A model generated the notes under the pieces. That model was not told the DNA's origin, did not search any database, and saw only the letters and a list, made by a program, of their open reading frames with translations. The translations under genes and the position numbers were made by a program. A DNA stretch of 44,747 nucleotides from Escherichia phage TR3. Below, in pieces: positions 1 to 44,747 of the stretch. Within the stretch, counting starts at the first letter, position 1, and every line of letters starts with the position of its first letter. The stretch lies in the sequence record PP069512, one strand, 5' to 3'.

Positions 1-1
1 A

Positions 2-322
2 GCTTCCGCTCGCCGTGTAATGCAGCGCCTTGTTGATAATACAACCCTGAGCTATGGCGAGTTGTTTACTCGTAACAACCCAGGTGTAACCCTGCGCTTT
101 ATGCAGGTCCTGGATAACTACGATGGTGCTGGCGGTAAAGCTGCGCTGGCGTTTGAAAAGGATCCGCTCAACATGAGCATCGAGATTCCGGAAGTTACAA
201 ACGTTTTACCTGGTCAGCCTCGTGATCTTCACTTCCGCTTCCCTGTAACCTCTAAGGCGACAGGTTTGATTTTATATCGCCCTCTTACAGTGGCAGCTAT
301 CAAAGGAATTACCTTTGCCTAA
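2..322 (+). CDS. major capsid protein, C-terminal segment (5' part lies at 44125..44747 if the genome is circular)
   Basis: Frame open from base 2 to TAA 320-322; leftover nt at window end (2) plus base 1 make one codon, so it joins in frame with the ORF starting at 44125; followed by a hairpin terminator. Confidence 0.55.
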   Translation, partial: ASARRVMQRLVDNTTLSYGELFTRNNPGVTLRFMQVLDNYDGAGGKAALAFEKDPLNMSIEIPEVTNVLPGQPRDLHFRFPVTSKATGLILYRPLTVAAIKGITFA

Positions 323-342
323 TAGCACTAAATGACAAAACA

Positions 343-368
343 ATACCACCGAAAGGTGGTATTTTTGT
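343..368 (+). terminator. intrinsic terminator after capsid gene
   Basis: Hairpin ATACCACC-GAAA-GGTGGTAT followed by TTTTTG. Confidence 0.6.
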
Positions 369-393
369 TTCCATCAAAACAATGGAGGCGAAA

Positions 394-990
394 ATGAAAA
401 TTGAAGAACTACTAACTCACGAAGAGCTAACATCAAGACTTGAATCAGATTCTGAAAGTCCCGTTATGACATGGAAAGTAAAGCCGGGAAATGATAGGTT
501 TACAAATGTATGGAATTCAAGGTACGCCGGAAAGGTTGCTGGAGGTGAATTCACTCCAAACCCAACATGCCCAGAAAGTAAGATGTGGAAGCTATGTATT
601 AAAGTTTCCGGGAAGAAGTTTCACGTTTCAATGCATAAGTTAAAGTGGTTTTATCATCACAGGAGTTGGCCGACAGGTGAGATAGATCACATTGATGGTA
701 ACTCATTAAACAATAGGGTGGAAAACCTAAGGGTTGTTACTCGAAGTGAGAACATGATGAATACGAGCCTATACAAAAGGAACAAGAGTGGATTTAAAGG
801 TGTTAGCTACGATAAATCAAGGGTGAAGTGGAAAGCCCAGATACAAAAGGATTGCGGAGATGTAAGGATGGCTAAAAGGTTTGACACAATTGAAGAGGCT
901 AAGGAGTGTTACGACAGTTGGTGTAAAGAAATATTCGGCGAGTACGGAAACGCCAATGGGGTTCACGAAGGCGATTGTTTAGTGCTATAA
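394..990 (+). CDS. HNH homing endonuclease with AP2-like DNA-binding domain
   Basis: HNH motif HIDGNSLNNRVENLRVVTRSEN; AP2-like segment SGFKGVSYDKSRVKWKAQI; RBS GGAGG 5 nt before ATG 394 (track ORF starts at 382, no RBS). Confidence 0.85.
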   Translation: MKIEELLTHEELTSRLESDSESPVMTWKVKPGNDRFTNVWNSRYAGKVAGGEFTPNPTCPESKMWKLCIKVSGKKFHVSMHKLKWFYHHRSWPTGEIDHIDGNSLNNRVENLRVVTRSENMMNTSLYKRNKSGFKGVSYDKSRVKWKAQIQKDCGDVRMAKRFDTIEEAKECYDSWCKEIFGEYGNANGVHEGDCLVL

Positions 991-1020
991 TCAATCATCA
1001 ATTAATAAAAGGAGCAAGTA

Positions 1021-1266
1021 ATGATTAAGTTAGAACACACTGGCGCGTGCATGATTGTTTATAAAGGTGCTAAATACTTACCTGGCGACACAATTGAAGC
1101 AAGTGAGCTTTGTGATGGACTGAAACGCCTGATTGCTGAAGGTAAACTCACCATTGAAGGTGACTACAAGGCAACTAAAGAAGTGGCGCAAGAAATCAAC
1201 AGTCAGAAAAAACGCAAAGAACCAAAGACCATCTCTGAAGCCGAGACTGGCAACGAGTACAAATAA
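1021..1266 (+). CDS. hypothetical protein (81 aa)
   Basis: RBS AAGGAG before ATG; followed by terminator. Confidence 0.6.
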   Translation: MIKLEHTGACMIVYKGAKYLPGDTIEASELCDGLKRLIAEGKLTIEGDYKATKEVAQEINSQKKRKEPKTISEAETGNEYK

Positions 1267-1272
1267 CAAAAT

Positions 1273-1296
1273 GGGCGCTTCGGCGTCCGTTTTTGT
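1273..1296 (+). terminator. intrinsic terminator
   Basis: GGGCGC-TTCG-GCGTCC hairpin (one G-U pair) then TTTTTGT. Confidence 0.55.
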
Positions 1297-1307
1297 ATGG
1301 AGGTAAT

Positions 1308-1703
1308 ATGAACGAACAAGCATTAGCATTCATGAGGTCATTAGTTCCTGCCCTTAAGAATGTTTCTGATGAAACACTTGACGTATGGCTTGAGCTAGCC
1401 AAGCTTTACATCTGTACCAGTAAGTTTGGTGATGATGCTTACAAGGCACTGGCACTGTACACTATGCACATTGCCTTTCTTGATGGTGCACTTAAGCAGA
1501 ATGAGTCTTTGGATGATTACGGTAAGAAGGTGGCAAGTTACTCACTGAGTGGTGAGTTCTCTATCAGCTATGAATCAACGTCTCAATCACAATCAGCACT
1601 GACTTCCACCCCGTGGGGTCGTCTGTACTGGAACCTTCTGCGTAAGAAAGGTGGTGGCTTTGGATTGGTTACGTCCGGTGGGCGTGGGTGCGGTTGCCGA
1701 TGA
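1308..1703 (+). CDS. putative head-tail connector protein
   Basis: ATG 1308 with RBS GGAGG (track start 1293 lacks RBS); first of four translationally coupled genes between capsid and major tail protein. Confidence 0.55.
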   Translation: MNEQALAFMRSLVPALKNVSDETLDVWLELAKLYICTSKFGDDAYKALALYTMHIAFLDGALKQNESLDDYGKKVASYSLSGEFSISYESTSQSQSALTSTPWGRLYWNLLRKKGGGFGLVTSGGRGCGCR

Positions 1704-2071
1704 ATTACTCTCAAATCGAATCATTAATGCGAACGGGAATCAATATCTTTAGTGATGGCGATGGTACGTTTACCATGGAAACTGGTAAAGGTGGGGTGGA
1801 GATTGTCGATGGTGTCGAGGTTCCTGTATCTGGCGGCACTGCATTAATCAAGGGGCTGGTGAGGGAGATTAAAACCAGAGATATTGATGGTGAGTATATT
1901 CAGTTTGGCGATAAGCGTGGAATCTTCACTTCCGAAGTCCCAATCTTACAGGGCTACAGGATTATTGTGGACGATGAAACTTACACTGTAGTCGACCCGA
2001 GACCAGTGAAACCAACAGGTACTGTAGTCGCATACAGGCCAATTCTGAGGAGGATTGCTGCTTATGGCTAA
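1700..2071 (+). CDS. putative head-tail joining protein
   Basis: ATG 1700 overlaps upstream stop (ATGA); track start at 1688 is GTG. Confidence 0.55.
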   Translation: MNYSQIESLMRTGINIFSDGDGTFTMETGKGGVEIVDGVEVPVSGGTALIKGLVREIKTRDIDGEYIQFGDKRGIFTSEVPILQGYRIIVDDETYTVVDPRPVKPTGTVVAYRPILRRIAAYG

Positions 2072-2501
2072 TAATGTTGGTGGCTTAGCTACATTCACGA
2101 ACTCTATCAATGACTGGATTTCAAGAGCTGATGATGGTTTTTCTGAAATTGTTTCAGGCACTGTAATTAAAGCAGCTAACGCCATTGTTGATTTATCTCC
2201 TGTTGATACTGGTAGGTTTAAGGCTAACTGGCAGATTACAGCAAACTCACCAGCAGTACAGTCGTTAAATGATTACGACAAGACTGGCGGTGATACAAAA
2301 AGGTACCTTGCAAGACAAGCCAGAGCAGTAGCTAACTCACCAGCAACAAAGGTTATCTACATAACCAACAGGCTAGATTATGCGTCAGATCTTGAATACG
2401 GTGCATCGCAGCAAGCGCCAGCAGGTGTACTTGGTGTAGTTAATATCAGACTTGGTCGATACTTTGAGGAAGCCGTTGCTGAAGCGAGGAGTAAACGATA
2501 A
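2064..2501 (+). CDS. putative neck / tail completion protein
   Basis: ATG 2064 preceded by RBS GAGGAGG; overlaps upstream stop. Confidence 0.55.
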   Translation: MANNVGGLATFTNSINDWISRADDGFSEIVSGTVIKAANAIVDLSPVDTGRFKANWQITANSPAVQSLNDYDKTGGDTKRYLARQARAVANSPATKVIYITNRLDYASDLEYGASQQAPAGVLGVVNIRLGRYFEEAVAEARSKR

Positions 2502-2899
2502 TGCAGTATGAGCTATCTTTAGCATCAAGGAGGTTTGTGACTGATTTGGTTAAAACGTTTCCAGTCAGGTATCCAATCTCCTACGAAAACGTAGCATTCT
2601 CTCCTCCAAGTAATGGCGGTATGTGGCTGAAGTACGACTACACTGAGGCCGATACCGTAACCTATAGCTTGAGTCGCAAGTGCAAATACTATGTCGGCAT
2701 GGTTCAGGTCTCTGTATTTTTCTCACCAGGTGATGGTGTTGATAGCGCAAGGAGGTTGGCGAATCAATTGGCAGAATCAATGCTTGATGGTACAATGCTT
2801 GACACAGGCTACATTTATGAGGGCGGAGTAGTTCACCCGGTAGTGAAGTCAAAATCTGGCTGGTTTATTCCAGTTCGTTTCTATGTTCGTCTTGACTAA
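2501..2899 (+). CDS. putative tail terminator / completion protein
   Basis: TAATG overlap with upstream gene; lies immediately before major tail protein gene. Confidence 0.55.
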   Translation: MQYELSLASRRFVTDLVKTFPVRYPISYENVAFSPPSNGGMWLKYDYTEADTVTYSLSRKCKYYVGMVQVSVFFSPGDGVDSARRLANQLAESMLDGTMLDTGYIYEGGVVHPVVKSKSGWFIPVRFYVRLD

Positions 2900-2910
2900 A
2901 AGGAAAATAT

Positions 2911-3570
2911 ATGGCCCATCTCAGCAATGGCACCCAGGTCTTCGTAGAGGGCACTAGGGGTAATACTATCGACGTAACAGCAATTACCAATGCTGTTGCT
3001 CCTGTTTTAACTTTGTCCGACGCCACAGGTATTGCGCGCGGGGATTACCTGCTGTTCACCAGCTCAGCTTCAACACTTCTGGCTGATAAGCAAGTTCGTG
3101 TCACTGCGGTATCTGGTTCGGACGTAACTGTTGAAGGTATTGATACCTCCAACAACACTAAGTTTCCAGCCGGTTTAACTGGTGAAGTAGTTAAGATTCT
3201 TAGCTGGTTTGAAGTTCCTTGTGTTCAGGATGTATCCACTGACGGCGGCGAACAGCAGTTCGTTAACTTCCAGTGTTTATCTGATGACCGCGAGCAAAAG
3301 ATTCCAACCTATAAGTCTGCGGTAACTAACACCTACACGTTCGCGCACGAATACACCAACCCGGTATATCCGATTCTGCGTAACTATGATGAGTCTGGTC
3401 AGGTTGTTGCTATCCGTCTGTTCGTGCCTCGCGCTAGTGAGATGCGACTTCAGTCTGGCACTATCTCTTTCAACGACACCCCGAGCATTGGTGTTAACGA
3501 AATCGAAACGGTATCCATCGCGGTATCCATCCGTGGTAGGCTGAGTTCTGTGGCTTCTGAGCTAGTATAA
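2911..3570 (+). CDS. major tail protein
   Basis: 219 aa; position between neck genes and tail chaperone; RBS AAGGA; followed by strong terminator. Confidence 0.7.
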   Translation: MAHLSNGTQVFVEGTRGNTIDVTAITNAVAPVLTLSDATGIARGDYLLFTSSASTLLADKQVRVTAVSGSDVTVEGIDTSNNTKFPAGLTGEVVKILSWFEVPCVQDVSTDGGEQQFVNFQCLSDDREQKIPTYKSAVTNTYTFAHEYTNPVYPILRNYDESGQVVAIRLFVPRASEMRLQSGTISFNDTPSIGVNEIETVSIAVSIRGRLSSVASELV

Positions 3571-3575
3571 AATTA

Positions 3576-3597
3576 ACCCTCTTCGGAGGGTTTTTTA
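3576..3597 (+). terminator. intrinsic terminator after major tail gene
   Basis: CCCTC-TTCG-GAGGG hairpin then TTTTTTATT. Confidence 0.7.
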
Positions 3598-3600
3598 TTG

Positions 3601-3644
3601 ATAGCACTTTTTGTTAAAGACGTGTGGCAGGGATTTGCTATTAT
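3601..3644 (+). promoter_or_regulatory. phage promoter box (ATAGCACTTT-TTGTTA, 22-bp spacer, TATTAT)
   Basis: Box at 3601-3616; -10-like TATTAT at 3639-3644; member of repeated motif family. Confidence 0.5.
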
Positions 3645-3683
3645 TACTTTATCGAAACGAGATGGATTATAGAGGTAAGCAAA

Positions 3684-3824
3684 ATGATTTTAATTGGTAT
3701 GCTGACCGCTTTTTTCTATTATGCTACAGGTCTAACCTTTTGGGTATCATTAGGTGCAGCCATAGGCACTTACTTCGTATCTGCTGTGCTTGCTTTAATT
3801 GTGATAGCGCTGCGTAATCGCTAA
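3684..3824 (+). CDS. small membrane protein (46 aa, two hydrophobic segments)
   Basis: ATG 3684 with RBS GAGGT 8 nt upstream; hydrophobic composition; track ORF 3624 has no RBS. Confidence 0.45.
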   Translation: MILIGMLTAFFYYATGLTFWVSLGAAIGTYFVSAVLALIVIALRNR

Positions 3825-3842
3825 AACGAGAGAGAAAACAAA

Positions 3843-4091
3843 ATGAACAACGTTAAAAATATCATCAAACTTACTGCTGCTCTTGGTGCTTTCTACCTGG
3901 CAATTCAGATTGTCAACCCAACTGGTGGCGCAACCGCAAACTCTGATGCAATAAAGTATGAACATGAATTTAATAGTGCATATTCGCATTGTGAAAAAGT
4001 AGCTGGCGATAAGACAAACCAGATTCTGCACTATGGTCGCGAAGTGTGCACCGAAGTTGCTCACAACATTGTAAAAAACGAATCAAAGTAA
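3843..4091 (+). CDS. small protein with N-terminal signal-peptide-like segment (82 aa)
   Basis: Hydrophobic N-terminus LTAALGAFYLAIQIV; two Cys; sits in an insertion between major tail and chaperone genes. Confidence 0.5.
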   Translation: MNNVKNIIKLTAALGAFYLAIQIVNPTGGATANSDAIKYEHEFNSAYSHCEKVAGDKTNQILHYGREVCTEVAHNIVKNESK

Positions 4092-4126
4092 TATAATCAT
4101 TCAACATAAACAAAGGAGATAACGAG

Positions 4127-4441
4127 ATGGCAAAATTCAAACTTTCACTTAAGGCGCTTCCTGACTTTAAACTTCCAGTTAAGTTTCAGCTTGCGAATGG
4201 AGAGGACGCAGAAGTAGTCTTAACAGTTAAGCACAAGAAATCATCTGAGTTACAGGAGATTCTTAATCGTGAAAACTTCAGCACTAAGGAATTGATTAGC
4301 GAAATCTGCTCTGACTGGGATTTAGAAGAACCATTTAACGATGAGAACGTCGATGAGTTTGCAAACCTTTTCCCTGGTGCAGTTCCATCGCTAATGGATA
4401 GCTACATGAAAGCACTTGCAGGGCAGCGAGTAAAAAACTAA
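4127..4441 (+). CDS. tail assembly chaperone (lambda gpG-like)
   Basis: Acidic 104-aa protein between major tail and tape measure genes; RBS AAGGAG; slippery site at its 3' end. Confidence 0.7.
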   Translation: MAKFKLSLKALPDFKLPVKFQLANGEDAEVVLTVKHKKSSELQEILNRENFSTKELISEICSDWDLEEPFNDENVDEFANLFPGAVPSLMDSYMKALAGQRVKN

Positions 4442-4755
4442 AACGCGCAGTATACTTACAATACCAGTCACCGCCAACGGATGCCGAACTCGAAGCTATC
4501 GGAATGAAACGTTCCGATTATGAAGGTGAGGAGCCTGAAGAGTTACACTTCGATGAAACAATGATGCAAAGCTGGGATGTGTACTGTGCTATGTCGACAC
4601 AATGGCGAGTAGGTGCTTGCGGTGCCACAGGCCTTGATTATAATTGCCTTCCATTCTTGTTCAAAGTCTATAAAATAGATGATGAAGAAATGGTACTTAA
4701 CGATATCAGAATACTTGAGGCTAAAGCCTTAGATATGATGAACGCCAAGAAATAG
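4127..4755 (+). CDS. tail assembly chaperone G-T fusion via programmed -1 frameshift (4127..4437 joined to 4438..4755)
   Basis: Heptamer A_AAA_AAC at 4432-4438 in the G frame; -1 frame open 4402..4755 with no RBS for ATG 4504. Confidence 0.6.
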
Positions 4756-4778
4756 CCATCCTTCGGGGTGGCTTTTTT
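4755..4778 (+). terminator. intrinsic terminator / attenuator before tape measure gene
   Basis: GCCATCC-TTCG-GGGTGGC hairpin then TTTTTTATT, abutting the tape measure RBS. Confidence 0.5.
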
Positions 4779-4792
4779 ATTATGGAGACAAT

Positions 4793-7765
4793 ATGGCAAC
4801 TAACGAAATTGCTGGTATCACGCTAGCCGTCGACGTCGCTCAGGTCGATAAGGGTACGCAATCATTACAGAAATTCAGGCAAGCAAACGAGCAAGCTGCA
4901 ACGGGAATCAATAGCTTCATCAACGCCGAGCTTGTAGCCAAGACTCAAGCAAGGGACACTGCAAGGCAGCTTGAGGAACAGCGCAAATCTTTCGCATCAC
5001 TTCAGAAAGCCATAGACCCAACTGCCGCTAAATTCCAGAAGTTGCAGAAGGCAGCAACTGAATTAGACAAAGCATTTGAATCTGGGATAGTTCCTGATGA
5101 AGAATTCTTCAGGCTTGGCTCTGTTATTGAAACTCAAATCAATAAGCTCAACAGGTCTAAAGCTGCTCTTAGCGAGGAAGGTCGGGCTGCACTCCAGGCA
5201 TCAATAGACAAAGAAAAGGCAACAGCAGCGGCGCAAAAGTTCATTCAATCTCTTGAGAACGAGGCGAATGCAGCAAGCCTTACAAGGACTGAACTGCTTC
5301 AGCTTAAGGCTGCTCAGCTAGGGGTTAGTGACCAAGCTGCGCCTATTATCGACAGGATTGGTAAGGCTGCCGAGGCATCTGCTATTCAGTTGCAGAAGCA
5401 GAGTTCCGCTTTTCTTAAGTCAGGTTTAAGCGCCGGTCAGTACAAGCAAGCGATTCGCCAGCTACCCGCTCAGATTACAGATATCGGAACTTCCCTTGCT
5501 AGCGGCATGCCAGTCTGGCTTGTTGCAATCCAACAGGGTGGGCAGATTAAGGATAGTTTTGGCGGTATTGGAAATACAGCAAGGTTTGCACTGGCAGCCA
5601 TTAACCCATTAACAGCAGTTGTTGGGACTCTAGGCCTGGCTCTTGGCGCTTTGGGTGTTGCGGCTTATCAGGCCGATAAGAATGCTCGAGGACTAGCATC
5701 TACGATAACGTTGGTTGGCAACTCAACTATCACGTCTACAGCGCAGATAAATCAGGTTGTTGATGGAATTGAGAGATCAACACTAGCTACTCGCGGACTT
5801 ATTCAGGAAATAGCCAATAGCCTTGTGGCAAACGGAAACCTAACTCTTACGCAGATAGACAAGATAACTAAGGCAACAGCGCAGTGGGCGGCAGTAACAT
5901 CAACCGATTCAAAGACCATTCTCGGGTACTTTGACCAAATTACAAAAGACCCTGTTAAAGGCCTTGCTGAGCTTGATAAGCAATTTAACTTCCTTCAAAG
6001 TGGGCAGTTAAAACACATAGAGAACTTAAGGAAGACAGCGGGAGAGACTGAGGCTGTAACAGCAGCTACTGAGTTATTTGCTAACGTTATGGAAAACAGG
6101 CTAGAAGATGTTGCACTAAGCCTCAATCCGCTAGAAAGTGCATGGAATAGCTTCAGGAAGTTTGTAAGTAATATTTGGGATGATATCGGCAAAAGGACAC
6201 TTGGTGCTCTTAACTTAATAACTGACGTTGTTGCTGGGACGATTGAGCAGATAAGGTCGTTCATAAACTCAGGCGACATTCTTCTTGGTGAATTTGCTAT
6301 CGCTGCAACCAAGACGCTTCAGTCAATCCCGGGACTTGGCGATTTAGGCAATGAAGCAATCGCTGAGCAGCAAAAGATTGTCGATGCTGCCAAGAAGCAA
6401 AACATTGAGTTAGCTAAAAGCATAGCTGAGCGAGACGCGAGAATCAGGAAGGGTGAGCTTGGTTATGTCGAGAGCAACAATAACACTAACCTGAGCGGGA
6501 ATAATGCATCAACAGATAAGGAGTTCGGAGCAAGGAAGAAAGCGCTAGCAGACGAGCTTGATGCAATAAAGAAATCGAGGAGCGAGAGGAATAAGGCAGT
6601 AAAAGAAGAAATGGATTTAACTTTATCTTATGAATCTGGTGTTCTTGCACTTCAGGCTCAGTTAAAGGCTTTGCAAGAGCATAGGACGATAAATGATGTA
6701 ATAAGTAACGAACGAAAGCAGCTATTCCAGGAAGAAGCTAAGTTTGCAATACTTGAACAAAGATATGCTGATGGTAGCCTGACTAAGTCTCAAGCCAAAC
6801 TGCTAGCGCAGAAGGATATCATTCTTGAGCAAGCTAAACAGAAGGCTGAACTTGGTGACCGAATCGTTCTTCAGGAGCGGTCAAACAAGTTACTTGATGA
6901 CAACCTTAAGAAGACAATACAGATTACCAATGAGGCGAAGAATGTTTCACTTGCTGCTGGTCTATCCGAAAGGGAGCGGCAAAGGGCAAGAGAACTTCAG
7001 GCGCTAGAGTCCAATCAGTTAAACAAAGGTGGATCTGTAGATGATGTTGATTTCCAGAATCTGCTGGAAGCAAGAAAAGAATACTACAGGCAGGAAGATA
7101 ACCTAAGGTCAGACTGGCAAGCTGGTGTAACTTCAACGCTTGCTGACTTAACTGAGAAGTACACTGACTTCAACCAAATTGCTAAGGATTTGACTGTCGC
7201 AGCTTTTGATGGAATTACCGACCAGATTACAAACCTTGTAACCACTGGTGAGACTAATTTCAGGGAGTTCACGGTAAGCATCCTCAAAATGATTGCGAAG
7301 ATTGCGACACAGCTTCTGATTGTTAAGGCTATTGAGTCAAGTTTGAGTAGCTTTGGTGGCACTGGCGGCGCAATTGGTTCAATTGGTAGTGCGCTTGGAT
7401 TTGCTGGCGGCGGCTACACTGGTGACGGTGGGAAGTATCAACCTGCTGGAACGGTGCACAAAGGTGAATTTGTTTTCACCAAAGAAGCAACCAACAGGAT
7501 TGGCGTTAAGAACCTGTACAAGCTGATGCGAGGTTATGCCAATGGTGGCGCTGTTGGTGGGCCTTCTGGCTATGCTAATGGTGGAGTTGTTGGCGGTACA
7601 AATGTTAATGTAAGCGGAATCACTGTTAACGTGAATTCTGGAATCGGTGGCGGTAATGATGCTAAGGCGATAGAATCTGGAGTCAAGGTTATCGTGGCTG
7701 AGGAAATCAGCAAGTCATTCCAGCAGGGTGGCAGGGCCTTTGCTTTCTTGCGAGGTTATAATTAA
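4793..7765 (+). CDS. tail tape measure protein
   Basis: 990 aa, Ala/Gln/Lys-rich coiled-coil character, Gly-rich C-terminus, position after G/GT chaperone. Confidence 0.9.
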   Translation: MATNEIAGITLAVDVAQVDKGTQSLQKFRQANEQAATGINSFINAELVAKTQARDTARQLEEQRKSFASLQKAIDPTAAKFQKLQKAATELDKAFESGIVPDEEFFRLGSVIETQINKLNRSKAALSEEGRAALQASIDKEKATAAAQKFIQSLENEANAASLTRTELLQLKAAQLGVSDQAAPIIDRIGKAAEASAIQLQKQSSAFLKSGLSAGQYKQAIRQLPAQITDIGTSLASGMPVWLVAIQQGGQIKDSFGGIGNTARFALAAINPLTAVVGTLGLALGALGVAAYQADKNARGLASTITLVGNSTITSTAQINQVVDGIERSTLATRGLIQEIANSLVANGNLTLTQIDKITKATAQWAAVTSTDSKTILGYFDQITKDPVKGLAELDKQFNFLQSGQLKHIENLRKTAGETEAVTAATELFANVMENRLEDVALSLNPLESAWNSFRKFVSNIWDDIGKRTLGALNLITDVVAGTIEQIRSFINSGDILLGEFAIAATKTLQSIPGLGDLGNEAIAEQQKIVDAAKKQNIELAKSIAERDARIRKGELGYVESNNNTNLSGNNASTDKEFGARKKALADELDAIKKSRSERNKAVKEEMDLTLSYESGVLALQAQLKALQEHRTINDVISNERKQLFQEEAKFAILEQRYADGSLTKSQAKLLAQKDIILEQAKQKAELGDRIVLQERSNKLLDDNLKKTIQITNEAKNVSLAAGLSERERQRARELQALESNQLNKGGSVDDVDFQNLLEARKEYYRQEDNLRSDWQAGVTSTLADLTEKYTDFNQIAKDLTVAAFDGITDQITNLVTTGETNFREFTVSILKMIAKIATQLLIVKAIESSLSSFGGTGGAIGSIGSALGFAGGGYTGDGGKYQPAGTVHKGEFVFTKEATNRIGVKNLYKLMRGYANGGAVGGPSGYANGGVVGGTNVNVSGITVNVNSGIGGGNDAKAIESGVKVIVAEEISKSFQQGGRAFAFLRGYN

Positions 7766-7796
7766 TTAATGTGGCTTCGGCCACTAAGGATTTTAA

Positions 7797-8147
7797 ATGG
7801 CATTGCAAACTTTTAACTGGTGCTTGAACGTTCTCAATGGCGGCTCTTCATTTACTAACGCCAACAATGTTAGGGTTGTCTCATTTGGGAATGGATTTCA
7901 GCAGCGTGGTACTGGAGGCTACAGAACGAATAAAAGGACGTATACGGTTAGCTACGTTGGTCGTGAGTGGGAAGCAGTAATGAACTTCTGCTTCGATCAC
8001 ATCGTAAAACCTTTCGCGTGGACTACGCCGCAGGGTGAGTTAAAACTGTTCGTTATTCAGCAGGATAGCATTAGCGTCTCGCCAAGCACGAAAGAAGTTC
8101 AGACTGTTAGTATGCAATTTACTGAAGTTTTCACCTCAATGAGTTAA
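7797..8147 (+). CDS. minor tail protein (lambda gpM-like)
   Basis: 116 aa directly after tape measure; RBS AAGGA; conserved lambda-like order M-L-K-I-J. Confidence 0.7.
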   Translation: MALQTFNWCLNVLNGGSSFTNANNVRVVSFGNGFQQRGTGGYRTNKRTYTVSYVGREWEAVMNFCFDHIVKPFAWTTPQGELKLFVIQQDSISVSPSTKEVQTVSMQFTEVFTSMS

Positions 8148-8151
8148 ACTA

Positions 8152-8174
8152 AGGCCCATAGAGGGCCTTTTTTA
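8152..8174 (+). terminator. intrinsic terminator / attenuator
   Basis: GGCCC-ATAGA-GGGCC hairpin then TTTTTTATTGGAG. Confidence 0.5.
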
Positions 8175-8185
8175 TTGGAGAGAGT

Positions 8186-8941
8186 ATGGCAAGTGTAAAG
8201 TTTGAAAACCAACTTCAATCACTTTTCCCTGGTGAAGTGGTTACGCTTATTGAGGTTGATGGCAGCAAGTTCGGCGCAAGGGTTTACAGGTTTCATGGGG
8301 AGAATATCTCATACACGCCTGAAGAAATCATGCAAGCCCAGGCATCTGGTCAGCCACTACCAGCCAAGACAATTACATTTCGTGGCGAAGAGTATGGAGC
8401 CAGACCTTTCGGCATTAGCGGCATCAACCTTACATCTGATGGAAAAGCAAACAAGCTCACGCTAACTTTATCAAACGTTGACCAGGCTGTTTCCTCGCTA
8501 ATCCGTCAGTACAATGGCATGGTTCAGGCGAAGGTAACAATCTGGGTTACTATCAGGGATAATATCAATGATGATGGCAGCATTGCAGATGGCGATTATC
8601 GTAAGATGGTTTACTTTATTGAGCGTCCAAAGCAGGTTGACTACAAGACTGCCTCTTTTGAGTTATCTAGCCCAATTGATATGGATGGTATCTATATTCC
8701 AGCGAGGCTAGTCCAGTCAGTATGTTACTTTGCTTCTCGTGGATGGTATCGCAGTGGCAACGGTTGCGATTATGCTGGGAATCGCTACTTCGACAAAGAC
8801 AATAATCCGGTTGATGACCCTGGGTTAGATTTTTGCGCCGGAACTGTTGATGCCTGTAAGTTGAGGTTTGGTGAAAACAACCAGCTATCATTTGGGGGGT
8901 GTGCCTCCGCAAGTTTACAAGCTAAGAATAATCAGAACTAA
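8186..8941 (+). CDS. minor tail protein (lambda gpL-like)
   Basis: 251 aa; C-terminal Cys cluster (C..C..C..C) as in Fe-S containing gpL; gene order. Confidence 0.75.
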   Translation: MASVKFENQLQSLFPGEVVTLIEVDGSKFGARVYRFHGENISYTPEEIMQAQASGQPLPAKTITFRGEEYGARPFGISGINLTSDGKANKLTLTLSNVDQAVSSLIRQYNGMVQAKVTIWVTIRDNINDDGSIADGDYRKMVYFIERPKQVDYKTASFELSSPIDMDGIYIPARLVQSVCYFASRGWYRSGNGCDYAGNRYFDKDNNPVDDPGLDFCAGTVDACKLRFGENNQLSFGGCASASLQAKNNQN

Positions 8942-8983
8942 TAGCATTTTTTGATAAATACAAACTGCCAGGGATGGTATATA
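8941..8983 (+). promoter_or_regulatory. phage promoter box, variant (ATAGCATTTT-TTGATA, about 21-bp spacer, TATATA)
   Basis: Box at 8941-8956 overlapping gpL stop; -10-like at 8978-8983. Confidence 0.4.
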
Positions 8984-9013
8984 GTTACTTTACACAAACG
9001 ATAGGATACAGAA

Positions 9014-9223
9014 ATGAAAAGTAAATTTATTGAATGCGTAAGATCTAGCGAATACTGGAATTTGACTATTGGTGATATCTACACTTTAAATCTCGATGGA
9101 GATGAGTCAGAATTATTCATAAAAGATGACATGGGAACAAAGCTACACCTTGAATACCTTCCTGAGTCATCAATGCTAAGCTTAATTGCGGACCATGATT
9201 GTATTTTTACTCATATCGATTAA
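9014..9223 (+). CDS. hypothetical protein (69 aa), moron-like insertion between gpL and gpK homologs
   Basis: AT-rich island with its own promoter box and terminator; RBS AGGA. Confidence 0.5.
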   Translation: MKSKFIECVRSSEYWNLTIGDIYTLNLDGDESELFIKDDMGTKLHLEYLPESSMLSLIADHDCIFTHID

Positions 9224-9248
9224 AACAAAGCAAGATTAGTGTTAAACT

Positions 9249-9276
9249 AGGTCAATCGAGAGATTGGCCTTTTTTA
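9249..9276 (+). terminator. intrinsic terminator / attenuator
   Basis: AGGTCAATC-GAGA-GATTGGCCT hairpin then TTTTTTATTGGAG. Confidence 0.5.
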
Positions 9277-9287
9277 TTGGAGACAAA

Positions 9288-10034
9288 ATGCTAACACCAA
9301 AAGTTAAATTAGAAATCATGCGCCACGCCAAAGAGGATTACCCTAATGAATGTTGCGGAGTAGTAACCCAAAAAGGTATGGCTCAGAAGTACCATCGAAT
9401 CACTAACACATCTAAAGACCCTGAGAATGAATTCATTCTTGATGCCAGTGGGTACATGAAGATTAGCGATGAGGAGCGAGTTGTGTACATTGTCCACTCA
9501 CACACTGGGGATGGGGCCACCACCAGACCTAGTCCAGCAGATATATGCAGTTGCAATGAGTGCGAGATTCCTTATGTAATTGTTAGTTACCCTGAGGGTG
9601 ATATGCGAATCCTTGAGCCAGAGGACATGCCGTTAGCAGGAAGGCCGTGGGGTTTGGGTAGCTTTGATTGCTGGGGGTTGATTATGGCATTCCACGCAAA
9701 ACACGGCGTCAAACTGGCTGACTACCGCGTTAATTACCCGTGGTGGAACAAGGAGTATGGTGAAAATATATATGATGACAATTGGATTAAGGAAGGATTT
9801 GAGCTACTAGAAACTGATGATATTCCTGTTGGCTCCATGATTATGATGCAGATTCAAAGTGAGACCACGAATCACGCAGGAATCTATATTGGCGATAACA
9901 AATTCTTGCACCATCTTTACGGGAAGATGAGTAAAGTTGATACCTATAGTGATTATTGGCGCGAGCGTACGGTTCGCATTGTTCGCCACAAAGATTTACC
10001 AGAAGGAGCAAACTACAATGCAGAGACTGATTAA
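9288..10034 (+). CDS. tail assembly protein (lambda gpK-like; JAB/MPN + NlpC/P60 domains)
   Basis: JAMM-like motif HSHTGDGATTRPSPAD; C-terminal Cys/His region DCWGL...H; ATG 9288 with RBS GGAG (track start 9264 is TTG inside the terminator). Confidence 0.8.
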   Translation: MLTPKVKLEIMRHAKEDYPNECCGVVTQKGMAQKYHRITNTSKDPENEFILDASGYMKISDEERVVYIVHSHTGDGATTRPSPADICSCNECEIPYVIVSYPEGDMRILEPEDMPLAGRPWGLGSFDCWGLIMAFHAKHGVKLADYRVNYPWWNKEYGENIYDDNWIKEGFELLETDDIPVGSMIMMQIQSETTNHAGIYIGDNKFLHHLYGKMSKVDTYSDYWRERTVRIVRHKDLPEGANYNAETD

Positions 10035-10593
10035 AATTAAATTGGGCTTATCTCTTGGCAGGAAGTACGGAAAGATTCATGAACTTTGCGTTGAGTCAGT
10101 CCCTGAGGCGTTAAGGGCATTATCTGTGAACATTCCAGCATTCAAAGAGTTTATGCAGAGCCATGTCGGGCAGAATACCAGGTTTGCAATCTTCGCGGAC
10201 GGCAAGAACCTTAACGAACATCGCATTAAAGACTTTAAGGCCGTAAAGGAGATTCGCATCATGCCAATCCCTCAGGGCCGAAAGAGTGGTGGGCTGTTCC
10301 AGACTGTTTTGGGGGCCGCACTAATTGGTGCTAGCTTCTTCTTTACTGGTGGTATTGCAACGGCTGTTCTTGGTGCTGGCATTTCACTTGCTGCTGGCGG
10401 TATTGCTCAGTTGCTTTCACCGCAGGCAACGGGACTTAGAAACCAGGAGTCCGCACAAAACAGGGCTTCATATGCATTTGGCTCTGCGGTTAACACCGTC
10501 GCGGCTGGTTATCCAGTATGCCTACCTTATGGCTACCGAAGCGTTGGCGGCTCTGTATTTAGCGCCGGCAGTTACGCTCAAGATATTGCATAA
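10018..10593 (+). CDS. tail assembly protein (lambda gpI-like)
   Basis: ATG 10018 with RBS AAGGAG; overlaps K-like gene as in lambda; Gly/Ala-rich hydrophobic C-terminus. Confidence 0.65.
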   Translation: MQRLIKIKLGLSLGRKYGKIHELCVESVPEALRALSVNIPAFKEFMQSHVGQNTRFAIFADGKNLNEHRIKDFKAVKEIRIMPIPQGRKSGGLFQTVLGAALIGASFFFTGGIATAVLGAGISLAAGGIAQLLSPQATGLRNQESAQNRASYAFGSAVNTVAAGYPVCLPYGYRSVGGSVFSAGSYAQDIA

Positions 10594-10600
10594 ATCAAAG

Positions 10601-10622
10601 CCCGCCTAGTGCGGGTTTTTTA
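10601..10622 (+). terminator. intrinsic terminator
   Basis: CCCGC-CTAGT-GCGGG hairpin then TTTTTTATTT. Confidence 0.65.
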
Positions 10623-10672
10623 TTTAGTGTAGAATGGCACAAACAGTCGAAAACAAAACAGGATAATGTGAT

Positions 10673-13600
10673 ATGGCGCAGGACATTAAAATTTACGGCA
10701 GTAAGGGCGGGCAACCGAAGCAGCACCAGCCTGTAGAGCAACCTGACAACCTAATATCTGTAAACAAGGTTAAGGTTTTACTGGCCGTTTCTGATGGCGA
10801 GGTCGATAATTCGTTCTCACTAAAGGATCTGTATCTCGCTGACGTTCCGGTTCAGAATCAGAATGGAACATACAACTACGAGGGTGTAACGGCAGAATTT
10901 CGCCCAGGCACACAGAGTCAGGACTACATTGCCGGGCTAGAGGGCGCGAACTCAGAGGTGCAGGTTAACAGGGAAATATCCAACTCAACACCTTACATCA
11001 TTGCCGTTAACAACACTCAGCTATCAGCAATCAGGGTTAAGCTGTTCTGGCCTCGATTAATTAAACAAGAGAACAATGGCGACCTGAACGGAACATCTTG
11101 CGAGTATGCGATTGACCTGTCCGTTGATGGCGCTACATACACTGAATACACTCGAGGCGTGGCTAATGGCAAGACAACCAGCGGATACGACAGGAGCATT
11201 AGGGTTAATCTTCCTGCTGAGTTCTCGAGTGCGTTGGTGAGGGTTCGTAAGATCACGGCAGATTCAGAAAGTTCGACGCTGGTTAACGACATGCAAATTA
11301 CGACCTATCAGGAAGTAATCGACGCCAAGTTCCGCTACCCACTTACAGCGCTGGTTTACGTTGAGTTTAGTTCTGACCTCTTCCCTAACGGAATCCCGAC
11401 GATTTCAATCAAGAAGAGGTGGAAGTTGATTCGCGTTCCGACCAACTACAACCCAGAGACAAGGACTTATAGCGGAACCTGGAACGGAACATTTAAGATG
11501 GCTTACTCCAACAACCCAGCCTGGGTTCTTTACGATCTGGTAACGAATCAGCGTTACGGTCTGGACCAGCGTGAGCTTGGTATCACGATTGATAAGTGGG
11601 GTCTGTATGAAGCTGCGCAGTTCTGTGACCAGATGGTTCCAGATGGCAAGGGTGGGATGGAGCCTAGATACCTGTGCGACGTTGTTATTCAGCAGAAGGT
11701 TGAAGCGTATCAGGTAATCCGTGACATTTGCTCTATCTTCCGTGGGTTAACCTTTTATGATGGCGAGCAGATAGGGATTGTTGTCGATAAGCCACGCCAG
11801 CCTTCATACGTCTTTACCAACGACAACGTTGTTGATGGTCTGTTTAACCGCACGTTTGGTAGCGACAAGTCACTGTACACAGTCGCTAACGTTCAGTTTG
11901 ATGACGTTGAAAACTCATACCAACAGGATGTTGAGCCAGTATTCGAACTGGAGGCAACAAGGCGTTTCGGTTACAACCCGGTTGACCTGACAGCCATTGG
12001 GTGCACTCGCAGGAGTGAAGCAAACCGCCGTGGTCGATGGCTGTTAAAGACAAACCTCCGCAGTGAGACAGTCAGCTTCACTACAGGTCTGGAAGGGATG
12101 ATACCTATGATTGGTGAGGTGATTGCGGTTAATGACCAGGCCTGGTCTAGCAACTACACCCTCAACCTCTCTGGTCGCATCGAGTCAGTGAGTGGGTTAC
12201 AGGTTTTTGTGCCGTTTAAAATTGATGCTGCTGCTGGCGACAGGATTCTAATTAACAAGCCTGACGGCATGCCTGAGTACAGGACAATTGCATCTGTATC
12301 TGAAGATGGAATGACGCTGCAACTTAACACAGCTTTTAGCTTTACTCCTCAGCCGGATACTGTGTTCGCGATTGATAAGGAAAATCTGGCGCTTCAGCAG
12401 TATGTTGTTACCGGGATTCAAAAAGCTGATAGCGATGGAGATGATGCTTTTGGCTACACGATTACGGCAGTTGAGTACGACCCGAACAAATACGACGAGA
12501 TTGATTACGGCGTAAACATTCAGGACAGACCAACGTCAATCGTTGAACCAGATACATTACTGGCGCCAGAGAATGTTCAGGTGAGCAGCTACAGCAAGGT
12601 TGTGCAGGGTTTATCAGTTGAAACAATGATAATCACCTGGGATAAGGTTCAATACGCTAAGACCTACACAGTCCAATGGAGAAAGGAGAATGGAAACTGG
12701 ATTAACGTACCGCGCACAGCGAATACAGAGATTGATATCGAAGGTATTTACGCAGGAATTTATGACGTTAGGGTTCGCAGCGTATCAGATACTGAAAACG
12801 TGTCTGCCTGGTCTGGTATTGTAACGGTATCGCTAACTGGCAAGATTGGTCGCCCATCGGCACCTACGGTTATCACGGCGTCAACTGATGAAGTATTTGG
12901 TATCCGTGTTAAATGGGGATTCCCTGAAGGCTCTGGCGATACTGCTTACACTGAGCTTCAGCAGGTTCCAGATAATGGTGATGGTACTTACAATCCTGAT
13001 AATGCAAGTTTGCTTACGTTACTTCCTTATCCTGCCTACGAATACTGGCATACGCCAATTCAGCCAGGTAAGGTGATTTGGTATCGCGCAAGATTGATTG
13101 ACAGAATCGGAAATACCTCTGATTGGTCTAATTTCGCAAGAGGCATGAGTACTGACGACGCAAACATTATCAATGATTTCATCAAGGTTGATATTGAAGG
13201 TTCAGAAGGATTCAAATACCTCGAGCAGAATGCGATTCAAAAGAATCAGGACATTCAGAATCAAGCTGAGGCAATTATCGAGAACGCACTGGCTAATGAT
13301 GGCGATGTTCGCAGAATGACAAAGGAGAACGGCAAGCGTAAGGCTGAATATGTTCAGGCTGTGAATCTCATAGCCGATGAAACTCAGGCGCGCGTAGAGG
13401 CTCTAACGGCCCTTAAGGCGCAGATAGATGATGAAGTTGTAGCATCGATTACAGAAGTTCAGACTGCATTAGCCACAGAGACAGAAGCAAGGACTACTGC
13501 AGACACGACTCTATCAGCAAGACTTGGTGAAAATGAGGCGGCTTTAAACCAGAAGCTGGACGCATTCTCTAATGCCACATCGACTGGTGTGCAGTACGGA

Positions 13601-13990
13601 ATTAGTCTTGGCCTGAAATACAATGGACAGACTTATTCATCCGGTATGAGCATGGAGCTTGTCGGCACTGGTGACAATGTTCGTAGTCAATTCATTTTTG
13701 ACGCAAACAGATTCGCTATCAGTAACGGCATTGGTTCCGGCTCCGGTCAGTGGCAACTCCCCTTCGTTGTCGAGAATGGAAACGTAATCATCAAGAGTGC
13801 AGTTATCGGCGATGGCTCAATCAGTAACGCGAAGATTGGTAACTTTATTCAGTCTAATGACTGGGGTACAAATTCAGGCTGGAGGCTAGATAAGGATGAT
13901 GGATTGACGCTTAGGGGTTCCGATCGTGGCAAGATGAGAGTCCTGGACCGGAATGGAGTGGTTAGGGTAAAATTAGGATACTTGGGTTAA
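10673..13990 (+). CDS. central tail fiber / host specificity protein (lambda gpJ-like)
   Basis: 1105 aa; follows M/L/K/I homologs; fibronectin-III-like middle region; C-terminal receptor-binding-type domain. Confidence 0.85.
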   Translation: MAQDIKIYGSKGGQPKQHQPVEQPDNLISVNKVKVLLAVSDGEVDNSFSLKDLYLADVPVQNQNGTYNYEGVTAEFRPGTQSQDYIAGLEGANSEVQVNREISNSTPYIIAVNNTQLSAIRVKLFWPRLIKQENNGDLNGTSCEYAIDLSVDGATYTEYTRGVANGKTTSGYDRSIRVNLPAEFSSALVRVRKITADSESSTLVNDMQITTYQEVIDAKFRYPLTALVYVEFSSDLFPNGIPTISIKKRWKLIRVPTNYNPETRTYSGTWNGTFKMAYSNNPAWVLYDLVTNQRYGLDQRELGITIDKWGLYEAAQFCDQMVPDGKGGMEPRYLCDVVIQQKVEAYQVIRDICSIFRGLTFYDGEQIGIVVDKPRQPSYVFTNDNVVDGLFNRTFGSDKSLYTVANVQFDDVENSYQQDVEPVFELEATRRFGYNPVDLTAIGCTRRSEANRRGRWLLKTNLRSETVSFTTGLEGMIPMIGEVIAVNDQAWSSNYTLNLSGRIESVSGLQVFVPFKIDAAAGDRILINKPDGMPEYRTIASVSEDGMTLQLNTAFSFTPQPDTVFAIDKENLALQQYVVTGIQKADSDGDDAFGYTITAVEYDPNKYDEIDYGVNIQDRPTSIVEPDTLLAPENVQVSSYSKVVQGLSVETMIITWDKVQYAKTYTVQWRKENGNWINVPRTANTEIDIEGIYAGIYDVRVRSVSDTENVSAWSGIVTVSLTGKIGRPSAPTVITASTDEVFGIRVKWGFPEGSGDTAYTELQQVPDNGDGTYNPDNASLLTLLPYPAYEYWHTPIQPGKVIWYRARLIDRIGNTSDWSNFARGMSTDDANIINDFIKVDIEGSEGFKYLEQNAIQKNQDIQNQAEAIIENALANDGDVRRMTKENGKRKAEYVQAVNLIADETQARVEALTALKAQIDDEVVASITEVQTALATETEARTTADTTLSARLGENEAALNQKLDAFSNATSTGVQYGISLGLKYNGQTYSSGMSMELVGTGDNVRSQFIFDANRFAISNGIGSGSGQWQLPFVVENGNVIIKSAVIGDGSISNAKIGNFIQSNDWGTNSGWRLDKDDGLTLRGSDRGKMRVLDRNGVVRVKLGYLG

Positions 13991-13999
13991 TAAATTATT

Positions 14000-14029
14000 G
14001 GCGGGTAAATCCCGCCTAAGGTTTTATTT
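14000..14029 (+). terminator. intrinsic terminator
   Basis: GGCGGG-TAAAT-CCCGCC hairpin then T-rich tract. Confidence 0.6.
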
Positions 14030-14031
14030 GT

Positions 14032-14403
14032 ATGACTGGTTTGTATGGTTGGGAGATGTACGATTCTGCGGGGCGGCTTGTAGCTGACAATAGCAGCATA
14101 ATGAGCAGGAGGCTATTCACTTATAGCGTGCCACTGATAAGGGCTTTATCTGCAAACATACCATGGGAAGTCTCATTTAATGTTAACTTCTCAAATGGAA
14201 CGCCTTATGCGCATTGCAATACCAGAACAGGGGTGGTGGTCCCTGCATCTACTAACTGGTATCCAGTATCACCTGATATAATAATATCTGGAAATGCAGT
14301 TACACTCAGGTATACAAACAGGCATGTTTCCTATCCGGACGATCTTGGGTACATACTTGCAGTTGGTGGTGTTGATGTTCACTTAGGAGTTTATAATAAA
14401 TGA
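14032..14403 (+). CDS. hypothetical protein (possible tail-fiber-associated)
   Basis: 123-aa ORF downstream of J in an AT-rich segment; no clear RBS, start uncertain. Confidence 0.4.
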   Translation: MTGLYGWEMYDSAGRLVADNSSIMSRRLFTYSVPLIRALSANIPWEVSFNVNFSNGTPYAHCNTRTGVVVPASTNWYPVSPDIIISGNAVTLRYTNRHVSYPDDLGYILAVGGVDVHLGVYNK

Positions 14404-15197
14404 GTGATTATGGTGTTGAACTAATAAATGACTATGGTTTAAAGGTTGCTGACGCAGAGGATGTAAATTACGTACTAAGAAGTTCTGGTACATTTAATGA
14501 TTCAAATTTCTACTCATATGCAAACTCCACATCTGCAATTAGCCTCATGACCACAGGAATGAATTCGCCTCTTCTATTTCTAAAGATGAACGAAAGTAGG
14601 TCAAGGATAAGCCAGAAGCCTGGAGTTAACAAAATATCACCTGATTTTGTTAACCCAAATACCACAATAACAAAGACAAGCATAGACCTATTCAAGTGGT
14701 GGAACATACCGCTAGGAACTGTAGAGTATTACATATTTGACAAGTGGATCCCGCCAGAAAGAAGTGATTATGGAATGCAGATATTTAATGAATCTGGTTC
14801 TATAATCTTTGATTCTGGCTGGTACTTCCTCAAACTTAGGGATGTGCTATGGCTTGATCCAAGTTATCCAAACCATTCAGATCAGGAAGGTGGTAGTAAC
14901 TGGACTAACGTCGGGAATATTGTCAACTCCGCGAACGTATCAAACTCAGCATTATCAATGCCTGTTGGTAGGGGGTGGGTTGAAACATCATTGCAGGGTG
15001 GGTACTACTATAATGAATGCTGTCACCTTGACTCATCCGGTAATCTATTTATATCCATAATACCTACAGGTATATACCTTGATGTTTCACCAACTGGCGG
15101 CTGGGTTGGCAATATGAGGACGCAAGTTATGGTTTGCGACACCTCGAGGCTGCCTCTTAATTACAATCCAGTTGAGATAAGAAAGGAAAACAAATAA
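14400..15197 (+). CDS. hypothetical protein (265 aa, possible receptor-binding accessory)
   Basis: ATGA overlap with upstream ORF; RBS AGGAG; AT-rich, Asn/Ser/Tyr-rich. Confidence 0.5.
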   Translation: MSDYGVELINDYGLKVADAEDVNYVLRSSGTFNDSNFYSYANSTSAISLMTTGMNSPLLFLKMNESRSRISQKPGVNKISPDFVNPNTTITKTSIDLFKWWNIPLGTVEYYIFDKWIPPERSDYGMQIFNESGSIIFDSGWYFLKLRDVLWLDPSYPNHSDQEGGSNWTNVGNIVNSANVSNSALSMPVGRGWVETSLQGGYYYNECCHLDSSGNLFISIIPTGIYLDVSPTGGWVGNMRTQVMVCDTSRLPLNYNPVEIRKENK

Positions 15198-15201
15198 AAA
15201 T

Positions 15202-15220
15202 AAGGCCCTTAATGGGCCTT
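15202..15220. terminator. bidirectional terminator between convergent genes
   Basis: AAGGCCC-TTAAT-GGGCCTT hairpin flanked by A-tract and T-tract; contains stop codon of lipoprotein gene. Confidence 0.6.
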
Positions 15221-15394
15221 CTTGTTAAAACAATATCCAGCTGGTAAAACCGAATAAAGATTTTGATTTACCTCTCCATTGCTGTATTCACAACCTCTAA
15301 TTGTAACTGAGTAGTCACTGATAAGAACTATAGTTCTTTCACCGCCTGAACAACCAGCTAAAATCATTGCAGTGATAACGATTAATTTTTTCAT
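15209..15394 (-). CDS. small lipoprotein (candidate Cor/Llp-like superinfection exclusion protein)
   Basis: Signal peptide with lipobox LAGC (MKKLIVITAMILAGCSGG); 3 further Cys in 46-aa mature part; next to receptor-binding genes. Confidence 0.6.
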   Translation of the reverse strand: MKKLIVITAMILAGCSGGERTIVLISDYSVTIRGCEYSNGEVNQNLYSVLPAGYCFNKKAH

Positions 15395-15395
15395 C

Positions 15396-15500
15396 TTAGA
15401 ACCCTTTAAAGTTGCTAGCCAGCATCAGAAGCCATACGAAGAAACCAGTAGCTGCTACACCGAAGATTGCAGAGATTACGTTAGTAGTTAAGTTAGTCAT
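15396..15500 (-). CDS. small single-pass membrane peptide (34 aa)
   Basis: Not in ORF track; MTNLTTNVISAIFGVAATGFFVWLLMLASNFKGF; RBS AAGGA 7 nt upstream; its stop abuts lipoprotein start. Confidence 0.45.
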   Translation of the reverse strand: MTNLTTNVISAIFGVAATGFFVWLLMLASNFKGF

Positions 15501-15583
15501 TTTGTATTCCTTAGTAAGTGTGTTTCGTTTCGATGGAAAGATAATACCGCATCCTTGCGATAAGTGTTTAGCAATTAGTGCTA

Positions 15584-15853
15584 TTAGTGAATATCCTCAC
15601 AGCCAGGAATGGACTTAACATTGTAATGCCGATAAGCGAATATCAAGTTAAGAGCCTGCTCGACCGTGCATTTAAGGGCGCCAGAGATAATAAATGAAGA
15701 CTCAGTGATGTGATTTATTAACTCATTTCTGACAGGGTCGTCATCTGCTAGTAACTCTGCGCGCTTAACAAAAAGAGCGTTGTTTACCAGGATTGTCACA
15801 ACCTTTTCATTGAGCTCTTTCTTCGCTTTTGCAATCTCTTTCTCGTAGTTCAT
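15584..15853 (-). CDS. hypothetical protein (89 aa), first gene of leftward lipoprotein cassette
   Basis: ORF with AAGGCGG-like RBS. Confidence 0.5.
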   Translation of the reverse strand: MNYEKEIAKAKKELNEKVVTILVNNALFVKRAELLADDDPVRNELINHITESSFIISGALKCTVEQALNLIFAYRHYNVKSIPGCEDIH

Positions 15854-15995
15854 CTTATACCGCCTTGTTTTCGATTTGCATTACGCTATTAACTGACATC
15901 ATAACATTCCGATTCTGCTGCTGAGTAGTGGTTACTACATGCTGCATTTTATTGCAGTCACTTTAAATGACCACATCTTATTGTGGTCATTAGTG

Positions 15996-16685
15996 CTACT
16001 TATCTTTAAGTAGCAACTTGATATCAATTCCTAGATTATTCTCAATCAATCCAGTCAGTGCACCTACCTTTTCCTTAAGTGCGAAGCACTGTGTTTCATA
16101 CTTGAATCTCAACTCCATCTCATCAGAGCGACTTGACCAGCACTGCCGAGCCTCGCACGCTAGCTCATCAATCTTCTTGTCAAGTTCCTTATCTGACAGG
16201 GTGATTTCAGTAATTCGCTGCTCAGCTACGATTCTCTGGATCAAGTGAGCATTCTGCGCTTGCAGGTATCCATTCTTCATTCTTTCCTCTTTAAGTTCAT
16301 CAATGCTTACCATCTGACTGATTACTTCCGCTTGCTTGTTGATGGTGCTTTGCATTTCTTTAAGCTTAGCAAGCACTGCGCGACGAACGAACTTTGATTC
16401 TCTCATCCCAATCAAAAGCATCTGTTCCATATTGAGCACTGGTGAGTTGATTGACTTTCTATAACCTCCTCTACCCTCACTCTTGATTACGAAACTTTCG
16501 TAGTCAAACTCAAACCCTTCAAGCTCATCCTCTATTCTCTCAACAAAGTCATTGTGTCGAACATTGGACTCCCCAGCGATCAACATCGCTGGGTTGATAA
16601 CTTCATTTAAAAACTGATAACTATTCATTTTTACGTCTTCATTAAGTAATGCTAAGTTCATTTTCGTCTCTCTTTTGTTTTTCAT
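15996..16685 (-). CDS. hypothetical regulatory-like protein with coiled-coil C-terminus (start may be 16661)
   Basis: 229-aa ORF downstream of promoter box at 16791-16810; function not recognisable. Confidence 0.55.
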   Translation of the reverse strand: MKNKRETKMNLALLNEDVKMNSYQFLNEVINPAMLIAGESNVRHNDFVERIEDELEGFEFDYESFVIKSEGRGGYRKSINSPVLNMEQMLLIGMRESKFVRRAVLAKLKEMQSTINKQAEVISQMVSIDELKEERMKNGYLQAQNAHLIQRIVAEQRITEITLSDKELDKKIDELACEARQCWSSRSDEMELRFKYETQCFALKEKVGALTGLIENNLGIDIKLLLKDK

Positions 16686-16765
16686 TCCTAAGATTTGAGG
16701 AGTTAACTAAGTTCTTTTCCTCAATTTGAGGAGGAGTTGACAGCACCATTGCCGCCACGCGCCTA

Positions 16766-16810
16766 AATATACCTAAAGATAGCCAGTTGTCTTTAGCAAA
16801 TCGTGCTATT
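16766..16810 (-). promoter_or_regulatory. phage promoter box (minus strand), 22-bp spacer, TATATT
   Basis: rc of 16791-16810 = AATAGCACGATTTGCTAAAG; -10-like rc of 16766-16771. Confidence 0.5.
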
Positions 16811-16839
16811 TATCGACAATTTCACCATAAATCACAGTT

Positions 16840-17001
16840 ACACGTAACCGATGTAACTCGATGTATACAATCTCATCCGCGGGAAATGATATACGCGCTG
16901 TTACGCCAATTTACGCATTGGTTACATTAAAATATCTATATATATCAACCTTTTACTCTTATTATTATTATTATATATATTACTGTGTATATCATGTAAC
17001 T
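16840..17001. repeat. non-coding control element, copy A (ACACGTAACCG box, GTTACGC repeats, (ATT)5(TA)4 microsatellite, TCATGTAACT)
   Basis: Paralogous to 34915..35070 with conserved spacing (152 vs 146 bp between the two anchor boxes). Confidence 0.6.
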
Positions 17002-17229
17002 ACTTCTATAGAGTGTTCCGGTTATAATTTTAATATCATGTGGATTTATACAGTATTGCGCGGCAGCTATACCAATGCACCCTCAGCGAGAAACGGCATA
17101 CACGATATACACGATGTTTACATTGAGCTATGGCTGGCTTGAGATGCCAAAAAGCGTAACTAGTGCCAATGCCTACACGAAATTACAAAGATTCACGCGT
17201 AAACTTAAATCAACGATTGGCAAAACCAA

Positions 17230-17257
17230 TTGGACTGGTTACGGTGCTGAATATATA
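17230..17257 (+). promoter_or_regulatory. candidate sigma70 promoter (TTGGAC-N16-TATATA)
   Basis: Canonical spacing; about 40 nt upstream of ATG 17297. Confidence 0.35.
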
Positions 17258-17296
17258 GTTACCTCATCGAAAGCAATCAACCAGAGAGATATATAA

Positions 17297-17491
17297 ATGA
17301 CCTACTACATTATCAAAGAGAAAAACAACGCACTGTTCGGCGACTGCTACTTTGGAGGAGAGGCCGGTTACACCACGGATAAGAACGAAGCAGACAGATT
17401 CGAGACCAAAGGAGAAGCCCGCGATGTACTGACCGGTTACTTCACTGAAGAAGATTTGAAGTCTGTTAAAGTAGTTAAGGTCAAGGGGTGA
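17297..17491 (+). CDS. hypothetical protein (64 aa)
   Basis: First ORF of rightward recombination operon. Confidence 0.5.
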   Translation: MTYYIIKEKNNALFGDCYFGGEAGYTTDKNEADRFETKGEARDVLTGYFTEEDLKSVKVVKVKG

Positions 17492-17494
17492 GTT

Positions 17495-18460
17495 ATGAGC
17501 TTTAAAGTTTTTACGCGAGAGGAGCTAAGCAACGAGGCTTACCACGCTGAAACTGAACACATCTCAGGTAGCTCGCTTGTCGAGATTATCCAGGGATCAC
17601 CAGCCAAGTGGAAGTTTAAGCAGCGCAACAATGATAGCAAGGCGCTTAAGTTCGGCACGCTAAGCCACACGATGATTTTAGAGCAAGATGTATTCGAAAA
17701 AGAATACCTTCGCGCAACAGACCTTGACTCGATTGAAGGCTTAATTACAAGTCAGTCTGGATTATCATCAGCACTTAAAAAAGTTGGTGTAGCTGGCACG
17801 TCAGGTAAGGGGTATAGCGAGCTTATAGAGATGATGTATCGATCTGGTGAGGATTGGCCCGTTGGATGGTTAATTGAGCAGCAGGAGAGCGCCCAGGCGC
17901 TTGCGGATGGTAAGGAGCTAGTTAGCGCAGTAGACTATGACAAGGTTGTAGCGATGCGTGAGGTCCTCTGCAACATTCCGGCGTATAATGCGATCGTGAA
18001 CAGTAAGACGGCGCAGAAAGAGTTATCGATCTTCGGTGAGATTCTAGGAGTCGGCGTTAAGATTCGAATTGACCACGTTGATGTTGTTGATGGAGCAGTT
18101 CGGATCACAGATTACAAAACGACAGCAGACGCAAGCCCGGAAGGATTCGGTAAGTCAGCATTCAACCACGGATACCTTGCAAAAATGGCACTTCAGCGTG
18201 ATCTGTTTGTGAAAGCATTCAACGAGAAGCGCAAGGTTGTTGTGGGGTTGCTGGCACAGGAGAAGGTGGAGCCATACTTACCAATGCTGTACACCCTAAC
18301 TGACGAACAGCTTCGCATTGGTCGTCTCCAGTATCTTGAGGCACTTGCCACTTACAAGAAGTGCAAGGAGCTAGATATCTGGCCTGGGTACTCGAACGGC
18401 ATAACAGAGCAAGAACTACTAGTCCCTGAGTGGGCTCTAAAGCAATACAAAGAAATCTAA
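17495..18460 (+). CDS. PD-(D/E)XK exonuclease (RecB/RecE-like)
   Basis: Motifs RIDHVD ... ITDYKTT (D...D/E-x-K); adjacent to Erf-type annealing protein. Confidence 0.7.
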   Translation: MSFKVFTREELSNEAYHAETEHISGSSLVEIIQGSPAKWKFKQRNNDSKALKFGTLSHTMILEQDVFEKEYLRATDLDSIEGLITSQSGLSSALKKVGVAGTSGKGYSELIEMMYRSGEDWPVGWLIEQQESAQALADGKELVSAVDYDKVVAMREVLCNIPAYNAIVNSKTAQKELSIFGEILGVGVKIRIDHVDVVDGAVRITDYKTTADASPEGFGKSAFNHGYLAKMALQRDLFVKAFNEKRKVVVGLLAQEKVEPYLPMLYTLTDEQLRIGRLQYLEALATYKKCKELDIWPGYSNGITEQELLVPEWALKQYKEI

Positions 18461-18504
18461 ACAGCACGAATTGCTAAAACAAAACGGGATGACTTAGGTA
18501 TAGT
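18461..18504 (+). promoter_or_regulatory. phage promoter box (ACAGCACGAATTGCTA, 22-bp spacer, TATAGT)
   Basis: Box 18461-18476; -10-like 18499-18504. Confidence 0.5.
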
Positions 18505-18533
18505 TATCCAATCAACAACGAACGAGGTTAAAG

Positions 18534-19184
18534 ATGCAAATTTCAGAATTATGCAAATCAATTTTAAAAGCGCTTCACACTGCTAAATCGCTATTTGCGA
18601 AGGCTGAAAAGTCTAAGCAGAACTCTCACTTAAAGAATAAATACGCTACCTTAGAAGACGTTTTGGCGGCTGTTGAGCCTGGTTTATATGAGTGTGGTTT
18701 GGTGATGTTCCAGAGTGTGATTGATGACGAACAAACAAATCGCATGAAGGTCGAGACAAAGCTGTTTCATGTTGAATCTGGAGAGTGGGTAAGCTTCTTA
18801 ATGATAGTCCCAATCAGCAAGAATGATGCACAAGGTTACGGATCAGCTTTAACATACGCTCGTCGCTACGGTATCACAGCTGCCTTGGGTCTTAGCCAGG
18901 CTGATGATGACGGAAATCTTGCAGCCAAAGGCGTTAAGGATTTCAAGCGAGAGCTAGAGAAATGCAATACTCTTGATGAACTTCGTAACGTCTGGAAAGA
19001 GGCTAAGCAGTCACTTGATGCGGCTGGATGGAAGGTGTTTGAGCCTTACATTATCGAGCGAAAAGCAGAGATTGAGGCAAATGCAGCAACTGGCTTCAAC
19101 CCAGCAACACCAAAGAAAGTTGCAGAAAAAAGTAGTACTACTGAAAAGATTGAAGTAGAATCACAACAAATCGACACATTCTAA
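18534..19184 (+). CDS. ERF-family single-strand annealing protein
   Basis: Motif GSALTYARRYG typical of Erf family; RBS GAGGT. Confidence 0.8.
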   Translation: MQISELCKSILKALHTAKSLFAKAEKSKQNSHLKNKYATLEDVLAAVEPGLYECGLVMFQSVIDDEQTNRMKVETKLFHVESGEWVSFLMIVPISKNDAQGYGSALTYARRYGITAALGLSQADDDGNLAAKGVKDFKRELEKCNTLDELRNVWKEAKQSLDAAGWKVFEPYIIERKAEIEANAATGFNPATPKKVAEKSSTTEKIEVESQQIDTF

Positions 19185-19227
19185 ATTAAGCGGGGATTCG
19201 TCCCCAACAAAACAGAGAGAGATAACA

Positions 19228-19647
19228 GTGCACGTAATTACTGGTCAGATTCGCAAAGCACCATTCACCAAAGAAGGCAGCAACAACAACGGACGTTGGA
19301 AAATGTACGCAGTAGAACTTTCTGAACGAATGAAGATTCGAAATCAGAATGGCGAGGATGAGACTGTTTACAGTAACTACCGCGCTACGTTCTTCGCAAA
19401 GGAAAATGTCATGGCATGGTATGACGAAGCGTTCCAGGAAGGTAAGGTGGTCTCTATTTCGTCCGATACGTTACACATTACGGCGCGTGATCATAACGGA
19501 ACTACATACACAACAGCGGAGCTTATCCGCCCTCAGTTGCAATTCAGCCAGCGCGAGCCAGCACAACAGCAGCCTCAGCAACAACAGCAGCAACCTCAGC
19601 GGTCACCGCAGCAGCAAAAACAATTCGATGACGACATTCCATTCTAA
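19228..19647 (+). CDS. ssb: single-stranded DNA-binding protein
   Basis: C-terminal acidic tail DDDIPF preceded by Gln/Pro-rich linker; GTG start (uncertain). Confidence 0.75.
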   Translation: MHVITGQIRKAPFTKEGSNNNGRWKMYAVELSERMKIRNQNGEDETVYSNYRATFFAKENVMAWYDEAFQEGKVVSISSDTLHITARDHNGTTYTTAELIRPQLQFSQREPAQQQPQQQQQQPQRSPQQQKQFDDDIPF

Positions 19648-19659
19648 TGATAAAACTAA

Positions 19660-19685
19660 CCCCGCCTCCGCGGGGTTTTTGTTTT
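19660..19685. terminator. bidirectional terminator
   Basis: CCCCGC-CTCC-GCGGGG hairpin then TTTTTGTTTT; tailspike stop lies in the T-tract. Confidence 0.7.
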
Positions 19686-22248
19686 ATATTGGATAATTAG
19701 ATACCTTGATGTCAGAAAAAATTGTTGTTCCGGTAAGCGCAGAATCAGCGTCAGATGCAGCTGCCGGAGCTAAAAGTATTTCAACCGCAGCACAATTCGC
19801 ATTAGTCACTGCATATATAAGAGACTTCAATTCCCATGACGAGTTAGGAACTAAAGGTCTGTAAGTATTAACCAGTGCAGCTCCAGATGAATCAAGTTCT
19901 CTGAATATCACAGAGGCGACACTCGAACTACCACTTAGAACATACAAATCAAGATAAACCCAACCTTTTGTCGACGCAAGAATTGTAGCAACACTAAGAG
20001 ACTGAATGCTGGCCCTATTTTTGTCGTTCAATGTAAACGCATATCCGGTTCCCAGGGGCCACGAAGCGCTATCGGTTTTTTCTGGATCAGTGCTTTTGAC
20101 ATTTTTTAACAGTCTGTCGTAATTTAAGTAATTTGGTTTTACTACAGAGTATGGTTTGTTCCCATGGTATGTTATTGAACTGCTAGATACCTTTGTTTTA
20201 CCGTTATTATTATTGACAACGCCTGATAATGTTACATTGTGGCCTGTAGCGACATTGAGGTCATAGGAGTTGTCGTACGACATAGCGGAACCTTGCGTGT
20301 TATCGGTAGGTACTATCTCAGCGAGCGTAGTACCGTCTATTCTACCGCGAACCAGTTCCCATGACACCGCCGCGCCGTTGCAAAACTTAGCCCACACACC
20401 ATCAACAGTGCAATGTGATGTATTTACTAACCTAATGGCACTGTTGTTAACTCGTTCAATACTCGCTGAAAGGATATTTATATAGAGACTTTGATGGTAA
20501 TTAGTTTCGCTTGGATACTTATAATCCGTCACGAAAAGACCTGCTTGACCTGCCCGTGAAGCAGGTGACGCACTGTATCGGAAGCCCTCAATTGTTATAT
20601 GCTCTCCCTGTACTTCCAGGTAGTTCTTTGTGGTCTGGGATGCCCCCGTCTGTACACCTTCGTTTGAAGAAGTGAATACCCCATAGCTAGAACCATCAGT
20701 ACTATGGTGGCAGTCATTCATATCGTATGTTTGACACCCATCAATAATCCAATGCTCACAACCACGCTTAAGATCTGCCAGGGTTCGGTGGCCATTGGCC
20801 GTACTATTACGACATACAATATTTTTAATTGTGTACGTTCCGTAAGGCCCTGGCGCGTCAATAGTTCCATTCATGCATTTGAATGCGTTGAATCCAATCG
20901 CAGTAACTGTTGGGTCTGTACCCTCAGACGAGCAGTTAATATAGCGTATACCGTCAATCTTCCCACCACCTGTGGTATAGCCTTCCCACGCCTCATGAGG
21001 GCAATTTTTAAAGTGACAACCGTTAGCCTCTATATCACGGATAATATTACCGACACCGTCACTGTGCCAGCAAAAAGCGCGAATCAGGTTTTCGGATGGA
21101 GTTGAATACCCACCCTGATACTGACCGTCAAATCCGATATTCTCCAGGCGCGCGAAGGTTAGCCCCGTGGCTGGGTTCTTTCTGGAAAACCAGGCATACA
21201 CACTACCATAGTTACCAGAATACGCAGCACCTAATGCAGTTCTCGTCAGGGTTAATGGTTTGATTGTAGTGTTGAACCTTCCGTTGGATTTCCAGTGGAA
21301 AAAATCTCCAACTCTGACCATACCAGAGAAAACAACCTCTTCAATGCCACTAAAATCTATTGGTAAGCGAAGTGACTCTGATAGATCCTGTATCTCTTGG
21401 ATTATAGAAGAACAATCAACCCCGCTAACAACACCGTATAGTTTTGCTGAAATCACGCCAGAAGAGGATGCGAAATTCCCTATGTGTAACGCTCCTTTTT
21501 CAGATGCAAGCTCACTTCTCAAAGCAGCATCGCCAACACTAACCCACGCCCCTAATTCAATCCCACCAGTGCTATCTGGGGTTGAACCACCTGGAAACGT
21601 CTTTGGCAATGATCCAGTCCATATATAAGACTTAACATCGCTTCCATTGACGTATAAAACCTGCTGATTTTTAGACTCTAGCGTTCCTCCATCTGAGAAG
21701 TTTAAAGTTAATGACCCAGACACAGAATTTGCCGCTGCCTCTGCTCTATCGGCGGCAGATGATGCATTGGTAGCGTTAATTTGTGATGATGATACATCAT
21801 TTGAAACCTGTGTTGCATCACTTGAAACCTGCGCACCAATAGAAACAACATCACCATGCTGAGTGTTTACCTGAGCTACCTTCGATTCAAAATCCGCAGA
21901 GTCAAAGTTGTTAAAAGCATCAACGGCATCTGCAACTTCTGTTTCTCGAGACTGATAATATCGAAGCGTTTCAGCAACATCCTGAGCCAAACCCTGAACG
22001 GTAATCCCATCGTGTGCAAGAATCGCGTAACCAGTTCCGGCAGGAACAGTTTCAGAATTAGGATTATAAACATTAACCTGAGTGTCGCTGATAATTTCTG
22101 AGATAGTGTAAATCTGTACTGGTTCAGTTTTGAAAACAATGGTAGCACCAATGCGAATCAGTGTAAGCGGCGCTTTCCATGTCGTTCCTACGCCAGTTAC
22201 CTCGCCATTCGCGGCTAGCGATGCTGTTCCTAAGTCATAAATTGCCAT
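19684..22248 (-). CDS. tailspike / tail fiber with probable beta-helix polysaccharide depolymerase domain
   Basis: 854 aa from ATG 22248 (RBS GGAGA); Gly/Asn/Thr/Ser-rich repetitive beta-type composition; N-terminal adaptor-like segment. Confidence 0.65.
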   Translation of the reverse strand: MAIYDLGTASLAANGEVTGVGTTWKAPLTLIRIGATIVFKTEPVQIYTISEIISDTQVNVYNPNSETVPAGTGYAILAHDGITVQGLAQDVAETLRYYQSRETEVADAVDAFNNFDSADFESKVAQVNTQHGDVVSIGAQVSSDATQVSNDVSSSQINATNASSAADRAEAAANSVSGSLTLNFSDGGTLESKNQQVLYVNGSDVKSYIWTGSLPKTFPGGSTPDSTGGIELGAWVSVGDAALRSELASEKGALHIGNFASSSGVISAKLYGVVSGVDCSSIIQEIQDLSESLRLPIDFSGIEEVVFSGMVRVGDFFHWKSNGRFNTTIKPLTLTRTALGAAYSGNYGSVYAWFSRKNPATGLTFARLENIGFDGQYQGGYSTPSENLIRAFCWHSDGVGNIIRDIEANGCHFKNCPHEAWEGYTTGGGKIDGIRYINCSSEGTDPTVTAIGFNAFKCMNGTIDAPGPYGTYTIKNIVCRNSTANGHRTLADLKRGCEHWIIDGCQTYDMNDCHHSTDGSSYGVFTSSNEGVQTGASQTTKNYLEVQGEHITIEGFRYSASPASRAGQAGLFVTDYKYPSETNYHQSLYINILSASIERVNNSAIRLVNTSHCTVDGVWAKFCNGAAVSWELVRGRIDGTTLAEIVPTDNTQGSAMSYDNSYDLNVATGHNVTLSGVVNNNNGKTKVSSSSITYHGNKPYSVVKPNYLNYDRLLKNVKSTDPEKTDSASWPLGTGYAFTLNDKNRASIQSLSVATILASTKGWVYLDLYVLSGSSSVASVIFRELDSSGAALVNTYRPLVPNSSWELKSLIYAVTNANCAAVEILLAPAAASDADSALTGTTIFSDIKVSNYPI

Positions 22249-22271
22249 TGTGTAAAGTCTCCATATGTAAA

Positions 22272-22317
22272 ATAGCACGAATTGCTAAAGTGGATTGTAG
22301 CATCTTTCAGGTATAAA
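22272..22317 (+). promoter_or_regulatory. orphan promoter box on + strand between two leftward genes
   Basis: ATAGCACGAATTGCTAAAG at 22272-22290; TATAAA at 22312-22317 (24-bp spacer); no downstream + strand gene. Confidence 0.35.
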
Positions 22318-22321
22318 AAAA

Positions 22322-22335
22322 CCTCCCGAAGGAGG
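22322..22335 (-). terminator. terminator of primase gene (minus strand)
   Basis: CCTCC-CGAA-GGAGG hairpin with A-tract on + strand; abuts primase stop. Confidence 0.55.
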
Positions 22336-23310
22336 TTAGCTGTTCAATAAATCACTTGCCTTATATATCTTCTTCCTGATTCCGCTCTTGAATGAGTATT
22401 CATCATTTGGTATTACCACATCAAGATTCCTCTCATCAGCAACGCAAAGCAATTCCCTATCAAGATAGCAAGCAACTCTTAACTTGAAATCTTTGAGTGC
22501 GTAAGCAACCATCTCCATGTTGTAGCTAGAGTGGCAAACAAGTACACATCGGTTGCCAGTAGCAAGATGAACACGAATACCATCAATCCAATTATCCACA
22601 AGATAAGCGTACTCATCACTTTTAAAGGAACCAATAACAGCAACTGACTGGCGTGTGTAATATTTTGCAGCATAACTAACATCTCCCTCCTCGTTAATAA
22701 ACATTACATTGCACATTTCTTCTGATATACCGTCACTATAAACCATAAAGCACGGTATTGCGTGTATTATTTCACCGGATTTTGTCCTGCCAACATCAAA
22801 ACCAAACTCGCTATAGATACCCTCGTATGTACTGAGCGGGGTTGATTCTACTCTTTCAGTCCTCTCCATTATCTCTAAGCATCTCTCGTGGTCAATTTGA
22901 GCGCCCATTTTGTAGAGCTTGGTTCTTGATGCTTGCTTGTTTGCCTTGTTAACAACCTCAACAGGGATAAGGCTTAACCACTCACCGAGAACATCGATAC
23001 ATTCACTAAATGACTCACCTCGCATTTTCTGGACCCAAACAACACCATCTCCTGAACCGCATTGGTTGCAGATAATTCCACCATCACCATCTTCGCTAAC
23101 CTTATTAGTCCATCTTGCGCGATCGTTGCCGCCGCAATAAATGCACGGCTGATGCTTTTTGGTCTGGAAAAACTTAGGGTCAGCGCCGCAGATGTTGATA
23201 AGTGCTTTATCCCACAGGCCGCGCATTCTTGGTATAACTTCTTTCTTATCGTAGTGCATATCAATCTGTCTCTTAACAAATAAAAAAAGGATGTACCGAT
23301 TATGGCACAT
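22336..23310 (-). CDS. DNA primase (zinc-ribbon type)
   Basis: Zinc-ribbon motif CIYCGGNDRARW...CNQCG near N-terminus; start may be internal Met at 23259. Confidence 0.65.
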   Translation of the reverse strand: MCHNRYILFLFVKRQIDMHYDKKEVIPRMRGLWDKALINICGADPKFFQTKKHQPCIYCGGNDRARWTNKVSEDGDGGIICNQCGSGDGVVWVQKMRGESFSECIDVLGEWLSLIPVEVVNKANKQASRTKLYKMGAQIDHERCLEIMERTERVESTPLSTYEGIYSEFGFDVGRTKSGEIIHAIPCFMVYSDGISEEMCNVMFINEEGDVSYAAKYYTRQSVAVIGSFKSDEYAYLVDNWIDGIRVHLATGNRCVLVCHSSYNMEMVAYALKDFKLRVACYLDRELLCVADERNLDVVIPNDEYSFKSGIRKKIYKASDLLNS

Positions 23311-23318
23311 CCCATTCT

Positions 23319-23792
23319 TTACTCTTTAGCTTTTCGTGCTGCCTCGTTGGCGGCCTTAATCTTACGCCATGATCGACACTCTGGCTTGGTGGCTAATTCA
23401 GCTTCGGTAACCACGCGCAGCATATGACGCTTTTTGCAACGTAGTGTAAGAGGCTTGCCGTTACCGTCGAATTGCAGGTCTGGTCGGCAGAATGTAGCTC
23501 GAAAACCTTCTCCGGTTCGTTTGTAGTAGTTGTGCGACAGCTGAGCACCACGCGCAGAAATCATACCACGATTGAACCATTCTTCTACAGTTTGGGGAGT
23601 TACCTTTAACTGCTTTGCGATGTTTGCCTTTGTTCCGAAGAAATCAAGGAGCATCTCAAGCCGTGCGCGTAACCCTGCCCTTACCTCGTCTTTTAAAACG
23701 TAGTAGCCTGAAGGTCGTTTCCGTTGTTTTTTGTCTTCAGTGCGGATGGTTCCGTTATTACCGTTAGTGGTTCGCTTGTCAACTGCACTCAT
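23319..23792 (-). CDS. basic HTH DNA-binding protein
   Basis: HTH-like segment TKANIAKQLKVTPQTVEEWF; ATG 23792 with RBS GAGGT (track start 23828 lacks RBS). Confidence 0.55.
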   Translation of the reverse strand: MSAVDKRTTNGNNGTIRTEDKKQRKRPSGYYVLKDEVRAGLRARLEMLLDFFGTKANIAKQLKVTPQTVEEWFNRGMISARGAQLSHNYYKRTGEGFRATFCRPDLQFDGNGKPLTLRCKKRHMLRVVTEAELATKPECRSWRKIKAANEAARKAKE

Positions 23793-23804
23793 TTTGTTAC
23801 CTCG

Positions 23805-23848
23805 ATAGCATTTTTTGTTAAAAGTCATTCTTATTTGATGGTAGTATT
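23805..23848 (+). promoter_or_regulatory. phage promoter box, variant (ATAGCATTTT-TTGTTA, about 21-bp spacer, TAGTAT)
   Basis: Box 23805-23820 in divergent region upstream of helicase gene. Confidence 0.4.
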
Positions 23849-23893
23849 GTACTCAATTAAACGCTACAAGACAATTTTTATAGGAATTTAGAT

Positions 23894-25888
23894 ATGTTGC
23901 CTATCGAGAAGCTGGTTGCCAACTTTGATAAAGAAAGAATCAAACAGATTCAGAAAGATTATCAGTTTGGCGAGATAACCCCTTACGAATTCCAGTGCGT
24001 AACATTTGATGCAATCGGAAAGTCTATTGGCAAGTACGAGGCACCATTTATCGCTGACCTTTCAGTATCCGCTGGTAAGACAATCATTCTTGCTATGATT
24101 GGAAAGCGTATGGAGCAGCTTGGGCTTCCTTATATGGTTCTTTCTCGCCAGTCAGAAATAATTAGCCAGAACTCAGAAGAGCTTCGTAATTTCGGCATCC
24201 GTAATAGCGTCTATTGCGCCGGACTTAACGTTAAATCAGTTTACTACCCAACCATAGTGGCTAGCGAGGGTACAGCAGCTAACGGCTTGTTTAAGGGGCT
24301 TGGTGACTATGTTCCTGCCGTTATAGCTATAGATGAGTGTCACATGGTGGACCACATGGATATTGTGGAAGCTGAAGAGAACGAGGAAACATTTGAGCAA
24401 ATGAGCACAAAGAAAGGCGAGATGGTTTTTAAGGGTGGCGTAAACACAGGATTGCTTGGCACTGGTCGTGCGCAGTACACGCTAATTATCACTGAAATGA
24501 AGCGCCGCTGCAAAGAGAAGTATGGTCGCGAGCTCCGTATATTCGGCTTGACTGGTAGCCCGTATCGTAACAACGACCACATTGTAGTTAGTAACCCAAA
24601 TATTCGTGGCTTCTGGCGCAAGACGGTAATGCAAGTTCCGACCAGTTACCTGGTTGATTTGGGATTCGTTGTTCCAACTGTTTACGGTGAGGTTGGTGAT
24701 TTGGGTTATGACCTTAGCGAGTTTGCACCTGATGGAAGTGATGGCGTTAAGGATTTCAGCAAAAAAGAAATGGATGCAATGGCTGCAAAGATTCACGAAA
24801 ACCAGACGATGACACAAAAGATAATGGGGTTCGTTATCAAAATACTTGAAACACGTAACGCCGCACTGGTAACTTGCGCTGGTAAAATGCACTGCGATGA
24901 AGCGGCTGCTGCTCTACCCGATGGTTATCCTTACGCGATAATCACTGATTCCACTGGTGAGAAGAAGAGAAGGGAAATTCTAGATGAATGCCAGACCGGA
25001 AAGTACAAGATTATTTTTCAGATTGGATGCTTAACCACAGGCGTTTCGGTGCCTCCGTGGGACACAAGTGTCATACTCCGCAAGATTGGAAGCCTGACAT
25101 TAATGATTCAGCTTCTTGGTCGTGGAATGCGAATTCTCAAGAAGAAACATATTGAAATTGGTATGAAAAAGGATGACCACTTAGTCCTGGACTTTGCTGG
25201 CGCACTTGATGATATGGCTGAACTTTACTTTGATCCAATAATTGAAGAGATTCAGGCCGAGAAGTTTAAGTCATCACGCAATGGTGATTCAGAGGTTCGA
25301 GTGTGCCCAATTTGCTCATACGAGAATTCGCCTTTTGCTCGTAGATGCGGAAATAAGATTGACGGAAAGAGATGTGAGCACTTCTTTACTTTTACAGTTT
25401 GTGAAGATATTACAGACCTGCAGACAAAGGCTATTATCAAAAAAGGGTGCGGGACTCGCAATGATATAGCAGCGAAGGTCTGTCGAGAGTGCGGAGAGAT
25501 GCTTAAAGACCCCAATGCTAACCTTACAGGTAAGATGTATCGTCGTGGTGATTACCTTCTTGTTTATGATTTTCAAGTTGGCTTAAGTAAGAATCAAACC
25601 GGAATTGTTGTTAAGTACAATATCATGGCTCATAACGGAGATCGGTTTAATGCATGGGAATTCTTCAACCCCGAGTCTGACCATCGAGTTTGCAGCGTGC
25701 TATGGAAGAACTTCTGCCTTGCTCATATAGAGAATCGCGCTGAAGCCACAAGAATTGGCAGACTTCGCAATGCGAGAATGATTATGGCGAACGTAGATAA
25801 GTTCCGCGCACCAGTGCAGGTTACACATAGAAAAAACGGCAAAGGTAAAGATATAATCGCTTTTAAGAATTTTGGAGAATTGTTATGA
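23894..25888 (+). CDS. SF2 (DEAD/DEAH-type) helicase
   Basis: Walker A SVSAGKT; motif II DECH; motif VI QLLGRGMR; C-terminal Cys-rich zinc-finger-like repeats. Confidence 0.8.
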   Translation: MLPIEKLVANFDKERIKQIQKDYQFGEITPYEFQCVTFDAIGKSIGKYEAPFIADLSVSAGKTIILAMIGKRMEQLGLPYMVLSRQSEIISQNSEELRNFGIRNSVYCAGLNVKSVYYPTIVASEGTAANGLFKGLGDYVPAVIAIDECHMVDHMDIVEAEENEETFEQMSTKKGEMVFKGGVNTGLLGTGRAQYTLIITEMKRRCKEKYGRELRIFGLTGSPYRNNDHIVVSNPNIRGFWRKTVMQVPTSYLVDLGFVVPTVYGEVGDLGYDLSEFAPDGSDGVKDFSKKEMDAMAAKIHENQTMTQKIMGFVIKILETRNAALVTCAGKMHCDEAAAALPDGYPYAIITDSTGEKKRREILDECQTGKYKIIFQIGCLTTGVSVPPWDTSVILRKIGSLTLMIQLLGRGMRILKKKHIEIGMKKDDHLVLDFAGALDDMAELYFDPIIEEIQAEKFKSSRNGDSEVRVCPICSYENSPFARRCGNKIDGKRCEHFFTFTVCEDITDLQTKAIIKKGCGTRNDIAAKVCRECGEMLKDPNANLTGKMYRRGDYLLVYDFQVGLSKNQTGIVVKYNIMAHNGDRFNAWEFFNPESDHRVCSVLWKNFCLAHIENRAEATRIGRLRNARMIMANVDKFRAPVQVTHRKNGKGKDIIAFKNFGELL

Positions 25889-26304
25889 AAGTTACAGACA
25901 AAACTGACTACCTCGAGTTCTATGGCGGCCCGGTGAAGTCATGCCCGAAGGAAGACGACGAACAAATCTTTTGCTCTGATTGGGTTAAGTATAACTATCC
26001 GCAGGTTGTTTACTGGCACACAGTTAATGAATCAATGAAGAGCATTGGTCAGGCAAGGAAAGACCAGGCTAAAGGACTTCTTAAAGGCGTATCAGACTGC
26101 CTATTTCTAATACCTGAGTCATTACGAGGAAGTTATCCATTTGGCGCAATAGAGCTAAAGAGGGCTGGGAAAACACAGGCTAGCCCAGTAAGTGATGAGC
26201 AAAAGTCATTCCTAAAAAGCGTAAGGGAATCAGGCGGTTTCGCAGGAGTTGCCTACGGCAGAGATGGTTTTCTTGCTGCATTCGCAGAGATGATTAGAAA
26301 ATAG
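25885..26304 (+). CDS. VRR-NUC domain nuclease
   Basis: PD-(D/E)XK-like motif VSDCLF...IELKRAGK; ATGA-coupled to helicase gene. Confidence 0.65.
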   Translation: MKVTDKTDYLEFYGGPVKSCPKEDDEQIFCSDWVKYNYPQVVYWHTVNESMKSIGQARKDQAKGLLKGVSDCLFLIPESLRGSYPFGAIELKRAGKTQASPVSDEQKSFLKSVRESGGFAGVAYGRDGFLAAFAEMIRK

Positions 26305-26344
26305 CACGAATTGCTAAAGACGAATTGATGAAGTGGTGTATTAT
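26301..26344 (+). promoter_or_regulatory. phage promoter box (ATAGCACGAATTGCTA, 22-bp spacer, TATTAT)
   Basis: TAG of box is the stop of the VRR-NUC gene; -10-like 26339-26344 in loop of 9-bp inverted repeat. Confidence 0.5.
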
Positions 26345-26382
26345 CACTTCATCGAAACGAAACACACGAAGAGAGAAAGAAA

Positions 26383-26583
26383 ATGGCTACTATCTATACT
26401 GGAAAATTCTACGAATCACGCAAGACCGGTTACCAATACTCACTTGCTATCACAGATGATGGTTATATTCTTATTGATGTTGAAGATGTTAACTACGCAT
26501 TTGAAGTCAGCCCAACTTACAAAGACGATTTAGAAACTGTTAAAAACGCGTTTGGCGAGAAATTTGATGAGGTATCTGAGTAA
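26383..26583 (+). CDS. hypothetical small acidic protein (66 aa)
   Basis: RBS-like purine tract; first of six coupled small genes. Confidence 0.5.
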   Translation: MATIYTGKFYESRKTGYQYSLAITDDGYILIDVEDVNYAFEVSPTYKDDLETVKNAFGEKFDEVSE

Positions 26584-26804
26584 TGGCGATTTTAACCTTT
26601 GACAAGCAGTGGGAGTTATTTCAGGCAATGGCATCGCAGGAGTTGCACAAGGCTGGATATAAAGGTGATGTTTGGGATTTGGCTCGTTGCCTGGATTATA
26701 GTTTTGAGGAAGATTACTTGCGAACTGATATCGAAACGTGGCGCGACCGAATGGTTGCAGACATTGCAGAGATGAAGAAAGATTGCCCAGAGGATTTTAA
26801 ATAA
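26583..26804 (+). CDS. hypothetical small acidic protein (73 aa)
   Basis: TAATG coupling. Confidence 0.5.
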   Translation: MAILTFDKQWELFQAMASQELHKAGYKGDVWDLARCLDYSFEEDYLRTDIETWRDRMVADIAEMKKDCPEDFK

Positions 26805-26929
26805 TGAAAATCTTAGATAAAGAGATGTTCGAGATTGCACAGGTTTATGCGATTGACGCTGTTAAGAATAATTCACAATGGTCATGGATGTGCGCTCGTG
26901 AATACCTGAAAATGGCATACGGCTTATGA
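26804..26929 (+). CDS. hypothetical small protein (41 aa)
   Basis: Not in track (<60 aa); TAATG coupling upstream and ATGA coupling downstream. Confidence 0.35.
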   Translation: MKILDKEMFEIAQVYAIDAVKNNSQWSWMCAREYLKMAYGL

Positions 26930-27168
26930 TAGTTGAAACAGGAAGGGCCGCGGTATGGACCCACTGCGCAGAGGCTGGGCTTCAGGATGACATTAAGATG
27001 ATATCTAAGTATTTTGATATAAAAGATATCAGCGTTATTTTCAACGGTAAATTTACGTACATGGATGAAAGGCCGCGCAAGTATGTCAGGGTTAAGCCTG
27101 GCGTAACGATAGACACAAATGAGTTCCTGAAAGAGCAGGGATTCAAATTTAAGATAACGAAGGGTTAG
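26926..27168 (+). CDS. hypothetical protein (80 aa)
   Basis: ATGA coupling. Confidence 0.5.
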   Translation: MIVETGRAAVWTHCAEAGLQDDIKMISKYFDIKDISVIFNGKFTYMDERPRKYVRVKPGVTIDTNEFLKEQGFKFKITKG

Positions 27169-27170
27169 TT

Positions 27171-27422
27171 ATGTTTGGATTAGATTTTCAGCCTGAGCAT
27201 TATGATTTGGTGAGTGGGAGTAGTGGTGCTAAGTTTAGGGCGATACCTATTGCTGATTGGTTTCCTCCTGACTATGCGGATGTTAATGCGAAGACGAAGG
27301 ATGGAAAGTGGGTTCAGATTTATTACTCGCCAGCGTGCGGCAATCTCTGCATGACTGACCTGGACGAGAAATTAGCAATTAGTGCGAATTTAATTGATTA
27401 CTGGCTGAAGGAGGTTGTATGA
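27171..27422 (+). CDS. hypothetical protein (83 aa)
   Basis: RBS AAGGG. Confidence 0.5.
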   Translation: MFGLDFQPEHYDLVSGSSGAKFRAIPIADWFPPDYADVNAKTKDGKWVQIYYSPACGNLCMTDLDEKLAISANLIDYWLKEVV

Positions 27423-27496
27423 AGTACGCCGCCCTAGTAGTATTAGTACCACTGTTTAGCTTTACTATCTTATATTTTATCGTGATGAACTAAGGA
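27419..27496 (+). CDS. hydrophobic micropeptide (25 aa)
   Basis: Not in track; MKYAALVVLVPLFSFTILYFIVMN; RBS GGAGG 7 nt upstream; ATGA coupling. Confidence 0.35.
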
Positions 27497-27503
27497 TTTG
27501 AAA

Positions 27504-28637
27504 ATGACAGTAGCAAAGATTACCAACGATCAGCTAATCGAAGAACTTAAAAACGGCATGACTAACAAGGCGATTGCGGAGAAGTACGACATGAACATTC
27601 GCAACGTTGAACTTCGTCGCAGTAAGTTAGCTAAGAGTGGTTTGTTTGGGCATGGCAATGATGGTATCAAGAAGTTAGTGCCGGACGGCTATTTAGTCAA
27701 GGGTACTTCAACCATGATTGATGCGGATGGGAATGAGAAGCTGCGCTGGGTTAAGACGAGCGTTGATAATGAACGCCTTGAAATTATGCTCGAGCAAGCG
27801 CGAGAGGCTTTCTGTTCTGAGTTGCCAAAGTGTGAGGAAGTTAAGCATTCAGGCAAAGATACAAACCCTGACCTAATGACACTGTATCCAATTTTCGACA
27901 TACATATTGGAATGATGGCCCATCGCCACGAGTCTGGTGAAAATTATGACACGGCAACGGCAGAAAAACTAATGGGCTCATACTTTGACCATGCAATATC
28001 AGTTTCGCCAGCTTCAGAAAAGGCAGTCATCCTTGTTGGCGGTGATTATCTCCACTCAGATGGTCTTGAGGCGGTAACTCCAGCTAGTGGCCACTGCCTT
28101 GACCAAGATAGCCGTTACGCTAAGTTAGTCTACATCGCAATTAGATCAATTCGTGGCGCTGTAGAAAAGATGCTTAAAAAGCATAAAAGTGTTGACATTC
28201 AAATTATCGAGGGAAATCATGACCAAAGCGGCATGATCTGGCTTCGGGCTGCGATGGCTGCATTTTATGAAAATGAGAGTCGTGTCTTTGTTGATGTAAG
28301 CCCTGCGATTATGCACAAGACAAGATTTGGCTCAACACTACTTGGCTACACTCATGGTCACACAATGAAGAAAGCGGAAGGTAGACTTGCAGCTATGGCA
28401 ACTGATTACAGGAAAGACTTTGGTGAATGCGAGTTCGTTTATTGCCATTCCGGGCATTTTCACCACGCAACAGTAACAGAGTGCACTCTTGGTATTGACG
28501 AAGTACATCCAGCACTAGCAAGCAAGGATGCGTATGCAGCACGAGGGGGGTGGCGCTCATATCGTCAGGCTGCCGCGATTGTTTATCACAAAGAGTTTGG
28601 CGAGGTTGGTCGTCATATCTATCGACCTGGAATGTAA
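27504..28637 (+). CDS. HTH domain fused to calcineurin-like metallophosphoesterase
   Basis: N-terminal sigma-region-4-like HTH (MTNKAIAEKYDMNIRNVELRRSKL); phosphoesterase motifs DIHIG, GGDYLHSDG, GNHD, GHTH, HSGHFHH; ATG 27504 with RBS AAGGA. Confidence 0.7.
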   Translation: MTVAKITNDQLIEELKNGMTNKAIAEKYDMNIRNVELRRSKLAKSGLFGHGNDGIKKLVPDGYLVKGTSTMIDADGNEKLRWVKTSVDNERLEIMLEQAREAFCSELPKCEEVKHSGKDTNPDLMTLYPIFDIHIGMMAHRHESGENYDTATAEKLMGSYFDHAISVSPASEKAVILVGGDYLHSDGLEAVTPASGHCLDQDSRYAKLVYIAIRSIRGAVEKMLKKHKSVDIQIIEGNHDQSGMIWLRAAMAAFYENESRVFVDVSPAIMHKTRFGSTLLGYTHGHTMKKAEGRLAAMATDYRKDFGECEFVYCHSGHFHHATVTECTLGIDEVHPALASKDAYAARGGWRSYRQAAAIVYHKEFGEVGRHIYRPGM

Positions 28638-28640
28638 TAA

Positions 28641-28684
28641 ATAGCACTTTTTGTTAAGAAATCCCAGAGAAATCTGGGTATATT
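28641..28684 (+). promoter_or_regulatory. phage promoter box (ATAGCACTTT-TTGTTA, 22-bp spacer, TATATT)
   Basis: Spacer holds hairpin CCCAGA-GAAA-TCTGGG. Confidence 0.5.
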
Positions 28685-28714
28685 AATCAAACACAAACGA
28701 GATGGTAAACAAAA

Positions 28715-29263
28715 ATGAAACAACTATATTCAATGATAAAAAAATCAATTAACAATGACTTCAAAGGTAAGCCAGTTTATATTTTTGATTATGACGGAAC
28801 GCTTTCTGACGGGGCTCACAGACTTGATAAGCTCCCAAAAACTGACCCTCACCTTACCGAGTCGTGGATTGAGTTTAACTCACTAAGCAGATTTGATTCT
28901 CCATTTAATGATACGATAAGCGTAATGAATTCGATTTATGATAGCGGCGCATACATAATCATTTTAACAGGAAGGTCTGATCATGTTCTAGATGAGTCAC
29001 TTGATTGGCTTACTAAAAATGGATGCAAATACAACGTAATGGTAATGCGATCAGCTTCGGACAACAGGAAGGATACGATAATTAAAGAGGAATTCTTAAA
29101 TTCAATTGGGATTGAAAGAATTACGGCGGCCTGGGATGATAGCCCGAATGTAATAAATCACTTTAGGTCTCTAGGGATAACCACTTATCAGGTTTGTGAT
29201 TATGGTTATAATGTTCACAGCGGCCTTAAATCTCATGGTGTAGAAAATCTGAATTCTAAATAA
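28715..29263 (+). CDS. HAD-superfamily phosphatase
   Basis: Motif I FDYDGTL; motif II TGR; motif III K...WDDS. Confidence 0.65.
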   Translation: MKQLYSMIKKSINNDFKGKPVYIFDYDGTLSDGAHRLDKLPKTDPHLTESWIEFNSLSRFDSPFNDTISVMNSIYDSGAYIIILTGRSDHVLDESLDWLTKNGCKYNVMVMRSASDNRKDTIIKEEFLNSIGIERITAAWDDSPNVINHFRSLGITTYQVCDYGYNVHSGLKSHGVENLNSK

Positions 29264-29312
29264 ATAAAATCAATGGGGTTTTAAATGGCCCCATTAAAAT
29301 TGAGTAAATAAA

Positions 29313-29867
29313 ATGAAAAAGTTAATCATCCTTAATGGACCCCCAGGTGCTGGAAAAGATACAGTTGCAGATATCATTGTTAAACTTGGAATTTGCAGGG
29401 ATAAGGTTTCTTTCAAATCACCTATGTTTAATGTGGCTAAGAGCATGCTATCAAGCGATGAGTTTGATGGATTTATTAAGAATTACGATGATCGAGAGTA
29501 CAAAGAATCACCACATGAATTTCTTGGTGGAATGACTGTTCGTCAATTTATGATTTGGATTAGCGAATCAGTGATGAAGCCAGTTTTTGGTGATGAAGTT
29601 TTCGGTAAAAGGCTAGCTCAGTCTCTTGGCAATGGTTGCCACATCTGTTCAGATGGTGGATTTGCAAGTGAAATTGAGCCACTAATTGAAAGTGGTGTTG
29701 AGGTTACATTGGTTAGGCTTCATAGACCTGGTTACACTTTCGAAGGAGATAGTAGGTCATACATTAGCGGCCTCTGCGCAAGGGAAATTGATATTGATGT
29801 TATTGAAGGTGATATTAAAATAACTACAGAAAAAGTGATTGATGCAATAAATAGCACGAATCGCTAA
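29313..29867 (+). CDS. P-loop nucleoside-monophosphate-kinase-like protein
   Basis: N-terminal Walker A NGPPGAGKDT, adenylate/dNMP kinase-like. Confidence 0.65.
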   Translation: MKKLIILNGPPGAGKDTVADIIVKLGICRDKVSFKSPMFNVAKSMLSSDEFDGFIKNYDDREYKESPHEFLGGMTVRQFMIWISESVMKPVFGDEVFGKRLAQSLGNGCHICSDGGFASEIEPLIESGVEVTLVRLHRPGYTFEGDSRSYISGLCAREIDIDVIEGDIKITTEKVIDAINSTNR

Positions 29868-29894
29868 ACAATCGCCACAGCAATTAGGTATAAT
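29851..29894 (+). promoter_or_regulatory. phage promoter box (ATAGCACGAATCGCTA, 22-bp spacer, TATAAT)
   Basis: Box overlaps last codons and TAA stop of kinase gene. Confidence 0.5.
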
Positions 29895-29925
29895 CACCAA
29901 ATCGAAAACAACAGAGGATTCAAAA

Positions 29926-30099
29926 ATGACTAAACTATACTGCGTGAAAAACAACTCAAAGACGCTTCCGTTTACTGAGAATCAGCCATACAGCGGCGAG
30001 CATCTTGGTAGCGGTTACTACAAGATTTATGGCGACGATATGACTCACATCCTTGCGCCGATTGATGGCTCTTTGGTGGAATTTATTATCGCAGATTAA
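29926..30099 (+). CDS. hypothetical protein (57 aa)
   Basis: Not in track; RBS AGAGGA 8 nt upstream; followed by strong terminator. Confidence 0.45.
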   Translation: MTKLYCVKNNSKTLPFTENQPYSGEHLGSGYYKIYGDDMTHILAPIDGSLVEFIIAD

Positions 30100-30125
30100 C
30101 ACATCAAAAACATAGTTTTACAAGT

Positions 30126-30151
30126 GGGGGGCCTTTTGGCTCCCCTTTTTT
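30126..30151 (+). terminator. intrinsic terminator
   Basis: GGGGGGCC-TTTT-GGCTCCCC hairpin then TTTTTTGT. Confidence 0.7.
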
Positions 30152-30227
30152 GTGCTTACAATCCGAACTGGCCTACTGTATTATATTTACACTATCTATT
30201 GACAAATTAGGATTTAAAGGTGATCAC

Positions 30228-30443
30228 ATGAGGGAAGTACTTAACGCCGCCACGGCATCAACTGGCGGGGCTGCTGTAACTGGCGCCGCAACTGGTCAAA
30301 TCACAGTCGCAATAATCAGCCTTGTAGCTCTTATCGTTTTTGGGTTATGGGGGTCTTACTGGAAGTTTAAGGATAGCCAGGCGATTCGACGAGCACTTGA
30401 ATCAGGAGACTTAAAAACAGCAATCAAGATAAGGAGTAAGTAA
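30228..30443 (+). CDS. holin (pinholin-like)
   Basis: 71 aa; Ala/Gly-rich weak first TMD plus strong TMD ITVAIISLVALIVFGLWGSYW; basic C-terminus; RBS AAGGTG; track start TTG 30150 lies in terminator. Confidence 0.6.
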   Translation: MREVLNAATASTGGAAVTGAATGQITVAIISLVALIVFGLWGSYWKFKDSQAIRRALESGDLKTAIKIRSK

Positions 30444-30928
30444 TGAAGCAAAGGCTGATAATTAGTGCAGCGACGGCAGCGGCAATATACATCGCAGCGC
30501 CGGTTATTGAGCTTGTTGAGGGTGTAGAGTACAGGCCATATATGGATATTGCTGGCATACCTACGGTTTGTTCTGGTGTGACTGGCCCAGATGTTATTGT
30601 TGGTAAAGTATACGGCGCAAGGGAGTGCCGTAACTTGCTGGAGAGGCACATTAAGATTCATGGTAAGTATGTGCAGGATGCAGTTACCTATCCAATTTCA
30701 CCAGAAACAAGGGCGGCGTTAATCAGCTTTAGTTATAACGTTGGCGGTTCTGCAATGAGGAAGTCAACGGCTGTACGGCTGATTAACCAGGGTAAAGTTG
30801 AGCAGGGTTGCAAGGCTCTCGGGATGTGGAACAAGGCTCGAATAAATGGCAAGCTGAAGGTAGTCAAGGGTCTCGTAAACAGGCGTAACGAGGAGATTAA
30901 ATTGTGCTTAAGCGGGGTTGGTAAATGA
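30443..30928 (+). CDS. SAR endolysin (T4-lysozyme-like muramidase)
   Basis: N-terminal signal-anchor-release segment LIISAATAAAIYIAAPVIELV; catalytic E-x8-D-x5-T; RBS AAGGAG. Confidence 0.8.
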   Translation: MKQRLIISAATAAAIYIAAPVIELVEGVEYRPYMDIAGIPTVCSGVTGPDVIVGKVYGARECRNLLERHIKIHGKYVQDAVTYPISPETRAALISFSYNVGGSAMRKSTAVRLINQGKVEQGCKALGMWNKARINGKLKVVKGLVNRRNEEIKLCLSGVGK

Positions 30929-31311
30929 AGACTGTATTAATTGCTGCGGCAATTCTTCTTTCTGGTTGTTCGGCAACATCAGCACTGACCGGATTGATTG
31001 GCAGTAAGCCAGAGATTAGCGCCCAGGCTGGAGCGGAGAACAATAAGGTTGGCGTAGGTCTGACAAACAAGGTTGATTCAAGTTCCAATGCAAAGGCTGA
31101 GTTGAAGAACTCTAATGTTGACACTCTTGATAGCTCAAGCGGTAAGAAGACTTCTGATAACTCAATCAAAGCGTCAACAATCACAGCTGAGAAGATTGAA
31201 ATCACAAACAATGATTCTTCTGCAATCCCGTGGGTTGGAAGTGGAATTATGTTGTGCATCATCATCATTCTGCTTTTGGTAATATTCAGGAAAAACAAAA
31301 AAGCCCCGTAA
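30925..31311 (+). CDS. unimolecular spanin (u-spanin)
   Basis: N-terminal lipoprotein signal with lipobox LSGC; Ser/Asn-rich periplasmic region; C-terminal TMD IMLCIIIILLLVIF; ATGA-coupled to endolysin. Confidence 0.75.
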   Translation: MKTVLIAAAILLSGCSATSALTGLIGSKPEISAQAGAENNKVGVGLTNKVDSSSNAKAELKNSNVDTLDSSSGKKTSDNSIKASTITAEKIEITNNDSSAIPWVGSGIMLCIIIILLLVIFRKNKKAP

Positions 31312-31325
31312 TGGGGCTATTTTTA
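31302..31325. terminator. bidirectional terminator
   Basis: GCCCC-GTAAT-GGGGC hairpin with A-tract upstream and T-tract downstream. Confidence 0.65.
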
Positions 31326-31658
31326 TGCAAACAATTCTTCGTCACTCATGGTTGCTATATTCATCATCTCATTAACATAAGCACTAGACTTACCTTCAAG
31401 GCTCATAAACTCAAACTGGAATGGCCTCTTGCCTGAACCCTTTGACCAGTACACGCCATTAACTCCATCAAGATAACCAGCCGTAAGCATTCTCGCCATA
31501 AACTCCTTCGAGCAACTAGATGCAAAATACCTTTCATCAACTCCAGCGGCCTTAGCCATCCTTGCACAATCCTTGTGCTTGTAGATGAATCTTGCCAGGT
31601 GCTGGCGGTTGAAGTTCCTGTATCCTTCGCAGAACTTGTATACGTCGAGTAGAAACAT
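31323..31658 (-). CDS. hypothetical protein (111 aa)
   Basis: Closely coupled downstream of P-loop NTPase gene. Confidence 0.5.
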   Translation of the reverse strand: MFLLDVYKFCEGYRNFNRQHLARFIYKHKDCARMAKAAGVDERYFASSCSKEFMARMLTAGYLDGVNGVYWSKGSGKRPFQFEFMSLEGKSSAYVNEMMNIATMSDEELFA

Positions 31659-31661
31659 CTA

Positions 31662-33245
31662 TCACCCCAACAATCGCGGATTAATGTAAATCTTATCACC
31701 AATCAGGCATGTATAGTTTTTCTCATCAAGCATAGGAACCAAGTGGTCCTTGATGCGAGTCATTACGCCAGCCTGTCCTTCAAAAGGTTTAACTTTGCGT
31801 GCTGCTTCATACAGTGAGCGAACGCCAACAACACCCTTCCCATTCTTACCTTGCTTAATCAGGATATCAACCAGCTTATTCATTTCAGCATTATCACCAG
31901 CATGACCAGCAGCACTAGCGGACGACAAATAAGTCTTGCTTAACTCGTGGAAAATCATAACCGCTTCTTGCATTGTTTCAAGCTCAATCTCTCTTGATTT
32001 CTGCGGACTCGACCCTGCCGGTGCGAACCAGTTGCGAATAACGTGCAATACTGAGGCAATACGGATTGCTTGCTTATCAAATTTACCAAGAGCACCACGT
32101 AACATCGTGTGGGAATATTTACCGCCATCACCAAGATGCGGTTCCATTTCCTGGCGAGCTCGGTTAAGGTAGCGCATGGATGACGCACTTACTGTCAGTT
32201 TCACTTCAACTTCATTCATAATTTCATGAACGAGACGGAAATAGTCTGCTTTAAGACCATCATCAATAGCCTCGTATGTTGAATCGCCATTCTCATCAAC
32301 AAACACGCGGTCTCCAAGAAATGACTTTTCACGCACCAGAAGGAAACGCTCGGAAACACCAATACCACGCGCACCAGCATTCATAATCGCATTGATTGTT
32401 TCATCCTGAGCAATTACAGAGATGCACCCCATTGCCACGAAACTCATGTTGTTTTCTGCGTTAGCGCGGGCAATAGATACGTTACCAGCATCCCACGCTT
32501 TAAGTACAAGCTCGCTGTTCGTTTTCTTGGAACCATCACCGTATGTCATGCCCAATAATGAGTTGACGCTTGTTGCCTCATCCGAGATGACCGCAAAGTT
32601 ACCCTGGCGGTTGTTGATTCGTGCAAGACCTTCTGGCGTAGTATCTGAGACCGGGAATACGATATCGCACAGCTTCTCGAGCTTTTCCTCTAAATCTTCC
32701 TTCTCCTCAAACAGTGAAGCCATCTCAGATGGTGACTTCTCCTGTTTCATTTCTTTTGCTAGCGCAGACAGCTTAGCCATAATCTTTTTGCGGTCACGTT
32801 TACGCACCTCGTTCAAACGCTCAGTCTCAGCAATCATTGGCGCAATTGACAGAGAGTTAATGGCTGACTTACCAGTAGATGGCGGCTGGCTAGTTACCAC
32901 GTAAAGCGATGTTGGCTGCTGGGTTCCGTGATACTCAACAGTAAAGCGCCCTAGCATCGCAGCGGACACACAACCCAAAAAGTGCATGTATGCTGATGAC
33001 TCTGGGAACTGAACTGAGCGAGCAATATTTGCCGAGAGCTTACCAACAACATCAATGTCATTGCCTAGAGATATTACAGGGTACTTGTCATTACCTGCGT
33101 CAATCTCCATAGGTGTTTTCCAGAATGATTGAGACTGCCGATAGCCATTTGCATTAATGGCAACGCGAAGCGGTGGGAGGTTGTCGGTCGCGGCAATCGC
33201 CATAACTTGTTCAACAGATAGTTTATCTTCGTTGAAATCAAACAT
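31662..33245 (-). CDS. P-loop NTPase of unknown role (possible replication/helicase-like)
   Basis: Walker A-like SQPPSTGKSA; 527 aa; RBS GGAGAG; own promoter box. Confidence 0.55.
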   Translation of the reverse strand: MFDFNEDKLSVEQVMAIAATDNLPPLRVAINANGYRQSQSFWKTPMEIDAGNDKYPVISLGNDIDVVGKLSANIARSVQFPESSAYMHFLGCVSAAMLGRFTVEYHGTQQPTSLYVVTSQPPSTGKSAINSLSIAPMIAETERLNEVRKRDRKKIMAKLSALAKEMKQEKSPSEMASLFEEKEDLEEKLEKLCDIVFPVSDTTPEGLARINNRQGNFAVISDEATSVNSLLGMTYGDGSKKTNSELVLKAWDAGNVSIARANAENNMSFVAMGCISVIAQDETINAIMNAGARGIGVSERFLLVREKSFLGDRVFVDENGDSTYEAIDDGLKADYFRLVHEIMNEVEVKLTVSASSMRYLNRARQEMEPHLGDGGKYSHTMLRGALGKFDKQAIRIASVLHVIRNWFAPAGSSPQKSREIELETMQEAVMIFHELSKTYLSSASAAGHAGDNAEMNKLVDILIKQGKNGKGVVGVRSLYEAARKVKPFEGQAGVMTRIKDHLVPMLDEKNYTCLIGDKIYINPRLLG

Positions 33246-33275
33246 TACTTCTCTCCGTATTGTTTCTGAGCGGCC

Positions 33276-33323
33276 ATTATATCAACAGCCGCTTATAATG
33301 CATTATCAATTCGTGCTGCTATT
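33276..33323 (-). promoter_or_regulatory. phage promoter box (minus strand), 22-bp spacer, TATAAT
   Basis: rc of 33304-33322 = ATAGCAGCACGAATTGATA; -10 rc of 33276-33281; TAG of box is stop of upstream gene. Confidence 0.5.
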
Positions 33324-33672
33324 TGTAAGATGATTCAAATAGGTAAGTCTGGCAAAGAGTGTAGAAACCAACATCTTCGCTTCGATATAGCTGCCATGCA
33401 TTACCATCTTCGTCGTAAATGTAACCAGCAGACTGACCCATCCCGCTATGCATTAGCACCTGGTATCTCTTTCCTTCTTTGAAATACTTCTTAACGCCAG
33501 ATTTGTGGTTAACATGTGTCACGTAAAGCGTTCTGGTCTTAATGTATTTACCACGTTCTTCCAGATTAACCCATTTGCCATCTTTCTTGATTTGCTCGAC
33601 ACCATCTTTAACGCGAGCTTTAAACAGTTGGTTGTCTTTGCTAATGAAATTTTTAGTTATGGTAGTAGTCAT
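33319..33672 (-). CDS. hypothetical protein (117 aa)
   Basis: ORF; TAATG-coupled to upstream small ORF. Confidence 0.5.
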   Translation of the reverse strand: MTTTITKNFISKDNQLFKARVKDGVEQIKKDGKWVNLEERGKYIKTRTLYVTHVNHKSGVKKYFKEGKRYQVLMHSGMGQSAGYIYDEDGNAWQLYRSEDVGFYTLCQTYLFESSYK

Positions 33673-33836
33673 TATTCAGCCCTCTCTTTTGTAGTCCACA
33701 TGAATTTGTTTGGTACTGATTTGCGCACGATACGCACAACAATCTTATCAACTTTCTGAACTAAACCGTAAATCTTTCCATCAAGCGAGGCCCTGAAAAC
33801 TGCCTCTTCCATCGCGTCGTAAAAGTTGTCAAACAT
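33672..33836 (-). CDS. hypothetical small protein (54 aa)
   Basis: Not in track; MFDNFYDAMEEAVFRASLDGK...; weak RBS. Confidence 0.3.
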   Translation of the reverse strand: MFDNFYDAMEEAVFRASLDGKIYGLVQKVDKIVVRIVRKSVPNKFMWTTKERAE

Positions 33837-33868
33837 GATTACTTGTTCTCTTTCGTTTCGATGAGGAA

Positions 33869-33914
33869 ACTATACAACAAAAGCCCCGAAGGGCTTTAGC
33901 AATTCGTGCTATTT
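33869..33914 (-). promoter_or_regulatory. phage promoter box (minus strand), 22-bp spacer, TATAGT
   Basis: rc of 33895-33914 = AAATAGCACGAATTGCTAAA; spacer contains hairpin AAAGCCC-TTCG-GGGCTTT. Confidence 0.5.
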
Positions 33915-34057
33915 CTCGCCTTCTCAATCGCCTTAAGCATAATCTCGTGAGATTCAAGCAAGTCCTCGTTGAACCATTCCCCGCAAGGCCAGCCCTTGCC
34001 GCTGTAAGAACTAATAACTTCCAGATCAAAATAGTTAATCTCAGATGGTAATAGCAT
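33896..34057 (-). CDS. hypothetical small protein (53 aa, ends NSTNC inside promoter box)
   Basis: Not in track; TAATG-coupled to upstream gene; preferred over track ORF 33829..34029, which reads through the box and hairpin. Confidence 0.4.
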   Translation of the reverse strand: MLLPSEINYFDLEVISSYSGKGWPCGEWFNEDLLESHEIMLKAIEKARNSTNC

Positions 34058-34260
34058 TATTCAATCACCTTAAAAGTTGCGATTCCTGGGATGACGACGT
34101 AATCAAGGCATTTAAGAGCCTGAAACGTGTCGTGATGCTTATGTGGACGCTCTCCGGTAACAAGGCACATGTCATCTTTGAAATCGGTAGCGTTGTATTC
34201 AGAGCCCTTATTGAACGCGTCGTTAAAGTCTTTAATGATATTGGTGCAAAGTAGTTTCAT
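34057..34260 (-). CDS. hypothetical small protein (67 aa)
   Basis: RBS GAAGG; coupled. Confidence 0.45.
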   Translation of the reverse strand: MKLLCTNIIKDFNDAFNKGSEYNATDFKDDMCLVTGERPHKHHDTFQALKCLDYVVIPGIATFKVIE

Positions 34261-34261
34261 G

Positions 34262-34456
34262 CTAACCTTCTACTGTTTCAAAAATAAGCCTATTTTTAAT
34301 TGCTGCAATGACACGTCCATCATCAATGTAGCAGTAAACTGGTTTGAAGTTGTCACCAACTACGTAACCATAAATTTCATCATAAATGTAATGCTTTCCG
34401 TTTCTAAATTCCCAGGTTCCATCATTAAGATTATTTAAGCACTTAACTTTCATCAT
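34262..34456 (-). CDS. hypothetical small protein (64 aa)
   Basis: Start chosen at Met overlapping upstream stop (ATGA). Confidence 0.45.
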   Translation of the reverse strand: MMKVKCLNNLNDGTWEFRNGKHYIYDEIYGYVVGDNFKPVYCYIDDGRVIAAIKNRLIFETVEG

Positions 34457-34650
34457 CTCATTCCTTGCCAGGGTAAACATTCGTCACAGCCCAAGCCATC
34501 ACAACATAGATACTCATCATCTGACTGGAATTGCTTAGCGAGGTCAATATCAATCTTGCCGCGCAAAACCATATCGCTGTACATCTCGTTCAACCCAATC
34601 AGAGCGCATTCCTGCTTTAGCTGCTCATACGCTTCGTCTTTAAGTTTCAT
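34453..34650 (-). CDS. hypothetical small Cys-rich protein (65 aa)
   Basis: RBS AGGAGAGAG; motif CCDGLGCDEC. Confidence 0.5.
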   Translation of the reverse strand: MKLKDEAYEQLKQECALIGLNEMYSDMVLRGKIDIDLAKQFQSDDEYLCCDGLGCDECLPWQGMR

Positions 34651-34677
34651 ATCTCTCTCCTCGTTGTTGATGGATTC

Positions 34678-34722
34678 ATTATGGTCTCGTTACCAATGTT
34701 TGTCATTAGCAAAAAGTGCTAT
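34678..34722 (-). promoter_or_regulatory. phage promoter box, variant (minus strand), about 23-bp spacer
   Basis: rc of 34707-34722 = ATAGCACTTTTTGCTA; CATAAT-like -10. Confidence 0.4.
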
Positions 34723-34741
34723 TCGTTGGGTTTATGTATTA

Positions 34742-34832
34742 TTGCAGTTATTGCAATGATTCATCTCATTATTGCACATATAGCAATATTGCATCTGATG
34801 CAATGATTTTTTTGATTGTTGCAGAATTTGCA
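34742..34832. repeat. iteron-like array of 7-8 TTGCA boxes
   Basis: TTGCA at 34742, 34751, 34772, 34789, 34819, 34828 and TGCAA at 34799; pairs about 9-10 bp apart, pair-to-pair about 30 bp. Confidence 0.6.
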
Positions 34833-34914
34833 ATTATTGATGTGAGGGTGAATGAATGGTGGATGGACTACCATACAAGTTGATTTTTATTCTGGCCGAG
34901 CCATTTTGCCGCAT

Positions 34915-35070
34915 ACACGTAACCGGCGTAGCGCGATGTAAGCCAACCACTATCGTTACGCGAGTTACGCGAAGCTACGCCTAGACTTACACTATAAGTA
35001 CTTAATATATATATATATCTTCTTTCTATTATTATTATTATTATTATTATTATTGTATGTAAGTCATGTA
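34915..35070. repeat. non-coding control element, copy B (ACACGTAACCG box, GTTACGC repeats, (TA)7 and (ATT)8 microsatellites, TCATGTAACT)
   Basis: Paralogous to 16840..17001. Confidence 0.6.
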
Positions 35071-35324
35071 ACTGGTGCTCTTCTGCTATATATATGTTTT
35101 TTCCTATCAGAGTACATATCTGCAATTTTATGGAAGAAATAGCCAGTATTGGGCAACCCCACCCAATTTATGCGTTACAGGCGTTACCACAAACTACATT
35201 TAGCTATAGCTTGGCTAGGATGCCATTTCGCGTAACCACACCTAAAAGTTACCAAAAATTACACTTGATTACGTGTGTAAGTCGATATATGATGGATTCA
35301 ACCTAAACGAGAGGAGTGATAAAC

Positions 35325-35804
35325 ATGAATGAGAAAGCAACATTGGGTCAAGTGATTCGCGAGATGGTAAAACAGGCTCTAAAATCTGAAGATAAGCAAT
35401 TCAGCGTTTCACTAAGGAAAATTGAAAGCATTATTGGCAGTGAAGATGGTTCCATTAAGAAGCTTAAGAGCTCATACATCTACAACACAACAGCTCGCAT
35501 GCCTGAGTTGAGAGACGCAGGTATGAAGGCGACTCACTACTATGATGAAGATAGCGGCAAAAGCCAATTCGGCGTGACAGAGCTATCAGATGGCAAGAGG
35601 CTGGTTATCAAACTGATCCCTGGAACTGCCAACATTGGTATCAGGAAGAAGACCAATGACGCAATCAAGGTGGAGGCAATAACTGAATTCAAGGCTAAGA
35701 TATCGAAAGTCATGCCAGACCTATCGGAGTATGAAGGTGAAGCGCTCGCAGCAGCAATGAAAGCAATTAAAGATTATCGTTTGATTATTGAGGAGATTAA
35801 ATAA
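35325..35804 (+). CDS. hypothetical protein (159 aa)
   Basis: ATG 35325 with RBS GAGGAG (track start 35316 is GTG). Confidence 0.55.
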   Translation: MNEKATLGQVIREMVKQALKSEDKQFSVSLRKIESIIGSEDGSIKKLKSSYIYNTTARMPELRDAGMKATHYYDEDSGKSQFGVTELSDGKRLVIKLIPGTANIGIRKKTNDAIKVEAITEFKAKISKVMPDLSEYEGEALAAAMKAIKDYRLIIEEIK

Positions 35805-35845
35805 TGTTTAACTTTAACGATGACAAACTAACAGCATAGCAGGTA

Positions 35846-36328
35846 ATGAATATCGCCAGGCAAGATGGACTTTCGCCAGTCAGAATCGTAATAAATGCAA
35901 ATGGGTATCGTCAGTCAACGCCATTCTGGGGTTCGATTGATACGTCAGATGTGTACTCAGGTGATGAGCTTGGTGTGCTAATTAAAATCATCAGGAAGAT
36001 GGGAGTTAACGGGAAAGGAGTGGTTGGTGTCAGGTCTGTATATGAAGGAGCTCGAAAGGTTAAGCCTTTTGTTGGGCGTAATGGAGTGATGTTGCTCATC
36101 AAGGACAAGCTAATCCCAGAGCTCGACAAGATGAATGTTACATGTCTAATTGGCGATAAGGTTTATGTTCACCCCGCAATACTCAATGAGTGTTGGGAGC
36201 CTAACTTCAAGGTCTACGAAGGTAAGCATCCTAGTAGACTACCATACCACTTGCGGTACAGCGAGGAAGAGGTTGAGGCGGCGATGGAGTTTTATCGGGA
36301 AGCTAAATTACTCCTGAATGGACAATAG
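35846..36328 (+). CDS. truncated paralog of the P-loop NTPase (N- and C-terminal regions only; amber-interrupted leader at 35804..35839)
   Basis: Residues VINANGYRQS and GKGVVGVRS..KVKPF..CLIGDK match ends of the 31662..33245 protein; upstream in-frame MFNFNDDKLTA-TAG matches that protein's N-terminus MFDFNEDKLSVE. Confidence 0.55.
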   Translation: MNIARQDGLSPVRIVINANGYRQSTPFWGSIDTSDVYSGDELGVLIKIIRKMGVNGKGVVGVRSVYEGARKVKPFVGRNGVMLLIKDKLIPELDKMNVTCLIGDKVYVHPAILNECWEPNFKVYEGKHPSRLPYHLRYSEEEVEAAMEFYREAKLLLNGQ

Positions 36329-36368
36329 CACGAATTGCTAAACAATCGCCGGAGAAATCCGGCATAAT
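36326..36368 (+). promoter_or_regulatory. phage promoter box (ATAGCACGAATTGCTA, 22-bp spacer, CATAAT)
   Basis: TAG of box is stop of upstream gene; spacer holds hairpin GCCGGA-GAAA-TCCGGC. Confidence 0.5.
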
Positions 36369-36399
36369 TACCACATCGACAACACGATGGAGTATAGAG

Positions 36400-36609
36400 A
36401 TGAGAATAAAGATTATTGAAGTTGACATTGCTGATGGTGACGAACTTAGCCTTGCTGATTGCGGTTTCCAGGTTGGTGATATTGTTGATGTTTCCGGTAA
36501 GTATAAAGATGGTAGCTTATCAGTTCAGGCGATTCGTGATACTGATTTAGTAACAATCGGCAACGAGATTAGTTTGCAAGAAGGCGAATACGAGGTAATT
36601 GAAGAATGA
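36400..36609 (+). CDS. hypothetical small highly acidic protein (69 aa)
   Basis: RBS GGAG; Asp/Glu-rich. Confidence 0.5.
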   Translation: MRIKIIEVDIADGDELSLADCGFQVGDIVDVSGKYKDGSLSVQAIRDTDLVTIGNEISLQEGEYEVIEE

Positions 36610-36785
36610 GATTCCGACAATCAGAACCAAAACTTCAGGCTAACCACTCCGACGGCTACGCAACATTCATCATTGCTCAGGCTTGCGGAATGCGTGACGA
36701 ACCTCAAGTTCACACCATCCACTTAACAGAAGAGCAAGCTAGAGAACTGGCTTACGAAATTCTTGAGCAATTGAACAAGATTTAA
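36606..36785 (+). CDS. hypothetical small protein (59 aa)
   Basis: Not in track; ATGA coupling. Confidence 0.4.
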   Translation: MRFRQSEPKLQANHSDGYATFIIAQACGMRDEPQVHTIHLTEEQARELAYEILEQLNKI

Positions 36786-36795
36786 GGAAAACAAG

Positions 36796-36930
36796 ATGCA
36801 CACGGAACTTATGATTGACGAGGTTTTAGTTGAGGCTTTACCATGGTTGTTGTGGTCTCTGGGCTTCGCGATTATTTACATTATTTCGGCAGCCGTAGAC
36901 GATGCTAAAACGCATTCTAACGAACTATAA
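36796..36930 (+). CDS. small membrane peptide (44 aa)
   Basis: Not in track; RBS AAGGAAA; hydrophobic core LPWLLWSLGFAIIYIISAAV. Confidence 0.4.
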   Translation: MHTELMIDEVLVEALPWLLWSLGFAIIYIISAAVDDAKTHSNEL

Positions 36931-36948
36931 TTTAAGGCATGCGATTAG

Positions 36949-37107
36949 ATGGATAACTACGAAAAACCAAGCCAGTGGGCTAAGAGAATGATGGATGATG
37001 CTGAGACTGGCGAGATTGCCATGATGTACTTTGAGTTAATGAATATCTGGAAAGAGCGTGAGGAAAAGCGTGGTCTAAATAAGGGCGAGGATAAGAAAAA
37101 TGCTTAA
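36949..37107 (+). CDS. hypothetical small protein (52 aa)
   Basis: Not in track; weak RBS. Confidence 0.3.
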   Translation: MDNYEKPSQWAKRMMDDAETGEIAMMYFELMNIWKEREEKRGLNKGEDKKNA

Positions 37108-37258
37108 CACATGTTTATTCCCGAAATGTGATGAATTTGTTGAGGATTTAATCTACTTCAATGAGAAATACGGTGACACGTTTGAGTGCGATGGCGATAC
37201 AGACGAAGTATTAGCAACTTTTGATAGAGGGCCAGATGTAGACAGCACGAATAGCTAA
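37100..37258 (+). CDS. hypothetical small protein (52 aa, ends DSTNS inside promoter box)
   Basis: Not in track; overlaps previous ORF by 8 nt. Confidence 0.35.
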   Translation: MLNTCLFPKCDEFVEDLIYFNEKYGDTFECDGDTDEVLATFDRGPDVDSTNS

Positions 37259-37285
37259 ACGTGACAGGCATTGATGCCATATAAT
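37242..37285 (+). promoter_or_regulatory. phage promoter box (ACAGCACGAATAGCTA, 22-bp spacer, TATAAT)
   Basis: Spacer holds palindrome GGCATTGATGCC. Confidence 0.5.
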
Positions 37286-37314
37286 CAACCAATCAAACAA
37301 CGAGAGGGCAGAAA

Positions 37315-37551
37315 ATGTTTGGATTAGAAGATGCATACTTCAACGCAGTTAAGCACCAGGCTGACAAGCTGAACGACGAGTACGGAAAGTTGGGCGCAAA
37401 GAAGAAAGACGATAAAGTTGTCGCAGCACTGATTACTCAGGTTTGGGGTCCTGTGTCTACGCTAATTGCGAGGGATAAATTTGTGTGGATAGCTGGGTAT
37501 AGAAAAGGTCGCGTTGACCACGATGAGAATGGGAATAGCCTTTATGAATAA
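37315..37551 (+). CDS. hypothetical protein (78 aa)
   Basis: RBS GAGAGGG. Confidence 0.5.
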   Translation: MFGLEDAYFNAVKHQADKLNDEYGKLGAKKKDDKVVAALITQVWGPVSTLIARDKFVWIAGYRKGRVDHDENGNSLYE

Positions 37552-37780
37552 GATCAAGTCACTAATGTTTAAGGTCGGAATTCTACATAAGCATAAATAT
37601 AGATTATTCCGACGCATAAGTTGGTTTGAGGATTCGTATCAGGATGGGTGTAGGACAAAGCTAATCTGTACAGTTTGCGGGAAGATTGTTAACTCAAATG
37701 TTGACCTAATGGTTTGTAAAAGCACGCTGGATTTCGTTAGGTATGAAAAAGAGATTGCATCACTGACAGGAAAGTATTAG
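37544..37780 (+). CDS. hypothetical protein with zinc-ribbon-like Cys pairs (78 aa)
   Basis: C..CTVCGK...C pattern; start chosen at Met overlapping upstream stop. Confidence 0.45.
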   Translation: MNKIKSLMFKVGILHKHKYRLFRRISWFEDSYQDGCRTKLICTVCGKIVNSNVDLMVCKSTLDFVRYEKEIASLTGKY

Positions 37781-37979
37781 TATTTATCTCGTAGGCATAC
37801 GAGCTAGCCAAGCTAGAACGGCGCACGGAGCGCAACACAAAGTCCATTGCTAATTAAGTAGCGTACATGGCAAGTTGGCCAAAGAGGATAAGGCGCAAAC
37901 CTCAATAACCGGTCGAGAAACTCGACGCTGGAGGCGTAACCAGCAATCTTTAAATAGCGCAATCGCTACTTAAATATTT

Positions 37980-38055
37980 GTTCTGCTGGCGTAACAGGAT
38001 AACGCAAAGACCTCCTAAGTCTTAGTTGCTGGTTCGAGTCCAGCGCGGAACACCA
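37980..38055 (+). tRNA. tRNA-Arg (anticodon CCU), CCA encoded
   Basis: Hand-folded cloverleaf: acceptor GTTCTGC/GCGGAAC (one G-U), D stem GCGT/ACGC, anticodon stem AAGAC/GTCTT with loop CU-CCU-AA, T stem GCTGG/CCAGC with loop TTCGAGT, discriminator A + CCA. Confidence 0.85.
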
Positions 38056-38071
38056 ATAAAGGAGATTCATT

Positions 38072-38254
38072 ATGTGGGATGTTAAGCTTTCAATCCGCTT
38101 AATGGGTCGAAGCTGTAAGAATTGTCAGCAAGAATTTATCGCGTCGGTTACCGCTGAGTCCTCAGAGGAAGCGGTAGCGAAAGTAAAGGTAATGTCTGGT
38201 GCCGACCCGGATTACCACAAATTCCTAGTAACTTACGTTCGTGAGCGAAAGTAA
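38072..38254 (+). CDS. hypothetical small protein (60 aa)
   Basis: RBS AAAGGAG; Cys pair C..C; followed by terminator. Confidence 0.55.
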   Translation: MWDVKLSIRLMGRSCKNCQQEFIASVTAESSEEAVAKVKVMSGADPDYHKFLVTYVRERK

Positions 38255-38307
38255 AAGAAGTTCTACTCTCTGGTTGTTTCATCTCTCTCGTTGTTGTTCG
38301 ATAATTC

Positions 38308-38330
38308 GCCCTCTTCTTGAGGGCTTTTTT
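38308..38330 (+). terminator. intrinsic terminator
   Basis: GCCCTC-TTCTTG-AGGGC hairpin then TTTTTT. Confidence 0.7.
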
Positions 38331-38342
38331 ACGTCTGTAATA

Positions 38343-38351
38343 TGGTATAAT
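38343..38351 (+). promoter_or_regulatory. extended -10 promoter (TGGTATAAT) for packaging operon
   Basis: TGnTATAAT about 25 nt upstream of TerS ATG. Confidence 0.5.
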
Positions 38352-38376
38352 CTTACATCAACAAAGGAGGTCACAA

Positions 38377-38901
38377 ATGAAAGACGAAAACTTCACCAGC
38401 CAGGCGCAAGAAAAGATTCGCTCTGGCAACTTCAAAGCCATGTACAACAAAAAGTATTCTGACATTACAACTCTGTCCAAAAACCGAATAATGACCCCAG
38501 AGCAGCTATTCGACCTGGCCGTGAAATACTTCTCATGGGCTGAGAGCCAGGCAATCAAGGCAATTGAGACAGCCAGCTTCCAGGGTGTCGTAACCGAGAA
38601 TCTGGTGCACAAGCCACGAGTCTTCACACTAACAGGATTCTGCCTTTACTGCGGTGTTACCCATAGCGCAATAGAGAAATGGAGGAAGTCGGAGGGTTAT
38701 GACGAGGTAATTGCATTCATTGATTCCGTGATTCGCGAGCAGAAGTATCAGCTGGCAGCGTCTGGCATTGTTAACCCTGGCATGATTTCCAAAGAACTTG
38801 GCATCGATAAGCCGCAGGAGATTACTATAAGCAATAACTCTTCAGCTAACGACGTTGGCACGATGAAGGAAGCGCTGGAGTCTGTGATTAGTAAGCTGTA
38901 G
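38377..38901 (+). CDS. terminase small subunit (putative)
   Basis: 174 aa immediately upstream of HNH and terminase large subunit; RBS AAAGGAGG. Confidence 0.55.
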   Translation: MKDENFTSQAQEKIRSGNFKAMYNKKYSDITTLSKNRIMTPEQLFDLAVKYFSWAESQAIKAIETASFQGVVTENLVHKPRVFTLTGFCLYCGVTHSAIEKWRKSEGYDEVIAFIDSVIREQKYQLAASGIVNPGMISKELGIDKPQEITISNNSSANDVGTMKEALESVISKL

Positions 38902-38941
38902 CACTTTTTGTTAAAAGAAGAGGCCCAATCAATGAGATAAT
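38899..38941 (+). promoter_or_regulatory. phage promoter box (TAGCACTTT-TTGTTA, 22-bp spacer, GATAAT)
   Basis: TAG of box is TerS stop; -10-like sits in loop of GGCCCA/TGGGCC inverted repeat. Confidence 0.5.
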
Positions 38942-38969
38942 GGGCCCAACAAACTAGCGAGGTGATCAT

Positions 38970-39476
38970 ATGAATTGGCATGATATTTTTGAATATAGAG
39001 ACGGGCTTTTAATAAGAAAGGTAAAAGTAGCAAATGTATCAAAGGTTGGAGAGGTGGCCGGAAGAGTTGATAAATTTGGCTATGTGATACTAAAGTATAG
39101 ACAAAAAGCATACAGGTGTCACAGGGTGGTGTGGGAGATGCACAATGGAGCAATCCCTAAAGGCATGCACATAGATCACATAAACCAAAATAGAAGTGAC
39201 AATAGAATAGAGAACTTAAGGTTAGTAAGCAATAAAGAGAACTCAAATAACAGATCACTATCATCAAGAAATAAAAGCGGAATAAACGGTGTAAGCTGGT
39301 GCAAAAGAGAGAATAGATGGCTTGTTCAGGCTAGAGAGTTTGGTAAAACAGTCTTCATATGCTACAAGGACACTATAGAGGAGGCTGCATTGGCAAGGTC
39401 GCAGTATGACAAATTGAACGGATATCATGAAAATCATGGCTCTGAAAATAAAGGCTACCTAAATACGAGAGCGTAA
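38970..39476 (+). CDS. HNH homing endonuclease with AP2-like domain (paralog of 394..990)
   Basis: HNH motif HIDHINQNRSDNRIENLRLVSNKEN; AP2-like SGINGVSWCKRENRWLVQ; shared DTIEEA segment with 394..990; RBS GAGGTG. Confidence 0.85.
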   Translation: MNWHDIFEYRDGLLIRKVKVANVSKVGEVAGRVDKFGYVILKYRQKAYRCHRVVWEMHNGAIPKGMHIDHINQNRSDNRIENLRLVSNKENSNNRSLSSRNKSGINGVSWCKRENRWLVQAREFGKTVFICYKDTIEEAALARSQYDKLNGYHENHGSENKGYLNTRA

Positions 39477-39478
39477 CA

Positions 39479-41050
39479 ATGAGTGAATTAATAGTCTGGG
39501 ATGAACTGACTCACGCTGAAAAGATGGCTATAAAGGCAATCTCTGAGCATAGTTTCGAAGGGTTCTTGCGGTGCTTCTTTCAGATAACGCAAGGCGAGAG
39601 ATTCAAAATGAATTGGCATGCTAAATACCTTTGTCGTGTCATAGATGAGATTCTTGATGGTAAGAGAAAGGATACCATCATAAACGTAGCTCCTGGATCA
39701 GCCAAAACCGAGCTCTTTAGTATACATTTCCCTGTATATAGCATGATCAAGATTAAGAAGGTTAGAAATCTTAGTTTGTCGTTCTCTGACTCATTGGTTA
39801 AGCGTAACTCAAAGCGTGTGCGCGACCTGATTAAGTCAAAGGAGTTTCAGGAACTTTGGCCTTGCTCATTTGGGACTTGCAGGGATGATGAGATTCAGGT
39901 TCTAGATGAAGATGGAAAGGTGAGGTTTGAATCGATATCTAAGGCAATGGCTGGACAGGTGACTGGTTCGCGTGGTGGTTACATGACCGATGATTACAGT
40001 GGATGCATAATGCTTGATGACCCGCTGAAGCCAGATGATGCGCTTAGTAATGTAAGGAGGGAGGCTGTTAATATGCTTCTCAAGAACACAATTCGCTCAC
40101 GAAGGGCGAGTTCAGTTAAGGGAAAAGAGACTCCAATATTAGCCGTTCAGCAAAGGCTTCATGTTCTTGACACTAGTCACTTCATGGAGTCCGGGCAGAT
40201 GGGGATAAAATTCGACGTAGTTAAAATTCCAGCAATAGTCACGGAAGAATACGCCGACACGCTTCCTGAATGGATTAGGCAGCAGTTTATAGATGACGTT
40301 CTTTCTTCGCCATTTGTAGAGCGCGATGGGGTTAAGTATTACAGCTACTTCCCAGCAAAGGAATCAATAGAAGACTTGATAGCCATGCGTGATGCTGATC
40401 CTTACACATTCCTTAGTCAATATGCTCAGGAGCCTGTAGCTCTAGGTGGCAACCTGATTAACGTAGACTGGCTCCAGCGCATTAGTGACACCCTGCGACC
40501 GCCAGCTAAGTACGATTACAGGTTCATGACGCTTGATACCGCGATGACCACTAAAAGCTACAGTGACTTTAGTGTACTGCAACTCTGGGGCTATAAGGAT
40601 GGCAAGATTTACCTGTTAGACCAGCGACGTGGTAAATGGGAGGCGCCAGAGCTAGAGGCAGAGCTATTAGACTTCGAGAGGATGGCAAGGGCATCCAATC
40701 AGACAGATGGTATCCTTCGTAAAATCATCATCGAGAAGAAAGCATCTGGTATAGGTCTGATTCAATCAGCAGGAAGGGTTATGCGAACGCCTATCGAGCC
40801 ATACGTGCCAGATAACGACAAGCTGACTCGCGTAATGAGTGCACTTCCTCAGATTAAGGCTGGCAACGTTATCCTGCCGGAGTCAGCAAATTGGCTTAAC
40901 GGATTGCTAACAGAGATTGCAGCATTTACGGCAGATGATTCTCACTCGCACGATGACCAGATAGACTGTTTGACGATGGCTGTCAACCTGGTACTGAACA
41001 TCGCAGAAGACCCTAAAGCGAGAATGATGCGATTAGCAGGAATTAAATAA
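39479..41050 (+). CDS. terminase large subunit
   Basis: 523 aa; ATPase-type N-terminal region (VAPGSAKTE) and C-terminal nuclease-type region; position before portal. Confidence 0.8.
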   Translation: MSELIVWDELTHAEKMAIKAISEHSFEGFLRCFFQITQGERFKMNWHAKYLCRVIDEILDGKRKDTIINVAPGSAKTELFSIHFPVYSMIKIKKVRNLSLSFSDSLVKRNSKRVRDLIKSKEFQELWPCSFGTCRDDEIQVLDEDGKVRFESISKAMAGQVTGSRGGYMTDDYSGCIMLDDPLKPDDALSNVRREAVNMLLKNTIRSRRASSVKGKETPILAVQQRLHVLDTSHFMESGQMGIKFDVVKIPAIVTEEYADTLPEWIRQQFIDDVLSSPFVERDGVKYYSYFPAKESIEDLIAMRDADPYTFLSQYAQEPVALGGNLINVDWLQRISDTLRPPAKYDYRFMTLDTAMTTKSYSDFSVLQLWGYKDGKIYLLDQRRGKWEAPELEAELLDFERMARASNQTDGILRKIIIEKKASGIGLIQSAGRVMRTPIEPYVPDNDKLTRVMSALPQIKAGNVILPESANWLNGLLTEIAAFTADDSHSHDDQIDCLTMAVNLVLNIAEDPKARMMRLAGIK

Positions 41051-41062
41051 GCGTGATAAACT

Positions 41063-41086
41063 AGCCTCTTAAATGGGGCTTTTTTA
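41063..41086 (+). terminator. intrinsic terminator / attenuator
   Basis: AGCCTC-TTAAAT-GGGGCT hairpin then TTTTTTATTGGAG. Confidence 0.5.
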
Positions 41087-41099
41087 TTGGAGCAAGAAA

Positions 41100-42374
41100 A
41101 TGGTAAAAGCAGATTCATACGCCACGCAGTTCCTGGGTGGAACTAGTGATGGTAGCGAGATTTACGGGCAATTCGGCAACACTTACCTTGCGCCACCATT
41201 CGCCGATTCACTTTACGTGTCTAACTCACTGGTTCGCCGCATCGTCGATACCATCCCAGAGACAGCAATCGCCGCAGGTTTCCATATTGATGGCATTGAT
41301 AACGAGGGTGAATTCTGGTCAAGGTGGGATTACCTAAAGGTCAACGAGTCAATCTCTGACGCATGGTCATGGGCGAGGTTGTTCGGCGGCTCAGCTATTG
41401 TGGCTATCGTTAAGGATAATCGTGCGCTAACTAGTCCGGTACGTGAAGGTGCTGAACTTGAATCGCTTCGAGTATACGATCGCAGTCAGGTGAGGGTGCA
41501 AGCGAAGGAGGAGAATCCTCGCAATGTTCGATTTGGAAAACCACTAACGTACCGCATAACACCTGAAGGTAGCTCCACGTTTTATGATGTGCATTACTCT
41601 CGAGTTCACATTATGGATGGAGAGAAGATTCCTAGCTCATTGCGTCTCGGCAATGATGGGTGGGGTGCTAGCGTTCTGGTTCCTGACCTACTGGAGGCAA
41701 TCAAGGATTATCAGACGTGCGAGAAACTGGCAACCCAGTTATTGCGCCGTAAGCAACAGGCGGTATGGAAGGCGAAGGGGCTTGCTGAATTGTGTGACGA
41801 CGCAGAAGGTTTTGGTGCGGCAAGGTTAAGGCTGGCTCAGGTTGATGATAATTCCGGCGTTGGTCGCGCGATTGGTATTGATGCAGAGTCTGAAGAGTAC
41901 AGTGTTCTGAACTCGGATATTGGTGGGATTGATGGATTCCTGGATAAGAAATTCGACAGGATTGTTGCTCTGAGTGGTATTCATGAAATCATCCTCAAAG
42001 GCCGTAACGTTGGTGGTTTGTCATCAAGCCAAAACACAGCATTGGAGACATTCCATAAACTAATCGACCGCAAGAGAAATGAAGAATTACTCCCTGTTCT
42101 TGTTTTTTTAATCCCGTTCATCACAACCGAGCAGGAATGGTCAGTTGAGTTTAATCCGCTAGCTCAGGAATCGAAGAAGGACCGCGCTGAAATACTGAAG
42201 AATAACGTTGATTCAATCGCCACTCTCATCACTAACGGAGTAATGGACGCAGATGAAGCACGAGATACCTTGCGCGCATTAGCCCCTGAGGTTAAGATTG
42301 GTGAAGGTTCGATTGTAACTGAGCAGCCCGCACAAGAAGAATCACCAAAAGAGGAGATTGTAATTGAAAGCTAA
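41100..42374 (+). CDS. portal protein
   Basis: 424 aa directly after terminase; ATG 41100 with RBS GGAG (track start 41073 lies inside terminator hairpin). Confidence 0.75.
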   Translation: MVKADSYATQFLGGTSDGSEIYGQFGNTYLAPPFADSLYVSNSLVRRIVDTIPETAIAAGFHIDGIDNEGEFWSRWDYLKVNESISDAWSWARLFGGSAIVAIVKDNRALTSPVREGAELESLRVYDRSQVRVQAKEENPRNVRFGKPLTYRITPEGSSTFYDVHYSRVHIMDGEKIPSSLRLGNDGWGASVLVPDLLEAIKDYQTCEKLATQLLRRKQQAVWKAKGLAELCDDAEGFGAARLRLAQVDDNSGVGRAIGIDAESEEYSVLNSDIGGIDGFLDKKFDRIVALSGIHEIILKGRNVGGLSSSQNTALETFHKLIDRKRNEELLPVLVFLIPFITTEQEWSVEFNPLAQESKKDRAEILKNNVDSIATLITNGVMDADEARDTLRALAPEVKIGEGSIVTEQPAQEESPKEEIVIES

Positions 42375-43476
42375 AATTCGTTATGACAGTGCAAAAGTTA
42401 AAGCGCGATTTGACGAAAACGGATTCCTGGTAGATACACCTGTGGTTGCTCGCGTAGGCGTGCAATCATACTACCTGCCAGATGGCTCGGAACGACGCGA
42501 ATTTAGGCCAGCTTCAGAGGTCTTTAAAGCTGATTCTCTTGCAAGTTATCAGGGCAAGCCGATTACCTTAGGCCACGTGTTTGTTAACGTTGATAATGCC
42601 AAGCAGGTAGTTGTAGGCTCAGTGTCTGGCTCAGCAATGCGTCAGGATTCGAACGTGGTAGTTCCACTAACCGTTTACGACAAGGAATCAATCGAGAAAG
42701 CTAAATCTGGCATTGCCGCCGAGTTATCTGTAGGCTACTCGACTGTTGATGTTGAGTCTCCAGGTTGGGGGAGTAATGAGACTGGTGAATACAAGTTGGA
42801 TGGTGATTACGAGTCCCAAGATGAAATTCCACCTGACTGGGTTCGTTTTGATGCACTGCAAACTAACATTATTGTTAATCACGTTGCAATGGTATACAAA
42901 GGTCGCGCAGGTGTTGCAAAATTGAATATGGACGCAGAACAGGAAAACCCGTATACTGACAGCGTTGATTCTATTAAAGAGGATGTTAAAGAAATGGTTA
43001 AGATTAAACTGGATGGCGCCCAGGAGTTCGAAATCGCTCCAGAAGTTGCCGCACACATTGAAGCTATTAAAAAAGATGCAGTTGACGCTAAAACCAAAGC
43101 CGACTGCATTGAAGCTGAGCGTGATGCGCTGAAGGCTAAAGTAGACGCGATGCCTGCTGAAATCGAGAAAGCCGTTAAAGCTGCTAAAGCCGACGCTGAA
43201 GCACTTGCCGCTCTGGTTACTGTAGCCGCAGAGGTTGGAATTAAGACTGATGGTCTGGATGCTAAAGGCATCAAAGTAGCTTACGTTAAAGAAGTTTCCG
43301 GCCTTGATGTTGCTGATAAATCCGACGCATACATCGACGCAGCGTTCGACATTGCCAAGGATTCTGATAAAATGGCTGAAGTTCGTAAAGCTACCGTAGC
43401 TTCCGACAAATCTGACAAAGCTGACGAACCTAAGAAATTAGACCCACGTGCTCGTCTGGCTAAAATTAAAAAGTAA
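42364..43476 (+). CDS. putative head maturation protease / scaffolding protein
   Basis: TTG start with strong RBS AAAGAGGAG 7 nt upstream, overlapping portal end; Ala/Lys/Glu/Asp-rich coiled-coil C-terminal half. Confidence 0.5.
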   Translation: MKAKIRYDSAKVKARFDENGFLVDTPVVARVGVQSYYLPDGSERREFRPASEVFKADSLASYQGKPITLGHVFVNVDNAKQVVVGSVSGSAMRQDSNVVVPLTVYDKESIEKAKSGIAAELSVGYSTVDVESPGWGSNETGEYKLDGDYESQDEIPPDWVRFDALQTNIIVNHVAMVYKGRAGVAKLNMDAEQENPYTDSVDSIKEDVKEMVKIKLDGAQEFEIAPEVAAHIEAIKKDAVDAKTKADCIEAERDALKAKVDAMPAEIEKAVKAAKADAEALAALVTVAAEVGIKTDGLDAKGIKVAYVKEVSGLDVADKSDAYIDAAFDIAKDSDKMAEVRKATVASDKSDKADEPKKLDPRARLAKIKK

Positions 43477-43487
43477 GGAGATAGATA

Positions 43488-43982
43488 ATGGCAATTCGTT
43501 CTGTAGCTCTGGCAGGTATGGTAGCTGATACTTCCCTGTATAATATCGATGGTGCTTGTGTGGTTGGTGGTACTGCTGCCACTAGAATCCCGGTTGGAAC
43601 ATTCGTAGGTGTTAGCACCGCTCAGCCAGTAGATGGTCACAAGGTTGTTGCCCTTCCGGCTATATCAGGAACTGCAATTAAACCTTACGGCGTTGTTGTT
43701 AAATCTCATTATGAGACTCCAGATGGTCAGGCTCGCGGCCTTGAGGCAGTTAACGTAATGACTTCTGGTCGTATTTGGGTTCGCACTACTCTTGCAGCTG
43801 CTCCGGCATTTGGTGACAAGGTTTTCGTAAATGAAAGTGGCGTTGTTGCCGCTAAAGTGGGACGTTCTACCTGGGGAACTGGTTTCACATTTGCTGGTGG
43901 CTATGTATCAGCTAGTGAAAGCGTTGATGGCGCACTGGTTGAAGTTCAGCTGATTCAATCCGCAGACTCAACTGTGGCTTAA
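43488..43982 (+). CDS. putative head decoration / accessory capsid protein
   Basis: 164 aa with strong RBS AAGGAG between scaffold and capsid genes; followed by terminator. Confidence 0.45.
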   Translation: MAIRSVALAGMVADTSLYNIDGACVVGGTAATRIPVGTFVGVSTAQPVDGHKVVALPAISGTAIKPYGVVVKSHYETPDGQARGLEAVNVMTSGRIWVRTTLAAAPAFGDKVFVNESGVVAAKVGRSTWGTGFTFAGGYVSASESVDGALVEVQLIQSADSTVA

Positions 43983-44006
43983 CAAAATCTGAATGCACAA
44001 ATAAAC

Positions 44007-44030
44007 AACCTCCTTCGGGAGGTTTTTTTA
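44007..44030 (+). terminator. intrinsic terminator
   Basis: AACCTCC-TTCG-GGAGGTT hairpin then TTTTTTTAT. Confidence 0.7.
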
Positions 44031-44058
44031 TACCTTCCGCTTGGTCATGATAGAATCA

Positions 44059-44086
44059 TTGCGCGGTCCTCAAACTAGTGTATAAT
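44059..44086 (+). promoter_or_regulatory. candidate sigma70 promoter for capsid gene (TTGCGC-N16-TATAAT)
   Basis: Canonical spacing; about 40 nt upstream of capsid ATG. Confidence 0.45.
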
Positions 44087-44124
44087 TGACTCGTACATAC
44101 CTAACTGAAAAGGAATAAACAAGA

Positions 44125-44747
44125 ATGGCCATTAAATTTGATGCAGAACAAGCAAAAATCACCGCTCACCTAGAGCAAATGGGCGTAGATAAGGCTGATG
44201 CTGCTGGTATCTGGACCGTTAAGCAGTTAACCGCATCACTGAATCGCGCTTACGAAAAAGAATACGCAGACAACTCAGTTGTCAACATCTTCCCAGTAAC
44301 CAACGAAATCCCTGGTCACGCGAAATACTTCGAATACAATGAGTTCGATGGTGTTGGTATTGCTCAGATCATCGCTGATTACTCTGACGACCTGCCGATG
44401 GTTGATGCTTTCATGACCGAGAAGCAGGGTAAAGTATTCCGCTTCGGTAATGCGTTTATGATCTCAGTTGATGAGATTAAAGTTGGCGCTGCTACTGGTC
44501 AGTCACTGTCCGCTCGCAAACAGGCTTTGGCTTTTGAAGCTCACGACAACCTGCTTGATAAACTGGTATGGTCTGGCTCTGCACCTCACGGCATCGTAAG
44601 CGTATTTAACCAGCCGAACATCAACAACGTTGTTGCAACTCCAAACTGGAGCAATCCAATTAACGCGGTTAACGACGTTACCGCAATGATTGATGCTGTA
44701 GAAACCAGCACACAGGGCTTCCACCATGTAACTGACATTCTGCTGCC
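44125..44747 (+). CDS. major capsid protein, N-terminal part (3' end beyond window edge; continues in 2..322)
   Basis: Open frame from ATG 44125 to window end (207 codons); RBS AAAAGGAA; not in ORF track because no stop is reached. Confidence 0.6.
   Translation, partial: MAIKFDAEQAKITAHLEQMGVDKADAAGIWTVKQLTASLNRAYEKEYADNSVVNIFPVTNEIPGHAKYFEYNEFDGVGIAQIIADYSDDLPMVDAFMTEKQGKVFRFGNAFMISVDEIKVGAATGQSLSARKQALAFEAHDNLLDKLVWSGSAPHGIVSVFNQPNINNVVATPNWSNPINAVNDVTAMIDAVETSTQGFHHVTDILL

Follow-up and report, generated by a model that had tools for sequence, protein, structure and literature searches.

The tRNA gene studied here lies in a 44,747-nt stretch of Escherichia phage TR3 (sequence record PP069512), which is referred to in full as the window. 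As read from the sequence, positions 37755-38330 are a self-contained unit made up of a promoter, a leader of about 190 nt, tRNA-Arg(CCU), ORF60 and an intrinsic terminator (Table 1). Small ORFs on the same strand (35316-37780) lie on one side of the tRNA and terS, an HNH gene and terL (38377 onward) on the other, which agrees with the earlier note, where the tRNA had been placed between a cluster of early small genes and the packaging operon. The leader and ORF60 are present as a unit in every Drexlerviridae lineage sampled, T1 included.

Table 1. Features of the transcription unit and its surroundings in the window
Feature	Position	Strand	Basis
Sigma-70-type promoter: -35 TTGCAT (37755-37760), 17-nt spacer, -10 TAGTAT (37778-37783)	37755..37783	+	read from sequence
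Structured leader, ~190 nt, from putative start (C)GUAGG to the base preceding the tRNA	37790..37979	+	comparative
Hairpin B, CTAGC-CAA-GCTAG, followed by universal AAC linker (37817-37819)	37804..37816	+	
Hairpin C, GCGC-ACGGA-GCGC	37821..37833	+	RNAalifold
Hairpin D, outer stem CCAT/ATGG around GCT-AATTAAGT-AGC	37844..37870	+	RNAalifold, 100% of cells paired
Optional module E, GAGG-ATAAGGCGCAAA-CCTC	37884..37903	+	24-phage alignment
Hairpin H, GTCGAG-AAA-CTCGAC	37912..37926	+	all 24 aligned phages
Hairpin I, GCTGG-AGGCGTAA-CCAGC, last universal hairpin	37927..37944	+	comparative
Hairpin J, extra, long, imperfect (about 13/15 pairs), loop CAAT, directly 5' of tRNA	37945..37978	+	
tRNA-Arg, anticodon CCU (38013-38015), encoded CCA (38053-38055)	37980..38055	+	ARAGORN, Rfam, fold
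tRNA acceptor stem, GTTCTGC/GCGGAAC; discriminator A, then encoded CCA			
tRNA D arm, GCGT-AACAGGATA-ACGC			
tRNA anticodon arm, AAGAC-CTCCTAA-GTCTT; variable loop AGTT			
tRNA T arm, GCTGG-TTCGAGT-CCAGC			
RBS AGGAG (38060-38064) and 60-aa ORF60 (38072-38254), phrog_2919	38060..38254	+	
Intrinsic terminator, GCCCTC-TTCTT-GAGGGC and T run	38308..38330	+	ends unit
Extended -10 TGgTATAAT, separate terS promoter (terS ATG at 38377)	38343..38351	+	read from sequence

The -10 element of the unit promoter shares bases with the stop codon of the ORF before it. A consensus promoter scan detected the counterparts in T1 and Rogue1 and missed the window copy because of its weak -35 element. Among 12 representatives, the -10 element ends 7 nt before an invariant GTAG (6 nt in one), and most of these promoters have a near-consensus TTGACN and/or a TGn. 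The predicted 5' end of the leader lies at about GUAGAC. Terminators equivalent to that of the window precede terS in T1, Rogue1 and Rtp, and one is annotated in MM01. At the position matching the terS promoter of the window, Rtp has TTGACA-17-TAGTAT. ORF60 is listed in PHROGs as a protein of unknown function. A Pfam search matched nothing, and the 'DUF3667' label that some records give to ORF60 is not supported by it. An exhaustive HMMER search linked ORF60 weakly to single units of the DUF4379/DUF723 zinc-finger repeats, and a fold search gave a generic beta-beta-alpha-beta match and nothing beyond.

ARAGORN finds a single tRNA in the whole window, a tRNA-Arg with anticodon CCT on the + strand, and the Rfam model RF00005 scores 59.3 bits against positions 37980-38052 (gathering score 29, E=1.9e-10). 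The minimum-energy fold, computed from this sequence alone, is a cloverleaf of -24.4 kcal/mol. Both predictors accept the tRNA, which is complete, encodes its CCA and has the anticodon CCU, as had been claimed for the locus. The anticodon loop CTCCTAA (38011-38017) has U33 and a purine at position 37 around the anticodon. The identity elements of E. coli ArgRS are A20, C35, U/G36 and A/G73. In the phage tRNA, A20 is supplied by the D loop AACAGGATA, and C35, U36 and A73 are readable from the sequence as well. A20, the A that follows G18-G19, is invariant across nine aligned tRNA-Arg sequences, and in the alignment of these 9 phage and host sequences 14 of the 19 pairs of the consensus structure show compensatory change. 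The gene carries all the sequence features expected of a functional E. coli-type arginine acceptor.

The phage tRNA has the same anticodon as the product of E. coli argW (tRNA-Arg CCU) and an identical anticodon loop, CUCCUAA; A20, C35, U36, A73 and the encoded CCA are shared with both argW and argU (tRNA-Arg UCU). The body of the phage tRNA is, however, only 67% identical to argW, and the anticodon stem differs. The tRNA-Arg(UCU) of Rtp, itself 82% identical to argU, is closer at 74%. The two host genes are monocistronic and serve as prophage-attachment sites, whereas the phage tRNA is found inside a leader-tRNA-mRNA unit. BLAST detected neither a near-copy of the tRNA nor a counterpart of the leader in 5,426 E. 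coli genomes, which argues that they are neither recent host copies nor elements of a prophage.

The tRNA gene itself is not new. It is conserved at 93-100% in 36 phage records and at about 82% in a further four. The copies in TR1, TR2, CY1 and Rao1 are 100% identical to it, and those in Rogue1, JK06, phiEB49, Sf12 and AHP24, which likewise lie upstream of terS, are 93-97% identical. The record of TR2, a phage identical to the window, already annotates tRNA-Arg-CCT, and the Rogue1 gene was published as an 'arginyl-tRNA recognizing the rare codon AGG' (PMC3496638). The publications on tRNA-Arg(CCU) of the Rogue1/JK06/AHP24 and TR1/TR2 types list the gene, leave codon use unquantified and are silent on both the UCU/CCU alternation and the leader. 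Data on expression, charging or fitness for Drexlerviridae phages with the tRNA or the leader were not found in the literature searched. The tRNA is missing from several GenBank records (Rao1, CY1, IMM-001 and Rtp).

Codon use was counted across the 70 CDS annotated for Rao1, a phage matching the window at 99.9% identity in the tRNA region. AGG occurs 153 times (11.6/1000) and AGA 124 times (9.4/1000); greedy ORFs called on the window yield 12.8/1000 and 9.5/1000. AGG is the top arginine codon of the phage and accounts for 24-26% of Arg. In the 65 genes of a 50-kb sample of E. coli K-12, which is not the whole genome, the frequencies are 1.18/1000 for AGG and 1.84/1000 for AGA, and AGG is absent from the ribosomal-protein genes. 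The AGG frequency of the phage is about 6-10 times that of this sample. The earlier note had called AGG and AGA common in phage genes, among them the HNH and tape measure genes, and AGG rare in enterobacterial hosts. Both statements hold for the phage and the E. coli sample: AGG exceeds the host level in the codon table, the tape measure gene of Rao1 has 23 AGG and 7 AGA, and its three HNH genes have AGG/AGA counts of 4/12, 9/1 and 5/5, with CGN almost absent.

Close relatives that carry tRNA-Arg(UCU) at the same locus favour AGA. In an orthologous block consisting of TerL and 11 kb, AGG/AGA is 50/17 in the CCU phage and 83/140 in the pooled UCU phages (Fisher p=7e-8); taken singly, the four UCU-tRNA relatives have 24/34, 22/26, 21/34 and 16/46. 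The AGG/(AGA+AGG) fraction is 0.75 in the window phage and 0.26-0.46 in these four, whereas the control fractions for AAR, GAR and CAR are the same in both. An anticodon-matched preference of this kind across sister phages is predicted by co-adaptation of tRNA and codon use. L011 is an exception: it is AGG-rich yet lacks a tRNA within 10 kb of TerL. Rao1 gp17, a 314-codon gene in the capsid position, has zero AGG and zero AGA, which suggests that the most abundant protein has no need of the tRNA. A study of a relative with a Ser-tRNA reported that codons and tRNA are not correlated (PMC11845039).

We infer that the tRNA supplies AGG decoding for the phage. The AGG skew could, however, result from having the tRNA instead of being its reason. 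The concept of a codon-compensating phage tRNA is reportedly that of Bailly-Bechet et al. 2007, and the window gene conforms to it, with a cognate codon far commoner than in the host sample and a preference that tracks the tRNA, L011 excepted. As a published rare-codon tRNA it adds little by itself, and the window provides a clean quantitative example. The alternation between CCU and UCU with the matching AGG/AGA preference amounts to a natural experiment supporting the codon-supply explanation, which is debated.

The new result concerns the ~190 nt upstream of the tRNA, which are a conserved, covarying structured RNA of Drexlerviridae without a match among the Rfam families. The proposal in the earlier note of several hairpins in the upstream 200 nt, and of a leader or a second small RNA, was right and understated, the region being a row of small hairpins that is conserved across the family with compensatory changes. 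Leader-homologous sequence was found in 88 phage records; in the records inspected it is without annotation, bar the flanking ORF, the tRNA and one hypothetical protein. Some GenBank records annotate spurious short ORFs in the region, and the window leader is overlapped by a 49-aa ORF on the minus strand and a 32-aa ORF on the plus strand. The leader measures about 100-300 nt (103-293) across lineages and has four to nine hairpins with stems of 3-6 bp. Its make-up is modular in the 24-phage alignment, where module E is confined to the window, FP, AugustePiccard, JeanPiccard and OzMSK, and hairpin J to the window, IMM-001, ES, L036 and MM01. Module E has a GCGCAAA loop motif in common with module F of other phages. 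Hairpin H is found in T1-type phages as well, with different stems.

The stems vary extensively and stay paired. In hairpin B, four of the five pairs are changed on both sides among 18 Braunvirinae, and the eight distinct stem sequences found over 12 representatives are all complementary. Hairpin C has the stems GCATC/GATGC, GGTC/GACC, GTGAG/CTCAC and GCAGC/GCTGC in other lineages; that of T1, GTGAG-ACGATT-CTCAC, is paired at 5/5 positions. Hairpin D shows an exchange of A-U for G-C (alignment columns 67-89). Hairpin I has the stems GCTGG, CCCGG, CCCGC, GCCGG, GCCGC, GCCGT and GGGGG, each with a complementary partner, and (C/G)GTAA is invariably found at the end of its loop. An independent RNAalifold prediction yields hairpins B, C and D. 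In the 5' domain of the leader 96% of the cells are paired, compared with 17-46% when the partners are slid; the corresponding values for the 3' domain are 80% and 26-43%. None of 500 shuffles reached the covariation score of the 5' domain, a statistic that is no probability because the aligned sequences are related, so that the slide control and the variety of stems are the stronger evidence. The well-aligned 5' domain has 14 G-U and 0 A-C pairs, which speaks for a fold in the + strand RNA. The thermodynamics of the leader are only modestly unusual, with weak z-scores (z = -2.4 for the upstream 200 nt, and -1.5). MAFFT cannot register hairpins H and I across subfamilies because their loop lengths differ. 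For this reason the formal counts of pairs cover Braunvirinae alone in the 5' domain and err on the conservative side in the 3' domain, and the pan-family comparison of 12 lineages is a hand-parsed table checked by script.

A permissive search of positions 37781-37979 against Rfam (4227 models) found nothing at the gathering score. The sub-threshold matches are at chance level: c-di-GMP-I, 13 vs 35 bits; RsmY, 8 vs 57; and leuA-Halobacteria, 14.5 vs 48. The T1 homologue of the leader had no Rfam match either, and a known riboswitch or sRNA family was rejected on these permissive runs. A CsrA sponge, suggested by the GGA loops ACGGA, GCGGA and GAGGA, was dropped because the T1-type loops have no GGA. 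Covariance model R1 has a single hit in the window, at 37785-37874, with 99.7 bits, the window being within the seed alignment of the model. A scan of IMG/VR with a 16-base core pattern gave mostly chance matches in tape-measure genes, with about 10 of 28 loci real; a longer pattern succeeded. Transcriptomic or ncRNA work on T1-type phages was not found in the literature searched. The leader is a concrete and directly testable candidate regulatory element at the head of the pre-terminase unit, including that of the classic phage T1, in which gene regulation is poorly understood.

In every lineage, the cargo of the unit starts a few nucleotides past the tail of hairpin I. The T1-type slot has no cargo. 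Elsewhere the slot holds tRNA-Arg(UCU), in at least three different backbones, tRNA-Arg(CCU) or tRNA-Ser(GCU), and in Opt-79 it holds Arg-CCU plus a second tRNA-like gene. Every slot tRNA found reads AGN codons. With varied or absent cargo behind a shared leader, the tRNA looks like cargo in an older leader-ORF60 unit, and the slot behaves as an exchangeable site for tRNA genes. It is relevant to the way in which virulent phages gain and exchange tRNAs, and may be a payload insertion site in therapeutic phages of the T1 type.

It is probable that these features are explained by a self-contained unit in which a tRNA that raises the AGG supply follows a structured leader. Host RNA polymerase would transcribe the unit with no need of phage factors. 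RNase P would then cleave at the 5' end of the tRNA, releasing the leader, and nucleases would trim the 3' side back as far as the encoded CCA, so that the message for ORF60 remains. Charging by ArgRS would yield more of the AGG decoder, which is scarce in the host with its single argW gene, and the extra decoder would speed translation of the AGG-rich genes, such as those of the tape measure, the large terminase and HNH proteins.

For the leader taken separately, a cis-acting 5' platform is our best guess, held with somewhat less than even confidence. Its fast-forming hairpins may keep Rho and RNase E off a transcript that is long and untranslated, and the unpaired invariant motifs (5' GUAGAC, the AAC linker, the (C/G)GUAA loop end and the AUUCA-type tail) may be points of contact for RNA polymerase or for the ORF60 protein encoded alongside. 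Past hairpin I, the unpaired tail would be a place where processing is safe and expression high, and this would account for the repeated arrival or exchange of tRNA genes at that site. The leader is kept although RNase P must cut it off ORF60, which argues against simple translational control of ORF60. More tentatively, the leader may represent a new class of functional phage RNA that works with ORF60 or RNA polymerase and has a 3' tail used as a dedicated site for the landing and expression of AGN-reading tRNA genes, whose swapping would readjust decoding. Such an RNA might be a processive antiterminator, a switch from early to late expression ahead of the packaging and structural genes, or a trans-acting ribonucleoprotein.

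Structured RNAs near tRNA genes have precedents. The cluster of eight tRNAs in T4 is co-transcribed with stable RNAs, species 1 and 2, and in the E. coli thrU-tyrU-glyT-thrT-tufB operon the tRNAs share a precursor with the message for the tufB protein. The unit resembles the former in that the tRNA precursor also carries a structured non-tRNA RNA and would likewise depend on host RNase P and 3' trimming, and it resembles the latter in having a protein-coding message downstream of the tRNA in one precursor. It differs from T4 in that there is one tRNA, not eight, and the leader has no Rfam similarity; moreover, the non-tRNA RNA is here older and more widespread, and the tRNA is the variable cargo. 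GOLLD and ROOL are ornate RNAs of 500-800 nt from other hosts that often adjoin phage or prophage tRNA genes. The leader is similar to them as a structured non-coding RNA of unknown function beside a phage tRNA gene, but their Rfam models have no match here and the Drexlerviridae leader also exists without a tRNA.

Less likely, in our judgement, the leader is a stable RNA that acts in trans, possibly as a ribonucleoprotein with ORF60, on a host or phage target. It would be released by RNase P in the tRNA-bearing phages or by RNase E at the AU-rich tail in the T1 type, and the tRNA would merely share its promoter, as the tRNA cluster of T4 does with the species 1 and 2 RNAs. The leader is indeed intact in lineages in which tRNA processing must sever it from the downstream mRNA, and unpaired invariant motifs inside covarying helices are typical of a specific fold or partner. 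The T1-type leader, however, meets the RBS 10-15 nt past hairpin I with no terminator in between and is physically a 5' UTR.

We regard as improbable an element of processive antitermination or anti-Rho activity, either put-like, with the RNA binding RNA polymerase, or nut/rrn-like, with a hairpin and a boxA-like tail, by which polymerase from the unit promoter would pass the terminator into the packaging and structural genes. Like HK022 put, lambda nut and rrn boxA-boxB, the leader is a promoter-proximal structured RNA with two adjacent hairpins, here H and I, both universal. As with put, the phage lacks its own polymerase and the RNA precedes terminators and a long run of genes on the same strand, here the late genes that directly follow; a strong intrinsic terminator separates the leader from terS in every lineage checked. 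The tail of the window leader, AATCTTTAAAT, includes TCTTTAA, which we take to be the core of rrn boxA, but this core is not conserved, the tails of relatives being ACTCATTCAAA or AACAATTCAAG. The put RNA acts without staying tethered to the transcript, so that excision of the tRNA would be no bar to antitermination (PMC9378689). It is, however, about 70 nt long and V-shaped, with a triplex and a pair of long stem-loops directly after an early promoter, and binds RNA polymerase at its beta' zinc-binding domain to suppress terminators downstream (PMC9378689), whereas the leader of 103-293 nt has four to nine hairpins, thus at least four, with short stems, and agrees with put just in its promoter-proximal position. 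No sequence or Rfam similarity to put was found, and terS has its own promoter past the terminator.

The supply of AGG decoding is itself open to a different reading, namely that the tRNA is kept mainly to replace host tRNA-Arg that is cleaved by a nuclease, toxin or defence system or lost in late RNA decay. T5 tRNAs act as such counter-measures against the PARIS and retron systems, and PMC11845039 cites a host tRNA-decay model for phage tRNAs by Yang et al. 2021. The divergence of the tRNA body and anticodon stem from argW would suit such a role, as would the restriction of the slot tRNAs to AGN readers. The anticodon loop is, however, that of argW, unlike the loop-mutated escape tRNAs of other phages, and the CCU/UCU switch mirrored in the AGG/AGA preference is predicted by supply matching, not by nuclease evasion. 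We know of no phage defence specific for Arg(CCU) and consider this role quite unlikely to be the main one.

It is highly improbable that the upstream region is no functional RNA at all but a decayed tRNA gene, a DNA element (operator, origin or pac) or a small coding gene, since, even though the T1-type hairpin H, GGTTGC-ATAGTGGTTAA-GCAAC, resembles a D arm and short ORFs are annotated over the region in some records and present in the window, the double changes that keep the helices paired and the G-U pairs without A-C in the 5' domain indicate selection on the + strand RNA, and whole modules are gained or lost between relatives, which leaves no preserved reading frame. A tRNA relic was rejected, stretches ending after hairpin I giving no tRNA-model match at E<=10 with truncation allowed and none with ARAGORN. 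A pac-type sequence like the P22 consensus has been described for TLS in the paper on that phage.

What is new at this locus rests with the structured RNA upstream of tRNA-Arg(CCU), termed the leader, and with the site just after its hairpin I, the cargo slot, and not with the tRNA, which is an ordinary gene. The tRNA is the sole tRNA call of ARAGORN in the 44.7-kb window, at exactly the coordinates proposed in the earlier note, and the only Rfam family detected in the whole window. The complete cloverleaf with encoded CCA and anticodon CCU, described there from the sequence, is borne out by ARAGORN, by Rfam and by the unconstrained minimum-energy fold. When the window tRNA is aligned with 8 other phage and host tRNA-Arg, 14 of the 19 consensus pairs contain compensatory changes, and at the sequence level the gene has every feature that defines RF00005 and an arginine acceptor in E. 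coli. It is already annotated, as tRNA-Arg-CCT, in the TR2 and TR1 records, is carried at 93-100% identity by 36 phage records (e.g. Rogue1, JK06, phiEB49, Sf12, Sd1 and AHP24), and is published, one arginyl-tRNA per genome being reported by Niu et al. (PMC4070988); it is therefore known. At about 82% identity it also occurs in four records of Opt-79 type. It is unannotated in the Rao1, CY1 and IMM-001 records and appears to be so in ES, AN_ECEAS, JK06, phiJLA23, C119 and e4/1c; in IMM-001 a "hypothetical protein" is drawn over it. A recent host copy is rejected as its source because the tRNA has no BLAST match among 5,426 complete E. coli genomes; E. coli argW is 67% identical to it, and argU is 82% identical to the UCU tRNA of phage Rtp.

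Features of the unit, its surroundings and related loci (window coordinates unless a record is named)
Feature	Position	Details
Whole unit	37755-38330	promoter to terminator
Leader	37790-37979 (+)	parts below from the 24-copy alignment
5' segment		AACCACGTAGAC...GAG
Hairpin B		followed by AAC linker
Hairpins C and D		C, then D
Modules E, F, G		optional
Hairpins H and I	37927-37944 (I)	followed by AU-rich tail
Hairpin J		extra, long; 5 phages including the window
tRNA-Arg, anticodon CCT	37980-38055 (+)	ARAGORN; arms below from sequence parse
Rfam tRNA match	37980-38052	59.3 bits, gathering score 29, E=1.9e-10
Acceptor stem		7 bp, one G-U pair
D arm		stem 4 bp; loop 9 nt with G18, G19, A20
Anticodon arm		AAGAC-CUCCUAA-GUCUU
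Variable loop		4 nt
T arm	38028-38044	GCUGG-UUCGAGU-CCAGC
3' end		discriminator A73, CCA encoded
ORF60	38072-38254 (+)	60 aa
Intrinsic terminator	38308-38324	strong, ahead of terS
HNH gene	38970-39476
Rtp tRNA-Arg(UCU)	L006 4893-4969	ARAGORN
Opt-79 second tRNA-like gene	L055 782-883	Rfam tRNA 42.7 bits; D-arm insertion 33 nt
Region shared with Rao1, CY1, TR1, TR2	37000-39500	99.7-100% identical
Last 9.9 kb	34864-44747	99.9% identical to Rao1
Segments without match in the Rao1 comparison	15586-16740, 19449-23322
AT-rich microsatellite	about 35005-35060	(TA)n, then (TAT)n

The leader, reported in the earlier note as several hairpins in 37781..37979 that could be a leader or a second small RNA, holds up as a conserved structured RNA whose pairing is kept with covariation across relatives. 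The 200 nt upstream of the tRNA form short hairpins one after another (energy z-score a modest -2.4) and match no Rfam family. BLAST found homologues of 37740-37985 in 88 phage records; apart from the tRNA and the flanking ORF, the table of results shows no feature at the element, and in IMM-001 hypothetical proteins are placed on the leader. In an alignment of 24 copies, spanning the stretch between the putative start of transcription and the tRNA, the leader is modular and varies from 103 to 293 nt, and no reading frame is kept through the insertions and deletions of modules. In the 5' domain, counted among 18 Braunvirinae, 96.1% of cells are paired versus 17-46% with slid partners; in the 3' domain the figures are 80.4% versus 26-43%. 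Both sides have changed in five pairs of the 5' domain, four of them in the five-pair hairpin B, and in eight pairs of the 3' domain. The covariation scores, 0.257 (at most 0.052 slid) and 0.131 (at most 0.058 slid) respectively, were attained by 0 of 500 shuffles in either domain. The 3' counts are conservative because they were obtained despite one misregistered subfamily. Hairpins B, C and D were predicted independently by RNAalifold. The well-aligned 5' domain contains 14 G-U and no A-C pairs, which indicates that selection acts on the plus-strand RNA. In the window, hairpin I and the T arm share the stem GCUGG/CCAGC, and in the minimum-energy fold of the full precursor they swap partners to form a long-range helix. 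This alternative pairing, peculiar to this phage, is probably incidental since it is absent in relatives.

Judged from its distribution, the leader appears to predate the tRNA and occurs more widely. Its 5' domain, used as a covariance model, matched relatives without a tRNA, found through the large terminase (TerL), at the same place, about 1.3 kb ahead of TerL (L010, E=5e-5; L012, E=1.6e-4; L013, E=3.6e-3). The order of parts in these is as in the window. Immediately after the last hairpin, GCCGC-AGACCCGTAA-GCGGC, come an RBS and a small ORF, and further on lies a counterpart of ORF60, the ORF downstream of the window tRNA; this version is that of phage T1 and about 70 Tunavirus-type records (BLAST). 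In a further relative, L011, hairpin I is GGGGG-GAGTCGTAA-CCCCC and the ORF60 homologue follows at once. In LF82-11 and Klebsiella phage HazelMika (Vilniusvirus) the leader precedes tRNA-Ser(GCU) and then ORF60. The UCU tRNAs are flanked by the same hairpins with other stem sequences, and at least three UCU tRNA backbones (Rtp, T145P1 and MM01/L036 types) stand behind the same leader. Hairpins B, C, H and I pair in each of 12 representatives, drawn from four lineages, with differing stems; invariant are the GTAGAC left unpaired at the 5' end, the AAC linker, the (C/G)GTAA that closes loop I and the AUUCA-type tail. Every cargo tRNA found in the slot, including those of LF82-11, HazelMika and an IMG/VR contig, decodes AGN codons: Arg AGA, Arg AGG or Ser AGC/AGU. 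In Opt-79, an additional tRNA-like gene of aberrant form comes right after tRNA-Arg(CCU); ARAGORN labels it "tRNA-???", its anticodon loop is CAGAUAA, and the record does not annotate it. Rtp is said in a published comparison (PMC8421802) to be without the tRNA, as stated in the MSK paper; ARAGORN detects tRNA-Arg(UCU) in Rtp (NC_007603/AM156909), so that the statement is wrong, and the gene appears simply to be unannotated. The hit tables of the neighbouring region list no tRNA for Rtp.

The unit is conserved and self-contained: a promoter, the leader, a cargo that may be absent, ORF60 and a terminator. The tRNA of the window is one among several alternative cargoes in it. A near-consensus sigma-70 promoter is present in all 12 representatives, its -10 element ending 7 nt (6 in one representative) upstream of GTAG, and was recovered independently by a consensus scan in T1 and Rogue1. 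The terminator is also found in T1, Rogue1 and Rtp and is annotated in the MM01 record; terS has its own promoter after it. ORF60 is conserved across Drexlerviridae, always inside the leader unit, with G12, C15, C18, Q20, A28, A34 and K39 invariant. It matches no Pfam family and belongs to a PHROG of unknown function; the label "DUF3667" in some GenBank records is without Pfam support. A confident model (pLDDT 87) predicts a beta-beta-alpha-beta fold similar to ribosomal protein eL20/LX and PurS, and a remote sequence link connects ORF60 to single units of the DUF4379/DUF723 zinc-finger repeats, which occur in homing-endonuclease-like proteins. These are weak hints.

Codons were counted in annotated Rao1 genes, in greedy ORFs of the window and in a sample of E. 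coli K-12 genes. The 70 annotated Rao1 CDS (13,241 codons) contain 153 AGG (11.6/1000), 124 AGA (9.4/1000) and 16 CGG, AGG being the top arginine codon (24% of Arg); the window gives 12.8 and 9.5/1000 for AGG and AGA. In 65 annotated E. coli K-12 genes the frequencies are 1.18 and 1.84/1000, and AGG is absent from the ribosomal-protein subset. AGG is thus frequent in the phage and rare in the host, as had been supposed. The common use of AGG and AGA noted earlier in the tape measure and HNH genes also agrees with the counts: the former has 23 AGG and 7 AGA, and in the Rao1 HNH homing-endonuclease genes gp12, gp18 and gp34 these codons make up 16/16, 10/11 and 10/10 of Arg codons. In this almost exclusive AGR use the three HNH genes, one of them at window 38970-39476, are unlike their neighbours. 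The bias fits a foreign, mobile origin, and the HNH genes may be those leaning most on an AGR-decoding tRNA. AGR use is uneven between genes, the 314-codon gene at the capsid position having neither AGG nor AGA.

Relatives for a comparison of anticodons were found through TerL; Rtp and three IMG/VR phages carry tRNA-Arg with anticodon UCU at the same locus. Over the orthologous TerL plus 11.4 kb, AGG/AGA is 50/17 in the CCU phage and 24/34, 22/26, 21/34 and 16/46 in the UCU phages (CCU versus pooled UCU, Fisher p=7e-8), and the share of Lys, Glu and Gln codons that end in G is equal in all. Codon choice therefore goes together with the phage's own anticodon, and could be either cause or consequence of it. 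Such tracking is a prediction of codon-supply co-adaptation. Both properties of a codon-compensating phage tRNA tested here, frequency relative to the host and preference tracking the anticodon, were found, and the skew and the tracking favour the suggestion that the tRNA may relieve an AGG bottleneck. As a caveat, L011 is AGG-rich too, though without a tRNA inside 10 kb of TerL. On the whole, the observation and interpretation of the earlier note are supported.

The anatomy of the unit, the integrity and identity elements of the tRNA, the codon skew tracking its anticodon, the leader conservation and covariation and the cargo slot are shown directly by the data, and the working described next is inferred. 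From the onset of infection, host RNA polymerase would transcribe the unit. RNase P would cut at G37980, freeing a leader of about 190 nt, and the 3' side would be shortened as far as the encoded CCA, which lies 5 nt ahead of the ORF60 RBS. Charged by ArgRS, the tRNA would add to the host's scarce capacity to decode AGG, to the benefit of phage genes rich in that codon. This course of events for the tRNA is likely. For the leader, a cis-acting 5' platform is put forward tentatively: it may shield a long RNA that is strongly transcribed but untranslated, and present its conserved single-stranded motifs to a partner, ORF60 or RNA polymerase. Its tail could be a processing point, which would favour the insertion of tRNA genes at the slot and the exchange of cassettes through flanking homology. 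T4 has stable RNAs co-transcribed with tRNAs, and tufB is a tRNA-mRNA operon; the leader is like both in arrangement only. As for other readings of the leader, a trans-acting stable RNA or ribonucleoprotein is rather unlikely. A put- or nut-like antiterminator is improbable; in size and architecture the leader differs from put RNA (features from PMC9378689) and is not a member. That the tRNA is an anti-nuclease measure is quite improbable. A non-RNA element or relic is scarcely credible beside the covarying stems, and membership as a tRNA relic fails. The leader with its cargo slot is a real, conserved and apparently undescribed RNA element: the MSK paper reported "no sRNA" by cmsearch, and no published description of the leader was found in the literature.

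TR2 is classified in Drexlerviridae, Braunvirinae, Christensenvirus. Close identity of the window to Rao1 is confined to its last 9.9 kb, the remainder being 74-98% identical or unmatched; by this comparison the window is a mosaic relative and, set against the Rao1 record, circularly permuted. The microsatellite lies within a gene-poor stretch of ~450 nt, where the Rao1 record starts, and the region might be a genome end, an origin or a promoter.
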